Below are positions 1 through 60,403 of a DNA stretch of 60,403 nucleotides, one piece after another. Every line of letters begins with the position of its first letter. Positions within the stretch are counted from its first letter, which is position 1. Source of the stretch: Firmicutes bacterium CAG:582. GTDB lineage: Bacteria; Bacillota_I; Bacilli_A; RF39; UBA660. The notes beneath the pieces are model-generated. The model was not told where the DNA came from, searched no databases, and was given only the letters and a program-made list of their open reading frames with translations. The translations under genes and the position numbers were made by a program. The stretch spans positions 17,920 through 78,322 of the forward strand of contig FR884157.1 in the NCBI GenBank assembly GCA_000435515.1, given 5' to 3'.

Positions 1-128
1 TCATCTATTACTACTAGAAAGACACTTCATCCATTATTTTTTACCTTTTTTGTTTATTTTTGTCAAAATCTATTTACTTTTCAGCAAAAAAAGCAAAAAC
101 ATGTTTTACATTATTTTTGCTCATTCTT

Positions 129-554
129 TTAATATATAATTATATAATTTTTATTACTTTTATATTTATTAATAATTTCTTCTTTTATATCTTCATCATT
201 TCTAGAACTTCCATTTAAATAATTGATTCTAGTAATATACATATCATCATATTTTTGTAAATCATAATAACTAATAGACTCTCTATCTTTGATATATTCA
301 TCATATTTTTTTTCATTATCATGCATTATATATAAATAGGATATATAAGAATAATCATTTGATAAATAATAAACATAATATTGAGTTTTCTTTTTATTAG
401 TTATAACTATTTTATCATTCTTAGTAACACCTAAAGAAGTAACAAATTCACTTCTTTTGTTTTTAATATCTTTGCTTAACTTTGGAGCACATCCAGTTAA
501 CAAAAGTAAAATTAAAATTAATACTGTAATTCTTTTCATATTTTCACCTAACAA
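129..554 (-). CDS. putative lipoprotein, unknown function
   Basis: 141-aa ORF. N-terminal hydrophobic signal peptide ends in lipobox L-L-T-G-C. The remainder is Y/N/K-rich with no motif I recognise. Confidence 0.55.
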   Translation of the reverse strand: MLGENMKRITVLILILLLLTGCAPKLSKDIKNKRSEFVTSLGVTKNDKIVITNKKKTQYYVYYLSNDYSYISYLYIMHDNEKKYDEYIKDRESISYYDLQKYDDMYITRINYLNGSSRNDEDIKEEIINKYKSNKNYIIIY

Positions 555-623
555 TAAAATTATATCATAGTTGACTTAAATACTTAACACTTATATAATA
601 AACGAAAAAAAGGAAGTGTTATT

Positions 624-1724
624 ATGTTATATCGTGCATTAAATGCATACGATGTAAAAAATTGGAAAGAAGAACAAACGATAAAAGCAAATATCGGTAG
701 AAGCTATAATGAATATAAAAATAAAAAGTCAGCTAAGGCGAAAAATATTTCAAAAATTTTTTCTGAAGTATATTATCAAAAAATGTCTTTAGCTTTGGAT
801 CGCATAATTGCTCACGTTGGTGGAAAAAACATGAAATATAGTTGTTGGATTTCAACATCAAAAAGTTTTAATTTTGTTGCTGAAGAGTATGCAATTCCTC
901 AAACTGGAAAATATAATATAGATATGTCAAGAAAACCTATCGCGATAATTGATAAAGAAAAAACATTTGGAACTATAGCTACTAGAGATGAAGCCGGAAA
1001 TGAAAACATTGCTAAACATTTTGGAGAATGTATAGATATTTCAGATGATAACTTAAATAAGCTGTATGAAGCCGGTATAATCTATCCTTTATATCAAAAT
1101 GACGATGCCTGCCGTACCGTAAGTGATGCAGCAAAAGCTATAAATAACAAAGGAAAAACTAAAATGACTGGATTTAATAATTTTGCTAAAGCTGCTTACG
1201 AAGTTTTATTCTTTACAGTGATAAATAAAGAAAATATCATTTCGGTTATTTCTCCATTAATGCAAGATATATTATATGTATTTACTAAAGATGCCAATAC
1301 AAATGAAGATAAGATTGTTTTAGAAAAATTAAAAGAATTTATCAATATTGATGTAGATATTCATAACTATGAAAAATACGGTTTTACATCTCAAGAAATA
1401 AATGTTATTGAATTTTTATATACTCAAAGAGAAGATGGTCTATATAATTCTTTAGTTGATTTAATTCCATATCTTTATGATGAATCAATAAATATTATAG
1501 AATTATATGAAATATTAAAAGACGTAAAAAAATCTATTTTAAGAAAAATAACTGGAGTTGAAAAAATAGAATTATTAGATAATGAAATATTCGTTTCAGA
1601 TTATGATCACTGTGTTAACAGTACCTTATTTGATGGAAGAAAAGTAAACAAGCGCAACAAATATGATATTATCTTTTTCACTGATGAACAAAAGAAATTA
1701 ACAAGAGTTAACCCAGCAGTATAA
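624..1724 (+). CDS. hypothetical cytoplasmic protein; N-terminal half has an ADP-ribosyltransferase-like motif series (speculative)
   Basis: 366-aa ORF with no signal peptide. Y3-R4, S77-T78-S79 (WISTSKS) and A-Y-E193-V-L-F-F resemble the R / STS / ExE blocks of R-S-E ARTs. The fold is not verified. Confidence 0.5.
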   Translation: MLYRALNAYDVKNWKEEQTIKANIGRSYNEYKNKKSAKAKNISKIFSEVYYQKMSLALDRIIAHVGGKNMKYSCWISTSKSFNFVAEEYAIPQTGKYNIDMSRKPIAIIDKEKTFGTIATRDEAGNENIAKHFGECIDISDDNLNKLYEAGIIYPLYQNDDACRTVSDAAKAINNKGKTKMTGFNNFAKAAYEVLFFTVINKENIISVISPLMQDILYVFTKDANTNEDKIVLEKLKEFINIDVDIHNYEKYGFTSQEINVIEFLYTQREDGLYNSLVDLIPYLYDESINIIELYEILKDVKKSILRKITGVEKIELLDNEIFVSDYDHCVNSTLFDGRKVNKRNKYDIIFFTDEQKKLTRVNPAV

Positions 1725-1774
1725 ATTTCACATAATTTTTATATAGAGTATGCTATAATGTTTATGGTGATGAT

Positions 1775-2221
1775 ATGAAAAAAATAAAAAATCTTTTTAA
1801 GGAACACAGTCCATATTTACTTATATTAACTTTATGTGAAGGAATATTAAGTCTTGTTTGTACTCTTTCTTTTGTTTACTCAGACTCCCTTAGTTATAAT
1901 GATTCTCTAATATATAACTCCTTGGGAATAGAAAAACTTTTAGAAACATTATATTCTTCAACATTCTGGGCTTTACTACTTTTGATACTTGCATTCATAT
2001 TTGTGCTTAATATTACATGTATTAAATATAAAAATCTTGAACCTGGATTTATAAGTATATGCCTTTGGGTACTTATGTTCATATTATCTATTAATTTAAC
2101 AAAAAGTTTAATGGATAATCTAATGACATCTTTATTATTTATACCAATTATTGTAATTAACATAGTTGCTTATAAAACCGAAGAAAACAAACTAAAAAAG
2201 AGAAAATCTAAAACTAAATAG
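1775..2221 (+). CDS. small integral membrane protein
   Basis: 148-aa ORF with about 4 hydrophobic segments and a basic KKRKSKTK tail. Confidence 0.5.
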   Translation: MKKIKNLFKEHSPYLLILTLCEGILSLVCTLSFVYSDSLSYNDSLIYNSLGIEKLLETLYSSTFWALLLLILAFIFVLNITCIKYKNLEPGFISICLWVLMFILSINLTKSLMDNLMTSLLFIPIIVINIVAYKTEENKLKKRKSKTK

Positions 2222-2864
2222 ATTTTCTCTTTTTAAATATAATAAGAAGTAAGAATATTATTATTAACACTAAAACCATAATTATCATATTAGGATTTTC
2301 TTCAAGTTCTTTATAAACTTTATTATACTCACCTTTCATAATAGAACTCAATATTGTATTGTCTTTAGTCTTTTCGATGTTATTACAATATCCCTCATAT
2401 GTTTTCATATTTTTCCAGATATTTAATTCTTTATTAATAGCTTCACTTTCAAGTTTGCAAAGTTCATTAACGTATTTATATTTACCATAAATATATGCAA
2501 CTTTAGCATAACCATTTTCCACAAGATAACTTTGTAAAAGTTGATCATCAACAAATATCCAACCTAAACTTCTACCATATTTATCTGTTTTACTAGCTTT
2601 GTCATCAATTTCAATCTCAATCTTTTTAGCATTTGTTAACATATTACAAGTGACTTCACTCGCAATATCTCCATAAGTTTCCTTCTTTTCTGGAGTATTT
2701 ATTGCTAGAAAACGATACTTATAAGATTCTCCATCTACTATAAAATAAGCAGTATCACCATCAACACACTTTTCTAATTTTGCACTTTTAATGCTACCGG
2801 CATAAACATTACCTGAAAAAACTAAACATAAAATTAAAACTAAAAATACGACTTTATTTTTCAT
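2214..2864 (-). CDS. nuc: thermonuclease (staphylococcal nuclease / SNase family), signal peptide plus C-terminal membrane anchor
   Basis: Blocks DGDT...YRFLAINTPE...DKYGRSLGWIF...YLVENGYAKVAYIY...EAINKELNIW align closely with S. aureus Nuc. It has an N-terminal signal sequence and a C-terminal hydrophobic stretch followed by KKRK. Confidence 0.85.
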   Translation of the reverse strand: MKNKVVFLVLILCLVFSGNVYAGSIKSAKLEKCVDGDTAYFIVDGESYKYRFLAINTPEKKETYGDIASEVTCNMLTNAKKIEIEIDDKASKTDKYGRSLGWIFVDDQLLQSYLVENGYAKVAYIYGKYKYVNELCKLESEAINKELNIWKNMKTYEGYCNNIEKTKDNTILSSIMKGEYNKVYKELEENPNMIIMVLVLIIIFLLLIIFKKRKSI

Positions 2865-4857
2865 CTAAATTTTCTCCACAATTAGCACAAAACTTATCAT
2901 TATCTTCAACCTTTTTGCCACAATTTGGACAATAATTCATTTTGTATTGATTTCTCTTAGATTCATCTTTTATCAAGAATATTACACTTATCATAAGAAC
3001 AAATCCAACTAAGAACAAGTACATAAATAAAGGAATATTGCTTAATGATGAAAGCATTGATGCTAGTCCTACAAAGGCATAAATAAGCCCTGAAGCTAAA
3101 TACAATTTATTATCTTCGCGTTTTATACTATAAAGAATCATTACAAGTGCAATAACTAAGATATAGATATCCACATACATTACACTCCTATATGCAAGTA
3201 AATCCGTTAATACTACATCTGTTACAATTATATTAAATAATCTTTTTTCATTATCACTTGGAATTACTAAATAACTGAATAAGTATATTCCTATAATTGA
3301 AATAGTTACAACAATCAATTCATATAACCATGGAACACTTATAACACCATCAATATATAATGATAAAACTACAAGTAAAGTCACAACTGAAAATGCTGAT
3401 TTTATTCTATCATGACTATTTTTGTATAAAAGAATCATATATAAGAATCCTAAAATTAAATACTTAATATGATTTACAGGTAAATCATTTATTTGAACAA
3501 TTGGAAGAATAACTAAAAAAGCATATAACATATAATCAATTAAACTATTCTTCTTATCATCAAATAGAGTAACAAACACATAATCAACTAATATTACTCC
3601 CAAATTCAATATAAAGTTAAGAATCGTATTAGTTGGAAGAAGTACTAAATTTGTAAGAATAGCAGCTATCAATATAGAATAAACTATCTTAAGCCCATAA
3701 TCTTTATTAAACCTATATAAAAGAATTAAAGCTATATTAACAATAAACAATCCTAGATTATAACTAATTGAAATATAATTTTTACTTATGAAACTTAAAG
3801 CAGTAATAATAATAAACATAATTCCAACTGGTAAAGCATAAGTGTTAAACTTATCATCTTTAAACAATATCTTATTGGCAATCATACTTATTAAAATCAA
3901 TACTGATGATACTAAATATGCATACATTGTATGATTAATTAAAATAGCTGTTACACCTATTAGATAGATATAGTTAACAATCTTATATGAATCAACTAAA
4001 ATATTTTTTTTAACAAATTCAAAATATTCTATTATCAATATTACTAGTAAATGGATACTTGTAATTATTGGTAAACTTATATCATAGTTTACTTTATTAA
4101 ATAAAATCATATCAAATAAGAACAAACTTCCAAATATAAGTAAAAGAGATAAAAGAGATGTTTCCATATCTTTATTTCTACTCATTACAATGATTATATT
4201 TGCTAAAGTTATAACTATAAATATTAAAGCATTAATAACACTCATATTTTCAAATAAAACTATCATTATGCATGGAATAATAAATGTAAATAATTTTGAT
4301 ACAGTATAAATGCTTTTTTTATAAGCAAATATATTTAAGAAAAATACTAAAACTGATAAAGCTATAATTATATAAAACATATCAACATTATAATATTTAA
4401 ACATTAAACTGATAAGTACAAAGAAAGATACATAAGTAACTTTAATAAATTCAATATTTTTATAAACATAAGAAACTATTATAGAAAATATTCCAACAAA
4501 TATCGAAATTATTGAAAGATAAATATAAATTGCTCCTTCTTTTTCAAAAAATTCACTTAATAAGTCAGATCTTGAAAGAACAGGAAATATCATAAGTAAT
4601 GATACAAAACCTATTCCAAAGAACCATTTGCTTGATAATTCCAGTTTTAATTCTTTCATTATTATAAATGATAAAAAGAATTGAATAATAGCAAATAATC
4701 CTAAAAAGACAGCTCCACTTTCGTAACTGATATTTTTATTTGATAAAACTATTCCTAACATCGCTATAAACATAATTATTCCAGCAAAATTAAGAACATA
4801 ACCTAAATTTTTAGTTTGTCTATTCATCTTTATCAACCCAACGCAATTCCTTTGCAT
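2854..4857 (-). CDS. large polytopic membrane protein with C-terminal zinc-ribbon
   Basis: 667 aa, about 20 hydrophobic helices. The C-terminus carries CPNCG...CANCG. The stop overlaps the nuc start by 11 nt. Confidence 0.6.
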   Translation of the reverse strand: MQRNCVGLIKMNRQTKNLGYVLNFAGIIMFIAMLGIVLSNKNISYESGAVFLGLFAIIQFFLSFIIMKELKLELSSKWFFGIGFVSLLMIFPVLSRSDLLSEFFEKEGAIYIYLSIISIFVGIFSIIVSYVYKNIEFIKVTYVSFFVLISLMFKYYNVDMFYIIIALSVLVFFLNIFAYKKSIYTVSKLFTFIIPCIMIVLFENMSVINALIFIVITLANIIIVMSRNKDMETSLLSLLLIFGSLFLFDMILFNKVNYDISLPIITSIHLLVILIIEYFEFVKKNILVDSYKIVNYIYLIGVTAILINHTMYAYLVSSVLILISMIANKILFKDDKFNTYALPVGIMFIIITALSFISKNYISISYNLGLFIVNIALILLYRFNKDYGLKIVYSILIAAILTNLVLLPTNTILNFILNLGVILVDYVFVTLFDDKKNSLIDYMLYAFLVILPIVQINDLPVNHIKYLILGFLYMILLYKNSHDRIKSAFSVVTLLVVLSLYIDGVISVPWLYELIVVTISIIGIYLFSYLVIPSDNEKRLFNIIVTDVVLTDLLAYRSVMYVDIYILVIALVMILYSIKREDNKLYLASGLIYAFVGLASMLSSLSNIPLFMYLFLVGFVLMISVIFLIKDESKRNQYKMNYCPNCGKKVEDNDKFCANCGENLDEK

Positions 4858-5404
4858 TTTCCTTTATGTTTAAATTTTTCATAAGAAATGCACATTCAAT
4901 AAGTTCCATAACTGAACCTATAATCATTACTACTCCAATAATTCTTAAGAAAGTTTGAGCGCTTTCAAATGGATTTGCAAGAAGTAATACTCCTAAAGTT
5001 ATTCCAAGCAATGAAAACACCAAATTATATTTCCAAGCTGTAGAAAAATTTCTTATATTAATTGCAAATTGAAGTTTAACTATTGATTTAATGCAAATAG
5101 TTATACCTATTAAAATAGTAATAAATTTTACTAAACTTTGAGTATTAATTATTAAGTATAATCCAACTCCCAAAGCAATTACTCCAAGAAGTAAAGATTT
5201 GCTTATCATTTTTTCTTCTGGTGTTGATTTAATATAATCAAATACCCAAAAACATCCAATAATAAGAGTCATTATTCCAATAATCATTGTAATAATTTTT
5301 AAAGAATTAGCTGGTTCCATCATAAGTACAACACCAAGTATCAATGTTGCAATAGATGAAATCAAACACGTCTTTCTATATTTTTTAGCACTACTATATA
5401 ACAT
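4820..5404 (-). CDS. DUF308 / HdeD-like membrane protein
   Basis: 194 aa with repeated paired TM helices and the glycine-rich pattern typical of HdeD/DUF308. It overlaps the downstream gene. Confidence 0.5.
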   Translation of the reverse strand: MLYSSAKKYRKTCLISSIATLILGVVLMMEPANSLKIITMIIGIMTLIIGCFWVFDYIKSTPEEKMISKSLLLGVIALGVGLYLIINTQSLVKFITILIGITICIKSIVKLQFAINIRNFSTAWKYNLVFSLLGITLGVLLLANPFESAQTFLRIIGVVMIIGSVMELIECAFLMKNLNIKENAKELRWVDKDE

Positions 5405-5505
5405 ATAATCACATCCTAGATTAATTATATCACGTCTATTATGAAATTTATACGAAAAAAAGCATAAAAAAATGCAGTAGGCACTGCAACTTAATTATAC
5501 AAAAT

Positions 5506-5709
5506 TTATCTTACTTCTTCAATACTTTCAATTTCATTTAAGTAAACTACTCGATACTCTTCTTCATAATCTCTTATGGTTAAGGTTGAATAAAAAATCA
5601 TGTCTTCATAATCTTCAAAATCTTTAATTTCTACCAAGAGACCTTCTAAAGGTTCGCCCTCTTTAAATTCGATATGTACACACTTTTCAACTAATTCATC
5701 TAATTTCAT
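5506..5709 (-). CDS. small acidic hypothetical protein
   Basis: 67-aa ORF rich in E/D. No motif recognised. Confidence 0.35.
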   Translation of the reverse strand: MKLDELVEKCVHIEFKEGEPLEGLLVEIKDFEDYEDMIFYSTLTIRDYEEEYRVVYLNEIESIEEVR

Positions 5710-6176
5710 AATGCACCTCTTAAAAAAATTATAACATACATAATAAATTATTTATATATGTCAAATAAAATGTATAGTTGAAATTTTACTCTTTCTTTTT
5801 TTTATCTTTATATTATAATTATACTAGGTGGTGTAACTAAAATGTTTTTTCACGATTAGTCTTAAAGATGCTGAAGAAACTTGTTTGGATTTAGTAGTTT
5901 ATTAACAACAGTTGATGATTTACAGAATACAACCCCGGATAATATTAAACACAGGATGTGATTTATTATTATTACTAGTGTATCATACTTATATTTTCGG
6001 ATATGAGTGCTAGGCTATTTCATAGTAAATGAAAATTTTAAAAATTTATTTTATGACTTTATGTCGAATTTTAAAGTAGTATCTCATGTGTTGAGATTAA
6101 AATTTATTAATACTGGAAAATAAATTTTCCCCAAAATAACATTTTAATTTAGGTATTAATAAATAATAAGTAAAAG

Positions 6177-6206
6177 AAAAAAGCAACTAATTAAGGTTGC
6201 TTTTTT
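6177..6206 (-). terminator. hairpin overlapping the stop codon of the U32 gene
   Basis: aaaaagcaac-taattaag-gttgcttttt. The A/T runs on both sides extend the stem. Confidence 0.45.
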
Positions 6207-8400
6207 GATTGTCTAAATTTTTAATTATGTCATCAATTTCTTTAGAATCTTCCGAATTGAGTTCAATTCTAAAATTACGGATTCCTAAATTATAATAGTA
6301 TTTAAGTTTTTCAAGATTATTTGTTACTTTAGAATCAAGTATATGTGTTAAATGATTTTTTACGTCTGTTTTTATTGGATATTTACTTCCATTACGATCA
6401 ACTAGTTTATATTCATTTTTCATACATTTAGTACATACAGTATCTTTATTAGCAACTTTGTTTACTGGACAATATTTTGTTATCATAAGTTCAAAAGTAC
6501 TATAAAGTAACATCTCAACATTATAGTTATTGTGTTTCATAATACGTTCAATGTTATCATCTTCAAGTTCAATCGATAAAGTATTTATATCAACATATTT
6601 AGATAGATAATCCAAAGTTTCATGATTAGTTATATTCAAGAAGTAATCACTTATTTTGGCTCCATCATATATTTCACCTAATTCAGTTGCTAAAGTATTT
6701 TTAATATTTGTCTTTTCATAAATTCTAGAACCGCGATAATATATTTTAGGATTATCTTTATATAAATTATAAAGATTTCTATCTATTACATAGATACGAT
6801 CAAAATAAGTTAAACATTTAAGTAATTGTTCTTCATCTCTTACTAAAACACTTAAAGTTAATTTTTCTTCAAGGGAATTTTTATGCATTTCTTCATTATC
6901 TTTTCTTTGAATTACTTCTTTTTTTGAATTTTCACGAATAAAAATTAGTTCTTCAACTGCATTTCTTCTTATAGCATTTAAATCTTTAATATTTATAAAT
7001 TTAGATTCAAATTCTCCGACACTTATATTAGCTATTTTAAATGGAGTATTACCAAGTTTGGATAATTGTTTAATAATATCCTCCTTTTTTATACTTATAT
7101 TTTTACTTGGAAAAACTATATCCGCCTCTTTTTTAACAACATTGATTCCATCAGTTATTTCAAGAGTTGCACAATTTTCATTATGAGTAAACATCACATC
7201 AATATCAACTTTTCTAACCGGTAATTCTCTATATTTGTTAATTATCGTTATATCACTTGTTTTATTAACTGAATCCCCGACACTTGCCTTAATTTTATTA
7301 TCAATTACAGCACTATTTTTACAAACACTTGTAAGTTTTAATGATTCATCATAAAGAAAATTAACAATCATTCCATCATTGGTTTCATTTATTCTAATTC
7401 CATCTCCTTGATTTAGTTGAGAATCAAGTTTAATATAGATATATTTATTTGTTACCTTAAAGACTTTACCTAAATGAACTCCTACATGATTGGATGTATG
7501 AATATTGATAATTTCATCATTAGTTGCATTAAATAAATATCCATAAGTATATTGTCTATTAAATATTACTTTTAAGTCTTCTTCATATTTGGATACTCTT
7601 AAGCAATCTTTTCCATAATAGTAATCAATTAAATTACGGTATAATCTAGTTACACAAGCAACATATTCTGGACTTTTCATACGTCCCTCAATTTTTAATG
7701 ATTTAACACTTGAGTCCATGATTTCTTTAAACTTACTAACCGTTTTAAGCTCTTTTGTTGAAAGCAAATACTTAGAATCAGTTTTTACAAATTCATCATT
7801 TTCAAGCAATTTATATGGAAGTCGACAAACTTGAGCACATTCTCCACGATTGCCACTTCTTCCTAAAAGAACTGATGAAAATAAACATTCTCCAGAATAA
7901 CTTACACACAAAGCTCCATGAATAAAAATTTCTTTTTCCATTGAAGTTTTATAACTATCAATAGTTGCAAGTGACAGTTCACGAGCAAACACTACACGTT
8001 TAACGTTTAAGTCTTCTAAGATTCTTAAACCCGATTCACTTACATTGTGAACTTGCGTTGATGCATGTATTTCCAAATTAGGTAAACGTCTTTTTAAAAG
8101 AGACATAAGACCTAAATCTTGAACAATCAAAGCATCTACTCCAGTTTTATGTAAAAACAAACAATAATTATAAACATCTTCTAGTTCAGATTCAAAAACA
8201 ACTGTATTAACTGTAACATAAATCTTTACACCATAAAGATGTGCAAAATGAATAGCTGAAATCATTTCTTCATCATTAAAATTGCCTGCAAAAGCACGCG
8301 CACCGAATCTTTTACCACCTAAATATATGGCATCAGCCCCATTCATAACTGCTGCTTTTAAAGAATCCATATTTCCAACAGGAACTAAAAGTTCTTTCAT
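6187..8400 (-). CDS. peptidase U32 family protein (long, collagenase-like / RNA hydroxylation family)
   Basis: The N-terminus MKELLVPVGN..LKAAV.NGADAIYLGG..FGARA is the canonical U32 start. The conserved E-x-F-x-H-G-A-L-C-x-S-Y-S-G-x-C block is present. 737 aa. Confidence 0.85.
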   Translation of the reverse strand: MKELLVPVGNMDSLKAAVMNGADAIYLGGKRFGARAFAGNFNDEEMISAIHFAHLYGVKIYVTVNTVVFESELEDVYNYCLFLHKTGVDALIVQDLGLMSLLKRRLPNLEIHASTQVHNVSESGLRILEDLNVKRVVFARELSLATIDSYKTSMEKEIFIHGALCVSYSGECLFSSVLLGRSGNRGECAQVCRLPYKLLENDEFVKTDSKYLLSTKELKTVSKFKEIMDSSVKSLKIEGRMKSPEYVACVTRLYRNLIDYYYGKDCLRVSKYEEDLKVIFNRQYTYGYLFNATNDEIINIHTSNHVGVHLGKVFKVTNKYIYIKLDSQLNQGDGIRINETNDGMIVNFLYDESLKLTSVCKNSAVIDNKIKASVGDSVNKTSDITIINKYRELPVRKVDIDVMFTHNENCATLEITDGINVVKKEADIVFPSKNISIKKEDIIKQLSKLGNTPFKIANISVGEFESKFINIKDLNAIRRNAVEELIFIRENSKKEVIQRKDNEEMHKNSLEEKLTLSVLVRDEEQLLKCLTYFDRIYVIDRNLYNLYKDNPKIYYRGSRIYEKTNIKNTLATELGEIYDGAKISDYFLNITNHETLDYLSKYVDINTLSIELEDDNIERIMKHNNYNVEMLLYSTFELMITKYCPVNKVANKDTVCTKCMKNEYKLVDRNGSKYPIKTDVKNHLTHILDSKVTNNLEKLKYYYNLGIRNFRIELNSEDSKEIDDIIKNLDNQKSNLN

Positions 8401-8438
8401 AATTCCACTTCCTAACTAAAAAAACTGAATAACTCAGT

Positions 8439-9446
8439 TTAATTAAATTTTACTAAAGAATGAGCAAATCTATATCCTTTTATGGCTATAAATCTTCCAA
8501 ATTTACCTGGAATTGCACAAGCTCCAGCTTTTGAGAATATCAACCTTTTATAAAGTTTAGGATTATTTTCTTTTATACTCTCCCATAATTCTTTATATTG
8601 TTTTTCTCCTTCTTCATTCATCGCAAGACGAGAAAAAATTGTTCCAATTGTCATACAAAACACACATTCTCTATACATCATTTTTCTTAATTTCTTAGAC
8701 TTTACTTCATCTAAATCATATTTATTACATACAAGTTTAGTAACAAGTACTTGATGTGAACTTCTTTTAATTAATTGAGGTTCTTGAACTGATTGATCTT
8801 CTCTTCCAATAAAATATCTATAGAAATCTAAATCCATATAATAAATTGTTTTAGTATTTACAAATGGAATATAAATAAATAAGTTATCTTCATAGAAAGT
8901 ATGTTTTGGTAAATCCATGCTTGACGCATCTAATACACTTTTTTTATACATCAATGAATGAAGCGATAAATATTGAGTTGGTTTAAATTTCTTCATTTCA
9001 TCCCAAGTCATTTCTTCATTTTCTTTAAACACATTTTTAAATGAAATAGTTTGATTGATTCTACCATCAGTATAAGTGTAAACATAATTCATAATAATTA
9101 AATCTGAATCAATTTTTTTAATCTTTTTAAGCAAAGTCTTATATGCCTTTTTATCAACCCAGTCATCGCTGTCGACAACTTTAAAATATTTTCCTGTAGC
9201 AAGACTTAATCCTGTCATGATACCCGCACCATGGCCACCATTTTCTTGATGAATAGCTTTAACAATTGTTGGATATTTTTTTTGATACTTATCAGCTATC
9301 TTACCTGTTTTATCCTTAGAACCATCATCTATTATAATTATCTCTACATCTTCACCACCAATAAGTAAAGATTCTATACAATTTTCCATATAAGCTTCTG
9401 AGTTATAACATGGAACTACAAAAGATATATACTTCATTATTAACAC
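8439..9446 (-). CDS. glycosyltransferase family 2
   Basis: SFVVPCYNSEAYMENCIESLL...IIIDDGSKDKT...VDSDDW (DxD) pattern. Confidence 0.8.
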   Translation of the reverse strand: MLIMKYISFVVPCYNSEAYMENCIESLLIGGEDVEIIIIDDGSKDKTGKIADKYQKKYPTIVKAIHQENGGHGAGIMTGLSLATGKYFKVVDSDDWVDKKAYKTLLKKIKKIDSDLIIMNYVYTYTDGRINQTISFKNVFKENEEMTWDEMKKFKPTQYLSLHSLMYKKSVLDASSMDLPKHTFYEDNLFIYIPFVNTKTIYYMDLDFYRYFIGREDQSVQEPQLIKRSSHQVLVTKLVCNKYDLDEVKSKKLRKMMYRECVFCMTIGTIFSRLAMNEEGEKQYKELWESIKENNPKLYKRLIFSKAGACAIPGKFGRFIAIKGYRFAHSLVKFN

Positions 9447-9500
9447 TTCCTAACACATTCATTATACCAAATATAAATTATCAAAACAAATAAAAAGACA

Positions 9501-9944
9501 TTAAATGCCCAATTCACCATCTTTTAAAACAATTTCCTCACCACTTAATGCACTTTCAATACCAAATTGAAAATCTTGATACTCTTCAGTTTCATTTACT
9601 ACTATAACATCAATAGTTTTCTTATCAAAAGATTTAATTAAATCCATAGTTCTACTAGAACATTCAACTTTTATATTTCCTTTAAAATACACTTTAAAAT
9701 AACTATCAAAACTATTATAACTAGTAATATTAAGAGAAACAACTCTAGTTTCATTAGGAGCCAATATTCTATTTTCATCATAGGTTAATTCATTGCTTAC
9801 TAATGAAGATGTTAAAACATCTGTTTCTGTTGTTGACGGATTTATAAAATAAGAAAACGAAAGAGATGTAAAACAAGTACAAATTATAAACATAATTGAT
9901 ATAGCTAAAAATATGGTTTTATTTTTATTATCCACGATTATCAC
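9501..9944 (-). CDS. secreted or membrane-anchored hypothetical protein
   Basis: 147 aa with an N-terminal hydrophobic anchor followed by a beta-rich sequence. Confidence 0.4.
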   Translation of the reverse strand: MIIVDNKNKTIFLAISIMFIICTCFTSLSFSYFINPSTTETDVLTSSLVSNELTYDENRILAPNETRVVSLNITSYNSFDSYFKVYFKGNIKVECSSRTMDLIKSFDKKTIDVIVVNETEEYQDFQFGIESALSGEEIVLKDGELGI

Positions 9945-10008
9945 CTAGCATTATTATAGCATCTATTTAAATTACAAACAATATGATATAATTCTCATAG
10001 GTGAGATT

Positions 10009-10752
10009 ATGAAAGAATTTTATATCCTTATACTTTTATTTTATTGCTATTCATTTATCGGATGGCTTATAGAAATAGTAGTAACTTTATTAAAAATGCA
10101 CAAATTCGTTAACCGAGGATTTTTAATTGGTCCAATGTGTCCAATATATGGTTTTGGTGGAGTTCTAATAACATTGCTTTTAAACAATTATGCAAAAGAT
10201 CCTTTAGTTTTATTCATAATGGCGATTGTTCTATGTGCAACCCTTGAATATATTACTTCATATATTATGGAAAAAGTATTTAAAAATCGTTGGTGGGACT
10301 ATAGTGATCAAAAATTTAATATCAACGGACGAATTTGTCTAGAGTGCGCTATTCCTTTTGGTATCGCTGGTATTGTAATGTTTTATGGAATAAACCCATT
10401 TTTAATAAACTTGTTTTCAATATTTAATATGATAACATTAAGAATAATTTGCTACGCATTATTAGGAATTACGTTAATTGATATAATTTTATCGTTTAAC
10501 ATTATAATGTCATTAAAGAACATATCCAATACAATAAGATGTGATTCTACAGAAATAATTACTAAAAAAGTTAAAGAGATATTAAGTAGTAAAACTTTTT
10601 TACATAAAAGATTAGTTGCATCATTTCCTGATATGAAAGTTTTCAATAAAATAATCGTACTAAAAAATAAATTAAACAAGGATAAAAATAGACTTAATGA
10701 AGAATTAAAAGAAACAAAAAGAAGATCAAAGAAAAAGAAATCAAAAAAATGA
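10009..10752 (+). CDS. membrane protein of the putative ABC-transporter type IV family (PF06541-like)
   Basis: YCYSFIGWLIEIV...NRGFL.GP.CPIYGFG signature, multiple TM helices and a K-rich C-tail. Confidence 0.6.
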   Translation: MKEFYILILLFYCYSFIGWLIEIVVTLLKMHKFVNRGFLIGPMCPIYGFGGVLITLLLNNYAKDPLVLFIMAIVLCATLEYITSYIMEKVFKNRWWDYSDQKFNINGRICLECAIPFGIAGIVMFYGINPFLINLFSIFNMITLRIICYALLGITLIDIILSFNIIMSLKNISNTIRCDSTEIITKKVKEILSSKTFLHKRLVASFPDMKVFNKIIVLKNKLNKDKNRLNEELKETKRRSKKKKSKK

Positions 10753-10766
10753 TTTCTTTTTTCTAT

Positions 10767-11531
10767 TTAACAAGTTTTTTCATCAATTGAACATGTATTA
10801 GTATCAGTATTTAACTTATCAAACATACAATTAAATTGTTCTTTAATTTTACATTTGATTCCTTCATCGATTTCCATATATGGATCAGTTAATTCCTTTA
10901 CTATTCCACTTTCCATACTTATAGCTTCCCCATTTTTTACAACTACCACATTTGGAGCATAAATTCTTTTTTCATCAATTTTAACTTCTTTAGTTTTTCC
11001 TTTTTTAGTTTCATATTTTAAAGGATTATAATCAGTTAAAACAGGATTTAGAAGTTCAAGTAAACGATAATATGCATCTGTTCCTTCTTTAGTACGAACA
11101 GGTTCATTACTATCATTTAATTCATATGTATCACGAATTTCTTTTATATCAACATAGTATACTTTTTTTACACCTTTTTCTAATGATGAATCAATAAGTG
11201 ATGTCATTACACTTCTACACCATGGACAAGTACTAAATCCAAAATATACAGTAAAAGTTTTATCTTCTTCAATCATCTTAACTAACTCTTCGGCAGTTTT
11301 ATAAACAAACGGATTATTATCAGCAATTGTTAATTCTCTTACTTTTTTTCCATTTCCTAGGTCATTATTATTAACACTCTCATATTCATTTTTAAATTTA
11401 TAAGCATCTGTTACTGTAGTTATTGGAATATCATGCTCTGCATACAATTCAGAAAATATATATACTATTCCAACTGTCACCAATAAGAATAAACAGATTA
11501 CAAATATTATTGTTCTTTTCTTCTTGTTCAT
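10767..11531 (-). CDS. membrane-anchored thioredoxin-fold protein
   Basis: N-terminal TM anchor. C-P-W-C redox motif in FGFSTCPWCRS. Confidence 0.65.
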   Translation of the reverse strand: MNKKKRTIIFVICLFLLVTVGIVYIFSELYAEHDIPITTVTDAYKFKNEYESVNNNDLGNGKKVRELTIADNNPFVYKTAEELVKMIEEDKTFTVYFGFSTCPWCRSVMTSLIDSSLEKGVKKVYYVDIKEIRDTYELNDSNEPVRTKEGTDAYYRLLELLNPVLTDYNPLKYETKKGKTKEVKIDEKRIYAPNVVVVKNGEAISMESGIVKELTDPYMEIDEGIKCKIKEQFNCMFDKLNTDTNTCSIDEKTC

Positions 11532-11647
11532 TTTATTGCCTCATTTCTTTAAAATATTATAACAAACATATATAAAAAAATAAATAAAAAAAATAAATTG
11601 AGTTATAATGTCCAATGTAGTATAATTTCATTAGTATTGGGGACGAT

Positions 11648-13462
11648 GTGATGAAAAGATTTTTTAATAAATTTAAAAAAACAAAACTGAGCACAAGATT
11701 AGTTTATTTATTTGTAACAATTATATTTATTGGAAGTTATAGTTACTTATTTAAATCACTTTTGTTGCTTAATAATATAGAAAATAACTTAAGAATTATT
11801 GGACTTATTTCCTTAGGAATAATGTTATTATTTTATGTTTTTGGTTCTCTTCTTTTACTTTTATCAAAGAAGAATAAAACTGTAATCGCATTATCCTTCC
11901 TAGCTATGATTATTTCTAGTTTTTCTATCATTGCATCACTTGCCATAAATCGTGTATATGGTCTCTTAGATAATATGAGTAAAGATAAAATTTTATATAC
12001 AACTAATATGATTTTAAAAAAAGATAAAGAATTTGTTAATGATGAGTCATTTAAAGTAGGTATCTTAAACAATGAAACAGATGTAGAAGGAAATGTTTTA
12101 CCAAAAGAATATATAAAGAAAAATAATTTAAAGATAAATGTAAGTGAATATAATTCAAACTTTGAATTGCTTGAAAAATTATATAATGGTGAACTTGATG
12201 CTATCTTTATTACAAGCAATTATGTGATCAATTATGAATCATACGAATCATATAAGAACATTGAAAACGATACTAAAATAGAATTTACTTATTCTAAAGA
12301 ATTAAAAAATCAAGATATCATTGAAAATCCAACAACCGTAGATAAACCTTTTACAGTTTTAATAATGGGTGTTGATTCCACAAGTGATGTATTAAATGCT
12401 AATCAAGCTTTTAATGGAGACACACTTATGCTTATAAGCTTTAATCCTCATACATTAAATGCGACTGTATTTTCAATACCAAGAGATACCTATGTACCAA
12501 TTGCTTGCTTAAAAGGAGAATCATCAAAGATTAATTCCTCTGCAGCTTACGGATCTACTTGTGTAATAAATACGATTGAAAACTTAGTTGATATAAAAAT
12601 AGATTACTATGTAAAAATTAATTTTAAAGGCGTTGTTGATTTAGTTAATGCTTTAGGAGGCATCGATATAACTGTTCCAGAAAAAATAAATTTTTGTGAG
12701 CAAAACTCAAAAAGAAGTAAAAAGGCTCAAGATTTACAATGTATAAAAAGTGGATATCAACATATGGATGGAGAAAAGGCCCTAGCGTTTGCAAGACATA
12801 GACATACGCTTCCAGCAGGAGATTTCCAAAGAGTTCAACACCAACAATTAGTAGTTGAGGCAATTGCAAATTCAGCTAAGAATTTAAAAAATGTTGATGC
12901 TTTCTTTAAAGTACTTGATTCCGTTTCAGCAAATATTGATACAAACATGTCAACAAATCAAATGATGAATTTATATAATGTTGGTAAATCAATGTTATTT
13001 AGTGGAAACTTGGGTTCTATGATAAATATTCAAAAGACTTATCTTACAGGATATGACTTAACAATGTATGTAAATAATTTAAGAGCATCTGTGTATACAT
13101 TCCAATATTATGAACAAAGTCTTGAAGAAATTAAACATGCTTTAAAAGTTACTCTTGAACTTGAAAAAAATGATCCAGTAAAAACATTTAATTTCTCAGT
13201 AAATGACACATATCAAATTCCTGTTATTGGAAAAAAATATTATACAGTAAAAAGACAAGAATCAATTCCTAATTTTAAAAATAAATCAATTGAATATGCA
13301 AAAAGTTGGTGTCAACCAAGAAGTATAAGTGTAGTTGAAAACCATGTACAAAACACAAATTACACTGATGGAACAATCATTAATCAAAGTGTTAGAAATG
13401 GTATTTTAACTACAGGAATATCATCTATAACATTTGATGTAGTCAAAAACGAGCAAGATTAA
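11648..13462 (+). CDS. LytR-CpsA-Psr (LCP) family cell-wall polymer ligase
   Basis: N-terminal TM helices, then VLIMGVDS...DTLMLISFNP...SIPRDTYV...INSSAAYG...DYYVKINFKGVVDLVNALGGIDI. 604 aa with an extra C-terminal domain. Confidence 0.85.
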   Translation: MMKRFFNKFKKTKLSTRLVYLFVTIIFIGSYSYLFKSLLLLNNIENNLRIIGLISLGIMLLFYVFGSLLLLLSKKNKTVIALSFLAMIISSFSIIASLAINRVYGLLDNMSKDKILYTTNMILKKDKEFVNDESFKVGILNNETDVEGNVLPKEYIKKNNLKINVSEYNSNFELLEKLYNGELDAIFITSNYVINYESYESYKNIENDTKIEFTYSKELKNQDIIENPTTVDKPFTVLIMGVDSTSDVLNANQAFNGDTLMLISFNPHTLNATVFSIPRDTYVPIACLKGESSKINSSAAYGSTCVINTIENLVDIKIDYYVKINFKGVVDLVNALGGIDITVPEKINFCEQNSKRSKKAQDLQCIKSGYQHMDGEKALAFARHRHTLPAGDFQRVQHQQLVVEAIANSAKNLKNVDAFFKVLDSVSANIDTNMSTNQMMNLYNVGKSMLFSGNLGSMINIQKTYLTGYDLTMYVNNLRASVYTFQYYEQSLEEIKHALKVTLELEKNDPVKTFNFSVNDTYQIPVIGKKYYTVKRQESIPNFKNKSIEYAKSWCQPRSISVVENHVQNTNYTDGTIINQSVRNGILTTGISSITFDVVKNEQD

Positions 13463-13480
13463 ATTCTTGCTTTTTTCATG

Positions 13481-13508
13481 AAAAAATACCAGATTACACT
13501 GGTATTAT
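13481..13508. repeat. 28-bp direct repeat, copy 1 (terminator hairpin plus relic of amidase 3' end)
   Basis: aaaaaataccagattacActggtattat matches 15591-15618 at 27/28 positions. It contains the hairpin ataccag-N6-ctggtat. Confidence 0.85.
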
Positions 13509-13516
13509 GACTTTTT

Positions 13517-13858
13517 CTATTTACAACTTCTTTGATCGTTTATAGTTTTAACAATAACTTCATATCGATTTAGTATATCATCTGAAAGAATTGATTCCAT
13601 AGCAGGTATACTAGCATTCATCATCAAATCAACTGATCTATCCAATAAAATATTATGGATTTCAAGTGACTCATCATGAGTTACAATATTCAAATTTTCA
13701 TGTTCACAATAATAACTAACCCACTTAATCAATTCATTAAGAACTTTCTCATAATCGTTTTTTGCTACCCTTAAAGATTTTAAGTTAATAGCTATTGTTA
13801 ACTTACCTATAATATCCGCAAAATCTCTAATCAATGTTTGACTAATCACAAAATTCAC
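13517..13858 (-). CDS. hypothetical protein (113 aa)
   Basis: ORF only. It is the last gene of the repeat-flanked cassette. Confidence 0.4.
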   Translation of the reverse strand: MNFVISQTLIRDFADIIGKLTIAINLKSLRVAKNDYEKVLNELIKWVSYYCEHENLNIVTHDESLEIHNILLDRSVDLMMNASIPAMESILSDDILNRYEVIVKTINDQRSCK

Positions 13859-13927
13859 CTAACTTTCTCTCTATAATTTTTTAAATATTCGGTAATTTTA
13901 CATTTTCTCATAAAGTATACTTATTTC

Positions 13928-14779
13928 TTAAGATTCCTCCAATTCCTTTGTTTCCTTATATTCATAATCTAATCTATTTTGTTTAGTAACAATAGATTCT
14001 CCTAAATTTCTTTCTATATCTTCCCTTGCAACTTTTGCTGCATGTCCACCCATTCTAGCAATTTCTTTGTTTGGCTCTAAGCCTTGTGGTTTATGTTTTT
14101 CTGCTAGTCTTTTTGCAGTTTCTTCTGATAAATCAGTTAATATTATTTCAATATTATCCATATTGTCTCTCAAAGACTCTTTACGAAGTCCTTTATATTG
14201 TTTATATTCTTTTGCAGTCATACCAGACCACTCTTTATAAATTTCGTTGGTTAATATTGCAAATTCTTTACCTTCAGTTATACCGTTTTCTTGCCAAACA
14301 TCCGTTAATTCTTTTCTATCTTGAATTCCTTTTAATCTTTTTGAAATCCATTTTTCATCGTAACCTTTTGCACGATATATATCTATTGCTCTTTGAGCTG
14401 CAAGTGATGGATCAAATACTTCATCAATTCTTTCACTTCCTAATTTAGCTAACCATACTTTTATTGGTTCTGCATTTTTGCTAGGAATTGATTCAATTAT
14501 TCTAAACATTCCTTCTATATCAACAACATCTGTCAATCTATATTTGCCGTCTTGAGCTTTTAATTTCAACTGGTGACAATTTGTCACCGTTTCATTACCT
14601 TCTTCTTTTAATCGTTGTTTTAATTTATTCCAATACTTTCTACTATCCTTACTTTCCGAAATTACTCCAACTATATCAACAACACTGATATAATATTTTT
14701 CATCTTCTTTATCCCATACAGTTCTTATTGTTTCATTATTAAATATTTTATTAATTAAATGCATTTTATCTTGATTCAT
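13928..14779 (-). CDS. Bro-N domain protein, DinD-like (DNA-damage-inducible protein D family)
   Basis: The N-terminus ..IRTVWDKEDEKYYISVVDIVGVISES...RKYWNKLKQRL is typical Bro-N. The remainder resembles DinD-type proteins (~280 aa). Confidence 0.6.
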   Translation of the reverse strand: MNQDKMHLINKIFNNETIRTVWDKEDEKYYISVVDIVGVISESKDSRKYWNKLKQRLKEEGNETVTNCHQLKLKAQDGKYRLTDVVDIEGMFRIIESIPSKNAEPIKVWLAKLGSERIDEVFDPSLAAQRAIDIYRAKGYDEKWISKRLKGIQDRKELTDVWQENGITEGKEFAILTNEIYKEWSGMTAKEYKQYKGLRKESLRDNMDNIEIILTDLSEETAKRLAEKHKPQGLEPNKEIARMGGHAAKVAREDIERNLGESIVTKQNRLDYEYKETKELEES

Positions 14780-14891
14780 TTATAACCTCCTCCTCTATTT
14801 CAAATTTAAATAACTCAATAACATCTTTACATTTTTTGCGTTGTATCCTATATACTAATATCTTATTGTTAGATAATTATTTTTTTTATTA

Positions 14892-15515
14892 CTAATACAT
14901 CATATCTATAAAAGTCATTACAACGTCTTTTATACCCATTTTTTCTGCGTACAAAGATAGCTTGTTGAGATCTTTATCCTTTCTTTTTAAATACTTTCTT
15001 ACACTATATTTAATAAGTTCTAAATCTATTCTATTTTTAGATCTAATAATATCACATATACATCTTTCAATATCATATGCTTTAACTTTATTACCCATAG
15101 GAGTTTTTACTTCAATAAGGCCAAGTTCATAAATATCATTATCAACATAAAACACATTATGTTTTCTTAAGTGAATACTATTATAGTTTCTCTTTACAGT
15201 TATATCATAGACTCCATTTGGATCTTTTAAAGATAATCCATGAAAATATAAAGCTGTTATGTGAGAAAATATTACATTAGGCATACTTATACCGAAAACA
15301 TAATAATTATCAACATTATTTTTAGTATCAATATAAATACCTGATGCCACTTTTTTTATAATACATTTATCCTGCATAATTGAAAGATACATTCTGTGTA
15401 TATCAAACATATCAAGTTCTTTTGAAGTAATATATCCATTATTTCTTTTCATAAGTTCTTCAATAATTTCGATATTGCTCTTATCTTGAAACTCCTTTAT
15501 AGTTAATTTTTCCAT
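14892..15515 (-). CDS. AbiEi-like (type IV TA antitoxin / wHTH regulator family) protein
   Basis: N-terminal GYITSKEL....L......II.KVASGIYID and C-terminal ERCICDIIRS. It is a clear paralogue of ORF 25893-26501. Confidence 0.65.
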   Translation of the reverse strand: MEKLTIKEFQDKSNIEIIEELMKRNNGYITSKELDMFDIHRMYLSIMQDKCIIKKVASGIYIDTKNNVDNYYVFGISMPNVIFSHITALYFHGLSLKDPNGVYDITVKRNYNSIHLRKHNVFYVDNDIYELGLIEVKTPMGNKVKAYDIERCICDIIRSKNRIDLELIKYSVRKYLKRKDKDLNKLSLYAEKMGIKDVVMTFIDMMY

Positions 15516-15590
15516 ATAACACCTTTTGACTTTTCTACTTAAATTATATTACATTCAGTGAATAAGTCAAGTTAGAATTTATATTTGCAA

Positions 15591-15618
15591 AAAAAATACC
15601 AGATTACGCTGGTATTAT
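15591..15618. repeat. 28-bp direct repeat, copy 2 (true amidase stop codon plus terminator)
   Basis: aaaaaataccagattacGctggtattat overlaps the amidase stop at 15604-15606. On the minus strand the hairpin is followed by a T-run. Confidence 0.85.
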
Positions 15619-16362
15619 TAATTCTTTTCCTATACTCAAAACATTACTAGTTAAGTTATTAGCAACTTTTATAGCATTAACTGTTGTATTATATTTTCTT
15701 GCTATTGAATATAATGTATCTCCTGGTTTTACTATATGTGTTTTTACATCAAAACTGTTTGGTATAATAAGTTCTTGTCCAATTGATAAGGTATCTGATT
15801 TTAAATTATTAAGTTCTTTAATTTTGCTAACTGTTGTACTATATTTTTTAGCTATTGAATAAAGAGTATCACCTTTCTCAACCACATATGCATTAGTAGT
15901 TTGATCTTTCTTTTTATCGTTAACTAACAATTTTTGATTAACAGAAATCATATTGTTTTTTAAATTGTTCAAATCTTTTAACTTATCAACAGTTATTCCG
16001 TATTTTTTAGCTATTGAATATAATGTATCTCCTGATTTAACAATATAATAGTCTAGATCATCTTTGGAGTAACCAATATAATCTAAAAGAGCTTCTAAAG
16101 TTGCATATGCATAACGTTCATAATTTTTCTTTAATTTAGCTGCGTCTTTAGTATTATCCAAAAAGCCATATTCCACAATTATTGATTCATAAGGAGCTGT
16201 ATCTCTTAACATAAAATAATAATCTTTACTTGGATTAGATGTTCCACGTTTTTGATAGTATTTTCTGATTGTTTGACCATTTTTAGCAAGCTCATTTAAC
16301 ACTTTGGAGGACAAAGTTTCATTATTACGTAGAGCATAAATTACTTCGGCGCCTTCAGCACC
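15604..16362 (-). pseudogene. C-terminal fragment of N-acetylmuramoyl-L-alanine amidase (end of Amidase_3 domain plus 3 LysM repeats)
   Basis: It begins mid-domain with GAEGAEVIYALRNN. There are three repeats of Y.VK.GDTLYSIAKKY..TV..I...NNL.S..L.IGQ.L. It has no native start; the TTG in the ORF track is fortuitous. Confidence 0.85.
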
Positions 16363-16384
16363 AGGCAATAATCAAAGTGTAACG
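16363..16384. repeat. left terminal inverted repeat / att half-sites
   Basis: aggcaataatcaAAgtgtaacg is the reverse complement of 29111-29131 except for the central AA/TT. Confidence 0.85.
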
Positions 16385-16389
16385 TTTTG

Positions 16390-17241
16390 CTATTTTTTTG
16401 ATAAATTCATTATATAATTTCCAACTACTTCTTTATTTTCATTTATCTCTTGTTGTAAATTCGACCAATCATTTTTCAGTTTTTCTACTTCATCTTTATA
16501 TTTATCTGTAAAGTGTTCATTAATTTCCCAATGAAGGTAATCTTTATATTTATTAGTATAATCTTCTGTTAACTTATTTTTATCTACCCTAGAACATAAT
16601 AGTGTAAATCCCATGAATATACAAAAGGCATCTATATGGTCTTTATTATCATTAGTTAAATATATTAAAGATGAATATATTAATATTTCTAAAAAATAAG
16701 CAATTAGATAAAAATATAAAGCAAATAAATCTTCATCATTATTTTTATTAACTTCTATCATCATACTAACTACAATTGAACTATGTGTATACAAACATAA
16801 CTTTTCATAAGTTTCTTCTAATAATGATTGTAATTCATCATCCTCAAATTCTTCAAATAAAACTGGATTAATTTCTTTTAATTTAGATTTAAAATTATTT
16901 AATATTGCTGTAGGACGAGTATTTTTGCTTTTACCACATTTTTCTAAATTTTTAAATTCTTCAAATGTCTCTGTTGGGTCAAAAAATATCATCATTGCCA
17001 TCATTATTTTTTCCATACACGAACGCATCAATGTTGCAGAATCCACTAAGTCTTTTTTTCTTAAAAGTTTATAAACATTATTAATTGTATTATTAGCTTG
17101 TTGTAATAGATTAATTGTTTCAATACTAACATCTTCTGTAACCGATAAATTCTTCAGATATTTCTTTATATATCTTCTCATTGGTTTTACAAAATTAGTC
17201 TTTACTAATTGTTCAACAAATATCATATTCTTTTCTTCCAT
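16390..17241 (-). CDS. hypothetical helical protein (283 aa), downstream of the recombinase
   Basis: ORF with a good SD (aggggga-N5-ATG). No motif recognised. Confidence 0.5.
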   Translation of the reverse strand: MEEKNMIFVEQLVKTNFVKPMRRYIKKYLKNLSVTEDVSIETINLLQQANNTINNVYKLLRKKDLVDSATLMRSCMEKIMMAMMIFFDPTETFEEFKNLEKCGKSKNTRPTAILNNFKSKLKEINPVLFEEFEDDELQSLLEETYEKLCLYTHSSIVVSMMIEVNKNNDEDLFALYFYLIAYFLEILIYSSLIYLTNDNKDHIDAFCIFMGFTLLCSRVDKNKLTEDYTNKYKDYLHWEINEHFTDKYKDEVEKLKNDWSNLQQEINENKEVVGNYIMNLSKK

Positions 17242-17306
17242 TTTGTTCCCCCTATAAGTAGTTTATCTATTTCTATGTTTTCCTTGTTCCAATAGGAACA
17301 AAGTTT

Positions 17307-18896
17307 TTAAATATTATTTAATATACTAAATTTGTAAATTATTTCAATATTTTTATCTTTATCTATTACTATTTTATCAATGATAGCTTGCATTAATTCC
17401 CTAGTTGGATTTTCTAAGTCAATTAATGCTTCTATTTTATCCTCATATTTTTTTACATCATCTGTCTTATTTTGCATATCCTTTTCATCTGCCTTTAACT
17501 TCTTTATTTCAGTCCTTGATTTAGTTAACAATACTTCAGTTTCATTAGCTATTCTTTTATACATCTCATCTGATACTAATCCTCTAAACTTATCTTCATA
17601 TAGCATATCTAATTTATTAAGAAGATCTTTTTCTTTTTTTTCTAAATCAAATATTCTTGCTTCTATTTTAAGATTATTTTTCTTTCTATCTTTTAATTCA
17701 AGTGCAAGATTTGGTACATTAATCGCTTCCAAATACTTTTTACATGTGTTTTTAATAACTTCTAGTAATGCTTCTTCTAATTTATCATAAGGCATAAAAT
17801 GTGGATAACATAAATGTCTTCTTGGATCTCTTGAATACTTATTACAATTAATTGTCCAATAATCATGATTCTTTCTATAAGTAATAGTTAGTGTATTGCT
17901 GCATTCCTTACAATATAATAGATTTTCAAATAATCTTTTTTCTCTTTTAGTTATATTAGTAATATTGGTTCTTTTAACATTTCCTTGTATTTTTTCAAAA
18001 ATCATTCTATCTACAAGAGGTTCATGAGTATTTTTAACTATAATCCAATTTTCTTTTGGAACGGCCAATTTCTTTTTAGTTTTATACCCTCTTTTATACT
18101 GAATATTTTGAACCATATCACCAACATACATTTGATTTTTAAGTATCTTTTTAACAGAAGATATTGTCCAAATAGAATTATATTTACTCCTTGCGCGAGG
18201 ATTTTTTCTTTTGAGACTACTTGGTGTTTTAATTTTACTATCATTTAAATAAGTAGTTATTTCTGATAAACCAACTCCATCATTAGCCATTTCAAATATT
18301 TTCTTAACCACAGGTGCATATTCAGGATCTGGTAGTAAGTGTCCTTTATCATTAGGATCTCTCATATATCCATAACTTGGAGCACTACCAATAAATTTTC
18401 CTTTTCTTTTTTTATATTCTAATACATTTCTAATTTTAACTGAATTTTGTTTACTATAAAAATCATTACATGCAAATATAAACATTACAGAATCATTACT
18501 TGATTTTAATTTAAAATTATCATAACTTTCTTGTATAGATATAAATCTTATACCATTTTCAGGAAAATAATTTTCAACATAATAACCTGTTAGTATATGA
18601 TCTCTTCCTAATCTTGATAAATCTTTAACTATTACAAGATTTATGAGTCCTTTTTTCAAATCTTCCATCATTAGATTAAATCCCGGTCTATCAAAATCAG
18701 TACCAGAATAGCCATCATCAACATATTCTCCTACAAAGATAAAACCATTGTCCTTTACGAATTTCATTAGCATATTTCTTTGATTAAGGACACTCTCACT
18801 TTCTGATTCGTAAGATTTTCCTTGATCGGCTTCAGATAATCTTATATATATTCCTGCTTTGTAAAACTCTGGTGCTTTTACTGTATTGTTATACAT
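17307..18896 (-). CDS. large serine recombinase (integrase)
   Basis: Resolvase-type N-terminus AGIYIRLSEADQ, DGYSGTDFDRPGF and VKDLSRLGRD. It also has a recombinase domain, a Cys-rich zinc ribbon (CKECSN...NCNKY...C) and a C-terminal coiled coil. 529 aa; SD aaggag. Confidence 0.9.
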   Translation of the reverse strand: MYNNTVKAPEFYKAGIYIRLSEADQGKSYESESESVLNQRNMLMKFVKDNGFIFVGEYVDDGYSGTDFDRPGFNLMMEDLKKGLINLVIVKDLSRLGRDHILTGYYVENYFPENGIRFISIQESYDNFKLKSSNDSVMFIFACNDFYSKQNSVKIRNVLEYKKRKGKFIGSAPSYGYMRDPNDKGHLLPDPEYAPVVKKIFEMANDGVGLSEITTYLNDSKIKTPSSLKRKNPRARSKYNSIWTISSVKKILKNQMYVGDMVQNIQYKRGYKTKKKLAVPKENWIIVKNTHEPLVDRMIFEKIQGNVKRTNITNITKREKRLFENLLYCKECSNTLTITYRKNHDYWTINCNKYSRDPRRHLCYPHFMPYDKLEEALLEVIKNTCKKYLEAINVPNLALELKDRKKNNLKIEARIFDLEKKEKDLLNKLDMLYEDKFRGLVSDEMYKRIANETEVLLTKSRTEIKKLKADEKDMQNKTDDVKKYEDKIEALIDLENPTRELMQAIIDKIVIDKDKNIEIIYKFSILNNI

Positions 18897-19106
18897 TTAT
18901 ACTCCTTTCTTCTTGTATAACAAATTAAAGCCAATTATATTGTACCATAAAGAACAATATAACACCATTGTTCTACTCATTATCCATCACTCTTTTTATA
19001 TAATTAGTTATCAACAAGGTCAAATTAGGAGAATCTTTTTTAAATGTTTCTATTATATTAAACATAAGTCACCTCTTTATAGTGTATGACTTTGTTAAAC
19101 AATTAA

Positions 19107-19619
19107 TTATTCATCTCCTTTTGTTATTTCATTTATTAATGCTTCTAATTTTTTAATTTCCTCTTCACTCATAGGTTCTGGTACTGTAGGTTTACCATTC
19201 CAAGATATGATATTACCTTTATCATCATATTCTATAACAGGACCTATATTTTTTCTTATATTATTATTTTTATTATATTGTTTAAAGTTTTCTTGAATAC
19301 TAGTATTAAGATTTTCTTGTATATCCGATATTCTTTTTTTGAATGCCTCTGATATTTTAATTTTTCTTTTTTCTTTCTTAATGTGCTTTACAACAATATA
19401 ACCATATTTAGATAAACTACTTATACTCTTTGATATTGTTTGTTTACTAACACCAAATCTCTCACTAAAATACTCATTAGTAGCCCAACAATATCACATT
19501 TTCTTGCAAAGTGACAAAATATAAATTAATAGTAATCTTTCAAGTGGTGTTAAATTCTTATCTCCCAATAAACTTGTTGGAAAAACTAATTTAATAAAAG
19601 GTTCAATATCTCTTTCCAT
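19107..19619 (-). pseudogene. winged-HTH (HTH_36 / replication-initiator-like) gene interrupted by one in-frame TGA
   Basis: My own translation gives MERDIEPF...LTPLERLLLIYILSLCKKM-TGA-YCWATNEYFSERFGVSKQTISKSISSLSKYGYIVV... The frame is 171 codons long with a stop at codon 42 (19494-19496). Confidence 0.55.
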
Positions 19620-19875
19620 ATTCATTGATATAAGATTACCTTAATAGTCTATTATTTGTCAGTCTTTTAGAGCATAAGAAAAAGAACTGAACAAAGAATA
19701 GTACAGCAATTCTAGAAATACACTAGTACTTCCCTTTAATTTTGGCACTTCATTCTTGTTAAGTTCTTATTGAGAACATTGCATAAACTTCCTTTAATAA
19801 AGTCGACTTTTTCGAGCACACTCGTTGTGCCCTAATTTAATTATAGCAAATTTTTGCAAAAATTTCAATCTTTGC

Positions 19876-21297
19876 CTAAATTGAAGATGGAGATTTTTTT
19901 ATTGTTCCATCAATTTCTATGATTGAACAATTAGAAATATTAGTTTTCTTTTCTTTGTAAAATCTTTCAATTGAATTTCCGTTATCAATCTTGACTATTA
20001 CATAAAATGAGTATGTTGATTCATATCTTTTAATATATATTGGAAGTTGCTTATCATACCCATGAATTAAATTGTTTTTGCTTAATTTAAATTCAATTAA
20101 AATCTTTTCTTTCATATTGTAAATCACAAATTCTATTTGCCCATTACCAACCTTTGGTTCAAATGAATAATCATATAGTTTTAGTTGCTTTGCTACCTCT
20201 AACACTATAATAAATAATCTATGACTTGTAACTTCTTTTCTAACATTACGCCTCTTTGTCTTTGAATCGATATAATAAAGTTCCTCATTTAAGCCTAAAT
20301 CTTCTAGACATCTCTTATAAACAAATAATAATTTATTTACAAATTCCTGTAATGAATTAGATGATTTTGTTAATTCTATAAAAACTTTTTTTTGTTCTAA
20401 TACCTTTTCTCTTATTACTTCTAGGTTATTTACAATCCCTAATGGGTCATGGGAATAATCATATATTTCTGCTTCTTTCATGTTTCCCTCATAAAGTAAT
20501 TGTTCCAATAATTCCTTATTTCCTAATAAGCATTCACGCATTTTTTCTTTTTTAGTTTCATTTATAGCCGAAATATTGATATATGCTGTATTAAAAAACT
20601 CACATAAATACTCTTTGATTTTTTGATTGTATTCAGATATTGATTGTATATCATAACCATTTAAAACATCGGGTATTTCACTTAATAAATCTGCTGGTAA
20701 TAAAAATAGTAATTTGCCACTTGGCCTTTTTAAATACTTTAATCCTGTTTCATAATTTATATAATAATCTTTTATACACAATTTTTCTATCATATTGTTT
20801 GAATATAAGCATAAATCATCATATATTATTCTACATATCATATCGCTTATTCTATCAACACCAATATTTTCTTGAACTAAAAATAATAATCTATACATAG
20901 TTGGATCATCAATATCTTGATTAACTATTTCCTTCAAAGTTAACAAACATTTTTCAGCTGTTTTTCCAGTTAAACCATTGCCGTCAGTTGATTTCATACT
21001 TGTACCCAGCCCAATACCACTTGGTTCCGGAAAGTTAAAATGCTTTTTAACTGCTTTCCAATACAAATCATTACAATTCGTTTTTTTCAATAGATTTATG
21101 GTTGTTTGATAATGTTCTATAATTTTTTGCTTAGAATTTTTAAATTCAGGTATATTACATTCTGACAATAATTTTGGGTTTAAGAATAATGGAGTATCAA
21201 AATATACTAACGAATCCAAAACACCTAATTTTTCAAATATTTCAGATTTAATATTATAATAATCACTTATTTTTATTAATAGACTATCCTTATTCAT
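19876..21297 (-). CDS. PD-(D/E)xK nuclease-domain protein with QxxxY motif (RecB/Cas4/DUF4263 Shedu-like C-terminus), novel N-terminal region
   Basis: The C-terminal ~90 aa read FEPKVGNGQIEFVIY...ILIEFKLS...DKQLPIY, matching the E/D...ExK...QxxxY pattern. Strong SD aggagg. 473 aa. Confidence 0.55.
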   Translation of the reverse strand: MNKDSLLIKISDYYNIKSEIFEKLGVLDSLVYFDTPLFLNPKLLSECNIPEFKNSKQKIIEHYQTTINLLKKTNCNDLYWKAVKKHFNFPEPSGIGLGTSMKSTDGNGLTGKTAEKCLLTLKEIVNQDIDDPTMYRLLFLVQENIGVDRISDMICRIIYDDLCLYSNNMIEKLCIKDYYINYETGLKYLKRPSGKLLFLLPADLLSEIPDVLNGYDIQSISEYNQKIKEYLCEFFNTAYINISAINETKKEKMRECLLGNKELLEQLLYEGNMKEAEIYDYSHDPLGIVNNLEVIREKVLEQKKVFIELTKSSNSLQEFVNKLLFVYKRCLEDLGLNEELYYIDSKTKRRNVRKEVTSHRLFIIVLEVAKQLKLYDYSFEPKVGNGQIEFVIYNMKEKILIEFKLSKNNLIHGYDKQLPIYIKRYESTYSFYVIVKIDNGNSIERFYKEKKTNISNCSIIEIDGTIKKSPSSI

Positions 21298-21323
21298 AAA
21301 ACTCCTCCTAATATAACATATAC

Positions 21324-22835
21324 TTATAAAACATTATTACTTTCAAATAATTCTTGTCTCTTTGATAAAAACGTTTTAGTTCTAGGTGTTAATACTTCAT
21401 CTGGCAATTTATCATTATATGTTATTAGATCAAAAAACATTTTGCTTTCTTCAGTTGCATCCAATTTGATAAGAATCTTTCCATCTTTTGAATCAAAACA
21501 ATAATAGTTACTATCAAATAAACCATGATGGTTACTACATAGCCAAACTCCATTATCTCCAGAATTTGCAAGAACGTATTTTTTGTAAAATGATTCATTA
21601 CAATGTTCATTATTCTTATCAATTAAATCTTTCATTTCAGGTTTTGATATTATAGCATTAATTTCCCCAGATGCTGTATTTTTTATATCACCTACTCCCC
21701 ACAAGTGTGCAGCCTCAAGAATATGTTCAATTTCACATCCACATAAATAACACTTAGTTTGAATACCTTTTTGCCTAATATTATTCTTAAACAATTCTTG
21801 ATTTCTTAGAATATTATTACTTTTTGCCTTTTCATACTGATTTTTTTCTCTTTCAAATTGATGCAATATTTCTTCAGATGTCTCGTAGTGTATATCCAAA
21901 TTTGCTTTTTCAATTAACTTTAATATTGGGCCAGTAAAGCCAGTTGATTGTTTATAATTTTCTTTACCATCACTAAGATTATATAGTTGTGTCCCGAATA
22001 AAAATTCTAAATCTTTATTCTCTTTTTTTGCAAGTATAATTAATGTCCACATCGTAAAGAAACTATCATAACCTTCTGCAGATAATGTTTTAAAAGTATA
22101 AATATATTTTTGATTAGGAATAATATGTACTCCATCTTCATCTATTTCATCTTTTGTAATATCATAGTTTTCATCAATACATTTTAAATATGAAGGTACA
22201 TTTCCAATATTCTTCTTTGATAAATACAATATATCATTTGCAAATTTATTAAATGAGATATATTTAATATCATCATGTGTTTCTTCCATACTAAAACCTA
22301 ATTGTTCATATTCTTTAAATGATATTTCATCAAGATTTAATATATCAAATCCAATAGTCGCTAACTTTCTATAATTCATAAGATTAGACAAATTTTTAGC
22401 ATAAGTTGTATTTGTATCTAATAAATAAAAATATAATTTAACATCTTTAGCGCTATTTTTAACATCATAATAATATTCAAAAACCTTATTTAATCCCTGA
22501 AATAAATATGTATTAGAATGATAACCATCTTTGCCATACACATACTTTCCACCTACTGTTTCTACTTCTTTCTTTTTATCTTCATCAAAGTTAGTATTTG
22601 AAAATCCTATAATATATTTTAATTTATCATTCTCAAAAACAGATATTGTTCTATTATGTTTATCAACAGATCTTTGAGCTTGTATAGTGGCACCTGGTAA
22701 TTCTTCAATCGAAATCTTAATTTTGTCAGGATCAATATCGACATTATCTTTTTTATATGCCCTTTTTATAGCGTCTTTATAAAATTTTTTATAAGTCGCA
22801 TAATTACAATTAAATATTTTAGCAACTATTTCCAT
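21324..22835 (-). CDS. HNH-type restriction endonuclease (probable type IIS R subunit)
   Basis: The C-terminal CYLCGCEIEHILEAAHLWGV....NGVWLCSNHHGLFD matches the HNH_2-type motif of restriction enzymes. The large N-terminal region is presumed to be the recognition domain. I moved the start to the ATG preceded by ggagg; the ORF track begins 12 nt upstream. Confidence 0.7.
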   Translation of the reverse strand: MEIVAKIFNCNYATYKKFYKDAIKRAYKKDNVDIDPDKIKISIEELPGATIQAQRSVDKHNRTISVFENDKLKYIIGFSNTNFDEDKKKEVETVGGKYVYGKDGYHSNTYLFQGLNKVFEYYYDVKNSAKDVKLYFYLLDTNTTYAKNLSNLMNYRKLATIGFDILNLDEISFKEYEQLGFSMEETHDDIKYISFNKFANDILYLSKKNIGNVPSYLKCIDENYDITKDEIDEDGVHIIPNQKYIYTFKTLSAEGYDSFFTMWTLIILAKKENKDLEFLFGTQLYNLSDGKENYKQSTGFTGPILKLIEKANLDIHYETSEEILHQFEREKNQYEKAKSNNILRNQELFKNNIRQKGIQTKCYLCGCEIEHILEAAHLWGVGDIKNTASGEINAIISKPEMKDLIDKNNEHCNESFYKKYVLANSGDNGVWLCSNHHGLFDSNYYCFDSKDGKILIKLDATEESKMFFDLITYNDKLPDEVLTPRTKTFLSKRQELFESNNVL

Positions 22836-22847
22836 AACTACCTCCAC

Positions 22848-24725
22848 CTAATAATTTATCACTATTATCTCTTGTCTATCTTGCCTATTTCTCAATGTCA
22901 TTTTGTCATTTTTTATTACTGTATATCCATTGTCTTTAATCCATTTTTTTAAATGTTGATTTTCTATCGAATTCCTTGTCATCATATTAGATAGCATAAA
23001 TTTTATACCTCTTTTATGAAGTCTAGTTAAAAACTCCAATAATTCTTTTTCTTGTGTTTCATCCCAACCATTAAATCCTCTTTTGCCATCGTTGTAAGCC
23101 CCACATGAATTCAAATAAGGTGGATCGCAGTATACAAAATCACCCTTTTCTATATCTTTTTCAAATCTTTTATAATCCATTGATTTGAATACTATATTCA
23201 TGCTTTTTGCTTTAATAGAATACGAAACTAGCTTTTCTAACATCTCTTGATTATATCCTGAATTTCCACATGGATTGTTAAATTCCATTTTATTATTAAA
23301 TCTTATTTGATGTTCAAAACCATAACATATTAATAAATATAAATCCAAAGGATTTCTTGAACCTTTTTCCAAAGAATTATACTTATCTCTAAACAAGTTG
23401 TATGCTTCCTTATTCTTTTTTTCTAAACCATATTTTTTTATAGTTTTTTCTATGTAATTATAAGTTGTAAAAAATTGGTCATGTGCTATCTTTTCAAGTA
23501 AATCCCTAACAACCCAATTAATGTCATTATATACAACTTTATCAGCTTTAGCATTTATTGAAACTGTTCCGCCACCACCAAACAAATCATAGAAAGTGCT
23601 AATTTTTTTAGGAAAGTTGTTTTTCAATAAAGGAAGAACATCCCATTTTCCTCCTATATAATTCAATGGTGAAATATAATTTGTATCAAAATCTTTTTCT
23701 ATATAAAATAACCATTCATAATGTTCTTTATTTTTTGTGTTGTTTTTAATTTCTCTATTTACTGCACGAGTACTTTTATATTTTACAAAATTAATTTTTT
23801 TAAATTCGTAGGTACCTTCCTTTGCATATCTTTTTAAAACTTTTTCAATATATTCTTTTGACATAATCCCTGCATCACTGTAGCTAAAAATAATATGTTT
23901 AAAATTAGCATTAGCTATCAACTTTTCAAATTCTTCATGAACATAACCTTTTTTACACCATTTTGATATTTGATTTCCATTATCTCTATGTGCACCTACA
24001 CCATGAGTTTTAGGGTTATCATTTTTTGCAATTGTTTCAAGAACATGATACTGACTAATATATTGAGTTGGTGTATATGGCGGATCTAAATATAAAATAT
24101 CCCCACTTATTTTAGTTATTAAATCATTAACATCTTCAATATATACTTCATTTTGATACTTTGCATTTGGTAATGATTCTAATGGAATAAATTCCATCCT
24201 TTTTACTGATCTTGGATCCCAAATTTTTAGGAAGGCTGAATAAACACCTGCTACATTTGAAACTTTACTAACACTTTCTAATAAACTTCCTATTAAATAA
24301 TACTTTTCATATTCGTTTATTTTCTTCTCATCAAACCATACATCTATTGTATTTCTGATAAAATCAATCATTTTAGCATTTTCATCAGAAAAATATTGTC
24401 TTCCTGAAATAGTTGGTGCAAAATTATTATAGCAAAAACCTGAAACATAATTCGATGTATCTATATTATTAAAATAATCAAATGGATCAAAACCTAATTC
24501 TCTGAAAAAATCTTTATTATATTTTAACTTTCCGTTAGATATTACGTATGAAAAATATAATGTATCATTTGCTAAAATTTCAAATCTATCTTTAAAATAA
24601 TCTCCTACAGCACAAGTCCCGGAAAACAAGTCACAAAAAACTGCTCCTTTTTTGCCAATTTTTTTTTGATTAATCAATTTTTCTAATTTATCTAATAATT
24701 TTGCTTTATTGCCAATATATCTCAT
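22848..24725 (-). CDS. tandem two-domain N6-adenine DNA methyltransferase (Dam/D12 class x2, FokI-methylase-like)
   Basis: Two complete sets of Dam motifs are present: RYIGNKAKLL / FCDLFSGTCAVG / LYLDPPY, and NYIGGKWDVL / FYDLFGGGGTVS / VYCDPPY. I placed the start at the ATG after ggagg. Confidence 0.85.
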   Translation of the reverse strand: MRYIGNKAKLLDKLEKLINQKKIGKKGAVFCDLFSGTCAVGDYFKDRFEILANDTLYFSYVISNGKLKYNKDFFRELGFDPFDYFNNIDTSNYVSGFCYNNFAPTISGRQYFSDENAKMIDFIRNTIDVWFDEKKINEYEKYYLIGSLLESVSKVSNVAGVYSAFLKIWDPRSVKRMEFIPLESLPNAKYQNEVYIEDVNDLITKISGDILYLDPPYTPTQYISQYHVLETIAKNDNPKTHGVGAHRDNGNQISKWCKKGYVHEEFEKLIANANFKHIIFSYSDAGIMSKEYIEKVLKRYAKEGTYEFKKINFVKYKSTRAVNREIKNNTKNKEHYEWLFYIEKDFDTNYISPLNYIGGKWDVLPLLKNNFPKKISTFYDLFGGGGTVSINAKADKVVYNDINWVVRDLLEKIAHDQFFTTYNYIEKTIKKYGLEKKNKEAYNLFRDKYNSLEKGSRNPLDLYLLICYGFEHQIRFNNKMEFNNPCGNSGYNQEMLEKLVSYSIKAKSMNIVFKSMDYKRFEKDIEKGDFVYCDPPYLNSCGAYNDGKRGFNGWDETQEKELLEFLTRLHKRGIKFMLSNMMTRNSIENQHLKKWIKDNGYTVIKNDKMTLRNRQDRQEIIVINY

Positions 24726-24753
24726 AACTTCCTCCACTACTTGTTTTTATTGT

Positions 24754-25590
24754 TTAAAATAACTCTTTTACAATTAAATCTTGTGAATGTAAATTATTAT
24801 TTTTACCTAATAATAAATTTTCATAAAATTTAACTAAGTAACTACTTTCTTCTTTTATATTTAAATAATTATTAAAATAATTACTTCTAACTAATGCATT
24901 TCTAAAATATACTGATTTATCTTTAAATAAAGTATTATCTACTTCATATCCTAAATTAATTAAATATTTTTCAATAAATAATGCTGTAGTTCTAGTATTA
25001 CCTTCTCTAAATGGATGTACTTGCCATATACTAGATGAAAACTTAGTAATATTGTTTATTACTTCTACAACACTCATATCTTTATAATTTTTTTCTTTTT
25101 CTAAAGATATATCATATTCTAATGATTCTTTTAATGTCTTACAATCACCATAAGCTACTGAATCATTATTAAGTATTTTTTCATGTTTAGAAAAATCTAT
25201 ATTTCTAAATTCTCCTGCAAACTCATAAACATCTTGAAATAAATATTTATGAATGTATTTTAAATAATCTACAGATAATTCAAAATTATCAATTTGTAAT
25301 AATTCAACAATTCTCGTTGCTACAAAATCACATTCTAATTCATTATGATTTAATTCTTGTTTTTTATCTTTTTCTATATAATATTCTCTTAATTCTTCCT
25401 CTACTTGTTTAATAGTTAAATTACCACTTACATTTTCTTCTAATAATTTTTCTAAATATTTAGAAGGTTTTAAATTATCAACTTCTTGAAGGCCTATAGC
25501 CATATCCCATTCTAGTTGTTTTACATATCCTTCTGGTTTAATTTCTTCAATATAATCAATATTACTTGAATCCAATTCTTTTTCACTCAT
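24754..25590 (-). CDS. Fic-domain protein with N-terminal VbhA-like segment and degenerate active-site motif
   Basis: HPFREGNTRTTA compares with the canonical HxFx(D/E)GNGRxxR. The N-terminal AIGLQEVDNLKPS..L..L....SGNLT resembles the VbhA antitoxin helix (..RLEGLEP..). Confidence 0.75.
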   Translation of the reverse strand: MSEKELDSSNIDYIEEIKPEGYVKQLEWDMAIGLQEVDNLKPSKYLEKLLEENVSGNLTIKQVEEELREYYIEKDKKQELNHNELECDFVATRIVELLQIDNFELSVDYLKYIHKYLFQDVYEFAGEFRNIDFSKHEKILNNDSVAYGDCKTLKESLEYDISLEKEKNYKDMSVVEVINNITKFSSSIWQVHPFREGNTRTTALFIEKYLINLGYEVDNTLFKDKSVYFRNALVRSNYFNNYLNIKEESSYLVKFYENLLLGKNNNLHSQDLIVKELF

Positions 25591-25594
25591 TTAA

Positions 25595-25900
25595 TTAATC
25601 CCCTATCTTTTCAATATACTTTATTATCACATACTGCCTAATCATTGCCTCTAAAGTACATAACGTATCGTATTGGTTACTACTTATTTCATCATTTGGT
25701 TTAGTATAATAATTAGCAACTTCTATTTTTTCTCTATATTTATTAATAGTGTCAATAATAAACTTTTGAATTTCATCACTTGTTGTTTTGTTAGTCAACA
25801 AATAGTTTTTATATTTATTAATTTTACTTAACTCTTCAAAAATTTCCTTTTTATCTTTTTCATCATTTATACAATCCAAAAAATTCATATTGTCACTCAT
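25595..25900 (-). CDS. small acidic helical protein (101 aa), between the AbiEi-like and Fic genes
   Basis: This ORF overlaps the upstream gene by 8 nt and ends 4 nt before the Fic start. No (S/T)xxxE(G/N) motif was found. Confidence 0.5.
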   Translation of the reverse strand: MSDNMNFLDCINDEKDKKEIFEELSKINKYKNYLLTNKTTSDEIQKFIIDTINKYREKIEVANYYTKPNDEISSNQYDTLCTLEAMIRQYVIIKYIEKIGD

Positions 25901-26501
25901 ATCTTACTGCATAATCTACTAAAGTTCTAACTTTTTCATATATATTAAACACTTTAGAATACTCTAGTAATTTATCTATATCTTTATCACTACTATTAAA
26001 ATAATCGTGTAATATATTATTTTGTAATTCTAAGTCAAAATCATCACTCTTTAAAATATCACAAATACATCTTTCTGCATTATATACTTTAATTGGATTA
26101 TTAAACATATTATTAATTTCTTTAATTCCAATATTATAATATTTATCTGCGACATAGTGCACTTTATAATTACTTAATACTCTTTTCTTACTATTAACAG
26201 TTATTTCTATTTCTTCTTGCAATTCATTTATTAAACCTAGCATACTTAATGCTGTCTTATATGAATATATCGCATCAGGATATCTTTTTTGAAAAACATA
26301 TTCGTCATCAACTAATATATTGCTATCAATATATAAACCATGTGAAACTTTATTTATTAAACCATTATCAACATATTTTTTTATTAATGGTTTACTAATA
26401 TTTAGCTTTAAAAAATCTGATGTAGATATATATCCATGATTAGCATCTAAAAACTGTTTAATTTTATCTTCATTAGTCATAGAATCACCATTTACTTTCA
26501 T
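25893..26501 (-). CDS. AbiEi-like (type IV TA antitoxin / wHTH regulator family) protein
   Basis: GYISTSDFLKL......KKYVDNGLINKVSHGLYID and AERCICDILKS. It is a paralogue of 14892-15515. The true start may be the internal ATG at 26480. Confidence 0.65.
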   Translation of the reverse strand: MKVNGDSMTNEDKIKQFLDANHGYISTSDFLKLNISKPLIKKYVDNGLINKVSHGLYIDSNILVDDEYVFQKRYPDAIYSYKTALSMLGLINELQEEIEITVNSKKRVLSNYKVHYVADKYYNIGIKEINNMFNNPIKVYNAERCICDILKSDDFDLELQNNILHDYFNSSDKDIDKLLEYSKVFNIYEKVRTLVDYAVRYE

Positions 26502-26845
26502 AACAATATTATATCATTTTATTATATTTGAGTAAATAAAATTTACACAATAAAAATAATAAATTTTCAGTAACTGTCAGATACTAATTATATGGGTCTT
26601 AGGATACTCCCTAACAAGCATTAAAGGGTGTGTCAACACCATGCTTGATATATTGTACAAGACTAGTAAGTTACCTCTTGTAAGTGGTGTAATTTTTTTA
26701 TTTTTTCTCAATGTTTTTTTCAAAAAATACTATTAATTTTTATAAAAAATAGCCACCAAATTTAACAAAATCCCATAAAAAAATGCAAAAACATTAAATA
26801 TAATTAATCAAATATTTTCGCATTTTCTTTAAAACAGGTAAATTT

Positions 26846-27127
26846 TTATTTTCTAGGCAAGCTTAATAAATTATCCGATGTTGTAGTATTAGGTGTACTT
26901 TTAACATACTTTTCACCGTTAGAACTTATTGCAGGTATTACATATGGACCATAATTTGATCCTACAGTAATACTTTTAGGATTCGACTTTACATAATCAT
27001 GAATAATAGCTTTTTTATACCATCCATCTTTACTATTAGAAAGATATATTTGATCAATTTCTAGCAAGCTATTTGAATATGCACATCCATTTTTCATTTT
27101 AATTGCTGTTGCAATAAAAGTAGACAT
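26846..27127 (-). CDS. DUF3892 domain protein
   Basis: The C-terminal ...GEKYVKSTPNTTTSDNLLSLP matches the DUF3892 hallmark (..NLLSLP). I placed the start at the ATG preceded by aaaggagg; the ORF track extends 11 codons further upstream. Confidence 0.65.
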   Translation of the reverse strand: MSTFIATAIKMKNGCAYSNSLLEIDQIYLSNSKDGWYKKAIIHDYVKSNPKSITVGSNYGPYVIPAISSNGEKYVKSTPNTTTSDNLLSLPRK

Positions 27128-27202
27128 ATTTCCTCCTTTCTGTTTCTTCAAATGTTGCACTTTGAGATAAAATATGCTACAATTACTACAGGTGTCGGGC
27201 CT

Positions 27203-27233
27203 ATAGTTTCACATTCACTGAAACTATTTTTTT
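27203..27233 (+). terminator. strong hairpin plus T-run on the plus strand, inside the DUF3892 5' leader region
   Basis: atagtttca-cattcac-tgaaactat (9-bp stem) followed by tttttt. No plus-strand gene lies upstream. Confidence 0.45.
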
Positions 27234-27404
27234 ATACAAGAACTCATATACGTAAAATACTTCTCAAATACCCTTGTATGCATTCATTATATATCAATAT
27301 GCATATTTTGTCAAGTTTCAAGTCATTTCTAACTAGCAAAATATATTTTTGAATACACATTTACATTTATTTAAAATATTGTTAGTCTTTTTTGACCAAT
27401 AATA

Positions 27405-27433
27405 TTGACTTTTGTAGCAGAAGATTATATAAT
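27405..27433 (+). promoter_or_regulatory. sigma-A-type promoter of the ATPase gene
   Basis: TTGACT, 17 nt, TATAAT, then SD gaggtg 5 nt before the ATG at 27451. Confidence 0.6.
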
Positions 27434-27450
27434 TATTTTGAGGTGTAATT

Positions 27451-28686
27451 ATGCTTTTAAATATTAAGATAGACAACTATAAAGGTGTAAGTAATAATAT
27501 TAATATTTCTTGTATTGCATCAAATAAAATTAAACATTCTAATAATGATATTTCGAAAATTTCTGAAAAAACAAAGATATTAAAAAATATATGCATAATT
27601 GGTAGTAACGCAAGTGGTAAAACAAGTATATTAAATGCTATAGAAACTGTGCAAGATTTTCTTTTGTTTCCTCATAGGAAAAGCATTTCGAATAACAAAG
27701 ATTTTGATAGTTTTATAAAAAGAATGACACCAGAAGAATTAAAAAAATTTTTAATAGATATAAATACTTTAAAGCTTGGAGAACAAAATAATCTTCGTTC
27801 TAAAGATAAAAGCACTATAGTTTTAGAATTATTTATACCAAAAAGAAAAAATAATATTTCAGGTATATATACTTATACATTAATGTACAAAAGCAATTAT
27901 AAGGAATCCGGCGTTTTATTAGAAAAATTAGAGTATAAAAAAAATTTTGACAGTAAGAAAAATGAAGTTATCTGTTTAGCAAATAATATTATTGAAAGTG
28001 AAATAACTACTACTTTGTTATACCAAAACAACAATAGTAAAAATCAAGAAAAAAATATTGATGATAGAATTAAGTATTATAATACATTTTTTAATGAAAT
28101 GATAAAGCATGTATCGTATTTGGATGGTAGTGAAGGTGTAGATTTGCTTGAAGCCTTTAATAAACATGGTAATAAGTTTGTTGAACTATGTAACATTGCA
28201 GATGATAAAATAATTGATATTACACTTGATGAAAATGAAAAAAAACCAAAAATCTTATTTTGGAATTCAAAAAAAACTTTCTTAACTTTTCCTCAATTAT
28301 CAAACGGAACTAGAAAAATATTAGTTATAGGATCTATTATTCTAGATGCATTAGAAAAAAATAATTTATTGCTTATTGATGAAATAGAATTAAGCCTTCA
28401 CCCAACACTAGTAAATTTTTTAATAAATTTAAATTCTTCAAAGGATTTTAATCATTTTTCTCAATTGATATTTACAACACATTCTCCATTTGTTGCCTTT
28501 TCTATGACAAATGATCAATTATATTATATTAATAATAAAAATAACAATTATTATATATCTAGTATAAGTAACGCTATAAAAAACAATATAATTACAAAAG
28601 ATAAAAATCCTGAAAAAGCTTGGATTGAAGATTTGTTAATTAAAAATCCCGATTTAAATAAAATAAAACATTTTTTAAATAATTAA
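27451..28686 (+). CDS. ABC/SMC-like AAA ATPase (AAA_21-type, defence-island type)
   Basis: Walker A GSNASGKTS, signature-like LSNGTRK, Walker B LLLIDEIELSLHP and FTTHSP. 411 aa. Confidence 0.8.
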   Translation: MLLNIKIDNYKGVSNNINISCIASNKIKHSNNDISKISEKTKILKNICIIGSNASGKTSILNAIETVQDFLLFPHRKSISNNKDFDSFIKRMTPEELKKFLIDINTLKLGEQNNLRSKDKSTIVLELFIPKRKNNISGIYTYTLMYKSNYKESGVLLEKLEYKKNFDSKKNEVICLANNIIESEITTTLLYQNNNSKNQEKNIDDRIKYYNTFFNEMIKHVSYLDGSEGVDLLEAFNKHGNKFVELCNIADDKIIDITLDENEKKPKILFWNSKKTFLTFPQLSNGTRKILVIGSIILDALEKNNLLLIDEIELSLHPTLVNFLINLNSSKDFNHFSQLIFTTHSPFVAFSMTNDQLYYINNKNNNYYISSISNAIKNNIITKDKNPEKAWIEDLLIKNPDLNKIKHFLNN

Positions 28687-28688
28687 TA

Positions 28689-28720
28689 AAAAGATTCAGT
28701 TTAGTTTGAATCTTTTTTTG
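28689..28720. terminator. bidirectional intrinsic terminator
   Basis: aagattca-gtttagtt-tgaatctt, flanked by an A-run and a T-run. Confidence 0.6.
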
Positions 28721-28721
28721 T

Positions 28722-29072
28722 TTAATAATATTTTTCCAGTTTTAATGGATTTCTACCAGTGATTTTTAGATTATATTTTATATTTAATATCTTTTCTATG
28801 GATGGAATTATAATATCAATATCGCATCTACAATTAAAAATATCTACTGCAGAATTAATATGATTATATAGTTTACTATCATCTAAGCATCCTCTTGAAT
28901 AACTATTTGCAATATAAAATGCTACTGCATCTGGTATTACATATCTAATTATATACTCTTCAAAATTATCATAGAAAGGTAAATACTTTTCTTGAAATTC
29001 TTCATCAGATATATTTCCTTCTTCCATTAATTCTTTTTCTTTTGTGTAACTCATATTATAACTAATCTCCAT
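28722..29072 (-). CDS. hypothetical protein (116 aa) at the right end of the element
   Basis: ORF only; acidic N-terminus. It starts 39 nt inside the right inverted repeat. Confidence 0.4.
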   Translation of the reverse strand: MEISYNMSYTKEKELMEEGNISDEEFQEKYLPFYDNFEEYIIRYVIPDAVAFYIANSYSRGCLDDSKLYNHINSAVDIFNCRCDIDIIIPSIEKILNIKYNLKITGRNPLKLEKYY

Positions 29073-29110
29073 TTCTTACTATATTTTTGGCTTTAATTGT
29101 TATACATAGT

Positions 29111-29131
29111 CGTTACACAATGATTATTGCC
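29111..29131. repeat. right terminal inverted repeat / att half-sites
   Basis: cgttacacAAtgattattgcc is the reverse complement of 16364-16384 except for the central dinucleotide. Confidence 0.85.
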
Positions 29132-29395
29132 TCCTCCTGCATTTATGTGATTAGACACAACAATAACATTACTATCATTTCCAAAAGCATTCTTAATTCT
29201 ATTGACTCTTTGAGTTGGACTCAATGTTTCATCTATTTCTCTTGTAATATAAACAGGTATTCCAAGTCTTTTTAACTCATCATACATTATTTTGCTAATT
29301 GCTAAAGTCATATTTTTTTCAATTATATCATTTCCACTTGCACCATTATCAGTACCACCATGACCAGGGTCAATTATAATCTTATAATTATTCAT
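29130..29395 (-). pseudogene. N-terminal fragment of N-acetylmuramoyl-L-alanine amidase (Amidase_3)
   Basis: MNNYKIIIDPGHGGTDNGASGN..EK...L........LGIPVYITR..D..LS...R.......NVIVVSNHINAGGG, then 7 element-derived codons and a stop. SD aggtga. Confidence 0.85.
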
Positions 29396-29418
29396 AGTAT
29401 CACCTAAAATAGTGTATG

Positions 29419-29459
29419 AAAAAAAATGAAATATGGCACTTTTCATATTTCATTTTTTA
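29419..29459. terminator. bidirectional intrinsic terminator between the HEPN-like gene and the amidase start
   Basis: 10-bp stem atgaaatatg / catatttcat, flanked by A7 and T6. Confidence 0.6.
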
Positions 29460-29498
29460 TTAAGTTTTACATACCATAAATTAATATTAATATACAAT

Positions 29499-30635
29499 TT
29501 AAATTTTTTTTATTCTATCATATTTAAAATCTTTGAGCATTTCATACTTGTTAAAATATTTATACATTATATTTTTCAGAATATTTCTCAATTCTAAATT
29601 AAGATGACCTATAATCCAATTTTCTTCCTTATATTCACCATAATCAAATGTAAAATTTTTCAAATAGTTCTTTTTATACTTAAATAACTCTTTTTTTAAA
29701 CTATTAAAATTACCATGAATTAATCTTGATCTAATATCATATATAAGTGTAGAAAAATTTTCTACATCAATTTCGTTTTCAAATTCTATTGATAGATCAT
29801 CGACAAAAAATTTTAATTTATCTTTTAATTGGCTTCTTGTATCTCTTACTGGGTTAATAATCAGCATTTCAATTAATAAAACATAATTTAACAAAGAATA
29901 TTGACTTTTATCTGCTGATAGCAAAATTTCTGCAATAAAATCCAGTTTAAAATATTCATCAGAGTTAACAACAATTTTGTCATATTTTTTGCCAAATTTT
30001 ATTAATCCATTTATTTTATTAGCAAATTCTGAATTGTAATTTTTATAATATTTATAAAATATATAAGATTGGTTTTCTTCTCTACTTTTGTATGTTTTCT
30101 GCATAAGCATATTAAATATATAACTATCCGGCCAATCAGAGCAACCAGTATTAAACAAGATGTCAAGGTCATTTCTCTTTTTACCTTTACTTCTCTCCAC
30201 AAAATTATATAAAAATAAAAATTTATATTCTATATCATATTCATTAGTAGGATTAATTAATGGCGTTTTATGAAGTTCCTTAGAGAGTTCATCTTCTTTA
30301 CACTCAGAGAAAATTTCATCACCCACTAGTAGCGAACTTTCAGAATATTCATAGTCAAATACAATTATATATTTTGAAATTAATGATAATATTTGAGCTG
30401 CAGTTAATTTAGAAATATCTTTTTTTAATAATCCTGAATAGTATTCATCATTTAAACTACTTAATATTTTTTTCCTAAAATGGTAATCTTTTTCAAAATT
30501 TCGATGATAATCTTCATATAAAAGATACTTAATTTCTTGTCTAAAAAATTTACAATCAGCATTTTTTATATATAAGCCTAACCTTTTAGAAATGCATATA
30601 GGATTTATTTTTTTTAAGCATTCTATTCCCAACAT
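29499..30635 (-). CDS. hypothetical protein with C-terminal HEPN-like Rx4H motif (Abi/Apea-like)
   Basis: 378 aa. YDIRSRLIHGNF fits the HEPN R-x4-H motif in a helical context. Strong SD aggagg. Confidence 0.5.
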   Translation of the reverse strand: MLGIECLKKINPICISKRLGLYIKNADCKFFRQEIKYLLYEDYHRNFEKDYHFRKKILSSLNDEYYSGLLKKDISKLTAAQILSLISKYIIVFDYEYSESSLLVGDEIFSECKEDELSKELHKTPLINPTNEYDIEYKFLFLYNFVERSKGKKRNDLDILFNTGCSDWPDSYIFNMLMQKTYKSREENQSYIFYKYYKNYNSEFANKINGLIKFGKKYDKIVVNSDEYFKLDFIAEILLSADKSQYSLLNYVLLIEMLIINPVRDTRSQLKDKLKFFVDDLSIEFENEIDVENFSTLIYDIRSRLIHGNFNSLKKELFKYKKNYLKNFTFDYGEYKEENWIIGHLNLELRNILKNIMYKYFNKYEMLKDFKYDRIKKI

Positions 30636-30749
30636 AATAGAAACCTCCTAATAAAAATTATAGCATAATAAAAGATACTTTTTTAGCAACATTTCTTAAA
30701 GCCTTTATGCATTTTATTTGTTAAATTTATTGCTTTTTCATTTTTCTTT

Positions 30750-31384
30750 TTATTTTAAACTATCAGTGAATGTTTTTATGTCCGCTTCACTCGCACTTGA
30801 TGAAAATCTTTGACCTGTTTTCCAATTTCCACCATTTGCCATCTCTTCAAGCAACTTTTCACTTTGACCAAGTCCACTTGATGCTGAAGTACAAAATGGA
30901 ATAATTGTTTTACCAGTAAAATCATTATCTTTTACAAAATTATTTACTGGCCAAGCAGCTATTCCCCACCAAATTGGATATCCAATTAAAACTGTATCAT
31001 AACTATCTCAGTTATCAACTTTAGTATTAGTTAATTCTACATTTCTTAAAGATTCATCATTATGTTCTTTTGAAACTCTTGAATTTTCATTTGACCAATT
31101 CAAATCATCTGATGTATAAATATCCTTTGGTATAATTTCAAATATGTCGGCATTTAAATTATTAGCTATCTTTTTAGCAACATCTTCAGTATGACTTTGA
31201 GCAGAATAATAAACAACCAAATTTTTTCCATTAGATGTATTAGTATTACTATCATTTATAATTGTCTGTTATTATTTTCAGCTGCATTATCATTTACTTT
31301 GTTTTTATTAATTACAAAATAAACTCCAACTCCCATCCCAATTACTATTAATATTACTATAATTATTGATAAAACTTTTTTCAT
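30750..31384 (-). pseudogene. membrane-anchored flavodoxin-family gene, disrupted
   Basis: An N-terminal anchor ORF (MKKVLSIIIVILIV...) is out of frame with the flavodoxin core (VVYYSAQSHTEDVAKKIA...). An in-frame TGA at 31008-31010 precedes DSYDTVLIGYPIWWG... Confidence 0.7.
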
Positions 31385-31393
31385 ATATTCTCC

Positions 31394-32283
31394 CTACCAA
31401 TTCTTCTTATCTTTACGACAATCTTCATTATCTCTTCTTGATTTTACAATCTCGTCAAACCATTCAACCATTTTTGGATCTTGATGATAAAAAAATAAAC
31501 TATTTTGTGTATTCAATTTATTAATTTCTTTCATGTCTTCATCAGTTAATTTAAAATCAAATACATTGAAATTTTCTTCCATACGTTCAATATGAGTTGA
31601 TTTGCATGCAATAATAACACCTCTTTCAATTAACCATCTAAGCATTACTTGAGCAGAAGATTTACTATATTTTTTACCAATATTAATTAAAACTTCATTT
31701 TCAAATAAACCATTTCTTCTTTCTCCAAAAGGTGCCCATGCTTCCATTTTAACTCCATATTTTTTCATATTTTCTTGTGCTTTTACTTGAGCATTAAGAG
31801 GATTTACTTCAATTTGATTGATTGCAGAACAACTTTTCTTCCAAATAAACAAATATCACTTAATCTATCAGGATAAAAATTTGACACTCCAATTGCTCTA
31901 ATTTTTCCTTCATGATATAGATCTTCTAAAGCACGATATGCTCCATAATAATCAGCAAAATGTTGATAAAGTAAAACTAAATCAATATAATCAGTTTTAA
32001 GCTTCTTTAATGATTCCATAACCGACTTTTTACAATTTTCATAACCATAATTATCTATCCATACCTTATTAGTAATAAATAATTCCTCTCTTGGAACACC
32101 ACATTCCACTATAGCATCTCCAACTTCACTTTCATTAAAATAACTTTGAGCTATATCGATACTTCTAAATCCCACTTTAATTGCATAAAGTACACATCTC
32201 TTAGTATCCTCTTTAGGTATTTGATAAACACCAAAACCTAGTATAGGCATTTTTACTCCATTATTAAGTTCAACATATTCCAT
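31394..32283 (-). pseudogene. aldo/keto reductase gene split by a frameshift
   Basis: The 159-aa ORF (..GFRSIDIAQSY.NE..VG...IGVSNFYPDRL) and the 152-aa ORF (..AINQIEVNP...WAPFG...) are two halves of one AKR. The frame changes near 31825-31835 at an A-rich run. Confidence 0.8.
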
Positions 32284-32402
32284 ATAATCATTTCTTTCTA
32301 TGAATATAAACTGACTTCAAATTCTTCTTACTCTATAATCATAAATGTCGGAGGTTACTCACGGTCAAGTATAAAATTAAATTTGTAAAGGAGAAATACA
32401 TA

Positions 32403-32750
32403 ATGACTAACAAGGCTTTATGTTCACTGAAAGAAACATGTGAAAAAGCTAGATTTTCCTATGACACATTAAAATTTTATTGCAATGAGGGATTAATTCC
32501 AAATGTCAACAGGAACAAAAGCAATTATCGAGTATTTGACGATAATGATATAAATTGGATAAAAAATCTATCATGTTAAAAAAAATGTGGAATGAACATC
32601 ATAGAAATGAAAAAATATTTAGATTTATGTTTAAAAGGGAAATCATCTATTCCACAAAAAAAAAGTTCTTGATATAAAGCTTCAAAAACTAGAAGAAAGA
32701 AAAAAAGAATATTTTAGTTATTTAATAAAAACAGAAAATGATGGGGAATA
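32403..32750 (+). pseudogene. MerR-family regulator gene with a nonsense codon and a poly-A frameshift
   Basis: My own translation gives MTNKALCSLKETCEKARFSYDTLKFYCNEGLIPNV.R...NYRVFDDNDINWIKNLSC-TAA(32577)-KKCGMNIIEMKKYL. The frame then shifts in the A9 run at 32656-32664 to ..LDIKLQKLEERKKEY.. Confidence 0.65.
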
Positions 32751-32770
32751 ACCATCATTTTTTATATACT

Positions 32771-33532
32771 CTAGCTAACTTTCGTTTCATAAAGCAAATT
32801 AGATTTATTTATTACTTTATCTAATTTAGTTATATCGTTACTTTTATATATTTTATTTATATGTGATAAACTTTGTTTAGTATAATATACTTTTTTTCTC
32901 TTTTTTAAACAACTATCACTTACATATAAATCATTTGTATAAGTGTTCTCACTTAAATCATAACCAGTAAATTCATCAAACTTCTCACTTCTATTTATTA
33001 TTGTTCCAAGATTTTCATAATATGTAACAAAAGCTAAACATTCATTTTCATATTCAAAATAAACATATTTTGTATTTCCAAGCACTGGAGTAGTAAGTTT
33101 TAATGAATGATTTTCAAAAGACACATTCATCGTACGTTTATCATAATTTTGTTTAATATAAACATAGTTTAATAAAAAATTAAAGACAATAACCGATATT
33201 AAGAAAACAGCAACAAACAAAATGACTAAGTTAAAAATCCTAATAGTTTTATTTTTAAGTTCCACAGTTCCAACTACATCTATCATATTTTTCTCAAACT
33301 TATCCTGATATTCATCTTTTTTCAATTTCTCTCCGGATAAGAATTCATTAATTGATATTCCTAAAACTTCACATATTGAATTATACATGGACATATCCGG
33401 CATACATTTTCCATTTTCCCATCTTGATATACTTCTACTATTAACATTTAATTTTTCAGCTAACTCTTCCTGAGTTAAGTTACACTCTTTACGCCTTTCA
33501 GCAATAAACTTCCCAATTTTTTCTTGATTCAT
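32771..33532 (-). CDS. XRE-family HTH protein with a membrane-spanning segment and C-terminal domain
   Basis: IGKFIAERRKECNLTQEELAEKLNVNSRSISRWENGK is an HTH_3 motif. One central TM helix. Confidence 0.75.
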   Translation of the reverse strand: MNQEKIGKFIAERRKECNLTQEELAEKLNVNSRSISRWENGKCMPDMSMYNSICEVLGISINEFLSGEKLKKDEYQDKFEKNMIDVVGTVELKNKTIRIFNLVILFVAVFLISVIVFNFLLNYVYIKQNYDKRTMNVSFENHSLKLTTPVLGNTKYVYFEYENECLAFVTYYENLGTIINRSEKFDEFTGYDLSENTYTNDLYVSDSCLKKRKKVYYTKQSLSHINKIYKSNDITKLDKVINKSNLLYETKVS

Positions 33533-33603
33533 AACTTCCTTCCTTTCTGTCTTTATACTACAAAATATATTTTATATAATACACGACATAAAGTGAGAAT
33601 TAC

Positions 33604-34434
33604 TTATTTTTCATTATATTCATCCAAGAAACTTTTATATTCACCATTCTTTTTAGTTCCTAAGACACAGTTTAAATTAACATTATCCATACTTTTAAAT
33701 ATATTATGATCAATTTCTCTATTAATTTGTCTCATCTTTTTTACTAATTCTTTCATTTCTTTTCTTTTACTTGTTCCATCATTGATTAAAGAACAACCTT
33801 CAGTAAATCTACAAGCACAGTTGATAAATGTAAGTTCATTATAATTTCTCCAAGAAATAATAGCGCCCTCTTTTACCAAATAAAGAGGTCTGATAAGTTC
33901 AAGTCCTTCATAATTATCAGAATGAAGTTTAGGCATCATAGTTTTAATTTCAGCTCCATAAAACATTGAAAGTAAAGTTGTTTCAATAACATCATCAAAA
34001 TGATGACCCAAAGCTATTTTATTACATCCAATTTCTTTTGCTTTATTATATAAATAACCTCTACGCATTTTTGCACATAAATAACAAGGACTTTTAGAAT
34101 CAATTGTCGATACAACATCAAAAATATCACTTTCAAATATTTCAATTGGAATATTAAGAATACGCGCATTATCCTCAATGTATTTACGGTTATACTCATT
34201 ATATCCAGGATCCATTACCACATATCTAGCTTCAAAATTAATTTTGCCATGACGTTTTAATTCCTGAATACATTTAGCAAGTAAAAATGAATCCTTTCCT
34301 CCACTTATGCAAACCATTATTTTATCATTATCTTGAATAAGTTCATAAGTCTTAACAGCTTCAATAAATTTAGACCATATTTCCTTACGATATTTCTTTA
34401 TAATACTTTTTTCAATTTCTTTATACTTCTCCAT
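33604..34434 (-). CDS. ttcA: TtcA-family PP-loop ATPase (tRNA thiolation enzyme family)
   Basis: PP-loop CISGGKDS, ALGHHFDDVIETTLLSMFYG, and Cys motifs CYLC / CACRF. Confidence 0.65.
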   Translation of the reverse strand: MEKYKEIEKSIIKKYRKEIWSKFIEAVKTYELIQDNDKIMVCISGGKDSFLLAKCIQELKRHGKINFEARYVVMDPGYNEYNRKYIEDNARILNIPIEIFESDIFDVVSTIDSKSPCYLCAKMRRGYLYNKAKEIGCNKIALGHHFDDVIETTLLSMFYGAEIKTMMPKLHSDNYEGLELIRPLYLVKEGAIISWRNYNELTFINCACRFTEGCSLINDGTSKRKEMKELVKKMRQINREIDHNIFKSMDNVNLNCVLGTKKNGEYKSFLDEYNEK

Positions 34435-34448
34435 AACACACCTAAATT

Positions 34449-35558
34449 CTAACCGATAATATTATTCATCACTTCAATAAATTTATCAATTTCCGCGTTC
34501 GTTGTCAAATGACTTAAACTAATTCTAATTGAAGAACTAGCAAGTCCTTTATTTTTAGTAACTGCATATACAAGTTTAGATGGTGTTTCAATCGGACAAC
34601 AAGATGTTTTAGTAGAAACATATATTTCTGAATCGTTGAGTCTTTTTTGAAGATCATTAGACTTCCTATTTTGAACACTAAAATTAATAATATAAGGTAT
34701 TGAATTATCATTGCTGTTTATTGTAATATCCTTTTTACCTTTTAAATATTCAACAATTCTATTATTCTTATCTATAACGGAAATACGTCTTTTTTCCATA
34801 TTTTCCAAAGACTTTTTAAGAGCAATAGAAGCAGATGCAATCAAGGCTGTATCCGGTGTACCACTTCGATAAATCGTACTAGATTTTCCTCCATTGATTT
34901 GAGGCTTTAAAAACACATTATCACGTTTTACTAAAATACCTACTCCAGAAAGTCCATAAAACTTATGAGGTGTAATAGTTATTAAATCAACATCGCTGTA
35001 ATCAATATTAACTTTACCAATAGCTTGACTAGCATCAGTATGAAAAAAACAATTTGGATATTCCTTTAAAATAGAAGCAATTTCCTCAATAGGTTCTCTT
35101 ATTCCGAGTTCTGAATCAACAGAAGTAATACTTACTAAGATGGTATCATCTCTTAACATTTTCTTTAATTCATCAATGTTAATAATTCCATACTTATCAA
35201 CAGGAATAATCTCAACCTCAAAACCAAGTTCTTGTAAATATGTACAAGACGATACAATTGAATTATGTTCTAAAGAACTTATAAGTATATGCTTTCCCCT
35301 ACTTTTATATCTTTCACATACGCCTTTAATAACTAAATTGTTGCTTTCACTTGAACCACTTGTATAAATTATTTCATTCTCTTTAACATTAAGAAGTTTA
35401 GCAATATTCTTAGTAGCTTCAACTATAACCATTTTTGCTTTCATCCCAAGTGTATGATTTGAATTTGGATTCGCATAATATTCTTTAGAAACGCGAATAA
35501 ATTCATTTAAAACTTCATCATCTACCGGAGTTGAAGCAGCATAATCTAAATAGATCAT
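34449..35558 (-). CDS. cysteine desulfurase (NifS/IscS-like class V aminotransferase)
   Basis: MIYLDYAASTP.. start, ...SSLEHNS..., HKFYG (PLP-Lys) and the C-terminal Cys loop ..TKTSCC.. Confidence 0.8.
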   Translation of the reverse strand: MIYLDYAASTPVDDEVLNEFIRVSKEYYANPNSNHTLGMKAKMVIVEATKNIAKLLNVKENEIIYTSGSSESNNLVIKGVCERYKSRGKHILISSLEHNSIVSSCTYLQELGFEVEIIPVDKYGIINIDELKKMLRDDTILVSITSVDSELGIREPIEEIASILKEYPNCFFHTDASQAIGKVNIDYSDVDLITITPHKFYGLSGVGILVKRDNVFLKPQINGGKSSTIYRSGTPDTALIASASIALKKSLENMEKRRISVIDKNNRIVEYLKGKKDITINSNDNSIPYIINFSVQNRKSNDLQKRLNDSEIYVSTKTSCCPIETPSKLVYAVTKNKGLASSSIRISLSHLTTNAEIDKFIEVMNNIIG

Positions 35559-35559
35559 A

Positions 35560-36036
35560 TTATTTCACTGGACCTTTCCAATTTTCAAACTTATCTTTAT
35601 AACTCTCAACATAACTTGCATCAATTACAATTTTCTCGCCCTTAATCGTTTTTTTCTCAACTGGAGCTGGATTGCATCCACCTTTTTCAACACCTATTTT
35701 ATCAATATGGAATTTATTCTTACAATTTTGACATTCCAAATATTCTCCTTTTTGAATAAAATAGGCTGTTGGTGATGGATTACAAGCTTGACATGTATTA
35801 AATGCAATTCTAACTACACCATCAGTTCCTCTAACAAGTATAAATTGAACTATTACTCCATCAACTTCATAATTTGCATAAGTTGCTTCACTAGTAATAT
35901 TTTCAGTATTAATCTCAATTTCATTTTTTATATTTTTACTTAATTCCATATATTTATTGGTAGTTTCACTTTTAGAACAACTACACATCATCATAGTTAA
36001 AAATATCACAAAAAACGAAAATATGATTTTTTTCAT
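35560..36036 (-). CDS. DUF2318-type Cys-rich lipoprotein
   Basis: Lipobox MMCSCS. NTCQACNP...CQNCKNKF...GGCNPAP is the pattern typical of DUF2318. Confidence 0.55.
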   Translation of the reverse strand: MKKIIFSFFVIFLTMMMCSCSKSETTNKYMELSKNIKNEIEINTENITSEATYANYEVDGVIVQFILVRGTDGVVRIAFNTCQACNPSPTAYFIQKGEYLECQNCKNKFHIDKIGVEKGGCNPAPVEKKTIKGEKIVIDASYVESYKDKFENWKGPVK

Positions 36037-36257
36037 AGAGTTACCTCAAGAGTATATCCTAAATCGCTTATACATTTTTCTATAACTGACATTTCAAGAG
36101 TTCCAACATATTCTATCACAACTTTACCGTTTTTTAAATCCACTTTAACACCTTTAACTCCATCAATGTTAAGAAAAGATTTTTTCACTGAAGAAACACA
36201 ATGAGAACAACTCATACCTTTAACAATTATTTCTAATTTATTATTTTTTTTAAACAT
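36033..36257 (-). CDS. copZ: copper chaperone, heavy-metal-associated domain
   Basis: 74 aa with GMSCSHCVSSV, a ferredoxin-like HMA motif. Confidence 0.8.
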   Translation of the reverse strand: MFKKNNKLEIIVKGMSCSHCVSSVKKSFLNIDGVKGVKVDLKNGKVVIEYVGTLEMSVIEKCISDLGYTLEVTL

Positions 36258-36259
36258 AT

Positions 36260-38440
36260 TTATCTTCCTTCCTTATTTAATTTCAATATTCTTAAAGAAT
36301 TAAATGAAACAGTTATACTGCTTAAAGTCATCGCAAAAGCTGCAATCATTGGATTATTCGTTATAGGTAATATTCCAATAGAAATTATAATCATACAAAT
36401 ATTATAGATAAATGCCCAAAATAAGTTTTCTCCAATTATTTTAAAAGTAAACTTACTAATTTTAAACAATTTAACTATATTAGAAAGATCGTTATTCATA
36501 AGAATTATATCGCTTGAATTATTTGCAATATCTGTTCCACTAGCAATAGAAACTCCAATATCAGCACTTTTAAGTGAAGGAGCATCATTTATTCCATCAC
36601 CGATCATCATAACTTTACCACTTTGCTTTAATTCATCAATATTAATTTTCTTTTCCTTTGGTAATACATTTGCACGAACTTCATCAATTCCAATAGATGA
36701 AGCAATTATTTTAGCTGTACATTCATTATCACCCGTAAGCATAACTACTTTTTTATTCATTACTTTTAAATTTTTTATTACTTCTTGAATATTATCTCTG
36801 ATGATATCCTTTACTCCGAATATTGCAACTACTTTATTCTCTTCAAAAACATATACAATTGAAGCCCCAGTATTAACTATATTTTTTTCATAGTCTTCAT
36901 AATCATTTTTAATATCTAACACTTTAAATAACTTATTATTTCCAATAAAATAAACTTTATCATTAACTTTACCAGTCAAACCAATTCCATCAATTGTTTT
37001 AAAATCAACAACATCATATAATTTATCATCTATTTTAAAAGCATTGCTGATTGGATGACTTGTTTTACTTTCTAAGCTTGCAACAATTCTTTTTACATCA
37101 TTAGAATCACCACCAAATATATGTTCTTCACTTAAACGTAAATCACCATATGTAAGTGTTCCTGTCTTATCAAAAACAACAGTTGATACATCTTTTACAC
37201 GTTCAAGAATATCACTTGATTTAACAAGAATACCAAATCTTGCACAAACTCCTTCACTTACTACAATAGCAAGAGGTGTTGCAAGACCTAAAGCACATGG
37301 GCAAGCACTTACAAGAATTGTAATAAATCTTTCCAATGCTTGAGTTAAAGTGCTACCAATAACCATATAGACAATGAAAGTAAGTAAAGCAATAAAAAAT
37401 ATTGTAGGAACAAATTTTTGACTTATTTTATCTACAAGATTAGATATGTGAGTCTTTGTATTACTAGCATCAATTACAAGTCTTACCACCTCAGAAATTG
37501 TTGAAGCAGCTCCAATTCTAATAGCTTCATATTCAATAAAACCATCAACATTCAAACTACCTGCTAAAACATCATCACCTACACTCTTTTTTTGAGCAAT
37601 TGATTCTCCAGTAATAAATGCTTCATCCAAATGAGTACTTCCCTTAACAATCCTACCATCAACGGCAATTTTCATACCCGGTTTACATATTAAAATATCC
37701 CCAACTTTAATCTTATCAAGAGTAATACGTACTTCCTCATCACCCTTTTTTAAATAAGCATAATCAGGAGTAATTGTTACCAATTCTTTAATCGCATCAA
37801 GAGTTTTATTTTTATTCTTATCAGCAATAAATCTTCCCAATTTAACAAAATAAATAATAATACAAACAGATTCAAAATATAAGTTTTCAACGCATTCTAT
37901 TGAACCATTAAAAATCATAACCAAACTAAATAAACTATATAATTCACTTGAAAGAACTCCAAGCATAACTAAAGTATCCATATTTGAGCTTCGATGTAAT
38001 AAGTTTTTTACACCTGATATTAAAATATCCAACCCATATATCAGAAATGGAATATTTAAAACAGCTAAACAAATTGCATAATTAAGCGGATATTTTTCCA
38101 TATTCAAAAATTCTATTATTGGTAGACAAACCATATGTGACATTGAAACATAAAGAACAATTAAAGCTAATATTCCAAACAAAATCAATTTTAATTTATC
38201 TTTTTTCCTTAAATTTTCTTGAACTACTTTATATTCTCCCAAGCTTTTAAAACCAGCTTTTTTTATTAATTCATCCAAATATTCCTTTGTTAAGTTATCA
38301 TCATATTCAATTGATGCATTTGCAAGAACTAAGTTAACACTTGCAGATATAATTCCATCCTGTTTATTTAAGAAATTCTCTAAACTTGAAGAACAAGCAC
38401 TGCAACTCATTCCTGCAATACTTAAAACAATTTTTTTCAT
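36260..38440 (-). CDS. copA: copper-translocating P1B-type ATPase
   Basis: N-terminal HMA GMSCSACS, TM6 CPC (SACPCALGLATP), DKTGTLT, GDGINDAP, and TM7 YN plus TM8 M..SS, which are Cu(I)-type residues. Confidence 0.9.
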   Translation of the reverse strand: MKKIVLSIAGMSCSACSSSLENFLNKQDGIISASVNLVLANASIEYDDNLTKEYLDELIKKAGFKSLGEYKVVQENLRKKDKLKLILFGILALIVLYVSMSHMVCLPIIEFLNMEKYPLNYAICLAVLNIPFLIYGLDILISGVKNLLHRSSNMDTLVMLGVLSSELYSLFSLVMIFNGSIECVENLYFESVCIIIYFVKLGRFIADKNKNKTLDAIKELVTITPDYAYLKKGDEEVRITLDKIKVGDILICKPGMKIAVDGRIVKGSTHLDEAFITGESIAQKKSVGDDVLAGSLNVDGFIEYEAIRIGAASTISEVVRLVIDASNTKTHISNLVDKISQKFVPTIFFIALLTFIVYMVIGSTLTQALERFITILVSACPCALGLATPLAIVVSEGVCARFGILVKSSDILERVKDVSTVVFDKTGTLTYGDLRLSEEHIFGGDSNDVKRIVASLESKTSHPISNAFKIDDKLYDVVDFKTIDGIGLTGKVNDKVYFIGNNKLFKVLDIKNDYEDYEKNIVNTGASIVYVFEENKVVAIFGVKDIIRDNIQEVIKNLKVMNKKVVMLTGDNECTAKIIASSIGIDEVRANVLPKEKKINIDELKQSGKVMMIGDGINDAPSLKSADIGVSIASGTDIANNSSDIILMNNDLSNIVKLFKISKFTFKIIGENLFWAFIYNICMIIISIGILPITNNPMIAAFAMTLSSITVSFNSLRILKLNKEGR

Positions 38441-38447
38441 ACATCAC

Positions 38448-39713
38448 CTACTTAATTACTTTTATCTTATTTGTTATCATATTCATCCAACAACTATATG
38501 TAAATTCTCCAATATCATCAGGAGTAAACTCAACTATATTTTCACCAATTTCTAATTTTGTATTTATACCATATTCTTTAATTTTTAATTCATTATTACA
38601 ACCAGTCAAATATTTTTTATCTACATGAATTATAACTTCAACAGGAATACCTTTATGGACTATCATATTTTGATAATTATCATAAGTTAAATGAAATTCA
38701 ACAACTTGTTTTCCATCAACCATTTTTGCTTCAACAAAATTATCAGTATTTATAAAAGGCAAATTAATGTTTAAATAGGATAATCCTCTAATAAACATCG
38801 ACAAAGATAAAATAAATATTAAAACAACAGCAATCTTATTTAAAATAATCTTTTTTTCACCTTTAACGATATTAAATACTAAGCTTGATACAAACATAAG
38901 GGGAATAGTTCCTAAACAGAATAGAAACATTGATAAAGCTCCTAGGAAAAATGAACCAGTTGATAAAGCATAAACTTGCATTGCTTGCATTGGTCCACAA
39001 GGCATAAAGCCATTTAATAAACCGATTATAAATGGACTTTTTGAACTTTTTTTAAAATTAAATAATTTAACATTTTTTATATGAATTATACCTAACATAT
39101 TTAAAGACATTATAAACATCAAAACCGAAGCAATAACGATAATAATTCCTGAAGACGTATCATTTATGCTTAATACACTTCCAAGTAAACCAACTAAACC
39201 GCCAATAAACGTATATGAAATAAGACGTCCTAAATTATAGAGTATTGGCTTTTTTATACTTTTACTCTTATCAACAGTTGCAACAAGATTTAATGAGCCA
39301 CACATACTTATACAATGTAGGCTCGTAAACAATCCAGTAATAAGAAGCATACCAAGTGTTATATTAGTATCAATTGTTGGAATAAAATTAAAAATATTAA
39401 AGTTAAATATTCTATATATTAAAAAAGCAACAATGACAATTATTGATAATATAAATATGAATTCTTTTAGCTCAATATCTGTTTTTAAATTTTCTTTATC
39501 ATCACTTATATACTCATTTTTAGTAACATATCCGCTTTTTATAACATTTCTAATAATTTCATACTTTTCAATTTCACCAATATAGTTGATAATAGCAATA
39601 TTTTTCTCAAATTCAACAGATTTAATATTTTCTATTTTTAACAAAGAAGCACGTATTGTAGTTTCACAATGACTACAATGCATACCATCTATTTTTACAC
39701 AAATCGTTTTCAT
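38448..39713 (-). CDS. HMA-domain / TauE-SafE-like membrane protein with C-terminal cupredoxin-like domain
   Basis: N-terminal GMHCSHCE HMA motif, 6-7 TM helices with paired Cys, and a C-terminal soluble beta domain. Confidence 0.6.
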   Translation of the reverse strand: MKTICVKIDGMHCSHCETTIRASLLKIENIKSVEFEKNIAIINYIGEIEKYEIIRNVIKSGYVTKNEYISDDKENLKTDIELKEFIFILSIIVIVAFLIYRIFNFNIFNFIPTIDTNITLGMLLITGLFTSLHCISMCGSLNLVATVDKSKSIKKPILYNLGRLISYTFIGGLVGLLGSVLSINDTSSGIIIVIASVLMFIMSLNMLGIIHIKNVKLFNFKKSSKSPFIIGLLNGFMPCGPMQAMQVYALSTGSFFLGALSMFLFCLGTIPLMFVSSLVFNIVKGEKKIILNKIAVVLIFILSLSMFIRGLSYLNINLPFINTDNFVEAKMVDGKQVVEFHLTYDNYQNMIVHKGIPVEVIIHVDKKYLTGCNNELKIKEYGINTKLEIGENIVEFTPDDIGEFTYSCWMNMITNKIKVIK

Positions 39714-40006
39714 TTTAACTTGCCAAAAAGATCAATAATATCTTCTATAACATCCATGTTATCATTTTTTATATCTTCAACCATACATGATTTCATATGA
39801 CTTTTTAATATTTCACTTCCAAGACTTTTTAAAGCATTAGTAGCTGAAGCTACTTGAAGTAAAACGTCATCACAATATCGATCTTCACTAATCATTTGTT
39901 GAATACCATTGATTTGACCAGCTATTATTTTAAGTCTTCTAGTCAAATCCCTTTTTTCTTCATCAGTTCTATGCTTGCTTCTTGTACATTTACACTCCCT
40001 TTTCAT
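39710..40006 (-). CDS. csoR: CsoR-family copper-sensing repressor
   Basis: ..EEKRDLTRRLKIIAGQINGIQQMISEDRYCDDVLLQVASATNALKSLGSEILKSHM.SC has the C...H...C ligand pattern. I moved the start to the internal ATG at 40006 behind the promoter. Confidence 0.8.
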   Translation of the reverse strand: MKRECKCTRSKHRTDEEKRDLTRRLKIIAGQINGIQQMISEDRYCDDVLLQVASATNALKSLGSEILKSHMKSCMVEDIKNDNMDVIEDIIDLFGKLK

Positions 40007-40020
40007 AACATCACCAAAAT

Positions 40021-40050
40021 CATTATAGGGTATAGGGGGTATATCTGTCA
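40021..40050 (-). promoter_or_regulatory. sigma-A promoter of the cop operon with a C-tract operator-like sequence in the spacer
   Basis: Minus strand reads TTGACA-gatataccccctataccc-TATAAT. The TACCCCC/TACCC blocks resemble CsoR operator half-sites, but here they are direct rather than inverted. Confidence 0.55.
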
Positions 40051-40080
40051 ATTTAAAAATAAAAAAAGAAATAGATAAAT

Positions 40081-41208
40081 CTATTCCCACATATCCGTAT
40101 AGTCATCGTTTTTACTATACTCTTTATCCATTTTATTTATATAAGCATAGTATTTATATAAACTGCTGTTTGGATTTTTATAACTAACTTTTTCGATTCT
40201 AACTCCTTTAAGAAGAGACTCAGCAATATATAAGTATTCTGAATCTTTACCAGCTATTAATGCTGTATGCCCCCAACGAGCGATCACATCCCCTACTTTA
40301 TAATCACCAGAGTTTGCATATTCATATGTTAAAGAATGCATTTCTCCGACATCACTCATATCTTTATGTCTATCGTTAATACCTGCTCCAATATCTCCAA
40401 CGTCAAGGCCAGAATTGTATAAAGACCATGTAACAAAACCTGAGCAATCTAACCCGTTCGGCATCTTTGCTCCTGGTTTATATCTATTATGATCTTGTAA
40501 ATTAGTTAATGGACAACCCCATATGGCTGGACCTTTATGCGACACTTTTATATCTTTAAATTTATCTTCACTTAAGTATAGTCCTTTATGATAATATCTT
40601 CCCTCACCATCAGCTTTTCTTACTCCTGATTCATGCATTCTACCATTTTCATAAAAGTAAGATACTTTATATTTAAATGACAATGTCATAAATCTTATTG
40701 TTTCAATCAATGCTGCACGTGTTCCTTCACCTTTATTTAAAACTCTAGTTCTCAAAGCTTCATCTATAATATGGGCTTCTTCTTCAGTATAGGCATGACA
40801 AGGTAAAAACTTTTTTTTATCATCAAGCTCCGGTTTTCTAATCAAATCCGTTACGGTAACACTTACTTCAGCCTTTTTTCCGCTTTCACTTTTTAAAGTA
40901 ACAACTGATGTTCCCAAGTTAACACCAACTATTTTTCCATCACTTATACTTACTATATCTTCATTTTCACTTGACCACGTTAATTTATAATCATCTTTTG
41001 AACTCTCTATATCATAGTTTAATTTTTCACTTTCTCCAATAGCCAAATAAAATGTATCAACTTTAAATTTAATACTTTTTACACCATCATCAATTTCAGT
41101 AATTGTTGGTATAAAATGAATTTCTTCTTTTCTATTGATAACGTCATAAGCTATAAAACATGAAATTATAAAGATAATTATTGAAATAAATAAAGATGCT
41201 TTTTTCAT
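40081..41208 (-). CDS. NlpC/P60 (C40) peptidoglycan peptidase with Big_2 domain
   Basis: N-terminal anchor. Ig-like block ...WSSENEDIVSISDGKIVGVNLGTSVVT. Catalytic GLDCSGFVTW and GHTALIAG. Confidence 0.75.
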   Translation of the reverse strand: MKKASLFISIIIFIISCFIAYDVINRKEEIHFIPTITEIDDGVKSIKFKVDTFYLAIGESEKLNYDIESSKDDYKLTWSSENEDIVSISDGKIVGVNLGTSVVTLKSESGKKAEVSVTVTDLIRKPELDDKKKFLPCHAYTEEEAHIIDEALRTRVLNKGEGTRAALIETIRFMTLSFKYKVSYFYENGRMHESGVRKADGEGRYYHKGLYLSEDKFKDIKVSHKGPAIWGCPLTNLQDHNRYKPGAKMPNGLDCSGFVTWSLYNSGLDVGDIGAGINDRHKDMSDVGEMHSLTYEYANSGDYKVGDVIARWGHTALIAGKDSEYLYIAESLLKGVRIEKVSYKNPNSSLYKYYAYINKMDKEYSKNDDYTDMWE

Positions 41209-41286
41209 ATTAACCTCACATATTGAATATAATATATAATTTAATATTTAGCAATAAAATAGTTAAAAAAGTAGTAAATTTACTAC

Positions 41287-42621
41287 TTAAATTCCAAGCA
41301 AAATAGTTGCTATATTAAAATATATTATTAAAGAGCATGCATCAACTATTGTAGTTATAAAAGGACTTGCCATAACTGCTGGATCAAAACCAAGTTTTTT
41401 GGCAAACATTGGTAAAGTACAACCAATAAATTTAGCGAGAATAACAGTTGCAATTAAAGTTAAACAAACACAAAAAGCAACTTTTATACTTACAGCATCA
41501 ATAATTAAAAGTTTAACAAAGTTACAAATAGCTAAAGTTAATGCACATAAAATAGATACTCTAAATTCTTTAAAAACAACTTTAAATATATCTTTAAATT
41601 CAATATCATTTAAAGAAAGTGCACGAATAATACTTACGCTTGCTTGACCACCAGCATTCCCTCCAGTATCCATAATCATCGGAATAAAAGCTGTTAAAAT
41701 AGTTACGCTTGCTAAAGCCGATTCAAAGCTTTCGATAATTTTTCCAGTAAAAGTAGCAGATATCATCAAAAGCAAAAGCCAAGGTATTCTTGCTTTATAG
41801 GTTTCAAATACACCTGTTTTATCATAAGGTTTATCAACAGGTATAATTGCTGCCATCTTTTTTATATCCTCGGTTGCTTCACTTTCAAATACATCAAGAA
41901 CATCATCAATCGTGATAATACCAACAAGTCTATTTTCAGAGTCAACTACTGGCATAACTGTCAAATTATATTTATGAAACATATTAGCAACTTCTTCTTG
42001 ATCAGTAAAAGTTGAAACATATATCAAATCTTTTTTACAAACATCCTTTATCTTATTTGTTTCTTTAGCAAAAAGAAGGTCAGTTGCTTCAATACTTCCA
42101 TATAATTTTCTTTTATGATCTACTACATAACATGTATTAATAGTTTCATAATAACTGATTTCATTTTCTAGTTTTAGAATTGCGTCCCCAACTAATGTTT
42201 CACCTTTAAATTCAACATATTCAACTGTCATAATAGATCCAGCAGTATCTTCTTCGTATCTTAATAGTTTATTAATATCTTTTCTCGTGTCATCACTACA
42301 ATTTTTTAAAATTTTATCAACAATATTTGCTGGCATTTCCTCAAGGACATCAGTTGCATCATCAGCAAACATTTCATCAATTAAAGAAACAGTTTCCTTC
42401 TCACTCAGTTCCCTTAAAAGATTAGTAGCTACAACTACATCAAATTCTGAAAAAACCTCAACTGCTTTATCTTTAGGAATAATCCTAAAAACCATAGCTA
42501 AATCTGAATTAGATAAATCACTTATCACTTCAGCCAAATCACTAATATTCATTTTATTTATAACATTTTTTAACTCATTAATGTTCTTCTCATCAATAAG
42601 TTTCTTTATATTTTCTTTCAT
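41287..42621 (-). CDS. mgtE: magnesium transporter MgtE
   Basis: MgtE-N, tandem CBS and a TM domain with ...MDTGGNAGGQ... I placed the start at the ATG after ggagg-N6. Confidence 0.9.
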   Translation of the reverse strand: MKENIKKLIDEKNINELKNVINKMNISDLAEVISDLSNSDLAMVFRIIPKDKAVEVFSEFDVVVATNLLRELSEKETVSLIDEMFADDATDVLEEMPANIVDKILKNCSDDTRKDINKLLRYEEDTAGSIMTVEYVEFKGETLVGDAILKLENEISYYETINTCYVVDHKRKLYGSIEATDLLFAKETNKIKDVCKKDLIYVSTFTDQEEVANMFHKYNLTVMPVVDSENRLVGIITIDDVLDVFESEATEDIKKMAAIIPVDKPYDKTGVFETYKARIPWLLLLMISATFTGKIIESFESALASVTILTAFIPMIMDTGGNAGGQASVSIIRALSLNDIEFKDIFKVVFKEFRVSILCALTLAICNFVKLLIIDAVSIKVAFCVCLTLIATVILAKFIGCTLPMFAKKLGFDPAVMASPFITTIVDACSLIIYFNIATILLGI

Positions 42622-42759
42622 ATAAACCTCCAAATTTGATATTATTTTTATAATTTATATACCTCGGGTATCCGTCCATAAAAAATATCACCTCCAAAAG
42701 TTTAACAAAAACATTATAATATATATTTATTCAAAAAAAAAGATTTAGAAACTCTAAAT

Positions 42760-43488
42760 CTATTTTTTACTTTTTTTAGTATTCTTTTTTGCTGTATTTT
42801 TATTAGTTGAAGTTTTCTTACTTTTTGATTCTTGCTTTTCAGTTTTTTCTGTATTTTTTACTTCTTCTTCTTTTTCTTCAACTTCCATATCAGTTTCAGA
42901 ATCAGGTTCTACATATTCACTAGCATTACTTCTACCAAATAGAATAGCAACTACAACAGCTGCAGTTATACCAAGAATTACATAACCAACAACATCATTT
43001 TTTTTCTTTTCCTCTGTTTTAGTATTTGAACCAGTACTATCTACTTTTATAGAACCATCTTGTATTCCAGCAACAACATCAACATAATTTGAATCAGAAT
43101 ATTCCTCATTAATAGCTTTAACTATTTTTTCTGGACTAGATTCTTCTGAAAAACCAGTAAAATATTGATCACCAATTACATAAAATGGAACACCATCAAC
43201 ATTAAAGTTAAAATAACTTCCAACTTTAGTCATAAGATCACTGTTGTTCTTATCACCCCATACTTCATAATCAACTATACGAAATTTAGAATTGATAGTT
43301 TTATCTTTTTCTAGTGTTGCAGTATAGTTATGAAGTTTTTGACAATAACCACATGTTGATCCATAAAATATATAAAAATTAATTGGGCCCTTTTCTGCTT
43401 TCTTTGTGGTCTTTGCATTTACTGTTACAAAAGGAAATACAACTAAAACCATAATCATTAAAATTTTAAAATATTTTTTCATTACCAT
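42760..43488 (-). CDS. secreted thioredoxin/glutaredoxin-fold protein with C-terminal TM anchor and K/E-rich tail
   Basis: Signal peptide. C-G-Y-C motif in YGSTCGYCQKL. A late TM helix is present. Confidence 0.6.
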   Translation of the reverse strand: MVMKKYFKILMIMVLVVFPFVTVNAKTTKKAEKGPINFYIFYGSTCGYCQKLHNYTATLEKDKTINSKFRIVDYEVWGDKNNSDLMTKVGSYFNFNVDGVPFYVIGDQYFTGFSEESSPEKIVKAINEEYSDSNYVDVVAGIQDGSIKVDSTGSNTKTEEKKKNDVVGYVILGITAAVVVAILFGRSNASEYVEPDSETDMEVEEKEEEVKNTEKTEKQESKSKKTSTNKNTAKKNTKKSKK

Positions 43489-43539
43489 AATCCTCCTTAA
43501 TAAATTATAACATAATATATAATATTTGAGATATTTTTT

Positions 43540-45081
43540 TTATAAAATTACTGATGTAGATATTCCAAGAGGTATTCCTACAAAATACCAAATTAGAATT
43601 AATACAATCCACATTGCTAAGATAACAAGCGAATATGGAATTAAATACTTAATTGATTTTACCAGTCCAGTTCCATCTTTTTCATACTTCTCCATGAATG
43701 ATACATATATAACAAAGTAAGCCATTGCTGGTGTAAGTGGATACATTATACTAGAAGAAACTGTGAAAACTAGTTGAGCAAACTCAGGTGAGAATCCCGC
43801 AGTCATCATCATAGGTACAACTGTGCCTGAAAGAATTGCCCAACGGTTTACAAATGAAGGAAGTAATATTGTTGAAATCATACTAATTATAAACACAAGA
43901 AGTATAAGTGGAACTCCAACAAAATTAGTGTTACTTAACATTTTTGCAAGTGCAGCAGTAACCAATGCCCCAATATTAGTATACTTAAGTAGGCTAATAA
44001 ACATACTAGCACAGAAGATTAAAACAATTACTTTTCCTATTCCATCAAGAGAATGTGATAAAAAATCACATATATCACGATGATTGTTTATTGATTTTGT
44101 ACCAATTCCATATAATAATCCTAAAATGAAGAAAAGTATTGTAACTACAAATACAAATCCACTATTGAAGAATGAATCATATCCAAATAGTTTATCAATA
44201 TATCTTGTTTGAGAATAATCCAAGAAATTTCCTCCAAAAGGCACATTTGGAATTATATTATAGATAAATATTAATAGGTATATAGTCGCTCCAAATAATG
44301 CTAAAAGTAATCCTCTTTTCTCTCTACGAGTTAATTTTTCTTTTGGTTCAACAATTTCCTCATCAACTTCATATTTACCAAGTTTTGGTGCAATAATTCT
44401 TTCTGTTATATATGTTAATAAGCATGAACCAACAAATATAGCAACAATCATAATCAGTAAAAAAGAAAATGATGATATTACATAACCACTAGAAATTACA
44501 TTAGCGCTCATTATCGTATAATCAGCAAGTGATGATCCAACACTCGAAAGCATAAAATTCATTCCAAATCCCAGAGACAATGCAGCAAATGATGAAATTA
44601 TTCCAACAATTGGATTTCTCTTACCATATTTAAATAATAATGCTGATAATGGTATAAGTATTACAAAGCACAAATCTCCAGTTAAGCTTGCTAAAATACA
44701 TATCAACATAAGTATAAAGGTAACAGTTGTTTTAGAAACATTCTTCGTTAAAACAAAGAAAATAGTATCCAAAAATCCGCTTCTATCCATTATTCCAATA
44801 CCAATCAATATAATTAACAACATTGAAAGAGGCGTAAATGATACAAATGAAGAAACAGTATTAGAAAATATATACTTAATTCCACTCAAATTTAAAAGGG
44901 ATTCTACTGTAACCAATGTTGATTCATAATTACCAGTTTTAACATTAATTTTATTATAAGTGACAGACGCATCAAATAAATCTAAAATTCCACTTAGTAG
45001 AACTACAAGTCCACTCATAAGTAAAAAAGCCATTATCGGATGCAACATTACGCGATCACGCAAATTTTTAAATTTTTTCAT
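43540..45081 (-). CDS. AbgT-family transporter
   Basis: 513 aa and polytopic. The N-terminus ..DRVMLHPIMAFLLMSGLVVLLSG.. and the overall pattern are typical of AbgT/MtrF. Confidence 0.7.
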   Translation of the reverse strand: MKKFKNLRDRVMLHPIMAFLLMSGLVVLLSGILDLFDASVTYNKINVKTGNYESTLVTVESLLNLSGIKYIFSNTVSSFVSFTPLSMLLIILIGIGIMDRSGFLDTIFFVLTKNVSKTTVTFILMLICILASLTGDLCFVILIPLSALLFKYGKRNPIVGIISSFAALSLGFGMNFMLSSVGSSLADYTIMSANVISSGYVISSFSFLLIMIVAIFVGSCLLTYITERIIAPKLGKYEVDEEIVEPKEKLTRREKRGLLLALFGATIYLLIFIYNIIPNVPFGGNFLDYSQTRYIDKLFGYDSFFNSGFVFVVTILFFILGLLYGIGTKSINNHRDICDFLSHSLDGIGKVIVLIFCASMFISLLKYTNIGALVTAALAKMLSNTNFVGVPLILLVFIISMISTILLPSFVNRWAILSGTVVPMMMTAGFSPEFAQLVFTVSSSIMYPLTPAMAYFVIYVSFMEKYEKDGTGLVKSIKYLIPYSLVILAMWIVLILIWYFVGIPLGISTSVIL

Positions 45082-45259
45082 TTTCGACTCCTTTAAGTTT
45101 TTTCTTAAACTCTAATCTATCCATCATTACCTCATGTCCACAGTTAACACACTTTATTTTAATATCAACACCATTTCTAGTAATGATCCATTTATTTGTT
45201 CCACACGCATGTGGTTTTTTCATTATAACAGTATCGCCTACATTAAAGTTTTTTTCCAT
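45068..45259 (-). CDS. DUF951 family protein
   Basis: 63 aa. VGD.V.MKK.HACG.N.W.I.R.G.DI.IKC..CGH.VMM.R..F.K.LK. Confidence 0.7.
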   Translation of the reverse strand: MEKNFNVGDTVIMKKPHACGTNKWIITRNGVDIKIKCVNCGHEVMMDRLEFKKKLKGVENEKI

Positions 45260-46070
45260 TATGTACCTCCACTTGAGGATAAGGAATCTTTATTCCATCT
45301 CTATCAAATTGTTCCTTTATAATTCCTAACGCTTTTCTTTTCATATCAAATTTAGAATCCGGTTTAGCATGTACTCTAAATATATAAGTAACTGAAGAAT
45401 CATTCATACTTTCAATACCTAAATATTCACAAGGTTTTACTATATTTGGAAGTTTATTAATTCTATCCATTGCTTTTGCAAGAGATTTTTTTACGTTTTC
45501 CTCAGTTTCTTCATAAGCAACATCAACCATAATTGGAATACTTGCATGTTTTTGACTCATATTTATAACATGAGATATTTCACGGTTTGATATTATTAAT
45601 ATATTACCATCAAAATCTCTTACTTTAGTATTTTTAAGACCAAGTCCAATAACATATCCAATAAAATCATTTATTTGAACCAAATCGCCTATTATAAAAT
45701 AGTTATCCATTATAATATTACATCCACTTATGATATCTTTAAGCATATCTTGAAAAGCAAGACCAGCTATAGCACCAGCAATTCCAAGACCTGCTAGAAT
45801 TCCTTTTACATTTACTCCATAAGTAGCAAGAATAATACATAATCCAACAAGTATTAAAATATATTTTAAAACACTGCTGATAAGAACTACTATAGTATTT
45901 CTTTTTTTATCCTCTAGTTTACTAGTATTAGTTATTAACATTCTTTTAATTGCTCTAGATAAAATGTTCATAAGTAAATAGCAAGATAATACAACTATTA
46001 TAGGAACATAAAATTTTGGACTAGAAATAAAGTCAACAATTTTTTCAATATTCATCATTTTATTCACCAA
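45243..46070 (-). CDS. small-conductance mechanosensitive channel (MscS family)
   Basis: 3 TM helices, then ...GLAFQD.L.D..SG..I......F..GD.V.I....G.V....L..T..R...G. Confidence 0.8.
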   Translation of the reverse strand: MVNKMMNIEKIVDFISSPKFYVPIIVVLSCYLLMNILSRAIKRMLITNTSKLEDKKRNTIVVLISSVLKYILILVGLCIILATYGVNVKGILAGLGIAGAIAGLAFQDMLKDIISGCNIIMDNYFIIGDLVQINDFIGYVIGLGLKNTKVRDFDGNILIISNREISHVINMSQKHASIPIMVDVAYEETEENVKKSLAKAMDRINKLPNIVKPCEYLGIESMNDSSVTYIFRVHAKPDSKFDMKRKALGIIKEQFDRDGIKIPYPQVEVHNGKKL

Positions 46071-46115
46071 GTATATTATACCTTAAACACAAGAAAAAAG
46101 ACAAGTTTTACTTGT

Positions 46116-46997
46116 CTATTTAAGTTTCTTCTTTTTAGCTTTTTCTTTTACATACGATAAAGAATCCTTTATTCCACTTACTCTTAATCCCTTAAGAGGT
46201 TGGCATATACTTTCACATAAATTAACGTGTTTTATATGTTTTAAAAGATAACTACCATACTTAGTCTTCTCTTTATTTTTAAATTTATCGTAATTAGGTA
46301 TTTTGTTTGCATTACTGTAAACACTGCTCAAATCCACAAAAATGTCTTCGCCATCTATACTTATATATTTATCATACCTAGAATAAATTTTTAAAAATTC
46401 ATCAATATTTCCTTTTACTATATTAGAAACTTTATTAGGATTTTCAATAATAAATCTAATGTCACCCTTATATGATAGAGAACAAATCATTTCAAAGAGT
46501 TCATAAATACTTAACTTTTCTTTATTTAAAATAAGCAAAGATGTAAGCAAAACACTTTCCCTATTAAAATTAATTACATCATCAAGTTTTTTTGTACTTT
46601 TAAAAGAATAAATTGGTTTTTGCATTCTACCAGTTACATAAAAACTACTCCAAGTACTTAAATGCTTTATAAAATCTTTAGTTTCTATAACACCAAACTT
46701 ATAATTAACTTTTCTATCTCTCACTACGTTATATATAATACCAGTTCTACCCTTTAATTTTTTAGAACTCAATTTTATTATTTTTTTTCTAGTGCTTTCA
46801 GTATAATCTTCTGGATTTTTAGCAATATCATTAGTTAACCAGTCTTTTAAAGAATCAACTACAAATATAAAATCCATACTTTTTACAGTTTTTGAATTGT
46901 AACCTGCTTGATGAAAAAAACTTGATCCATATCCATAAGCAGCCGTGATTCCATCCTTAGATGAAATTATATTTTGTGCTTCTTTAATATAATCCAT
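46116..46997 (-). CDS. Tam41/Mmp37-like nucleotidyltransferase (phosphatidate cytidylyltransferase type)
   Basis: AAYGYGSSFFHQ...MDFIFVVDSLKDW...NPEDY...YKFGVIE...L..WSSFYVTGRMQKPI resembles Tam41 blocks (YGSGVF.Q, ..LYLAGRLQKPV). Confidence 0.55.
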   Translation of the reverse strand: MDYIKEAQNIISSKDGITAAYGYGSSFFHQAGYNSKTVKSMDFIFVVDSLKDWLTNDIAKNPEDYTESTRKKIIKLSSKKLKGRTGIIYNVVRDRKVNYKFGVIETKDFIKHLSTWSSFYVTGRMQKPIYSFKSTKKLDDVINFNRESVLLTSLLILNKEKLSIYELFEMICSLSYKGDIRFIIENPNKVSNIVKGNIDEFLKIYSRYDKYISIDGEDIFVDLSSVYSNANKIPNYDKFKNKEKTKYGSYLLKHIKHVNLCESICQPLKGLRVSGIKDSLSYVKEKAKKKKLK

Positions 46998-47000
46998 AAA

Positions 47001-47885
47001 TTATTCTCCAATTTTAACGTTTAATATTTCCATTATTCTATCTAAATCACTGTTGGAATCAAATGGAATAACAATCTTTTTCTTAGAAACAACAGCTTTA
47101 GAACCAGTCATTTCTCTTAAAGTATTTTCATATATTTTAAGTTTTAAATCTTTTTCTTCATGTTTAATTTGTTTTCTTTTTGGTATTTCTTCTTCTCTAG
47201 AAATATCTTCAATATCTCTTACAGTTAAATTTTCTCTTACGATTTTATTAGCAAGAGTAATTATTTCCGTTTCATCTTCCATTTTACTTAAAACTCTAGC
47301 ATGACTTGCTGAAATTTTACCAGTTATAACCATATCTTGAACTAGACTTGGAAGTTTTAAAAGGCCAAGAAGATTTGTAATATATGTTCTTGATTTATTG
47401 AAACGATTTGCAAGCATTTCTTGAGTATATCCCATGTTATCCATGAATTTCTTATATGCTTTTGCTTCTTCTATTGCACTCAAATCCTCTCTTTGAATGT
47501 TTTCAATTAAAGCAAGTTCCATCATTTGTTTATCATCAAAATCTTTAATAATAGCTGGAATAGTAGTTAAACCAGCAAGTTTACTTGCTTTTGTTCTACG
47601 TTCACCAGCTACAAGTTCATAGCCTTTAATACTCTTTTTAACAATAATTGGTTCAAGTAACCCATGCTCTTTAATTGATGCAGCAAGTTCACTTAAACTT
47701 TCCTCATCAAAATGAGTTCTAGGTTGGTAAGGGTTTGATCTAATCTCATCAATATTTATATCAACTACATCACTTTTTTTAGTATTTTCAACAATATCTT
47801 TTTCAAACGTATTGAAATCCATTTCACTGTTAAAAAGTTGTTCTAAGCCCTTTCCTAAAGCTTTTCTTGTATTAGTTTGACTCAT
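47001..47885 (-). CDS. parB: chromosome partitioning protein ParB/Spo0J
   Basis: ...I.SNPYQPR..FDEESL.ELA.SIKEHGLLEPIIV.....YELVAGERR..A..LAGL..IPAII. Confidence 0.9.
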   Translation of the reverse strand: MSQTNTRKALGKGLEQLFNSEMDFNTFEKDIVENTKKSDVVDINIDEIRSNPYQPRTHFDEESLSELAASIKEHGLLEPIIVKKSIKGYELVAGERRTKASKLAGLTTIPAIIKDFDDKQMMELALIENIQREDLSAIEEAKAYKKFMDNMGYTQEMLANRFNKSRTYITNLLGLLKLPSLVQDMVITGKISASHARVLSKMEDETEIITLANKIVRENLTVRDIEDISREEEIPKRKQIKHEEKDLKLKIYENTLREMTGSKAVVSKKKIVIPFDSNSDLDRIMEILNVKIGE

Positions 47886-48672
47886 CTCTTCTTATAACCT
47901 CCTCAGCTAAATTATTATAAGCTTTCGCAGCTCTACTCTCTGGGTCATATTCATTTATTGGTTCACCATGACTTGGTGCTTCTACTAAACGTATTAAACG
48001 AGGAATAATGGTATCAAAAACTTTTTCATTAAAGAATCTTCTAACTTCTTCTACAACTTCAAGCCCCAAATTTGTTCTTGAATCAAGCAAAGTTAATAAA
48101 ACTCCCTCTATTCTTAATCTAGGATTTAACCTAGTTTGTGTCATAATAATTGTATTTAAAAGTTGAGTTATTCCTTCTAGTGCAAAAAATTCACATTGTA
48201 CTGGAATAATAACGGAATCACTAGCAACTAAAGCATTTGTTGTTAAAAGCCCTAAACTTGGTGGACAATCAATAATAATGTAATCAAAATTGTCCTTTAT
48301 AGGTTCTAAAACACTTTTTAATTGCTCATTCATCTTAAAGTCATTGTTTTCATGAGTCATCTCTATTAACTCAATATCAATTCCTGCTAAATTTATAGTC
48401 GCAGGCATTATAAATAAATTGGTAAATCTCGTTTTTATTATAGCTTTCTTAGCAGGTACACTCCCATTTAAACAATCATATACACTTGCAGTTATATCAC
48501 CCTTATTTATTCCAAGCCCAGTTGATGTATTACCTTGTGGGTCCAAGTCAATTAAAAGAGTCCTTTTGCCTAATTTTCCTAAAGAAGCAGACAAATTTAT
48601 ACTTGTTGTAGTTTTACCAACTCCACCCTTTTGATTTACTAACGATATAACTCTAGCCATAATACCACTCAT
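47872..48672 (-). CDS. parA: chromosome partitioning ATPase ParA/Soj
   Basis: Deviant Walker A NQKGGVGKTT. DLDPQGN. IIIDCPPSLG. Confidence 0.9.
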   Translation of the reverse strand: MSGIMARVISLVNQKGGVGKTTTSINLSASLGKLGKRTLLIDLDPQGNTSTGLGINKGDITASVYDCLNGSVPAKKAIIKTRFTNLFIMPATINLAGIDIELIEMTHENNDFKMNEQLKSVLEPIKDNFDYIIIDCPPSLGLLTTNALVASDSVIIPVQCEFFALEGITQLLNTIIMTQTRLNPRLRIEGVLLTLLDSRTNLGLEVVEEVRRFFNEKVFDTIIPRLIRLVEAPSHGEPINEYDPESRAAKAYNNLAEEVIRRDESN

Positions 48673-48741
48673 TTCTACCTAATGTCTACATAATAGATTA
48701 TAACATAATTAGTTATTAAATAGAAACCAATTTTTTATATT

Positions 48742-50307
48742 TTAGTTATTATTTTTATTACCATATCTTTGATTAAATTTTTCTATTTGAGTTAGTCTTT
48801 TTTGAGGTTCTTTTTTAGGGACAAAATCTTCTTCATATTCATATCCAAGAGAATACTTACTAACTGGATAAAAAGTAATGATATCTTTTGTTTCCATTAT
48901 AGTAACAACCTGGATTTTATCTAATGATATGTCTCCTAAAACACCTGCACCAGGATAATCAATAATGTACTTATCAACTGATTCATCCAATGATCTAAAA
49001 ACAGGAGTCATATCTTTAATAATATTACGTATTTTAAAATACTCATTATTTATATTAAAAGACGGAGAAAACTTTCCGGAACCATTTTCAGAATAATAAT
49101 GGGCCATTATATGATCAAGTGAACGAATATTTGAATACCTACTTATTTGATTTATAAAATACGATTCAGAATATTCAACAGATTCACGCAAATTTTTCTT
49201 AGCAATCGTATAATACCTATTTATTTCAATCAAAGTTTTTTCAGGAACATTTTGATATTTTAACAAATAATTTTCGGTAACATCTTTAGCCTTAGAATAT
49301 TCTTTTAATCTGGTTAATATATTTACATATAAAATCATTACTTCTATAGAATTATTTGTTGGTAGAATCACAGTTTCAAGAATATTTTTTGCAACATCAT
49401 AATTACCTTGAGATGCTTCTATCTCAGCATTTAATATGTCTTTTACAGGGGAATCATCAAGATCACTAAAATACTTTTTAGCCATATCAATATTTCCTTT
49501 TAATAGTTCAATTCTAGCAAGCCAACTAGCTGATTTATAAATAAGCGATTGAGCACAATTGGATTCATTAACCTTCTTTAATAATTCGTACGCTTCGTCA
49601 TAATCATGATTAAGAAACTTGATAATCGCCTTTGACACAAAGAAAGATGCATCTTTTTCATCAAAATGATTATATTTATCAACATAGTATACCGCAGTTT
49701 TCAAATTATCAGTATTAGCATAAACATCAGCTACCAAACGCGTTTCGTATATTGTTTTTGGTGTAAACTTATATTCTTTAATATATTTTAATGCTTTATA
49801 GTCCTTACGAATGTTATGATAAAAAAATATAATTTGAAATACAGTATCATGTTCACAAAAAAATGGATTACTATCAAGAAAAGCAGCTAACTCTTCATTC
49901 AATCCGCCTTTTCTTCCAGCTATAATAAGAAATCTCATATTCTTTTCATCCTTTTTAGGATCATCATAATATGCTTTTAAAAGATAATAATATGCTTCCT
50001 CATACATAGATAAAAAAGAGTAACAAGTTCCTAGTTTTTGATATACAAAAAATGGTTTAATAGTAGTTGGTTCTTCAATTAATTTAAGTTCATCAATTGC
50101 CTCTTGATAATGACGTTGCTTAAAATAAACCATACCAAGTTCATATCTTAAATGTTCATTACTAGAATCTTTTCCAAGTTCATCTTTTAAAATTGAAGTT
50201 GCCTCATCAATTCTACCTTCATTGGCTAAATATCTAGCTTGATTTTCAGCATAATTAATATTATTCTTTTTAACCATATGGTTATATTGACCTTTATTAT
50301 ATCTCAT
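48742..50307 (-). CDS. TPR-repeat protein with conserved non-TPR C-terminal domain (paralogue 1, divergent)
   Basis: Multiple 34-aa TPR-like repeats. C-terminal block ...YIIDYPGAGVLGDISLDKIQVVTIMETKDIITFYPVS...RLTQIEKFNQRYG. Confidence 0.65.
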   Translation of the reverse strand: MRYNKGQYNHMVKKNNINYAENQARYLANEGRIDEATSILKDELGKDSSNEHLRYELGMVYFKQRHYQEAIDELKLIEEPTTIKPFFVYQKLGTCYSFLSMYEEAYYYLLKAYYDDPKKDEKNMRFLIIAGRKGGLNEELAAFLDSNPFFCEHDTVFQIIFFYHNIRKDYKALKYIKEYKFTPKTIYETRLVADVYANTDNLKTAVYYVDKYNHFDEKDASFFVSKAIIKFLNHDYDEAYELLKKVNESNCAQSLIYKSASWLARIELLKGNIDMAKKYFSDLDDSPVKDILNAEIEASQGNYDVAKNILETVILPTNNSIEVMILYVNILTRLKEYSKAKDVTENYLLKYQNVPEKTLIEINRYYTIAKKNLRESVEYSESYFINQISRYSNIRSLDHIMAHYYSENGSGKFSPSFNINNEYFKIRNIIKDMTPVFRSLDESVDKYIIDYPGAGVLGDISLDKIQVVTIMETKDIITFYPVSKYSLGYEYEEDFVPKKEPQKRLTQIEKFNQRYGNKNNN

Positions 50308-50344
50308 AGAAAACCTCCTATTTTTATCTTTTTACGATATATTA

Positions 50345-51889
50345 TTATTTATAATTAATATTTTCTGTTGGAACTAACATTTTTACATTATTAGCAGTCT
50401 CAGTTGATTCATTATCAAAACTTTTCTTGTAAGATAACTCACTTACTGGATAAAAAGATATTATATCCTTTGTGCCTATAATTGTAACAACTTGCATCTT
50501 ATCTAAAATTTTATCATTAAGAATGCCGGCTGATGGAAAGTCCACTAAATATGTATCACAGACATTGCTACATGCACAAATTTTTGGATATTCATTAGCA
50601 ATCAACTCTTGAAGTTTATAAAAAGTAGCTTCTAAATCCAAGCCAGGAAAGAAATTATACTTTTCAGAACTTGCATTCACACGTTCCAAAGTTGTATCGG
50701 CAGAATAGTCAATTATTTGACCTGACATATAACTTGTTTTTTGAGTTTCTAATCCTATTTTATTTTTAGCAATTGTAATTAGCAAAGTCATATTTGTTAA
50801 AGTGTACTTATCTAGTTCATTTTTATAATTAAAGAATACAAAACCTAATATATTTAAAGCATCCGAGTATTTACCTTTTCTAATATCTATAGAAGCAAGA
50901 TAAATTAATGAAACAATTCTATATTTTTCATCCTTTTCGCTTAACTTTTCCAAAATACTTTCTGCTTTATCTAATTCATTGCTATAAATATACAATGTAG
51001 CTTTTAAAACTTTTGTTTTAGATAAATTAGATGACATAAATTTTAAATTACTTTTTGCTTCTTCTATTTTTCCCAATCTTATTTGAGATTTTATTAACCA
51101 ATAAACGGTTTCATTAGTACGATATCTTTTTTTAACTAAAAGATCATAAATATTTTCGCTTTCAGCATAATTTGAATGACGATATTCAATTTTTCCTTTT
51201 AATAGCAAAGCTGAATTATTTAATCTATCCATACTATTTAAAATATTAAGAGCTTTATCAACTTGACCAGTTTCATAATATATAGCAGCTATAATAGTTT
51301 TATCATAATCATTTTCTGCTACAAAATCTTTATTTTTTATAGTTTCTAATGCCATATCATTCATTTTTAGTTCATGATAAAGATTTAAAATTTGATTTAT
51401 TGTATTATGCTTTTCATAACAAAGATATTTTTTAATAAAAGACAATCCTTCTTGAAATCTCTTAGAATTATTAGCAGAACTTACTACCATATAATATATA
51501 TAATCTTCTTTTTTCTCTTGACGTTCATCATACTCATAAGCTTTAACACCACAATCAAAACTTTCACTATACTTTTTAAGATTAAAATAACATATACAAA
51601 GCTTATAATAAACATGATAAGGTTTAACAACTTTGCCATCCGTTAAAAATAATAAATGCTTCACAGCTTCATCATAATTATGTTTTTTTATATACAATTT
51701 AGCAAATTCAAAATGACATATCATATCACCAGTTAAAGAAAACTTTTTCTCAAGTAATTCAATTGCTTCATCTATTTTGTTTTCACTTGCTAATTCTTTT
51801 ACATCATCAAATGACCTAGCATTTGTTTCTATTTCTCTTACATCAATATCTTGATTATTATCAAAATCTTCCAAAATATAACACCCCAA
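50345..51889 (-). CDS. TPR-repeat protein (paralogue 2)
   Basis: Roughly 60% identical by eye to paralogue 3. Same C-terminal block PKICACS..CD.Y.VDFPSAG...DKMQVVTIIGTKDIISFYPVSELSY. The start codon is uncertain (TTG candidates). Confidence 0.65.
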   Translation of the reverse strand: MGCYILEDFDNNQDIDVREIETNARSFDDVKELASENKIDEAIELLEKKFSLTGDMICHFEFAKLYIKKHNYDEAVKHLLFLTDGKVVKPYHVYYKLCICYFNLKKYSESFDCGVKAYEYDERQEKKEDYIYYMVVSSANNSKRFQEGLSFIKKYLCYEKHNTINQILNLYHELKMNDMALETIKNKDFVAENDYDKTIIAAIYYETGQVDKALNILNSMDRLNNSALLLKGKIEYRHSNYAESENIYDLLVKKRYRTNETVYWLIKSQIRLGKIEEAKSNLKFMSSNLSKTKVLKATLYIYSNELDKAESILEKLSEKDEKYRIVSLIYLASIDIRKGKYSDALNILGFVFFNYKNELDKYTLTNMTLLITIAKNKIGLETQKTSYMSGQIIDYSADTTLERVNASSEKYNFFPGLDLEATFYKLQELIANEYPKICACSNVCDTYLVDFPSAGILNDKILDKMQVVTIIGTKDIISFYPVSELSYKKSFDNESTETANNVKMLVPTENINYK

Positions 51890-51935
51890 TACAAATATGC
51901 AACATATAATAACACATTTTATGCCAAAAGAAAAG

Positions 51936-51959
51936 TCTCACGAAGAGACCTGTCTATAA
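51936..51959 (-). terminator. intrinsic terminator, duplicated copy of the pheT terminator
   Basis: Minus strand reads gtctc-ttcgt-gagac followed by ttttctttt. The surrounding sequence aaagaaaagtctcacRaagagac is shared with 53591-53614. Confidence 0.55.
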
Positions 51960-51997
51960 ATATTTTCTGAGTTCACCAGTCAATTCATAAACTTTCA

Positions 51998-53584
51998 CTA
52001 GCAACTTCCATATTTTTTATTAAACTTTTCTATTTGACTTAATCTTTTTACATTAATAACAGGTCCAACAGAATCACTATCAAAATTTTTCCAATAAGAT
52101 AATTCACTTACTGGATAAAAAGAAATTATATCTTTTGTTCCTATAACTGTAATAACTTGCATTTTATCTAGAGGCCTGTCATAGAAAACACCAGCAGAAG
52201 GAAAATCCACAACATAAGCATCACATGCACGACTACATGCACAAATTTTTGGATATTCATCAGCAATTAGTTCTTGAAGTCTATCAAAAGTGGATTGTAA
52301 ATCAATGTTTTTAAAAAAATGATAACCATTAACACGATCTTCCATATGTCTAAGAGTTGCATTTTGGGAAAAATTGGCCACTTGTTCCATAACATAATTT
52401 GTTTTTTGAATATCAATTCCAATATTAGTTTGTGCAATAGATATAAGCATAATTACATTTGATAAAGCACGCTTATCAAATGTATTTTTATAATTAAAGT
52501 ACACGAATCCTAGTAGATTTAAAGCTTCTGTATATTGATGTTTTCTAATATGTATAGAAGCCAAATAAATTAAAGAAATACATCTGTACTTTCCATCATT
52601 TTCACTCAATTTTTCTAAAATATTTTCTGCTTCATCTAATTCATTACTATAAATACATATAGTCGCCTTTAAAAATTCTGTTTTAGCCAAGTTAGCAGGG
52701 ATTAACTTCAAATTGTTTCTTGCTTCTTCTATTTTTCCCAATCTTATTTGAGATTTAATTAACAAATAAGCCGTTTTACTAGGTCGATATCCTTTTTTTA
52801 CCAAACGTTCAAATATTTTTTCACTTTCCAAATAATTTGTTTGTCGGTATTCAATTTTTCCCTTTAAAATCATAAGTGAATCATATATTTTATCCATTTT
52901 ATTTAATACATCATATGCCTTGTCCATATTACCAGTATCATAATATATATAGGATAAAGTAATTCTATCATAATCGTTTTCTGGTTCAAACGATGTACTT
53001 CTTATAACCTCTAAAGCTTTGTTATTCATTTTTAAATCATGATAAAGACTTATTACTTGATTTACTGTTTTAGGATTTTTATAACAAGGGTATTTTTCTA
53101 TAAAAGATAATCCTTCTTGTAATCTACTAGTTTTATTAGCAGAACTTATTATCATATAATATAAATAATCATCACACTTTTCCTGATTATCACTAGATTC
53201 ATAAGTTTTAATACCACAATCAAAGCATTCATTATATTTTTTAGAATAAAAATAGCATAAGCATAGTTCATAATGAACATAATAAGATTTTACGGAATCA
53301 CAACCAACTAAAGATAATAAAAGATTTATAGCTCCATCATAATTATGCTTTTTTATATACAACTTAGCTAATTCAAACTGACATTTCAAATCACCTGTTA
53401 AAACAAACATTTTATTAAGCATTTCAATTGCCTCATCTATTCTATTTTTTTCTATTAGCTTTTTAACATCATAAAATGATACCACTTCTTTATCTAAATT
53501 TTTATTTTCACTACTTAGAGTTTTATTAACTTCTCCCAAATATAACACCACCAATATAAATATGTAATTTATAGTATCATACAT
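51998..53584 (-). CDS. TPR-repeat protein (paralogue 3)
   Basis: As paralogue 2, ending in RLSQIEKFNKKYG as paralogue 1 does. The ORF track start probably over-extends into the pheT terminator; a TTG after ggtggtg is more likely. Confidence 0.65.
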   Translation of the reverse strand: MYDTINYIFILVVLYLGEVNKTLSSENKNLDKEVVSFYDVKKLIEKNRIDEAIEMLNKMFVLTGDLKCQFELAKLYIKKHNYDGAINLLLSLVGCDSVKSYYVHYELCLCYFYSKKYNECFDCGIKTYESSDNQEKCDDYLYYMIISSANKTSRLQEGLSFIEKYPCYKNPKTVNQVISLYHDLKMNNKALEVIRSTSFEPENDYDRITLSYIYYDTGNMDKAYDVLNKMDKIYDSLMILKGKIEYRQTNYLESEKIFERLVKKGYRPSKTAYLLIKSQIRLGKIEEARNNLKLIPANLAKTEFLKATICIYSNELDEAENILEKLSENDGKYRCISLIYLASIHIRKHQYTEALNLLGFVYFNYKNTFDKRALSNVIMLISIAQTNIGIDIQKTNYVMEQVANFSQNATLRHMEDRVNGYHFFKNIDLQSTFDRLQELIADEYPKICACSRACDAYVVDFPSAGVFYDRPLDKMQVITVIGTKDIISFYPVSELSYWKNFDSDSVGPVINVKRLSQIEKFNKKYGSC

Positions 53585-53588
53585 TAAA

Positions 53589-53616
53589 GCAAAAGAAAAG
53601 TCTCACAAAGAGACTT
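53589..53616 (-). terminator. intrinsic terminator of pheST, overlapping the pheT stop codon
   Basis: Minus strand reads aagtctc-tttgt-gagactt followed by ttcttttgc. Confidence 0.6.
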
Positions 53617-55984
53617 ATTGATTTCTTAACTTAGCATCAAACTTTGTTTCAATATCTTTTATTACTTTATTGAACACTACCATTACTTCTTCATCACTTA
53701 ATGTACGTGTTTCATCTTTAAACACCAACTTATAAGCCATAGATTTCTTACCTTCTTCAATGTTTTCATATATATCAAAGATATTAACTGAATCAAGTAT
53801 TCTTCCAGCACTTTTCTTGATTGCTTCTTTCATTTCAGCATTGGTTACATCATTATTTACAATAAAAGCAAAATCTTTTTCAATACTTGGATATTTAGAA
53901 GCAGTTTTATATTTTATAGGTTTTACTCTGCTTAACAAACTATTTAAATTAAGTTCACAAACATAGATTTCATCTTTTTTAATAGAAGGGTGAACTCTAC
54001 CAATAATACCTATTTCATTTCTATCTAACATAATTCTAGCACTCATATTTGGATGCATATCAGGTAAATCATTTGCTTGAACAAACGAATATCTATTTTT
54101 AAATCCTAGATAATCAAGCAAGTTTTCAACAATTCCTTTTAGTACAAAGAAATCTACTTTAACATTTATTCCTAAAACTCCATTTGTTAAATAATTTCCA
54201 CTCATAAGTATAGCTGCTTTAGTTGTTTCATTATAATTTATGTCATATGTTTTAGCTATTTCATATATTAAAATATCACTTACTTTTCTTGCTTTATTAT
54301 AATCAAAAACATTGATTAATGATGGAAGTATACTTGTTCTAACTACACTTTTATCAACACTCATCGGATTTGGTAAAATAACATTTTCAAGATTATCATA
54401 TTTAAACATCTTAGCCATTTCTGGACTAGTTAAAGTATAAGTCTTTGCTTCATTTAAACCAGATGCTCTTAAACGAGTTGAAACCATTTTTCTTAAACGA
54501 ACATCATCTGCATAACGTCCTAAACGAATTGGAACTCTAGGAACTTTAGATACTAAGTTTTCATATCCATAGAATCTACCAATTTCTTCAGCAATATCAT
54601 TTATATTAGCTTCAACATCTAATCTTCTACGTGGAATAACTACATGGAAAATACCATTTTCATAAGTATATCCAAAATCAAGGCGAGTTAATTCAGTTTT
54701 AACATCTTCATCAGTAAGTTCAATTCCAAGCATTTTATTAATATCATTTTTAGTGAAATCAACACGTTTTTCAGACTTATCTATTACGTCATGTTTTATT
54801 TCGTCTTTTAGTACTTCACCTGATGCATACTTTTCAAGTAGAAAACATGCTCTTTTTATAGCCTCATCAGTATATTCAAAGTTAAGTCCTTTTCCATAAC
54901 GGATACTTGCTTCACTTTTTAAATCAAGTCTTTGAGCAGTAAGTCTAATAGAAACAGCATCAAATATAGCAGATTCAATTAAAACTGTTGTAGTGGATTC
55001 ATCAACTTCAGTGTTTTCTCCACCCATAACCCCAGCTATACATACAGGCTTTTCACCATTCGTGATAACGATGTCATTTTCTGTTAATTTGCGGTTTTTT
55101 CCATCTAAAGTAATGATTTCTTCTCCGTCAACTGCATCCCTTACTAAAACATGTTTTCCAAGTTTATCATAATCAAAGAAGTGAAGTGGTTGACCATATT
55201 CAAGCATAACATAGTTGGATATATCAACAACATTATTAATTGAACGCATACCAGCAGATTTTAAACGATTTTTAATAAACTCAGGAGATTCACCAATTTT
55301 AACATTTTTAACCATTTTAGCAATATAATATGGACATTTTTTAGTTTCAACATCAAGGCTAAATTTATCTTTAATTGATTCATCTACTTCATGATAATCA
55401 CTTTCTGGTAAATGTACACGTTTATTTAAAACTGTTGCAACTTCGTACGCAAAACCGATATGATAATAGCAATCATTATTACGACGTTTATGGTTATCAA
55501 GATCATATATAGTATCATCTAATCCAAGTACTTTTAGTGGGTCTTCTCCAGCCTTTGCAGTTTCAGGAAGCTCTGTAATACCTGCAGCATAAGTTTCATC
55601 ATTTTTTTCTTCAAGACCAAGTTCAAAAAGAGCACAAATCATACCATTTGATTCTACACCTCTAATTTTTCCTTCCTTAATTTGAAAATTCCCAGGTAAT
55701 ATACATCCAGGTAAAGCAACGATTACTTTTATACCTTCACGAACATTGCTAGCTCCACATACTATTTGTCTAACAGTTTTTCCATCGTTAACTTTACAAA
55801 CATGTAAATGATCTGAATCCGGATGATCCACACATTCTAATACTTCACCAACAACAAGATTATCGATATGATGATCTATTACGCCCTCAATATTTAATCC
55901 ACCTTTAGTTACTTGTACTGCTAAATCTTTTAAATCTATACCATCTAAATCTACATAATCTTTAACCCAATTCATACTAATCAT
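53615..55984 (-). CDS. pheT: phenylalanine--tRNA ligase beta subunit
   Basis: 789 aa. N-terminus MISMNWVKDYVD.., plus tRNA-binding, B3/4, B5 and FDX-ACB regions. It overlaps the pheS stop by 1 nt. Confidence 0.95.
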   Translation of the reverse strand: MISMNWVKDYVDLDGIDLKDLAVQVTKGGLNIEGVIDHHIDNLVVGEVLECVDHPDSDHLHVCKVNDGKTVRQIVCGASNVREGIKVIVALPGCILPGNFQIKEGKIRGVESNGMICALFELGLEEKNDETYAAGITELPETAKAGEDPLKVLGLDDTIYDLDNHKRRNNDCYYHIGFAYEVATVLNKRVHLPESDYHEVDESIKDKFSLDVETKKCPYYIAKMVKNVKIGESPEFIKNRLKSAGMRSINNVVDISNYVMLEYGQPLHFFDYDKLGKHVLVRDAVDGEEIITLDGKNRKLTENDIVITNGEKPVCIAGVMGGENTEVDESTTTVLIESAIFDAVSIRLTAQRLDLKSEASIRYGKGLNFEYTDEAIKRACFLLEKYASGEVLKDEIKHDVIDKSEKRVDFTKNDINKMLGIELTDEDVKTELTRLDFGYTYENGIFHVVIPRRRLDVEANINDIAEEIGRFYGYENLVSKVPRVPIRLGRYADDVRLRKMVSTRLRASGLNEAKTYTLTSPEMAKMFKYDNLENVILPNPMSVDKSVVRTSILPSLINVFDYNKARKVSDILIYEIAKTYDINYNETTKAAILMSGNYLTNGVLGINVKVDFFVLKGIVENLLDYLGFKNRYSFVQANDLPDMHPNMSARIMLDRNEIGIIGRVHPSIKKDEIYVCELNLNSLLSRVKPIKYKTASKYPSIEKDFAFIVNNDVTNAEMKEAIKKSAGRILDSVNIFDIYENIEEGKKSMAYKLVFKDETRTLSDEEVMVVFNKVIKDIETKFDAKLRNQ

Positions 55985-57033
55985 TATACTTCACCATCCT
56001 TTCTATCAAAATTTTCTACTTCTCTTAAATCCAAGTTATAGAACGTTCTTATATCTTTTATTCCATATTTCAACATAGCTATTCTTTCAGCACCAAAACC
56101 AAAAGCAAATCCTGACCAAACATTTGGATCATATCCACAATTTCTTAAAACGTTTGGATGAACAAGACCTGCTCCACCAATTGTAATCCAACCAGTACTT
56201 TTACATAAAGTACAACCTTTTCCACGACATTCAAAACATTCGATATCCATTTCTACACTAGGTTCTGTAAATTGATAATATGAAGGGCGAAATCTTGTTT
56301 TAAGCTCACTTCCAAACATATTTTGAGCAAGTACATCAAACGTTCCTTTTAAATCACATAAACTGATATCTTTATCAACAAGCAATCCTTCTATTTGCAT
56401 AAATTGATGTGAATGTGTTGCATCATCATCATCTCTTCTATAAGTTTTACCAGGACAAATCATTCTTATTGGAGTTTTACCCTCACCTTTTAACATTGTT
56501 CTTGCTTGAACTGGACTAGTTTGACTTCTAAGCAAAATTTCATTGTCTTTTATATAGAAAGTATCTTGAGCATCTCTTGCTGCATGACCTTTTGGAATAT
56601 TTAAAAGCTCAAAGTTAAATCTATCCTCTTCTATTTCTGGTCCATCTACAACATCATATCCCATAGACATAAATATGCTTTCAACATTTTCGATAACTCT
56701 TTCCAAAATATTTGCACGTCCAAAATTAAATTTTGTACTTGGTAAAGTAACATCTATTCTTTCATTTGCAAGTTTTTCATTTAAAGTCTTTAGCTTTAAA
56801 TCATTTTCACATTTTTCAATTATAGTTGAAACTTCACTTTTCAAAGTATTAGCTAAAGCACCTACTTCTTTTCTTTCATCAATGCTTAAATCCTTCATAT
56901 TTTTAGTCAACTCAGTAATACATCCTGATTTACCGATATATTTAGCTTTTAATTCAACAATATCTTGTAGATTATTAACTAAACTTATATCTGTTTGTAA
57001 ATTACTTTTAATAGTTTCACATTTTTCTTTCAT
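55984..57033 (-). CDS. pheS: phenylalanine--tRNA ligase alpha subunit
   Basis: Class II motifs ...HPARD.QDTFY..., ..LLR.QTSPVQ.R.M......P.R.I.PG..YR.D.DATHSH.F.Q.EGL.V..., GFAFG.G.ERIAML.YGI.DIR. Confidence 0.95.
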   Translation of the reverse strand: MKEKCETIKSNLQTDISLVNNLQDIVELKAKYIGKSGCITELTKNMKDLSIDERKEVGALANTLKSEVSTIIEKCENDLKLKTLNEKLANERIDVTLPSTKFNFGRANILERVIENVESIFMSMGYDVVDGPEIEEDRFNFELLNIPKGHAARDAQDTFYIKDNEILLRSQTSPVQARTMLKGEGKTPIRMICPGKTYRRDDDDATHSHQFMQIEGLLVDKDISLCDLKGTFDVLAQNMFGSELKTRFRPSYYQFTEPSVEMDIECFECRGKGCTLCKSTGWITIGGAGLVHPNVLRNCGYDPNVWSGFAFGFGAERIAMLKYGIKDIRTFYNLDLREVENFDRKDGEV

Positions 57034-57050
57034 AAACTTTCCCTCCTAAA

Positions 57051-57262
57051 CAAAAAAAGCCATGACTTAAGGACGGATAAATCCGTGGTACCACCTTAAT
57101 TCATGACTTATAATCATCTCAATATTTCTTAACGCGAAATCACGGTTTATGCTCCTGTGTTGAAATTCATAATACAACCTTATTTAAGATACTTTCAGCC
57201 GATGATATCCACTCTCTAAAAATGTATTATATTATTACTTGACGCACATTCATCGCATCACT
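57051..57262 (-). promoter_or_regulatory. T-box riboswitch leader of pheST
   Basis: The minus strand carries an AGAGAG box, a possible UUC(A) specifier (plus-strand gaa at 57162-57164), the T-box core aaGGTGGTACCACG (57084-57095), and a terminator helix gtcatgaattaagg/ccttaagtcatg followed by T7. Confidence 0.8.
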
Positions 57263-57268
57263 AATGCT

Positions 57269-57297
57269 AGTTTACATCATAATTTAGTTTAAGTCAA
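57269..57297 (-). promoter_or_regulatory. sigma-A promoter for the pheST leader
   Basis: Minus strand reads TTGACT, 17 nt, TAAACT. Confidence 0.55.
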
Positions 57298-57300
57298 TCA

Positions 57301-57327
57301 AAAAAAACTTGCCTAAGCAAGTCTTTT
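57301..57327 (-). terminator. intrinsic terminator of the upstream transporter gene
   Basis: acttgc-ctaa-gcaagt, flanked by A7 on the plus strand (T7 on the minus strand). It lies immediately after the stop at 57328. Confidence 0.7.
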
Positions 57328-58779
57328 TTATATAACCATTAATATTATTAAAATAATGATAATTACTACTAATAATGATAATAAGAATTTCCAAATATGT
57401 TTAAACCATTCTTTTAATGAAATATCAAACATTGATAAACCAAATACAAGAATAGCACTTGTTGGAGCAATGAAACCTACTAATCCATAAGCTGCTTGTA
57501 AAGCAAATGCAGCAGCATTTAAATTACTAAATCCACTAAATGCACCAGCAATTAAGGAAACAACATATTGGAAGTCTACTGCAAATACAGTTGTTAAGAT
57601 ACTAGAAATAAATATAGTAGCTATATTAGTACCCATACCAAGAATTAAACTTACAAGTCCTGGAACTCTTGGATAAATAACGCTTATTTCAAGTACAGTA
57701 TAAACAGCAACTAGTAATGCAAGTGGTTTTCCAATAGCTTTGAATCCACTAACGAATTCTTCAACTACTTTACTAAATGGAATTCTATAGATGAATTTAA
57801 TTACCATACTAGCGATTAAAATTAATCCACCACCGATAAATAAATCCCAACTACCAAATGCAGCTAATGTTCCGCCTAATATATGAGAATATACTTTAGA
57901 ATTAAATAATTCTGCATCTTGAATCCAAGCTAAAGCATCTTTAAATGCGGTTACTCCAAATGCACCTTCCCAACCAATATATGCTAATATTAAACTTACG
58001 AAAAGAATAATAATACATACTACTAGTGGTAATACTTTAACATTCTTTTTATTTGCTGCTTTAACTTCTTCACCAATAAATGGATCAATTAAAGCATTTT
58101 CCTTTGTTCCTTGAACTTTATTCATTCTTACAAAAGTAAAGAACATAAGTAATGCATAAGCAATTACAAAAAGAATAATTGTTGCAAGTAATTCATTACC
58201 ATAACTTACTCCTAACCCAGTAGAAGTATTAGCAAGTTGACCACTGATTTTTACAGAATAAGTTGCTCCTAAAATACCAACTAAAACTGCTCCAAATGTT
58301 GCAGTAACACCACTTACTTTATCAACCTTTAATTTGCTTAAAATTGATATTACAAATGGAATAAGAGCAAATATTGCAAATTGTTCAGTACTTACACCTG
58401 AAATACAAGCAATAATAAATGCAGCAATACCTACAAATATTTTTTCCTTTCCTTCAAATTTTTTTGCAATGTTATCAGTTAGTTTTTGATATGCAGCAGT
58501 TGAACCTAATAATTTATAGAATCCTGCAACTACAAATGCAAATACAAATATAGTTGTAAAATAATAAATTACTAGTTGTCCATAAGTAGTTATATCAAAT
58601 AAACCTACTCTTGTATCATTTGCAGTAGATGCAAATAATCCGAATTTTTCTGCATAACTTAATCCAAGTTTACCATTACTATAATATGCTTCTGGAAAAA
58701 TCCAAGAAAGAATAATAGCAATAAATAAAGTGATTAATGCTCCAACTAATAAACTATGCTTTTCACATAATTTCTTCAT
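57328..58779 (-). CDS. YfcC/DcuC-superfamily membrane transporter (tentative)
   Basis: 483 aa and polytopic. The N-terminal ..ILSWIFPEAYY.. and glycine-rich helices resemble YfcC-type carriers. Confidence 0.45.
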   Translation of the reverse strand: MKKLCEKHSLLVGALITLFIAIILSWIFPEAYYSNGKLGLSYAEKFGLFASTANDTRVGLFDITTYGQLVIYYFTTIFVFAFVVAGFYKLLGSTAAYQKLTDNIAKKFEGKEKIFVGIAAFIIACISGVSTEQFAIFALIPFVISILSKLKVDKVSGVTATFGAVLVGILGATYSVKISGQLANTSTGLGVSYGNELLATIILFVIAYALLMFFTFVRMNKVQGTKENALIDPFIGEEVKAANKKNVKVLPLVVCIIILFVSLILAYIGWEGAFGVTAFKDALAWIQDAELFNSKVYSHILGGTLAAFGSWDLFIGGGLILIASMVIKFIYRIPFSKVVEEFVSGFKAIGKPLALLVAVYTVLEISVIYPRVPGLVSLILGMGTNIATIFISSILTTVFAVDFQYVVSLIAGAFSGFSNLNAAAFALQAAYGLVGFIAPTSAILVFGLSMFDISLKEWFKHIWKFLLSLLVVIIIILIILMVI

Positions 58780-58891
58780 TATTCTAACCTCCTATACCAA
58801 TTATAACACATTATCAAGTATGTAAATATTTTTTTTATTGATATTCATAAAAAAAATACTCTTTCATAGTATTAATTAGAGGTGAAAATTA

Positions 58892-59230
58892 ATGAACGGA
58901 ACATATTATCCAAATCCAACATTTCCAAACAATATGAATGGATATGATAATTCAATGGAAGAAGTTTCATCAAATCAAGTTAACAATGATGAACAAAGTT
59001 ACATTGAAAATATTTTAAGAATGAATAAAGGAAAAAAATGTAAGGTATTCGCATCTTTCCCAGATAGTACTGAATGGCGAGATCGAATATATGACGGCAT
59101 TATTGAACAAGCAGGAAAAGACCATTTAGTGATGTCAAGTCCAGAAACAGGGGACTGGTATTTAATACCACTTATTTATTTTAACTGGGTTGAATTTGAA
59201 GAACCAATCAACTATATTAAAACATTTTAG
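58892..59230 (+). CDS. gerQ: spore coat protein GerQ
   Basis: SYIENILRMNKGKK..VF.SF..S.EWRD....G.IEQAGKDHLV.S.P.TGDWYLIP.IY...VEFEE.INY matches the GerQ/YwdL core. Confidence 0.7.
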   Translation: MNGTYYPNPTFPNNMNGYDNSMEEVSSNQVNNDEQSYIENILRMNKGKKCKVFASFPDSTEWRDRIYDGIIEQAGKDHLVMSSPETGDWYLIPLIYFNWVEFEEPINYIKTF

Positions 59231-59741
59231 AAAAATATTCTAAGTTTTTTCTTTCATCTCCAATCGTTGTAGATAAATAATGACCTGGATATAATCTAAT
59301 AGAATCATCATATGAAAGTATTGTTTCAATACTTTTTTTCATATCTATTTCATTTCCACCTAAATCTGTTCTACCAATTGAACCATTAAACACAAAATCA
59401 CCAACGAACATAACATTATCATCCTTAAAATAGACACTTATAGAATCATCAGTGTGGCCAGGCGTGGGAATTACTCTAAAAGTAAATACTCCAATATTAT
59501 TTTCTTCTTTTAAATTACTATAATCATATACTTTAGCATTATAATAGTTTTTAATACTTTCAAGTGCACCAACATGATCAAAATGATGATGAGTAATAAT
59601 TATTCCAACAACTTCACCAGCTATACTTTCAATAATTTTATTTGCTTCATCTCCTGGATCAATTATCAAAATTTCTCCATCTTTTTCAAGTATATAACAA
59701 TTAGTTTCTAAACTTCCTACAACAACACTTTTTATCTTCAT
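59217..59741 (-). CDS. MBL-fold metallo-hydrolase
   Basis: ITHHHFDHVGA (HxHxDH), ..TPGHT.. and ..GD.VF..SIGR.D. Confidence 0.8.
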   Translation of the reverse strand: MKIKSVVVGSLETNCYILEKDGEILIIDPGDEANKIIESIAGEVVGIIITHHHFDHVGALESIKNYYNAKVYDYSNLKEENNIGVFTFRVIPTPGHTDDSISVYFKDDNVMFVGDFVFNGSIGRTDLGGNEIDMKKSIETILSYDDSIRLYPGHYLSTTIGDERKNLEYFSKMF

Positions 59742-59791
59742 TCTTATTTCCTTTCTAAAAAAATCATGATATACTTACCATAGGTGGTAAC

Positions 59792-60319
59792 ATGATTAAA
59801 ATAATATTAACAATTATAATTGTAATATCATTATTAACACTTTTGTTTATTTCATTATACACGAAAATATTAGTTTCTAAAACAAGAGTTTTAAAAGCCG
59901 AAAAAGAAATTGAAGATGAACTAAATAAAAGATATAAAATAATAGAAGAAATGAAACCAATAATTGAAAAATCAACGAAAAAAGAAATAAAAGACTTTAA
60001 AGAGTTAGAGGATTTAAAGAAAACTAATGTTTCTACATTTGATATTGATGCTAAAATTGAAACAACAATTCAAACTATAGAGATAATTAGAAATGATTAT
60101 CCTAAATTAGATAAGAAAAAAGATTTTAAAGAATTAGTGACTAAATTAGAAGAATCAACAACATATATAAATGCAGCTAAATCATATTTTAATAGTTATA
60201 ATAAGAATCTACTTACATATTCTAGAAAATTTCCAACAAATATAATGTGTTTAATTATGAAGATTAAAAAGAAACCTTATTATGAAGGAAAAGATGTTTT
60301 TAGTGATATAGACATTTAG
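59792..60319 (+). CDS. LemA-family membrane protein
   Basis: N-terminal TM helix. ...A.K.I.DELNKRY..I....P......DYPKL......F..L...LE.....I..A...FN.YN......FP.N. Confidence 0.55.
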   Translation: MIKIILTIIIVISLLTLLFISLYTKILVSKTRVLKAEKEIEDELNKRYKIIEEMKPIIEKSTKKEIKDFKELEDLKKTNVSTFDIDAKIETTIQTIEIIRNDYPKLDKKKDFKELVTKLEESTTYINAAKSYFNSYNKNLLTYSRKFPTNIMCLIMKIKKKPYYEGKDVFSDIDI

Positions 60320-60403
60320 TCTATATTTTTTTTGCAAATAAAAATGTTGATAACACACATATTATCAACATTTTTTATATTATTTATTAATTTTATAAGT
60401 AAG

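Follow-up and report, generated by a model that had tools for sequence, protein, structure and literature searches.

A mobile defence island splits a LysM peptidoglycan amidase gene in uncultured gut Bacilli: a candidate for excision during sporulation

Introduction

Gene-intervening elements described before include skin, SPbeta, vfbin, vrin, phi3T, yin and gin (PMC4191935, PMC5595907, PMC6957869, PMC10747680). In skin and SPbeta the integrase is made constitutively, and the direction of recombination is set by a small sporulation-controlled factor (PMC4191935, PMC5025042, PMC6957869). The gin element in gerE of B. cereus ATCC 10987 (GirC/GirX) is not a prophage; it carries a restriction-modification system and serine recombinases (PMC5595907).

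The known targets of such elements are sigK, spoVFB, spoVR, spsM, gerE, kamA and yabG. A peptidoglycan amidase is not among them and is a new target; the first-pass annotation likewise knew of no LysM amidase in this role. Here we describe such a locus in a stretch of 60,403 nucleotides, the window.

The split amidase gene and the borders of the element

On the minus strand of the window an amidase gene with an Amidase_3 domain and three LysM repeats lies in two parts, 29395 to 29133 and 16360 to 15604. An element of 12,772 bp (16363-29134) is positioned between them. The features at the two junctions are:

29133..29395, minus strand: 5' fragment of the amidase gene, ATG at 29395, codons 1-88 ending in ..SNHINAGG, delimited by alignment to intact alleles
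29108..29160, minus strand: attL, with the host half ..AATGCAGGA, the core GG at 29134-29133 and the element arm AGGCAATAATCATTGTGTAACG at 29132-29111
29089..29107, minus strand: conserved 19-nt motif ATGTATAACAATTAAAGCC, just inside attL
16336..16387, minus strand: attR, with the element arm CGTTACACTTTGATTATTGCCT at 16384-16363, the core GG at 16362-16361 and the host half TGCTGAAGG...
15604..16360, minus strand: 3' fragment of the amidase gene, with the remainder of Amidase_3, three LysM repeats and the stop codon
15595..15616, minus strand: terminator-like hairpin overlapping the end of the amidase gene

Both fragments which the first-pass annotation had claimed are present. The 5' piece, about 264 nt long, matches positions 1-91 of the 174 of Pfam Amidase_3 (E=1.2e-18); the 3' piece matches positions 83-172 and three LysM repeats (3.5e-53). 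The amidase lacks a signal peptide. In the integrated state the 5' reading frame continues past ..NAGGG for eleven element-encoded codons to a stop at 29095-29093; the seven unrelated codons reported earlier were a miscount.

Excision of the element in silico yields an ORF of 1020 nt coding for 339 aa. The earlier annotation had suggested a search for an uninterrupted allele and a check on whether the fused protein aligns poorly across the junction. Unsplit alleles of 339 aa with 90-98% identity were indeed found in the same neighbourhood on syntenic contigs (L001-L004), and the restored ORF aligns with them without a single gap. It differs from one intact allele, P0001, at 6 of 339 residues. 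The intact junction reads AATGCAGGAGGTGCTGAAGG (..NAGGAEGAEV..); the junction proposed before, ..GGAGGAGGT.., is one Gly codon too long. Thus, the splitting of the amidase gene by a mobile element is real, and precise excision would restore the gene. The gene is chromosomal and adjoins LytR/cell-wall genes in several species. Bro-N and AbiEi-like genes are further neighbours of the amidase gene, and a nearby aldo-keto reductase gene is also broken.

The GG core is flanked by inverted attP arms of 22 nt, which agree with each other at 20 of the 22 positions (CGTTACACTTTGATTATTGCCT / AGGCAATAATCATTGTGTAACG). A repeat finder reports the terminal inverted repeats at 16356-16384 and 29111-29139 (pair I17). 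The inverted-repeat termini and the size of about 12.8 kb given in the first-pass annotation are therewith borne out. The attL junction of the window recurs in more than 25 other species. The 19-nt motif is kept throughout the type-A family, whatever the reading frame.

Genes of the island

From attL to attR the backbone order of window-type elements is attL, F2, cargo, a HTH_36 Rep-like gene, the large serine recombinase (LSR), more cargo and attR. In the window the genes are:

28722..29072, minus strand: F2, a conserved small protein of 116 aa, probably 110 aa with the start at 29054
27451..28686, plus strand: AAA_21 / AbiLi-like ATPase, cargo (Pfam AAA_21 3.5e-26; PADLOC AbiLi 5.8e-40)
26846..27160, minus strand: DUF3892 protein, cargo
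25893..26501, minus strand: AbiEi-like antitoxin/regulator, cargo (PADLOC AbiEi 8.4e-54; Pfam AbiEi_4)
25595..25900, minus strand: 101-aa ORF overlapping the AbiEi-like gene (weak PADLOC and PHROG matches)
24754..25590, minus strand: Fic-domain protein (PADLOC candidate system PDC-S72), semi-conserved across the element family
22848..24737, minus strand: double D12-class N6-adenine DNA methyltransferase, type II (Pfam MethyltransfD12 4.5e-67; PADLOC MTase_II 2.8e-181)
21324..22847, minus strand: HNH_2 nuclease
19876..21297, minus strand: 473-aa protein (phrog_30194; weak PDC-M36A match)
19626..19868, minus strand: sigmaA-like promoter and conserved structured leader (about 210 nt), ahead of the Rep-like gene and the recombinase gene
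19110..19625, minus strand: F1, a backbone gene, homologue of HTH_36 / DnaD-like replication initiators
17307-18896, minus strand: LSR, 529 aa, intact, type A (Pfam Resolvase, Recombinase, Zn_ribbon_recom)
16390..17241, minus strand: 283-aa DUF5677-like protein, second cargo region, between recombinase and attR

The stop of the HNH_2 gene abuts the start of the methyltransferase gene; the nuclease is therefore the probable restriction partner, and the two probably form a type II restriction-modification pair. Pfam and PHROG searches for capsid, tail, terminase and holin genes found none in the element, and a Mob or relaxase gene was not found either. Together with the PADLOC profiles this agrees with the earlier description of defence-type cargo lacking phage structural genes.

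The LSR matches the integrase family phrog_95 (1.3e-97). Among NCBIfam models XisF matches it best (1.6e-26), though falling far short of the family cut-off. It belongs to a cluster of 293 proteins that are nearly identical and are spread over hundreds of contigs, and copies in many species are 99-100% identical to that of the window. In phage and IMG/VR collections the nearest recombinase is at most 35% identical. The block was said to begin with this gene. The recombinase is present, yet it is the second gene in from attR; the first is the 283-aa ORF, which is kept beside the recombinase in L009-L021. The sigmaA-like promoter (TTGAAA-17-TATAAT with TG, 19868-19840) scores 11/12 and has an extended -10; the structure of the leader has z = -2.0.

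F2 is the first gene inside attL, downstream of the amidase promoter and in the same orientation. It is present in 19 of 25 complete elements; F2 or F3 (TnpV) occupies this position, in amidase orientation, in 22 of the 25. TnpV (PF14198, 2e-35) lies between attL and F2 in more distant type-A relatives; it is carried by most type-A relatives and is absent from window-type elements. Among 5.8e9 proteins the F2 family has only 132 members. The AF2 model of F2 (pLDDT 84.7) displays helices and a C-terminal beta-hairpin. It has no significant match in the PDB, the non-significant ones being mostly winged-helix domains. Similarity of F2 to known recombination directionality factors (RDFs) was not detectable, and no RDF was identifiable with confidence in the element. 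Terminator prediction found none between the amidase promoter and F2. The co-variation of F2 with the LSR (rho 0.42) does not exceed what plain backbone linkage would give. We consider F2 a candidate directionality or regulatory factor.

In the window copy of F1 a nonsense codon (GGA->TGA near 19496) and a deletion of 12 nt have inactivated the gene. Its intact homologue of 176 aa in L009 is recognised by Pfam HTH_36 and by replication-initiation families of PHROG.

A family of elements in one target gene

The orthologous gene is split at the same codon in species-representative genomes of more than 50 uncultured, low-GC gut Bacilli, i.e., this island family shares one target across more than 50 gut species. 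The recombinases are 52-100% identical. The elements measure 4.2-14.4 kb. Within an element the attP arms at the two ends vary together, and cargo is exchanged between elements. The similarity of the LSRs shows no correlation with that of their hosts (rho 0.07), and LSR pairs at least 95% identical occur in hosts with amidases only about 55% identical. Recombinase similarity that does not track the host, together with swapped cargo, demonstrates horizontal spread. By these comparisons the elements act as horizontally mobile islands and not as a vertically inherited, skin-like relic. The insertions may thus be recent, and intact gene fragments are no proof of selection for reconstitution. Intact alleles are common within the window's own species; carriage is therefore polymorphic.

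Three further recombinase lineages hit the same amidase gene, which brings the total to at least four LSR lineages with 28-53% mutual identity. Mother-cell genes are known for this kind of convergence.

Every contig that carries F2 displays the integrated form, and neither IMG/VR nor JGI metagenome contigs yielded an attP circle or sequence. A true attP junction is, however, present inside a tandem array in L061; hence, attL x attR-type recombination has occurred in the element family.

The amidase promoter and sporulation

One further feature lies upstream of the 5' fragment:

29410..29437, minus strand: mother-cell-type (sigmaK/sigmaE-like) amidase promoter, -10 CATACACTA at 29418-29410, GC about 17 nt upstream

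It is followed by the ribosome binding site (RBS) AGGTGA and the ATG. CATAnnnTA occurs 8-35 nt upstream of the amidase start codon in 28 of 29 orthologous loci versus 29 of 1139 control ORFs (2.5%), and C-N16-CATAnnnTA in 25 of 29 versus 2% of controls. Scanning about 1.4 Mb of related loci for AC-N16/17-CATAnnnTA plus RBS returned 20 ORFs. Eighteen are amidase (14) or CwlJ-like Hydrolase_2 genes (4); the motif common to CwlJ-like genes was thus seen in the related host loci examined rather than in the window itself. The remaining two are a Tyr/Pro-rich coat-like protein and a 387-aa ORF inside element L038, which we take as a chance match. Since CATAnnnTA contains TAnnnT, the amidase promoter could, strictly speaking, also be read as a sigmaA promoter.

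GerQ is encoded in the window, as noted before (PF09671, 1.9e-31). GerQ, the CwlJ-like genes and the promoter motif suggest that the uncultured hosts are spore formers. The amidase looks like a mother-cell sporulation gene resembling CwlC, judged by the missing signal peptide, the sigmaK/sigmaE-type promoter and GerQ nearby. Its cellular role may accordingly be CwlC-like; a coat-associated cortex hydrolase is equally possible.

Discussion

We favour, with a probability of roughly 0.55, a gene-intervening element of the skin/gin kind that has a CwlC-like mother-cell amidase as its new target, with developmentally timed excision. In this reading an LSR inserted the non-phage island by attP x attB recombination at GG, within the codons for the conserved ..NAGG|GxGAE.. 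motif of a peptidoglycan amidase of the Amidase_3-LysM type that is made in the cytoplasm. While cells grow, the split amidase would be silent and unneeded, so that the island would be cost-free. During sporulation the transcript from the amidase promoter would cross the 5' fragment and attL and run into F2, which in turn may direct the LSR toward attL x attR recombination; for its own transcription the LSR probably relies on the sigmaA-like promoter. Excision of the 12,772-bp circle would take place in the mother cell, which is terminally differentiated; there the 339-aa amidase gene would be restored and expressed, and the forespore would retain the integrated copy.

One may ask whether development is involved at all. 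In an ordinary integrative island of the Tn4451/TnpX type the conserved coding motif would be a handy shared attB, the amidase redundant, and excision a rare spontaneous event serving transfer only. We regard this as possible, though doubtful. TnpV, the hallmark accessory gene of Tn4451/Tn4453-type transposons, is carried by most type-A relatives, and work by Lyras et al. in 2004 (cited in PMC3158075) is said to have found the LSR alone enough for excision and insertion of such transposons. The rampant horizontal spread, with nearly identical LSRs in distant hosts, the polymorphic carriage and the attP circle missing from the metagenomes searched point in the same direction. Yet such an island leaves unexplained why four unrelated LSR lineages converge on one gene, why a mother-cell-type promoter common to CwlJ-like genes is conserved, and why a conserved small gene sits just downstream of it in 22 of 25 elements. 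Moreover, searches of the window element turned up no Mob or relaxase gene, and its strict target with a single GG core is at odds with the loose GA targets of TnpX.

That the window copy is a decaying, locked-in remnant which has lost excision and replication, with the amidase permanently inactivated in this strain, we consider improbable. The premature stop and deletion in the Rep-like gene and the absence of TnpV from the window's lineage would fit, and the broken aldo-keto reductase gene may suggest ongoing decay in a small genome. However, the LSR is full-length and nearly or fully identical to copies in many species, the att sites are perfect, F2 is intact, and the amidase fragments are undamaged. 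An assembly chimera, or a prophage endolysin next to a degraded prophage block, is effectively refuted: many endolysins, too, combine Amidase_3 with LysM and lack a signal peptide, and Bro-N and AbiEi-like genes are close by, but hundreds of independent contigs, drawn from many samples and species, show these very junctions, the gene is chromosomal beside LytR/cell-wall genes, phage structural genes are absent from the element, and phage and IMG/VR recombinases are too distant.

Comparison with known systems

Among the closest known systems are skin in sigK (B. subtilis SpoIVCA/Skr; C. difficile CD1231/CD1234) and SPbeta in spsM (SprA/SprB). These are LSR-bounded elements that split a gene, the ORF of which is made whole again by precise attL x attR recombination. 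In the window, too, the target seems to be a mother-cell gene; here a sigmaA-like promoter lies ahead of the LSR and a small conserved gene follows the sporulation-type promoter. The architecture proposed in the first-pass annotation holds: an LSR element with a 2-bp core and inverted arms splits a gene that precise excision would restore. The analogy with skin and SPbeta is further supported by the missing signal peptide, the mother-cell-type promoter, GerQ and the small gene inside attL. Unlike skin and SPbeta, this family moves between species instead of being fixed in a lineage, and the window element has no visible phage ancestry. Excision is demonstrated for skin and SPbeta, whereas for the window element we infer it.

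With Tn4451/Tn4453 (TnpX, TnpV) and Tn6104-type integrative mobilizable clostridial elements the family shares an LSR with a 2-bp core and, in most type-A relatives, a TnpV homologue at one end; those transposons form a circular intermediate. In contrast to Tn4451/Tn4453, TnpV is absent from the window copy, a Mob/oriT module was not found in the window element, and one specific coding site is used versus many GA sites. The LSR has 529 aa, TnpX about 700 aa. XisF, the LSR's best NCBIfam match, excises the fdxN element of Anabaena from the gene that it interrupts, and does so in heterocysts, which are terminally differentiated; the similarity is distant, however, in another phylum and with unrelated target and accessory factors (XisH/XisI). 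The amidase resembles B. subtilis CwlC, an amidase of mother-cell lysis, with Amidase_3 from residue 1, no signal peptide and C-terminal wall-binding repeats. cwlC is sigmaK-dependent, and the window amidase gene has a sigmaK-type promoter motif. The likeness is one of architecture, and the repeats are LysM and not SPOR.

The closest conceptual match is gin, a non-prophage gene-intervening island with a restriction-modification system and no phage genes. Intervening elements that carry defence genes already have a precedent in it. gin uses three recombinases and a 9-bp core, the window family one LSR and the 2-bp GG core; and whereas gin occurs only in the B. cereus group, the window family extends over more than 50 uncultured species with highly variable defence cargo.

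Interruption of the amidase gene

The first-pass annotation had described an amidase gene split by a block of about 12.8 kb. This split is real, because both Amidase_3 pieces, an intervening large serine recombinase (LSR) gene and inverted-repeat ends are present. The 5' piece is an ORF which begins at 29395 (-). It encodes MNNYKIIIDPGHGG...SNHINAGG and covers positions 1-91 of the 174 positions of Pfam Amidase_3. It then runs into unrelated codons and a stop, as had been stated; the number of these codons is 11 and not seven. The 3' piece follows about 12.8 kb onward in a frame which ends at 15604 (-). It encodes GAEGAEVIY... and comprises Amidase_3 positions 83-172 and three LysM domains. 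The block is bordered on both sides by the arms of an inverted repeat (repeat finder, pair I17).

A search with the fused protein, as proposed in the annotation, retrieved many uninterrupted 339-aa homologues with 90-98% identity. In four related contig loci, L001-L004, the intact gene is located in the same neighbourhood as the split gene of the window, i.e., with an aminotransferase, ATP_bind_3 and an HTH gene upstream and a 207-aa gene, a Bro-N gene and LytR downstream. Comparison of intact and occupied alleles at the DNA level defined the junctions.

Attachment sites of the type-A element, i.e., of the LSR lineage present in the window (attB, attL and attR from the DNA comparison of intact and occupied alleles)
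attB: AATGCAGGA-GG-TGCTGAAGG
attL: AATGCAGGA-GG-AGGCAATAATCATTGTGTAACG
attR: CGTTACACTTTGATTATTGCCT-GG-TGCTGAAGG
attP, search string: CTTTGATTATTGCCTGGAGGCAATAATCATTG
attB, search string: AATGCAGGAGGTGCTGAAGG

The crossover core is the dinucleotide GG, common to attB, attL and attR, and the attP arms of 22 nt match at 20 of 22 positions. Judged by sequence, a GG core with 22-nt imperfect inverted attP arms is the layout expected of an LSR, and the same layout is found in more than 25 other elements. The element has a length of 12,772 bp (16363-29134). Excision in silico generates an ORF of 1020 nt which differs from the intact allele P0001 in 6 of 339 residues and aligns ungapped with intact alleles across the junction. 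Precise excision would restore the amidase ORF exactly. The junction reconstructed in the annotation contained one glycine too many compared to intact alleles.

The surroundings of the gene vary as well. Immediately upstream of the amidase promoter a 378-aa orphan ORF (29499-30635) constitutes a second variable spot beside the hotspot; L001-L004 have a 277-aa gene on the opposite strand instead. Directly 3' of the amidase gene is a 2-kb block (13517-15515) coding for an AbiEi-like protein of 207 aa, a Bro-N protein of 283 aa and a protein of 113 aa. It is missing in strains L005-L008, and its genes are close homologues of the cargo families F4 and F6 inside type-A elements of other species.

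Elsewhere in the window, an aldo-keto reductase gene at 31394-32283 (-) is broken into two ORFs which overlap and correspond to one half of the Pfam model apiece, probably a frameshift pseudogene; L002 carries an intact copy of 245 aa. Three tandem paralogues of about 520 aa each (48742-53584 (-)) share a conserved C-terminal region, ..DKMQVVTIxGTKDIISFYPVS..; the first, the only one run against Pfam, has N-terminal TPR repeats. A T-box leader (57066-57262 (-); Rfam RF00230, 94 bits) is positioned upstream of pheS/pheT.

Recombinase and cargo

Genes of the window element, read from attL
28722-29072: F2, 116-aa orphan protein, first gene from attL
next after F2, opposite strand: AAA_21/AbiLi-like ATPase
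after the ATPase gene: DUF3892 protein
after the DUF3892 gene: AbiEi-like protein
after the AbiEi-like gene: Fic protein (PADLOC candidate system PDC-S72)
after the Fic gene: double D12-class methyltransferase, with an abutting HNH nuclease gene
after the HNH nuclease gene: 473-aa protein with no assigned function
between the 473-aa gene and the LSR: HTH_36/DnaD-like replication-initiator homologue (Rep-like), with a nonsense codon in the window copy
17307-18896 (-): LSR, 529 aa; Pfam Resolvase 8e-20, Recombinase 4e-25, Zn_ribbon_recom 2e-9
after the LSR: DUF5677-like protein

The LSR further matches the integrase family phrog_95 (1e-97), and its serine motif ..YIRLSEAD.. is readable in the sequence. 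The recombinase domain set and the 2-bp core with inverted attP arms define the block as an LSR element. The claim of defence-type cargo holds: MTase_II with an HNH nuclease, AbiEi, an AbiLi-like ATPase and the PDC-S72 Fic were identified (PADLOC), and with a cargo that varies among copies the element is a defence island. Relative to L009 and L021, the Rep-like gene of the window carries a nonsense codon, GGA to TGA, after residue 43 (19489-19505 (-)), and 12 nt are missing in frame beyond it.

In accordance with the annotation, no capsid, tail, terminase, portal or lysis genes were detected by Pfam and PHROG searches of the ORFs of the element. No ORF matched a Mob/relaxase family in Pfam, PHROGs, NCBIfam or PADLOC, and TnpV is not in the window element. 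A phage origin was rejected; the best LSR match from GenBank phages reaches 35% identity, and that from IMG/VR 34%. The GC content of the island equals that of its flanks, and no Rfam family matched within the element.

A 19-nt motif, ATGTATAACAATTAAAGCC (29089-29107 (-)), is situated just inside attL past the 22-nt arm. It is kept throughout the type-A family despite a varying reading frame, and contains a second copy, GTATAAC, which resembles GTGTAAC of the arm.

The element family and its spread

The window LSR is a member of a 90%-identity cluster of 293 sequences and occurs on hundreds of gut-metagenome contigs. Scanning one genome per species identified relatives with 38-100% identity in about 80 species. 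The hosts are labelled uncultured Bacilli, Mollicutes or Tenericutes bacterium, Clostridium sp. CAG:433, CAG:710 or CAG:762, and Mycoplasma sp. CAG:472; one complete host MAG has only 1.53 Mb. In more than 50 genomes with LSRs 52-100% identical to that of the window, the amidase 3' fragment is located 0.2-6 kb after the recombinase, with precisely the same first codon. In loci of sufficient length, the 5' fragment is found 4.2-14.4 kb upstream. The attP arms differ among sub-lineages and co-vary between both ends of each element.

The backbone common to 25 complete elements is attL, F3 (TnpV, PF14198), F2, cargo, HTH_36, LSR, cargo and attR, with nearly all genes oriented as the amidase; TnpV (PF14198, 2e-35) is present in 16 of these 25 related elements. 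The cargo is freely exchanged among relatives, for instance DpnII RM with Eco57I, type I RM, a MazG/SLFN-helicase/Mrr-nSTAND3 set, and Fic. LSR identity does not track host amidase identity (Spearman rho 0.07, 1540 pairs), and for LSR pairs which are at least 95% identical the amidases of the respective hosts share a median of 55% identity. Thus, the islands move between species. Co-divergence of element and host, i.e., an ancient vertical inheritance as for skin, is rejected by the same rho of 0.07. Occupied and empty sites coexist in one species, an indirect sign of recombination activity, and the site is polymorphic in the species of the window itself because intact alleles are common there.

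A hotspot for several recombinase lineages

The type-A site is not the only point of entry. The LSRs of type B share 53% identity with those of type A and use the same site with different arms, TAATCACATA... A first reading, in which the type-B junction was placed 3 bp from the type-A site, was dropped on arm symmetry in the junction sequences; the symmetry suggests the same GG core as for type A. Type C LSRs (521 aa, 38% identical to that of the window) are inserted at GDT|LY codons of a LysM repeat, and in locus L038 the amidase gene is in three pieces. The truncated amidases P0038 and P0041 from the window's species display the same GDT|LY-type break in the third LysM repeat. Type C elements are small, about 3.3 kb, and leave tails such as ..SGDTVFMGNSE*; the lineage is represented at L038:14223-18200 and in L022, L032, L037, L066 and L081.

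Type D LSRs have 535 aa and are 28% identical. At L066:18-1700 and L055:18-950 they end at most 60 nt from an amidase fragment starting with ..HGG; therefore, the DxGHGG codons are another insertion site. In L066 the amidase gene is in four pieces, with type D, A and C elements. In L061 (1800-1870; Clostridium sp. CAG:433) tandem elements are joined by a true type-A attP junction, in the order right arm, GG, left arm, then TnpV and F2. Hybrid junctions of a type-A right arm with the left arm of another element are located at L030:13734, L036:14164, L074:9797 and L061:11510. From the hybrid and tandem junctions it follows that islands accrete at this locus. The attP junction of L061 gives indirect evidence that recombination of the attL x attR type occurs in the type-A family.

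The target gene and its promoter

The amidase starts with its catalytic domain at the first residue and has no signal peptide. CwlC of B. subtilis, a mother-cell lysin, likewise has the catalytic domain first and lacks a signal peptide. An identity as CwlD equivalog was discarded (83 bits versus a cut-off of 221).

The upstream regions of 29 loci were aligned at the start codon, with 1139 ORFs from the same loci as control. Apart from CATAnnnTA these regions are unconserved. CATAnnnTA is positioned 8-35 nt before the start codon in 28 of the 29 loci and in 2.5% of the control ORFs; 16 nt further upstream 25 of 29 loci possess a C, usually AC (controls 2%). The sigmaK consensus is AC-N16/17-CATAnnnTA and overlaps the sigmaE -10 element. 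By sequence, then, the amidase promoter motif matches the sigmaK consensus, overlapping the sigmaE -10. When about 1.4 Mb of loci were scanned for AC-N16/17-CATAnnnTA plus RBS, 20 ORFs emerged: 14 amidase genes, 4 CwlJ-like Hydrolase_2 genes (140 aa), a gene for a Tyr/Pro-rich coat-like protein, and a 387-aa ORF within the element of L038, which we take to be a chance match. As it contains TAnnnT, CATAnnnTA could formally be read as a sigmaA -10; this is disfavoured by the conserved C/A positions on its flanks and by the kinds of genes with which the motif is associated.

CwlJ-like Hydrolase_2 genes are present in related loci, and GerQ, already recognized in the annotation, is encoded at 58892-59230 (+) (PF09671, 1.9e-31). 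GerQ is the coat partner of CwlJ in B. subtilis. The region upstream of gerQ contains a similar element, CATAGTATT, with an RBS spacing equal to that of the -10 element of the amidase promoter. On the basis of the promoter motif, the CwlJ-like genes and GerQ we predict that the hosts are probably spore-formers with the amidase in the mother-cell regulon.

F2, recombinase expression and excision

The F2 family comprises 132 proteins in 5.8e9, exclusively in these elements. A confident structure model (pLDDT 84.7) has helices and a terminal beta-hairpin. Compared against the PDB it had no match with E <0.7; the non-significant ones were mostly winged-helix domains, none a known recombination directionality factor (RDF), and F2 matched nothing in Pfam, PHROG, PADLOC or NCBIfam. 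F2 and LSR co-vary moderately (rho 0.42). The F2 gene is located behind the amidase promoter and no terminator is predicted between. We hypothesize that F2 is the RDF or controls it, and go no further because the family is an orphan, the fold matches are non-significant and the co-variation with the LSR is moderate.

A sigmaA-like promoter precedes the Rep-like and LSR genes (19868-19840 (-), 11 of 12 matches, with TG). A generic sigma70 promoter scan of this DNA of 25% GC is uninformative, since the counts equal those in shuffled sequence. Downstream of the sigmaA-like promoter comes a leader of about 210 nt, promoter and leader together spanning 19626-19868 (-). The leader is conserved upstream of HTH_36 and recombinase in relatives, and has a long-range stem, AAGAACTNAAC ... 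GTTCAGTTCTT, and then a T run (fold z-score -2.0). Conceivable roles for the structured leader are those of an attenuator, a replication-control RNA or an origin.

The excised-circle junction, ATTATTGCCTGGAGGCAATAAT, had no match in IMG/VR or JGI metagenome contigs, nor did a degenerate version of attP for the 70%-identity group in assembled collections. Among F2-encoding contigs no circular or tandem forms were found; 10 of 10 places returned were integrated copies.

A proposed link between sporulation and the mobility of defence islands

The LSR inserted the island at GG, and LSR, attL and attR are intact. For its excision we propose a mechanism which we consider slightly more likely than not. 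As long as cells grow, the split gene would be irrelevant. Once the amidase promoter fires in the mother cell, the transcript would cross attL into F2, as no terminator is predicted before it; in most relatives read-through would reach TnpV plus F2. F2 would act as, or govern, the directionality factor for an LSR which would be expressed from its own strong sigmaA-like promoter. In a wider scheme, with a probability of roughly 15%, one mother-cell amidase gene would offer several insertion sites used in common by at least four LSR lineages, which carry exchangeable defence cargo among many species of uncultured, small-genome gut spore-formers. The island would borrow the sporulation promoter of its target for the timing of its excision, by read-through into F2 as a directionality factor of a new type. 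The restored amidase would lyse the mother cell and free the island-bearing spore and the excised circle, coupling sporulation to the horizontal spread of defence islands.

Other readings have to be weighed. Recurrence on independent contigs excludes an assembly artefact, and gene content excludes a prophage. The main rival is an ordinary integrative island of the Tn4451/TnpX kind which excises without developmental timing. TnpV in relatives, horizontal spread, a polymorphic site and the lack of an attP circle in assembled collections are what such an island would lead one to expect, yet four LSR lineages converge on one gene with a sporulation-type promoter, a conserved small gene is proximal to this promoter, and a Mob module is lacking. 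We regard this reading as possible, if somewhat doubtful. That the window copy is a locked-in remnant and no longer mobile, as its Rep-like pseudogene might indicate, appears quite unlikely in view of perfect att sites, an intact LSR and undamaged amidase fragments. The interpretation given in the first-pass annotation is supported in part: the architecture is skin-like, the promoter and family evidence strengthens the analogy, and excision timed by sporulation is a proposal.

If the proposal is true, gene-intervening elements, mainly described in cultured bacilli and clostridia, extend to a large uncultured clade of gut Bacilli with reduced genomes, and a peptidoglycan amidase is a new target class. 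Further, these elements need not be fossil prophages but can spread actively as modular defence islands, and one sporulation gene can be the hotspot of several recombinase lineages, as in the four pieces of L066. Dozens of natural LSR/attP/attB sets with one attB constitute a ready panel for studies of att-site recognition and for integrase engineering, and F2 is a concrete, testable candidate for a new directionality factor.

Comparison with known systems

The sporulation gene-intervening targets described are sigK, spoVFB, spoVR, spsM, gerE, kamA and yabG. In the literature searched no paper ties cwlC or any amidase to a serine recombinase, and none ties serine-recombinase defence islands to sporulation. 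New here are the target gene, the uncultured host clade, the modular defence cargo with cross-species mobility, and the multi-lineage, multi-site use of one gene. Of the hallmarks of Tn4451/Tn4453, TnpV and Mob/relaxase, neither is in the window element, whereas TnpV is in 16 of 25 relatives. The proposed pairing of LSR and F2 would mirror SprA/SprB, CD1231/CD1234 and phi3T Int/Rdf (PMC4191935, PMC5025042, PMC6957869). Of the described elements gin comes closest to the present one: this island in gerE is not of phage type and carries an RM system (PMC5595907).

Follow-up and report, generated by a model that had tools for sequence, protein, structure and literature searches.

A conserved AbiEi–Fic pair and probably exchangeable defence modules behind it on a serine-recombinase element of Firmicutes bacterium CAG:582

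The window is a stretch of 60,403 nucleotides from Firmicutes bacterium CAG:582 (contig FR884157.1). It carries a block of six consecutive minus-strand ORFs (Table 1), which an earlier note, made from the sequence alone, had described as one putative operon and a coordinated six-gene system. All six ORFs were reproduced, as were the short gaps between them (-8, 4, 16/28, 0/12 and 26 nt, where the range reflects start-codon choice). With the ATG starts of the gene callers, the lengths are 625 aa (methyltransferase), 503 aa (HNH protein) and 97 aa (small protein). Pfam and PADLOC matches and motifs bore out the families proposed for the parts. Five successive junctions measure ≤30 nt; no other run of this kind in the window exceeds 3. 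Junctions of this length make up 44% of the same-strand junctions, and 48 of the 55 window ORFs are on the minus strand, so a shared orientation is the norm. The absence of a hairpin plus T-run between the genes was also seen here as the lack of any terminator-like site in 19000–27500, but shuffled sequences give only 1.0 ± 0.9 such sites and the adjoining 19 kb just 3. Close packing, shared orientation and missing terminators are weak evidence for an operon.

Table 1. Features of the AbiEi–Fic block and its carrier element (window coordinates).
Feature	Position	Strand	Basis or remark
3' Amidase_3 part with LysM repeats	15604-16368
Large serine recombinase	17307..18896	-	Pfam Resolvase, Recombinase, Zn_ribbon_recom; kept in sister elements
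HTH_36 backbone gene	19110..19619	-	broken by an in-frame TGA in this lineage
Promoter TTGAAA-17-TGCTATAAT	19840..19868	-	start of HTH_36/recombinase block; right edge of cargo slot
Six ORFs of the block, in gene order	25893-26501, 25595-25900, 24754-25590, 22848-24737, 21324-22847, 19876-21297	-
DUF8370/DUF8371 protein, 473 aa	19876..21297	-	C-terminal PD-(D/E)xK/QxxxY nuclease domain
HNH_2 endonuclease, 503 aa	21324..22835	-	Pfam; putative restriction enzyme paired with methylase
Tandem D12-class (Dam-family) N6-adenine DNA methyltransferase, 625 aa	22848..24725	-	first cargo gene
Fic2-type Fic, 278 aa	24754..25590	-	Pfam, PADLOC; putative toxin, backbone gene
287-bp insertion with 97/101-aa ORF (25595-25900)	25609..25895	-	lineage-specific
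AbiEi-family winged-helix regulator/antitoxin, probably 195 aa	25893..26480 (ORF to 26501)	-	PADLOC; backbone gene
AbiEi promoter and inverted repeat, putative AbiEi operator	26490..26537	-	promoter scan, conservation
Conserved non-coding element, ~100-140 nt	26549..26690	-	three predicted hairpins; upstream of AbiEi promoter
Variable slot 1	26751..28720		holds the next two genes
DUF3892 gene	26846-27160	-	in variable slot 1
AbiL-like AAA_21 ATPase	27451-28686	+	in variable slot 1
5' fragment of split Amidase_3 gene	29093..29446	-	left element end

The first gene resembles AbiE (type IV toxin-antitoxin/abortive infection) in that it encodes a full-length AbiEi (PADLOC match 8e-54; the Pfam AbiEi_4 match is just under the cut-off). 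The earlier note had the family right, but the length of 202 aa gave way to 195 aa. The second ATG (26480, ribosome-binding site GGTGA) is the more likely start, because the first ATG lies only about 7 nt past the -10 box and the homologues in L107 and L111 begin at the second. The claim that an AbiEi-type regulator heads the block was strengthened by a conserved promoter and putative operator directly upstream. This sigma-70-type promoter consists of a -35 box TTTACT (26536–26531) and an extended -10 box TG-n-TATAAT ending at 26508, and it lies inside the inverted repeat ATTTACT...AGTAAAT, as would be expected of an autoregulator. The window contains a single instance of this pattern (0.04 expected), and the repeat arms are unchanged in 7 loci. 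One of these is a canonical AbiEi–AbiEii pair, whose AbiEi is 58% identical. Another homologue (69% identity) is found with GmrSD and type I R-M, and an AbiEi paralogue in the window (14892–15515), which has the same promoter/repeat layout and a different half-site, is partnered with a Bro-N/PDC-S13 protein. Unlike AbiE, the block lacks an AbiEii (DUF1814) nucleotidyltransferase; its downstream partner is instead a Fic2-type Fic, and in relatives it is GmrSD or a Bro-N protein. The non-coding element upstream of the promoter is kept across loci with differing upstream genes, is reversed in diverged lineages and has no match in Rfam.

The Fic protein (Pfam Fic 3e-12; PADLOC PDC-S72 2e-80) carries the motif HPFREGNTRTTA, compared with HPFREGNGRTLR in VbhT, and this motif is strictly conserved in homologues down to 40% identity. 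In the Campylobacter fetus toxin Fic2, the core motif HPFREGNTRxxA is changed from G to T and from R to A (PMC5651007). The changes in the window Fic are identical, and the protein shares 42% identity with a plasmid-borne C. fetus Fic that bears the Fic2-type motif and has a class II Fic gene upstream. As in the C. fetus Fic1/Fic2 system, the inhibitory (S/T)xxxE(G/N) helix motif is absent from the window Fic. C. fetus Fic2 is toxic in E. coli and requires Fic1 or Fti3 for neutralisation, and a solitary fic2 allele in C. fetus is impaired (PMC5651007). In contrast to that system, the window Fic is preceded by AbiEi and the 101-aa insert, not by a class II Fic1 antitoxin. Of 78 other loci with Fic2-type genes of 75–87% identity, 70 have a solitary Fic and no AbiEi, and such genes also occur on plasmids. 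From this, either the Fic is not strongly toxic alone or AbiEi is not its antitoxin. Most Fic2-type genes have unrelated neighbours. In the element family, Fic is far more conserved (86–100% identity) than the AbiEi homologues that hold the same position in sister elements (62–95%), and the AbiEi alleles have been reassorted against Fic (e.g. in L139). The two seem unlike a co-evolving protein pair. The AbiEi–Fic spacing is constant at 11–13 nt throughout the family.

The gene between AbiEi and Fic had been described as a 101-aa acidic protein. Its pI of 4.9 agrees with this, but it is not distinctive (Fic 4.8, AbiEi 5.45). The protein is predicted to be a small helical bundle (AlphaFold2), the model has no PDB match, and the family is small (34 representatives). 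The 287-bp segment is missing from L019, L105, L116, L119, L121, L122 and L125, where homology skips from 25896 to 25608. From these alignments, the gene appears to be a recent insertion.

The methyltransferase (Pfam MethyltransfD12 in two stretches; PADLOC MTase_II full length, 3e-181) has two D12-class domains, each with DPPY (residues 214 and 534) and an FxGxG-type motif. The HNH_2 domain of its neighbour covers residues 366–452. A Pusillibacter plasmid carries a tandem adenine methylase with 43% identity to the window methylase, and its end is overlapped by an HNH homologue (26% identity) that bears the annotation "MAG4270 family putative restriction endonuclease". This adjacency at low identity indicates that the two genes are paired, and they are probably a type II R-M pair of IIS-like kind. 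With its two fused domains, the methylase would modify each strand of an asymmetric site, leaving unmodified DNA to be cut by the HNH protein. Type IIS R-M with a fused double methylase is the FokI-type organisation. The window pair is similar in having two complete D12-class adenine methylase domains in one polypeptide and an adjoining endonuclease gene; it differs in that the endonuclease is an HNH_2 protein, for which no relative with a solved structure was found.

The last gene encodes a DUF8370+DUF8371 protein (precomputed Pfam). Its invariant residues are E380, G386, E402-x-K404 and Q417-xxx-Y421. The AlphaFold2 model (pLDDT 89) has weak PDB matches, of which the better-ranked are mostly PD-(D/E)xK nucleases. 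The DUF8370 family has 218 matches across phyla with mixed defence-type neighbours, and the nuclease is found as a single gene in the defence islands of many phyla; homologues with 62–66% identity are accompanied by none of the remaining five genes. In L105, a Gabija-like pair takes its place, and since homology with this locus stops at 21320, the nuclease forms a separate sub-cassette. These comparisons point to a separable, stand-alone cargo gene.

The block lies on a serine-recombinase integrative element of about 12.7 kb (roughly 16369–29110) inside an Amidase_3/LysM gene. A comparison set of about 200 related loci showed a mosaic of a conserved AbiEi block (26750–25896), the small-gene insertion (25895–25609), a Fic block (25608–24754), cargo (24753–19874) and a conserved right block from 19873. 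The cargo slot opens at the Fic stop codon and closes at the promoter of the HTH_36/recombinase module. At least seven differing cargo sets stand behind the same Fic protein. The tandem Dam methylase, HNH and DUF8370 genes are found in the window, L019, L122 and L139, and the tandem methylase and HNH genes followed by the Gabija-like pair in L105. Other sister elements carry type III Mod+Res (twice), MazG-like + AIPR + Schlafen helicase, MazG-like + Schlafen helicase + Mrr-STAND, HNH_2 + two C5 methylases (type II), or Schlafen helicase + N6_N4 methylase + DndB-like. One identical Fic protein stands before three different cargos. The search for conserved gene order proposed earlier found the full six-gene order nowhere but in this one element and its near-identical copies. 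The 101-aa gene occurs in no other lineage. Together with the seven or more cargos, the swapped nuclease and the mostly solitary Fic, this speaks against a coordinated six-gene system. The contrary outcome named in the earlier note, an accretion of unrelated defence genes, largely describes the locus, but the genes occupy a single defined slot behind AbiEi–Fic.

Across the family, the first cargo genes begin 8–51 nt past the Fic stop (15–28 nt in sister elements with the same Fic) with only their own ribosome-binding site, which makes it likely that transcription from the AbiEi promoter runs on into them. One transcript of all six genes is plausible from this arrangement, and to that extent the putative operon stood. 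Promoters within the coding regions are nonetheless conceivable, and promoter-like matches were as common as in shuffled sequence. Reading from the AbiEi promoter would give all six genes common regulation and mobility, and with a slot formed by the 3' end of the AbiEi–Fic operon, the cargo is seemingly promoter-less.

We believe that the block is probably a set of exchangeable defence modules behind a conserved AbiEi–Fic pair on a mobile element, and not an obligate six-part machine. AbiEi would repress its own promoter and may also regulate Fic or act as its antitoxin. The Fic would be a growth-arresting toxin and, on the model of C. fetus Fic2, one that disturbs ribosomes without AMPylation. 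Together, the two would equip the element with a module for addiction or abortive infection. Promoter-less cassettes, presumably with anti-phage activity, would swap in the slot between the Fic stop and the HTH_36/recombinase promoter; in the window these are the putative R-M pair and the independent DUF8370/8371 PD-(D/E)xK nuclease.

It is unlikely, though conceivable, that AbiEi–Fic is linked in function to the restriction cargo downstream, whichever that is, with Fic as a suicide or dormancy effector freed when phage anti-restriction or host shut-off disables restriction or depletes AbiEi. PrrC with EcoprrI is a precedent for such guard-type coupling. Some functional link to restriction is possible, because R-M genes (type IIS-like, type III twice, type II with C5 methylases) directly follow AbiEi–Fic in most cargo variants and the AbiEi–Fic–methylase–HNH block also travels together in the different flanking context of L105. 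A further precedent is a seven-ORF island with one promoter repressed by RptR, in which the type I R-M operon has the toxin-antitoxin pair DarTG2 embedded in it (PMC12255303). However, the same Fic also precedes cargo without restriction (MazG-like/AIPR/Schlafen helicase), the neighbours of most Fic2-type genes are unrelated, and AbiEi–Fic shows no sign of co-evolution with the cargo.

We give a smaller chance to AbiEi being only the transcription factor of the operon and Fic being a non-toxin, non-AMPylating stand-alone defence or regulatory enzyme, free of any antitoxin. The single-gene candidate status in PADLOC, the solitary loci and plasmid copies, and the unrelated effectors in operons headed by this AbiEi clade fit this idea, as does a motif that lacks the glycine and arginine for AMP transfer and is nonetheless strictly conserved. 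The toxicity of C. fetus Fic2 with the same changes, its need for Fic1/Fti3, the impaired solitary allele (PMC5651007) and the constant AbiEi–Fic spacing argue against it. A single co-evolved, layered defence or addiction system of six mutually dependent components is very improbable and largely refuted on comparative grounds: tight packing, one upstream promoter, no terminator-like site inside and identity of the block in more than 24 metagenome contigs would suit it, but these contigs are copies of one element, each part occurs without the others, and two of the parts, the 101-aa gene and the nuclease, are additions that the rest can do without.

Defence hotspots and regulator-headed defence islands are already known, and the exchangeable modules behind AbiEi–Fic are a variant of these. 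Mobile elements with defence hotspots include the P2/P4 satellites and the SXT ICE (hotspot 5). Pseudomonas islands have such hotspots too (PMC12629846). All these share with the window element a conserved backbone in which one or two fixed positions swap defence systems between near-identical elements. The case here differs in its carrier, a small gut-Bacilli element with a serine recombinase that interrupts an amidase gene, and in its slot, which is formed by the 3' end of the AbiEi–Fic operon. The nearest regulator-headed islands are the RptR–DarTG2–type I R-M island of enteropathogenic E. coli (PMC12255303) and those with BrxR/WYL regulators (PMC9122601). There too, a small DNA-binding regulator heads a toxin-antitoxin-type module and R-M behind one repressed promoter, and one regulator family stands beside varied defence systems. 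The window differs in the regulator fold, the toxin (Fic instead of DarT) and the host phylum, and its downstream genes are exchangeable cargo in a defined slot of a mobile element.

The six minus-strand ORFs proposed in the earlier note (AbiEi, a 101-aa protein, Fic, a tandem Dam methylase, an HNH protein and a 473-aa nuclease) were all present at the coordinates claimed, with gaps of -8, 4, 16/28, 0/12 and 26 nt, the values varying with the start codon picked. Pfam and PADLOC profiles and residue conservation upheld the family assignments of AbiEi, Fic, methylase, HNH and the 473-aa protein. The 101-aa protein, described as acidic, does not exceed its neighbours in acidity. The claim that the block contains no terminator also stood; this is weak evidence, because the scan yields few terminators in this 25%-GC sequence. 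Co-orientation is usual in the window (48 of 55 ORFs lie on the minus strand), and the longest run of junctions of 30 nt or less in the window, five consecutive ones, is that of the block. A gene-order search showed that the six-gene order is not kept across diverged relatives: only near-identical copies have it in full, and the recurring sub-blocks are AbiEi-Fic, methylase-HNH and methylase-HNH-DUF8370. That the six proteins depend on one another for function, as parts of one dedicated system, is unsupported. NCBIfam gave no match for AbiEi, the 101-aa protein, HNH or DUF8370, plasmid and phage sequences held no near-identical DNA match, and Rfam over 15000-31000 returned just one sub-threshold chance match.

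The best-supported reading is a conserved AbiEi-Fic2 regulator-toxin backbone (Fic2 is a Campylobacter fetus toxin with a non-canonical Fic motif), whose 3' end would be a slot for promoter-less defence cassettes. The cargo in the window would then be a type IIS-like restriction-modification (R-M) pair and an independent nuclease. The block sits within an integrative element that splits an Amidase_3/LysM cell-wall hydrolase gene inside a conserved region, between ...NAGGG and GAEV.... The amidase halves also enclose a DUF5677 gene, an HTH_36 gene and a second variable region, slot 1. Identical copies of the element occur in more than 24 metagenome contigs, with the host labels 'Bacilli bacterium' or 'uncultured Bacillales', and sister elements interrupt the same amidase gene in genomes with differing flanks. 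The layout is similar to that of the skin-type gene-intervening elements of spore formers.

Features of the element and its surroundings in window coordinates; segments were bounded by BLASTN against sister elements and have sharp edges
Feature	Position	Strand	Remark
Integrative element	~16369-29110		~12.7 kb
Amidase_3 5' fragment	29093-29446	minus	ends ...SNHINAGGG
Amidase_3 3' part with LysM repeats	15604-16368		starts ...GAEGAEVIY
Large serine recombinase	17307-18896		between amidase halves
Six-gene block	19876-26501	minus	
Left conserved block	29467-28721		segment
Variable slot 1	28720-26751		segment; DUF3892 + divergently oriented AbiL-like AAA_21 ATPase, upstream of AbiEi
Conserved AbiEi block, including upstream non-coding region	26750-25896		segment
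Insertion with 101-aa gene	25895-25609		segment
Conserved Fic	25608-24754		segment
Variable slot 2	24753-19874		segment
Right conserved block	from 19873		segment
Hairpin element	26549-26690	minus	non-coding, ~100-140 nt, three hairpins
HTH_36 gene	19110-19619	minus	in-frame TGA in window lineage
Second AbiEi paralogue	14892-15515	minus	PADLOC 5e-55; just outside element
Bro-N/PDC-S13 gene	13928-14779	minus	headed by AbiEi paralogue

At the left edge of slot 2, the cargo region 3' of Fic, sequences part directly after the Fic stop codon. The right edge is the promoter TTGAAA-17-TGCTATAAT of the HTH_36/recombinase block. The first cargo gene begins 8-51 nt past the Fic stop (15-28 nt in same-Fic sisters), each time with a strong ribosome-binding site. 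In every set the stretch from the Fic stop to the first cargo gene is too short for a separate promoter, so the cargo is likely to share the AbiEi promoter for its transcription. Tandem Dam methylase, HNH and DUF8370 follow AbiEi-Fic in the window and in the related loci L019, L122 and L139. The other cargo sets behind AbiEi-Fic are the same methylase and HNH with a Gabija-like pair (locus L105); type III Mod+Res, of two kinds; MazG-like, AIPR and a Schlafen-type helicase; MazG-like, a Schlafen helicase and Mrr-STAND; HNH_2 and two C5 methylases; and a Schlafen helicase, an N6_N4 methylase and a DndB-like gene. These cargo counts are drawn from a few dozen loci. A single identical Fic protein (P0209) stands upstream of three of the sets. 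The block is similar to mobile-element defence hotspots and to regulator-headed defence islands. If the reading is true, one sharp-edged slot takes at least seven cargo sets, and the elements are a compact natural system for defence swapping by mobile elements in uncultured gut Bacilli. It would also be a caution for genome scans, in that tightly packed defence genes can be cassettes that have accumulated downstream of one common promoter and not the parts of a multi-component mechanism.

The methylase contains two D12-class adenine methylase domains, both complete; DPPY lies at residues 214 and 534, and the SAM-binding-type motifs are FSGTCAVG at 34 and FGGGG at 382. The HNH protein has a C-terminal HNH_2 domain (Pfam) with the H...N...H residues present, and had no match in a sequence search of solved structures. 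In locus L105, the same methylase and HNH lie in a different flanking context and are followed by a Gabija-like OLD/UvrD pair; homology to the window ends at 21320, the end of HNH. On the Pusillibacter plasmid pMM59_01, a 43%-identical tandem adenine methylase overlaps a 26%-identical HNH protein, which is annotated as 'MAG4270 family putative restriction endonuclease'. By these comparisons, methylase and HNH are a conserved pair, and for the window pair a putative type IIS-like R-M system is the best-supported assignment.

AbiEi matched PADLOC PDLC02225 at 8e-54 (residues 7-196 against profile positions 3-192 of 198) and Pfam AbiEi_4 at 23.3 bits, under the cut-off of 25. It has the winged-helix N-terminus and C-terminal domain of this component of AbiE type IV toxin-antitoxin (TA) systems. 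No match to AbiEii (DUF1814/PF08843) was found in the six proteins or their neighbours, and the block falls outside the AbiE family because AbiEii is missing. AbiEi homologues at ~30% and 58% identity are paired with canonical AbiEii. In another lineage, a 69%-identity AbiEi is directly followed by a GmrSD-type enzyme and type I R-M, without Fic. The most likely start of AbiEi is the second ATG, at 26480, because the first lies ~7 nt past the -10 box and the homologues L107 and L111 begin at the second. The promoter TTTACT-17-TGnTATAAT and its flanking inverted repeat are invariant in seven loci, one of them an AbiEii locus. The repeat, ATTTACT-N33-AGTAAAT, encloses the -35 box and the predicted transcript start and is a putative operator for autoregulation.

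Fic (Pfam 3e-12) belongs to PDC-S72, a PADLOC single-gene defence candidate family (2e-80), and its closest solved relatives are Fic and VbhT. Its motif HPFREGNTRTTA departs from the canonical HxFx(D/E)GNGRxxR in that Thr replaces Gly and Ala replaces the last Arg. The form HPFxEGNTRTTA is kept down to 40% identity and is therefore a maintained variant, not decay. Neither Fic itself nor AbiEi nor the 101-aa protein contains the inhibitory-helix motif (S/T)xxxE(G/N). The block is thus not a class I FicT/VbhT module, because the Fic motif is non-canonical and an inhibitory-helix antitoxin is lacking. A fic2-type gene of a C. fetus plasmid, to which the window Fic is 42% identical over 257 residues, encodes the motif HPFREGNTRTIA and sits behind a class II Fic gene. 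The substitutions of Gly to Thr and Arg to Ala have been described for C. fetus Fic2, which inhibits the growth of E. coli and reduces its 70S ribosomes, and for which Fic1 or Fti3 serves as the neutralising partner (PMC5651007). The window Fic has these changes in common with Fic2, whereas the class II partner Fic1 is absent from the window.

Some findings sit badly with the regulator-toxin reading: conservation is much higher in Fic than in AbiEi, the same Fic lineages carry reshuffled AbiEi alleles, and the majority of Fic2-type genes do without AbiEi. The Fic family is very abundant and highly conserved. AbiEi lies upstream in 8 of 78 metagenome loci with a 75-97% identical Fic, all 8 having at least 88% identity; the neighbours in the other 70 were varied, many of them defence-type, and plasmid homologues are solitary too. 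After these neighbours had been examined, a fixed Fic partner outside this element family was rejected. With looser coupling, Fic might act as a back-up suicide effector for the restriction cargo, by analogy with PrrC-EcoprrI and RptR-DarTG2-type I R-M, in which such an effector is coupled to restriction (PMC12255303). We regard this explanation as quite improbable.

The AbiEi-Fic2 backbone with a cargo slot can be joined to wider proposals. AbiEi would be a general head of defence operons in gut Firmicutes, as BrxR and RptR are elsewhere; AbiEi-Fic2 would be an undescribed type of TA or abortive infection, in which a non-AMPylating Fic toxin that targets ribosomes is under AbiEi control; and the 3' end would be an integron-like capture site, where promoter-less cassettes are driven by the AbiEi promoter and retained through the addiction effect of the toxin. 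Jointly, these proposals are possible but tentative, and we lean against their all being right. Autoregulation, toxicity, a single transcript and anti-phage activity are what we infer from the DNA itself. In the literature, no account was found of the AbiEi-Fic-R-M arrangement, the AbiEi-Fic pairing or PDC-S72, nor of the amidase-targeting element family with its slot. If the backbone-and-slot reading is true, the role of AbiEi is wider than that of an antitoxin to AbiEii, with Fic2-type, GmrSD-type and Bro-N-type effectors as partners, and annotation tools that require AbiEii must account for such AbiEi. A defence context and defined motifs would also be gained for three uncharacterised proteins, the Fic2-type PDC-S72, the DUF8370/8371 nuclease and the MAG4270-like HNH.

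The 101-aa gene is lineage-specific, because in seven sister loci (L019, L105, L116, L119, L121, L122 and L125) homology skips from 25896 to 25608 and the gene is missing. The insertion is flanked by AGATATGAG and AGATAGGGG, and AbiEi homologues mostly have the 200-aa form without it. The protein is modelled as a bundle of helices, for which no fold match was found, and its homologues occur in three unrelated contexts. A role as a VbhA-like Fic antitoxin was rejected, as the protein is without the inhibitory motif and the gene is missing in nearly all sister elements with a 94-100% identical Fic.

The 473-aa protein has both domains of DUF8370+DUF8371 (PF28123/PF28130) in precomputed Pfam. E380, G386, E402, K404, Q417 and Y421 are invariant in 21 sequences, down to ~20% identity; the conserved residues include E-x-K and QxxxY, in the C-terminal domain. 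The AlphaFold2 model is confident (pLDDT 89). Its Foldseek matches are weak (E 1.6e-3 or worse), with PD-(D/E)xK nucleases at the top; most of the better-ranked PDB matches are of this type, namely Bax1, Can2, McrC, DdmD and Ecl18kI. The DUF8370 profile had no match in a sequence search of solved structures. Relatives occur in 218 genome stretches of many phyla, with mixed defence-island genes within two genes. A fixed partner was rejected: the ~130 neighbours upstream represent more than 120 Pfam families, as do the ~130 downstream, and no family has more than 6 members. Where homologues at 62-66% identity occur, the other five genes are all missing. In a Bacillota MAG (L023, 8466-13100), a 41%-identical DUF8370 gene follows another R-M pair (C5 methylase and a 473-aa putative endonuclease), and a 76%-identical solitary Fic2-type gene lies ~770 bp downstream; the same families are together again in another order, without AbiEi.

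The conserved hairpin element lies just upstream of the AbiEi promoter and accompanies abiEi regardless of the upstream genes; Rfam gave no match to it. Of the fetched loci, 37 have it in the orientation of the window and 10 have it inverted. An active invertible switch is unsupported, with opposite orientations found solely between diverged alleles (~83% DNA identity); near-identical elements in these loci never show both. The AbiEi paralogue heads its Bro-N gene, of the defence candidate family PDC-S13, in place of AbiEii. Its promoter shares the layout of the one in the block, a half-site over the -35 box and an inverted half-site before the ribosome-binding site, but the half-sites (TTGACTT/AAGTCAA) differ in sequence. 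In sister elements, slot 1 holds a 1292-aa protein, a 761-aa protein, an OLD-like ATPase, or a 902-aa protein and a helicase. The HTH_36 gene is intact there, at 172-176 aa. A code with TGA as Trp was rejected as the cause of its stop in the window, where Trp is always TGG and none of the six genes contains a TGA in frame. Because the genome encodes Trp as TGG, the window HTH_36 is probably a pseudogene, and the stop may affect the mobility of the element. In three metagenome copies (L002, L012 and L014), a second large serine recombinase (534 aa, DUF4368) with HTH and Mob-type genes adjoins the amidase 5' fragment, which suggests that another element has inserted at this site, in tandem or nested.

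What the first reader, a model, noticed from the sequence alone, without database searches (positions are those of the whole stretch)
24754..26501. AbiEi-like regulator coupled to a Fic protein with degenerate catalytic and auto-inhibitory motifs
Seen in sequence:
- The Fic motif reads H-P-F-R-E-G-N-T-R-T-T-A, whereas the canonical form is HxFx(D/E)GNGRxxR. The second Gly is replaced by Thr and the final Arg by Ala.
- The N-terminal segment AIGLQEVDNLKPS...SGNLT parallels the VbhA antitoxin helix (..SQRLEGLEP..). It keeps the Glu but lacks both the S/T and the G/N of (S/T)xxxE(G/N).

Established knowledge:
- Deviations in this loop accompany changed chemistry. Doc is a kinase and AnkX is a phosphocholinase.
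- The inhibitory Glu blocks ATP positioning.
- AbiEi normally partners AbiEii, a GTP-dependent nucleotidyltransferase toxin.

Inference: one nucleotidyl-transfer toxin family appears to have been replaced by another under the same antitoxin/regulator family. The 101-aa protein is a possible third component.
Basis: partly seen in the sequence, partly recalled or inferred. Interest (0 to 1): 0.65.

Follow-up and report, generated by a model that had tools for sequence, protein, structure and literature searches.

The report
Orphan AbiEi upstream of Fic2-type Fic
The Fic gene belongs to a large, conserved and partly studied family (Campylobacter fetus Fic2 type) and sits in a mobile defence island just behind an AbiEi regulator that has lost its usual toxin. 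This gene order occurs in one lineage only and is not a general new toxin-antitoxin type.

Summary
The sequence observation holds, with one correction.

**Fic motif.** The Fic protein (24754-25590, minus strand) reads HPFREGNTRTTA. This is not decay. HxFx(E/D)GNTR(T/A)xA is near-invariant across a large family.
- PADLOC already lists the family as candidate PDC-S72.
- It includes Campylobacter fetus Fic2 (HPFREGNTRTIA). That protein is published as a toxin that needs its catalytic His and disturbs ribosomes; its chemistry is unknown.

**N-terminal domain.** The inhibitory-Glu position holds a near-invariant Asp (D38). The G/N position is kept (N39). The S/T position is Leu (L34).

**AbiEi.** The upstream gene is a full-length AbiEi with no AbiEii anywhere in the 60-kb window. 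AbiEi and Fic are both under purifying selection. In every sampled locus where Fic is at least 88% identical, the two genes are 11-12 nt apart.

**The pairing is lineage-specific.**
- About 70 other family loci lack AbiEi. These include orthologues of 73-86% identity, one of which uses the same promoter.
- One relative carries AbiEi-AbiEii-Fic.

**The small ORF.** It is a real gene of 97 aa, but it is a rare indel. A distant homologue sits next to neither AbiEi nor Fic.

**Best reading.** Fic is a self-contained Fic2-type effector and a core gene of a roughly 12.7-kb serine-recombinase defence island. The orphan AbiEi most likely acts as repressor of the shared promoter.

The parts
24754..25590 (-). 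Fic2-type Fic protein, 278 aa: a VbhA-like N-terminal domain fused to a Fic core. It lacks the C-terminal wHTH domain (Pfam Fic-like_C or HTH_24) found in three longer family members tested.
   Evidence: Pfam Fic, E 3.4e-12. PADLOC PDC-S72, E 1.7e-80. 42% identical to C. fetus Fic2 over residues 16-264, E 1e-59. AF2 pLDDT 94.9. Foldseek best matches are Bep/VbhT/FicT. dN/dS 0.04-0.10. Longer members carry Fic-like_C or HTH_24.
24982..25017 (-). Fic active-site motif H192-P-F-R-E-G-N-T-R-T-T-A203.
   Evidence: Read directly from the sequence. Family conservation: T199 in 134/135 and A203 in 122/135 representatives. Same motif as published for Fic2, HPFREGNTRTIA.
25381..25527 (-). VbhA-like N-terminal domain (residues 22-70). 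The alpha-inh-equivalent motif L34-Q-E-V-D38-N39 lies at 25474-25491.
   Evidence: 16 of 36 family segments hit Pfam VbhA. hhalign register against annotated VbhA proteins. Split VbhA + Fic version on a Kurthia plasmid. Column conservation.
25595..25888 (-). Predicted three-helix protein. It is a rare indel between AbiEi and Fic.
   Evidence: Seven homologue clusters only. Lies between AbiEi and Fic in L009-L011 and L096-L103. Absent from most AbiEi-Fic loci. dN/dS 0.25-0.33. A 47%-identical homologue sits in a YhcG/NUDIX context. AF2 pLDDT 79.5 with no fold match.
25893..26501 (-). Orphan AbiEi: wHTH N-terminal domain plus C-terminal domain. The probable true start is the ATG at 26480 (195 aa).
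   Evidence: PDB 6Y8Q and 9HLO, E about 1e-23, full length. PADLOC AbiEi, E 8.4e-54. dN/dS 0.08-0.29, with both domains constrained. No AbiEii in the window. Start inferred from the promoter position and from homologues.
26508..26536 (-). Sigma-70-like promoter: TTTACT, 17-nt spacer, TG-extended TATAAT. It is conserved in AbiEi-containing loci and also in the AbiEi-less locus L015.
   Evidence: Promoter scan. Alignment of eight loci. L015 sequence.
26519..26559 (.). Candidate AbiEi operator: imperfect inverted repeat of 19-nt arms with a 3-nt spacer, overlapping the -35 element. Not statistically supported.
   Evidence: Repeat search. 49 of 300 shuffles score as well. Geometry resembles the published abiE IR1/IR2 (23-nt arms, N3 spacer; PMC3985639). 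The left arm is missing in L015.
19876..24725 (-). Co-oriented downstream cargo, tightly spaced after Fic: a fused double D12 adenine methyltransferase (22848-24725), an HNH-domain protein (21324-22847) and a DUF8370/DUF8371 protein (19876-21297). In relatives this cargo is replaced by type I, type III or type ISP R-M, or by MazG-like/AIPR/helicase.
   Evidence: Pfam and PADLOC. Cargo variation. No terminator-like site between 21000 and 27500.
16369..29092 (-). Integrated element of about 12.7 kb that carries the module. It holds a large serine recombinase (17307-18896), a DUF5677 gene (16390-17241), a disrupted HTH_36 gene (19110-19625), a conserved 116-aa gene (28722-29072) and left cargo (AAA_21 ATPase 27451-28686 on the plus strand; DUF3892 26846-27160).
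   Evidence: An Amidase_3-LysM gene is split into an N-terminal part at 29093-29446 (profile positions 1-91) and a C-terminal part at 15604-16368 (positions 83-172 plus LysM). Junction half-sites. The same backbone with other cargo appears.

Best explanation
**What it is.** The Fic gene is a member of the Fic2 / PDC-S72 family. This is a widespread Fic lineage with three linked features:
- a VbhA-type regulatory domain fused to the N-terminus;
- Asp in place of the inhibitory Glu;
- an active-site loop reading HxFx(E/D)GNTR(T/A)xA, which lacks the second Arg that normally pairs with that Glu.

**How Fic works (inferred).** It is most likely an active enzyme that depends on its catalytic His. 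When unleashed it would be toxic by hitting translation or ribosome assembly, as shown for C. fetus Fic2. Its chemistry differs from canonical AMPylation and is unknown. It does not need a separate antitoxin at native expression.

**Where it sits (shown).** In this genome Fic is a core gene of a roughly 12.7-kb element that carries a large serine recombinase and is inserted in an amidase gene. Defence cargo is swapped on both sides of Fic.

**AbiEi (history and role inferred).** AbiEi is the surviving half of an AbiE module that sat just upstream; AbiEii was lost. It is retained as an autorepressor of the promoter that now also transcribes Fic and the downstream R-M cluster. The published finding that the AbiEi C-terminal domain is needed for repression would explain why both of its domains stay constrained here.

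**The 97-aa gene.** It is an occasional passenger, not a component of the module.

**Shown versus inferred.** Shown: family membership, motif conservation, gene order, selection, and the lineage restriction of the pairing. Inferred: Fic activity and target, repression by AbiEi, and co-transcription.
For: **Family membership and conservation**
- 311 clusters (at 50% identity) with E below 1e-30. More than 598 species-representative genomes carry H[PA]FxEGNTR[TA].
- Identity with C. fetus Fic2. Fic2's published properties are His184-dependent toxicity, filamentation and fewer 70S ribosomes (PMC5651007).

**VbhA-like cis domain**
-, plus the split form on a Kurthia plasmid.

**Fic works without AbiEi**
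- neighbours are heterogeneous defence genes.
- L015 has the same promoter and no AbiEi.
- median dN/dS 0.19 among Fic orthologues without AbiEi.

**AbiEi is an orphan of an AbiE module**
- AbiEi identity; no AbiEii in the window.
- L045 has AbiEi-AbiEii-Fic with a homologous promoter.

**AbiEi is still functional**
- dN/dS 0.05-0.35 in both domains.
- Its C-terminal domain is reported as necessary for repression (PMC3985639).

**Operon-like layout**
- The three genes are separated by 4-nt gaps in the window. In relatives that lack the small gene, AbiEi and Fic are 12 nt apart with a GGAGG RBS.
- No terminator-like site was predicted.

**Element context**
-.
Against: - No expression or binding data exist.
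- The inverted repeat at the -35 element is no better than chance in this AT-rich DNA.
- C. fetus Fic2 does need a partner (Fic1 or Fti3) when overexpressed. A neutralising role for AbiEi therefore cannot be excluded.
- The pair stays together across dS of about 0.8-1.0, with AbiEi at 65% and Fic at 88-94% amino-acid identity. That is longer than a decaying remnant would be expected to last.
- A Kurthia plasmid has an orphan AbiEi-like DUF6088 gene next to a split GNTR-type Fic. This hints at a second, independent association.
- The direction of the AbiEi indel relative to L015 (gain or loss) is not resolved.
Confidence: 0.55

Rival explanations
1. AbiEi and Fic form a hybrid toxin-antitoxin or abortive-infection pair. 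AbiEi both represses the operon and neutralises the Fic toxin, which has taken the place of AbiEii.
For: - Tight coupling of the two genes and an invariable order in every sampled locus where Fic is at least 88% identical.
- Both AbiEi domains are under purifying selection without AbiEii.
- Fic2-type proteins are toxic and are neutralised by the product of the upstream gene in C. fetus.
- An orphan AbiEi-like DUF6088 gene lies beside a GNTR-type Fic on a Kurthia plasmid.
Against: - Close Fic orthologues (73-86% identical) lack AbiEi and are still constrained.
- L015 expresses Fic from the same promoter without AbiEi.
- L045 has AbiEi-AbiEii-Fic together.
- There is no recurrent AbiEi association across 72 sampled neighbourhoods.
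- Fic carries its own VbhA-like cis domain.
Confidence: 0.2
2. AbiEi is kept as an orphan 'anti-addiction' antitoxin that protects the host or element against AbiEii toxins brought in by other mobile elements. Its position next to Fic is incidental linkage within a cargo hotspot.
For: - The C-terminal domain, which in S. agalactiae is sufficient for toxin neutralisation (PMC3985639), is strongly constrained.
- AbiE modules occur in related islands (L037, L045).
- The upstream slot is a cargo hotspot.
Against: - Constraint on the C-terminal domain is equally explained by its role in repression.
- The promoter-AbiEi-Fic unit is inherited as one block while cargo on both sides changes.
- No AbiEii is present in the window to be neutralised.
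Confidence: 0.12
3. The Fic protein is an inactive pseudo-enzyme or a decaying gene, because it lacks the second Gly and the last Arg of the AMPylation motif.
For: It deviates from HxFx(D/E)GNGRxxR at two positions that contact the nucleotide phosphates (plus established knowledge of Fic enzymes).
Against: - The variant residues are themselves near-invariant across phyla.
- dN/dS is 0.04-0.19.
- The catalytic His, the Mg-binding Glu, the Asn and the first Arg are invariant or nearly so.
- C. fetus Fic2, with the same motif, is toxic in a His184-dependent way.
Confidence: 0.04
4. The 97/101-aa protein is an obligatory third component, such as an adaptor or a second antitoxin, of an AbiEi-X-Fic system.
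For: - It always lies between AbiEi and Fic in the element family.
- It is under purifying selection.
- Small Fti-type inhibitors of Fic toxins exist in C. fetus.
Against: - It is absent from the great majority of AbiEi-Fic loci.
- The indel is flanked by an 8-nt direct repeat, AAGATA(T/G)G.
- A distant homologue sits between a YhcG nuclease and a NUDIX gene.
- It shows no similarity to AbiEii, to plasmid-encoded proteins or to known folds.
Confidence: 0.05

Closest known systems
Campylobacter fetus subsp. venerealis Fic2, the toxin of the Fic1-Fic2 module (Sprenger et al. 2017, PMC5651007)
   Same: - Same active-site variant: HPFREGNTRTIA versus HPFREGNTRTTA.
- 42% identical over residues 16-264, including the N-terminal GL..VD.LKPS domain.
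- The catalytic His is at an equivalent position (184 versus 192).
   Different: - The upstream partner in C. fetus is a class II Fic (Fic1), which overlaps fic2 by 1 bp. Here it is AbiEi.
- Fic2 is 306 aa.
- The authors classed Fic2 as lacking an inhibitory motif. The VbhA-like domain with Asp was not described in the passages I read.
- Toxicity and target have not been tested for the window protein.
PADLOC phage-defence candidate PDC-S72 (single-gene candidate, PADLOC-DB v2)
   Same: Matches the model at E 1.7e-80 over profile positions 8-271. Like the candidate, the gene sits in defence islands without a fixed partner.
   Different: - The model is 377 positions long. The window protein lacks the C-terminal wHTH part, which shows as Fic-like_C in two and as HTH_24/HTH_11 in one of the three long members tested.
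- No paper in the searched library mentions PDC-S72, so I found no experimental support for a defence role.
VbhA/VbhT and FicA/FicT class I Fic toxin-antitoxin modules
   Same: - Nearest solved structures and sequences.
- The N-terminal domain is homologous to VbhA.
- A split VbhA + Fic version of this family exists.
   Different: - The antitoxin is fused in cis.
- The inhibitory Glu is Asp.
- GNGRxxR is GNTRxxA.
- The known targets of those toxins (GyrB/ParE AMPylation) are not established for this family.
AbiE (AbiEi/AbiEii) type IV toxin-antitoxin / abortive-infection system (Dy et al. 2014, PMC3985639; structure 6Y8Q)
   Same: - AbiEi is a full-length homologue.
- The promoter-proximal position and the candidate inverted repeat at the -35 element resemble the abiE layout.
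   Different: - No AbiEii (DUF1814 nucleotidyltransferase) is present in 60 kb.
- The gene downstream is a Fic.
- The operator is not statistically supported.
Gene-interrupting integrative elements with large serine recombinases. The resemblance to the Bacillus skin / SpoIVCA-type intervening elements is recalled from memory, not tested.
   Same: The element is bounded by the two halves of a split host gene (Amidase_3-LysM). It carries a large serine recombinase, and its junctions have palindromic half-sites.
   Different: - The cargo is anti-phage defence genes.
- Excision and restoration of the amidase gene were not shown. My reconstruction of the rejoined site did not restore the reading frame.

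Membership tests
Fic/Fido superfamily (Pfam PF02661) | Fic fold with the catalytic His in an HxFx(D/E)GN loop | tested here: met
   Pfam E 3.4e-12. AF2 pLDDT 94.9 and Foldseek matches to Bep/VbhT/FicT. H192, F194, E196, G197 and N198 are present and conserved.
Canonical AMPylating Fic enzymes | Complete HxFx(D/E)GNGRxxR motif (second Gly and second Arg) | tested here: not met
   T199 and A203. The substitutions are family-wide.
Canonical AMPylating Fic enzymes | Inhibitory helix motif (S/T)xxxE(G/N), in cis or in trans | tested here: not met
   The equivalent positions read L34xxxD38N39 in the profile-derived register. Only the G/N position is kept.
C. fetus Fic2-type / PADLOC PDC-S72 family | HPFxEGNTRTxA loop and full-length homology, including the N-terminal GLQxVD(G/N)LxPS domain | tested here: met
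C. fetus Fic2-type / PADLOC PDC-S72 family | Toxicity dependent on the catalytic His; interference with ribosome subunit joining or biogenesis | not testable with these tools
   Known only for C. fetus Fic2 (PMC5651007).
C. fetus Fic2-type / PADLOC PDC-S72 family | Upstream class II Fic (Fic1) acting as antitoxin | tested here: not met
   The upstream genes here are the 97-aa gene and AbiEi. Pfam Fic is not among the 25 most frequent families found in the 72 upstream neighbours of family members.
AbiE type IV TA / Abi system | AbiEi antitoxin-regulator (wHTH N-terminal domain plus C-terminal domain) | tested here: met
   6Y8Q and 9HLO, E about 1e-23 over the full length. PADLOC AbiEi, E 8.4e-54.
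AbiE type IV TA / Abi system | Adjacent AbiEii (DUF1814 GTP-binding nucleotidyltransferase) toxin in a bicistronic operon | tested here: not met
   No AbiEii in any frame of the window. The 97-aa protein is not an AbiEii remnant. AbiEii is present in the relatives L045 and L037.
AbiE type IV TA / Abi system | Negative autoregulation through inverted repeats in the promoter | tested here: inconclusive
   An inverted repeat of 19-nt arms with a 3-nt spacer overlaps the -35 element, but 49 of 300 shuffles score as well. No binding data.
VbhA/VbhT-type class I Fic TA | VbhA-fold antitoxin encoded as a separate small gene upstream of the toxin | tested here: not met
   The VbhA-like domain is fused to the Fic core. 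A split form exists elsewhere, on a Kurthia plasmid.

The most novel reading that the evidence does not exclude
AbiEi has been exapted from an AbiE module to become the dedicated repressor and antitoxin of a Fic2-type toxin whose chemistry is not AMPylation. This would be a hybrid AbiE/Fic abortive-infection switch that also gates expression of the exchangeable R-M and defence cargo downstream, within a serine-recombinase defence island.
Probability: 0.2. Interest if true: 0.6.

Novelty: new member of a known kind. Interest (0 to 1): 0.35.

Why it matters
The pairing itself is a local rearrangement and matters little. Two things are worth keeping.

**1. The Fic2 / PDC-S72 family is large and uncharacterised.**
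- It has hundreds of clusters at 50% identity, spans several phyla, and sits in defence islands.
- Its chemistry and target are unknown.
- This analysis shows a linked triad: an Asp-type VbhA domain (fused or split), Thr for the second Gly, and Ala for the Glu-pairing Arg.
- That gives a concrete hypothesis to test: an altered co-substrate, or an altered way of regulating the enzyme.

**2. Fic is a fixed core gene of a small integrative element.**
- Defence cargo is exchanged on both sides of it.
- The element is therefore a useful natural system for studying how defence islands are assembled and regulated.

Tried and rejected
- **The 97/101-aa ORF as a remnant of AbiEii.** BLASTP found no similarity. 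tblastn of two AbiEii proteins against the window gave only E above 1.
- **The small ORF as a known antitoxin or phage protein.**
  - No Pfam or NCBIfam hit.
  - Weak PADLOC PDC-M48B hit (1.4e-4) and weak PHROG hits only.
  - No plasmid homologue.
  - AF2 three-helix model has no Foldseek match.
- **A profile of the Fic N-terminal domain against PDB sequences.** No VbhA, BiaA or FicA hit. Homology had to be shown through Pfam hits of family members, hhalign and the split Kurthia form.
- **A structured RNA in the conserved roughly 110-nt element upstream of the promoter.** No Rfam hit. Folding z-scores were -1.3 and -0.7.
- **The AbiEi operator.** The inverted repeat is not above chance.
- **Phage origin.** Only one phage record and three IMG/VR contigs carry a relative.
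- **Literature.** The only paper with both AbiEi and Fic in its abstract treats them as separate systems. No paper mentions PDC-S72.
- **Restoring the amidase reading frame across the inferred att core.** This failed by one base, so I make no claim about excision.
Full report
**Anatomy**

Three co-oriented genes lie on the minus strand:
- AbiEi, 25893-26501 (202 aa as listed).
- A small ORF, 25595-25900 (101 aa as listed).
- Fic, 24754-25590 (278 aa).

The small ORF is better started at the ATG at 25888 (97 aa), as in all homologues and gene calls. Then 4 nt separate AbiEi from the small gene, and 4 nt separate the small gene from Fic.

A fused double D12 adenine methyltransferase starts 28 nt after Fic. 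An HNH protein and a DUF8370/8371 protein follow. No terminator-like site is predicted between 21000 and 27500.

A sigma-70-like promoter (TTTACT, 17-nt spacer, TG-extended TATAAT) lies at 26508-26536. It ends 6 nt before the listed AbiEi ATG. The true AbiEi start is therefore probably the ATG at 26480, which is preceded by GGTGA. This matches the 195-aa homologue in L045 and the start of the alignment to the solved structures.

**The Fic protein**

It is a Fic protein by three tests: Pfam, a confident AlphaFold2 model (pLDDT 94.9), and Foldseek, whose nearest solved structures are the class I toxins Bep, VbhT and FicT.

The word 'degenerate' is wrong, however.
- An exhaustive search of 1.84 billion representative proteins finds 311 clusters (at 50% identity) with E below 1e-30 that match over nearly the full length.
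- In 135 of these, T199 is present in 134 and A203 in 122. His, Phe, Glu, Gly, Asn and the first Arg are invariant or nearly so.
They come from Bacilli, Clostridia, Bacteroidales, Alphaproteobacteria, Fusobacterium and others.

PADLOC already lists the family as the single-gene phage-defence candidate PDC-S72 (E 1.7e-80).

**A characterised relative**

A full-text search for the motif string led to Sprenger et al. 2017 (PMC5651007). C. fetus subsp. venerealis Fic2 has HPFREGNTRTIA, and the authors describe the same G-to-T and R-to-A deviations. They report the following:
- Fic2 is toxic and causes filamentation in E. coli.
- The toxicity requires His184.
- Fic2 lowers 70S ribosomes and raises free subunits.
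- It is neutralised by binding to the upstream Fic1, and also by Fti3 and Fic4.
- Its chemistry is unknown.

I recovered Fic2 from a C. fetus plasmid record. There, two tandem Fic genes overlap by 1 bp, the second is 306 aa, and its His is at position 184. The window protein is 42% identical to it over residues 16-264 (E 1e-59). The window protein is therefore a member of an already described, partly characterised family.

**The N-terminal domain**

- Sixteen of 36 family N-terminal segments hit Pfam VbhA, best E 4.9e-6. The window's own segment does not.
- A Kurthia plasmid carries the module split in two: an annotated VbhA-family gene (Pfam VbhA, E 4.7e-6; motif MAALDG) and a Fic reading HPYREGNTRAVS.
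- hhalign of the family profile against annotated VbhA proteins, fetched from Bartonella and Xanthomonas plasmids, gives the register. VbhA S20xxxE24G25 aligns with L34xxxD38N39.

This pairwise hhalign result is weak on its own (E 1.2e-3, probability 19%). The register rests on it together with the conserved D-(G/N)-L-x-P signature.

- The Glu said to be 'kept' (E36) is a variable column.
- The inhibitory-Glu position holds a near-invariant Asp (129/135).
- The G/N position is kept (G 99, N 20).
- The S/T position is a near-invariant Leu.

The Asp, the Thr and the loss of the Arg that normally pairs with the inhibitory Glu travel together, in both the fused and the split forms. That points to a co-adapted active site and regulator, not to decay. 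I could not inspect model coordinates, so the spatial relation of D38 to the active site is inferred.

Three longer family members were tested. Two carry a C-terminal Fic-like_C domain and one an HTH_24/HTH_11 wHTH; the window protein has neither.

**AbiEi**

The 202-aa protein is a full-length homologue of the solved AbiEi (6Y8Q) and AbiGI (9HLO), at E about 1e-23. It also matches PADLOC AbiEi models at 8.4e-54. Pfam AbiEi_4 falls just below its cut-off.

There is no AbiEii anywhere in the 60-kb window. AbiEi is nevertheless not decaying.
- dN/dS is 0.08-0.29 against relatives down to 65% amino-acid identity.
- The wHTH half and the C-terminal half are both constrained, with omega 0.05-0.35.

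Dy et al. 2014 (PMC3985639) report that the AbiEi C-terminal domain is necessary for repression and sufficient for neutralising the toxin. Constraint on it therefore cannot tell a regulator-only role from an antitoxin role.

The same paper describes the abiE operator as two 23-nt inverted arms separated by 3 nt at the promoter. The window has 19-nt arms separated by 3 nt over the -35 element. In this 25% G+C DNA, 49 of 300 shuffles score as well. I treat the repeat as a candidate only.

**Are the genes co-conserved?**

Within the closest relatives, yes.
- All 20 places shown for three Fic alleles more than 95% identical to the window's (68 contigs read) have AbiEi 11-12 nt upstream of Fic (or separated from it only by the 97-aa gene), while the cargo on either side changes.
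- So do L012 and L013, with Fic at 94% and 88% identity and AbiEi at only 65%.

Beyond that clade, no.
- Of the 80 species-representative loci, the roughly 30 with Fic at 70-86% identity, and all but two of the more distant ones, have no AbiEi within 6 kb.
- Their upstream genes include a D12 methylase, RhuM, AAA_14/DUF4143, a TIR protein, DUF6119 and a NACHT STAND protein.
- Across 72 neighbourhoods, no family recurs in more than 3-4 loci.
- These Fic genes without AbiEi keep both motifs and have a median dN/dS of 0.19.
- L015 (84% identical Fic) retains the same promoter and the first codons of abiEi, then runs straight into Fic.

The two exceptions are informative.
- L045 (Fic 52% and AbiEi 55% identical) has AbiEi, AbiEii and Fic in a row. 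The usual overlap joins the first two genes, and the promoter is homologous.
- L037 has a separate AbiEi/AbiEii pair 1.6 kb upstream of Fic.

The parsimonious history is that an AbiE module sat in the cargo slot just upstream of Fic, and that AbiEii was lost in the window's lineage. This is 'loss of the toxin next to another toxin-like gene'. It is not a demonstrated functional swap.

**The small gene**

It is a real gene. It is intact at 77-86% identity in other elements, with dN/dS 0.25-0.33. AF2 predicts a three-helix protein (pLDDT 79.5) with no fold match.

It is rare.
- Only seven clusters exist in 5.8 billion proteins.
- The 202-aa AbiEi form linked to it is on 28 contigs. The 200-aa forms listed from the same cluster are on more than 550 contigs.

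Relatives with the same left-hand cargo lack it. The indel is bracketed by the direct repeat AAGATA(T/G)G. A 47%-identical homologue lies between a YhcG-type nuclease and a NUDIX gene, with no AbiEi or Fic. It is a passenger, not a third component.

**Context**

The module lies in a roughly 12.7-kb insertion (16369-29092) that splits an Amidase_3-LysM gene.
- The N-terminal part is at 29093-29446 (profile positions 1-91).
- The C-terminal part is at 15604-16368 (positions 83-172 plus three LysM repeats).
- The junctions carry palindromic half-sites: GGCAATAATCA / TGATTATTGCC on the host side and CGTTACAC / GTGTAACG on the element side.

The backbone shared with relatives is a 116-aa gene, Fic (with or without AbiEi), an HTH_36 gene, a 529-aa large serine recombinase and a DUF5677 gene. 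Defence cargo varies on both sides of Fic. Examples are Gabija-like OLD/UvrD, large unknown proteins, an AAA_21 ATPase, type I, II, III and ISP R-M systems, and MazG-like/AIPR/helicase sets. Hosts are uncultured low-G+C gut Bacilli.

**Mechanism: committed view**

- Fic is a self-contained effector dependent on its catalytic His. Its fused Asp-type VbhA domain regulates it in cis.
- When activated it is expected to arrest growth through the translation apparatus, by analogy with Fic2. Its chemistry is probably not canonical AMPylation, because the residue that holds the gamma-phosphate and pairs with the inhibitory Glu is missing. This rests on established Fic enzymology and is an inference.
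- AbiEi most likely survives as the repressor of the promoter that drives abiEi, fic and the downstream cargo.
- I put this view at 0.55. The hybrid TA model gets 0.2, an anti-addiction orphan antitoxin 0.12, and the pseudo-enzyme and three-component models 0.05 or less each.

The main facts that keep the hybrid model alive are these:
- Fic2 needs a neutraliser when overexpressed.
- The AbiEi-Fic block has stayed together over dS of about 1.
- An orphan AbiEi-like DUF6088 gene lies beside the split GNTR-type Fic on the Kurthia plasmid.

**Novelty and limits**

Both proteins are members of known families. The motif variant is published, and the family is already a catalogued defence candidate. 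Three things appear to be new:
- The recognition of the Asp-type VbhA domain as part of the family signature.
- The lineage-specific AbiEi-Fic operon.
- The role of Fic as a fixed core gene of a small serine-recombinase defence island.

No expression, binding, toxicity or chemistry data were obtainable here. All functional statements about the window's proteins are inferences.

Noticed in passing
window 15604-16368 and 29093-29446, with the insertion at 16369-29092: An Amidase_3-LysM gene is split by the roughly 12.7-kb element. The junctions carry palindromic half-sites (GGCAATAATCA / TGATTATTGCC on the host side, CGTTACAC / GTGTAACG on the element side), consistent with serine-recombinase attL/attR. 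My rejoined site was out of frame by one base.
   Followed up: partly
window 19110-19625 (minus strand); stop codon at 19494-19496: The element's HTH_36 gene is 95% identical to intact 172-aa homologues. It has an in-frame TGA where relatives have a Gly codon, so it is a nonsense mutation or a sequencing error.
   Followed up: yes
window about 26570-26690 (minus strand); also L001-L013, L015, L096-L107: A conserved element of about 110 nt, relatively G+C-rich (…ATCAAGCATGGTGTTGACACACCC…TCTGACAGTTA), lies between the left cargo and the abiEi/fic promoter. It is single-copy per locus and is in inverted orientation in L013. It has no Rfam match and no unusual folding energy.
   Followed up: partly
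protein P0129 (metagenomic; 281 aa): This protein is 80% identical to the window Fic up to HPFREGN. It then switches to a canonical GNGRSTR loop and an unrelated C-terminal half. It is either a natural recombinant at the conserved motif or an assembly chimera.
   Followed up: partly
L095 (Kurthia sp. plasmid pYJ4A, NZ_CP126690) 1977-3539: A split version of the family: a stand-alone VbhA-family gene (motif MAALDG) plus a Fic reading HPYREGNTRAVS. Next to it, in convergent orientation, lies an orphan AbiEi-like DUF6088 gene with no AbiEii.
   Followed up: partly
window 27451-28686 (plus strand) and 26846-27160 (minus strand): The left cargo is an AAA_21 ATPase (PADLOC AbiLi, E 5.8e-40, and related PtuA/GajA-type models) with no adjacent partner gene that I could identify, plus a DUF3892 protein. 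The same pair occurs in relatives both with and without the 97-aa gene.
   Followed up: no
window 19876-24725 (minus strand): The right cargo is a fused double D12 adenine methyltransferase, a 503/507-aa HNH-domain protein and a 473-aa DUF8370/DUF8371 protein (PHROG 30194, E 1.8e-51). It looks like a type II R-M system with an extra gene of unknown role.
   Followed up: no
L096 and L098, positions 1-1500: In some metagenomes a second large serine recombinase (with DUF4368) lies directly upstream of the amidase N-terminal fragment. This suggests that the amidase locus is a hotspot for several such elements.
   Followed up: no
window 57066-57262 (minus strand): A T-box leader (Rfam RF00230, 94.2 bits) lies upstream of a 349-aa ORF. 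This is ordinary chromosomal context.
   Followed up: no
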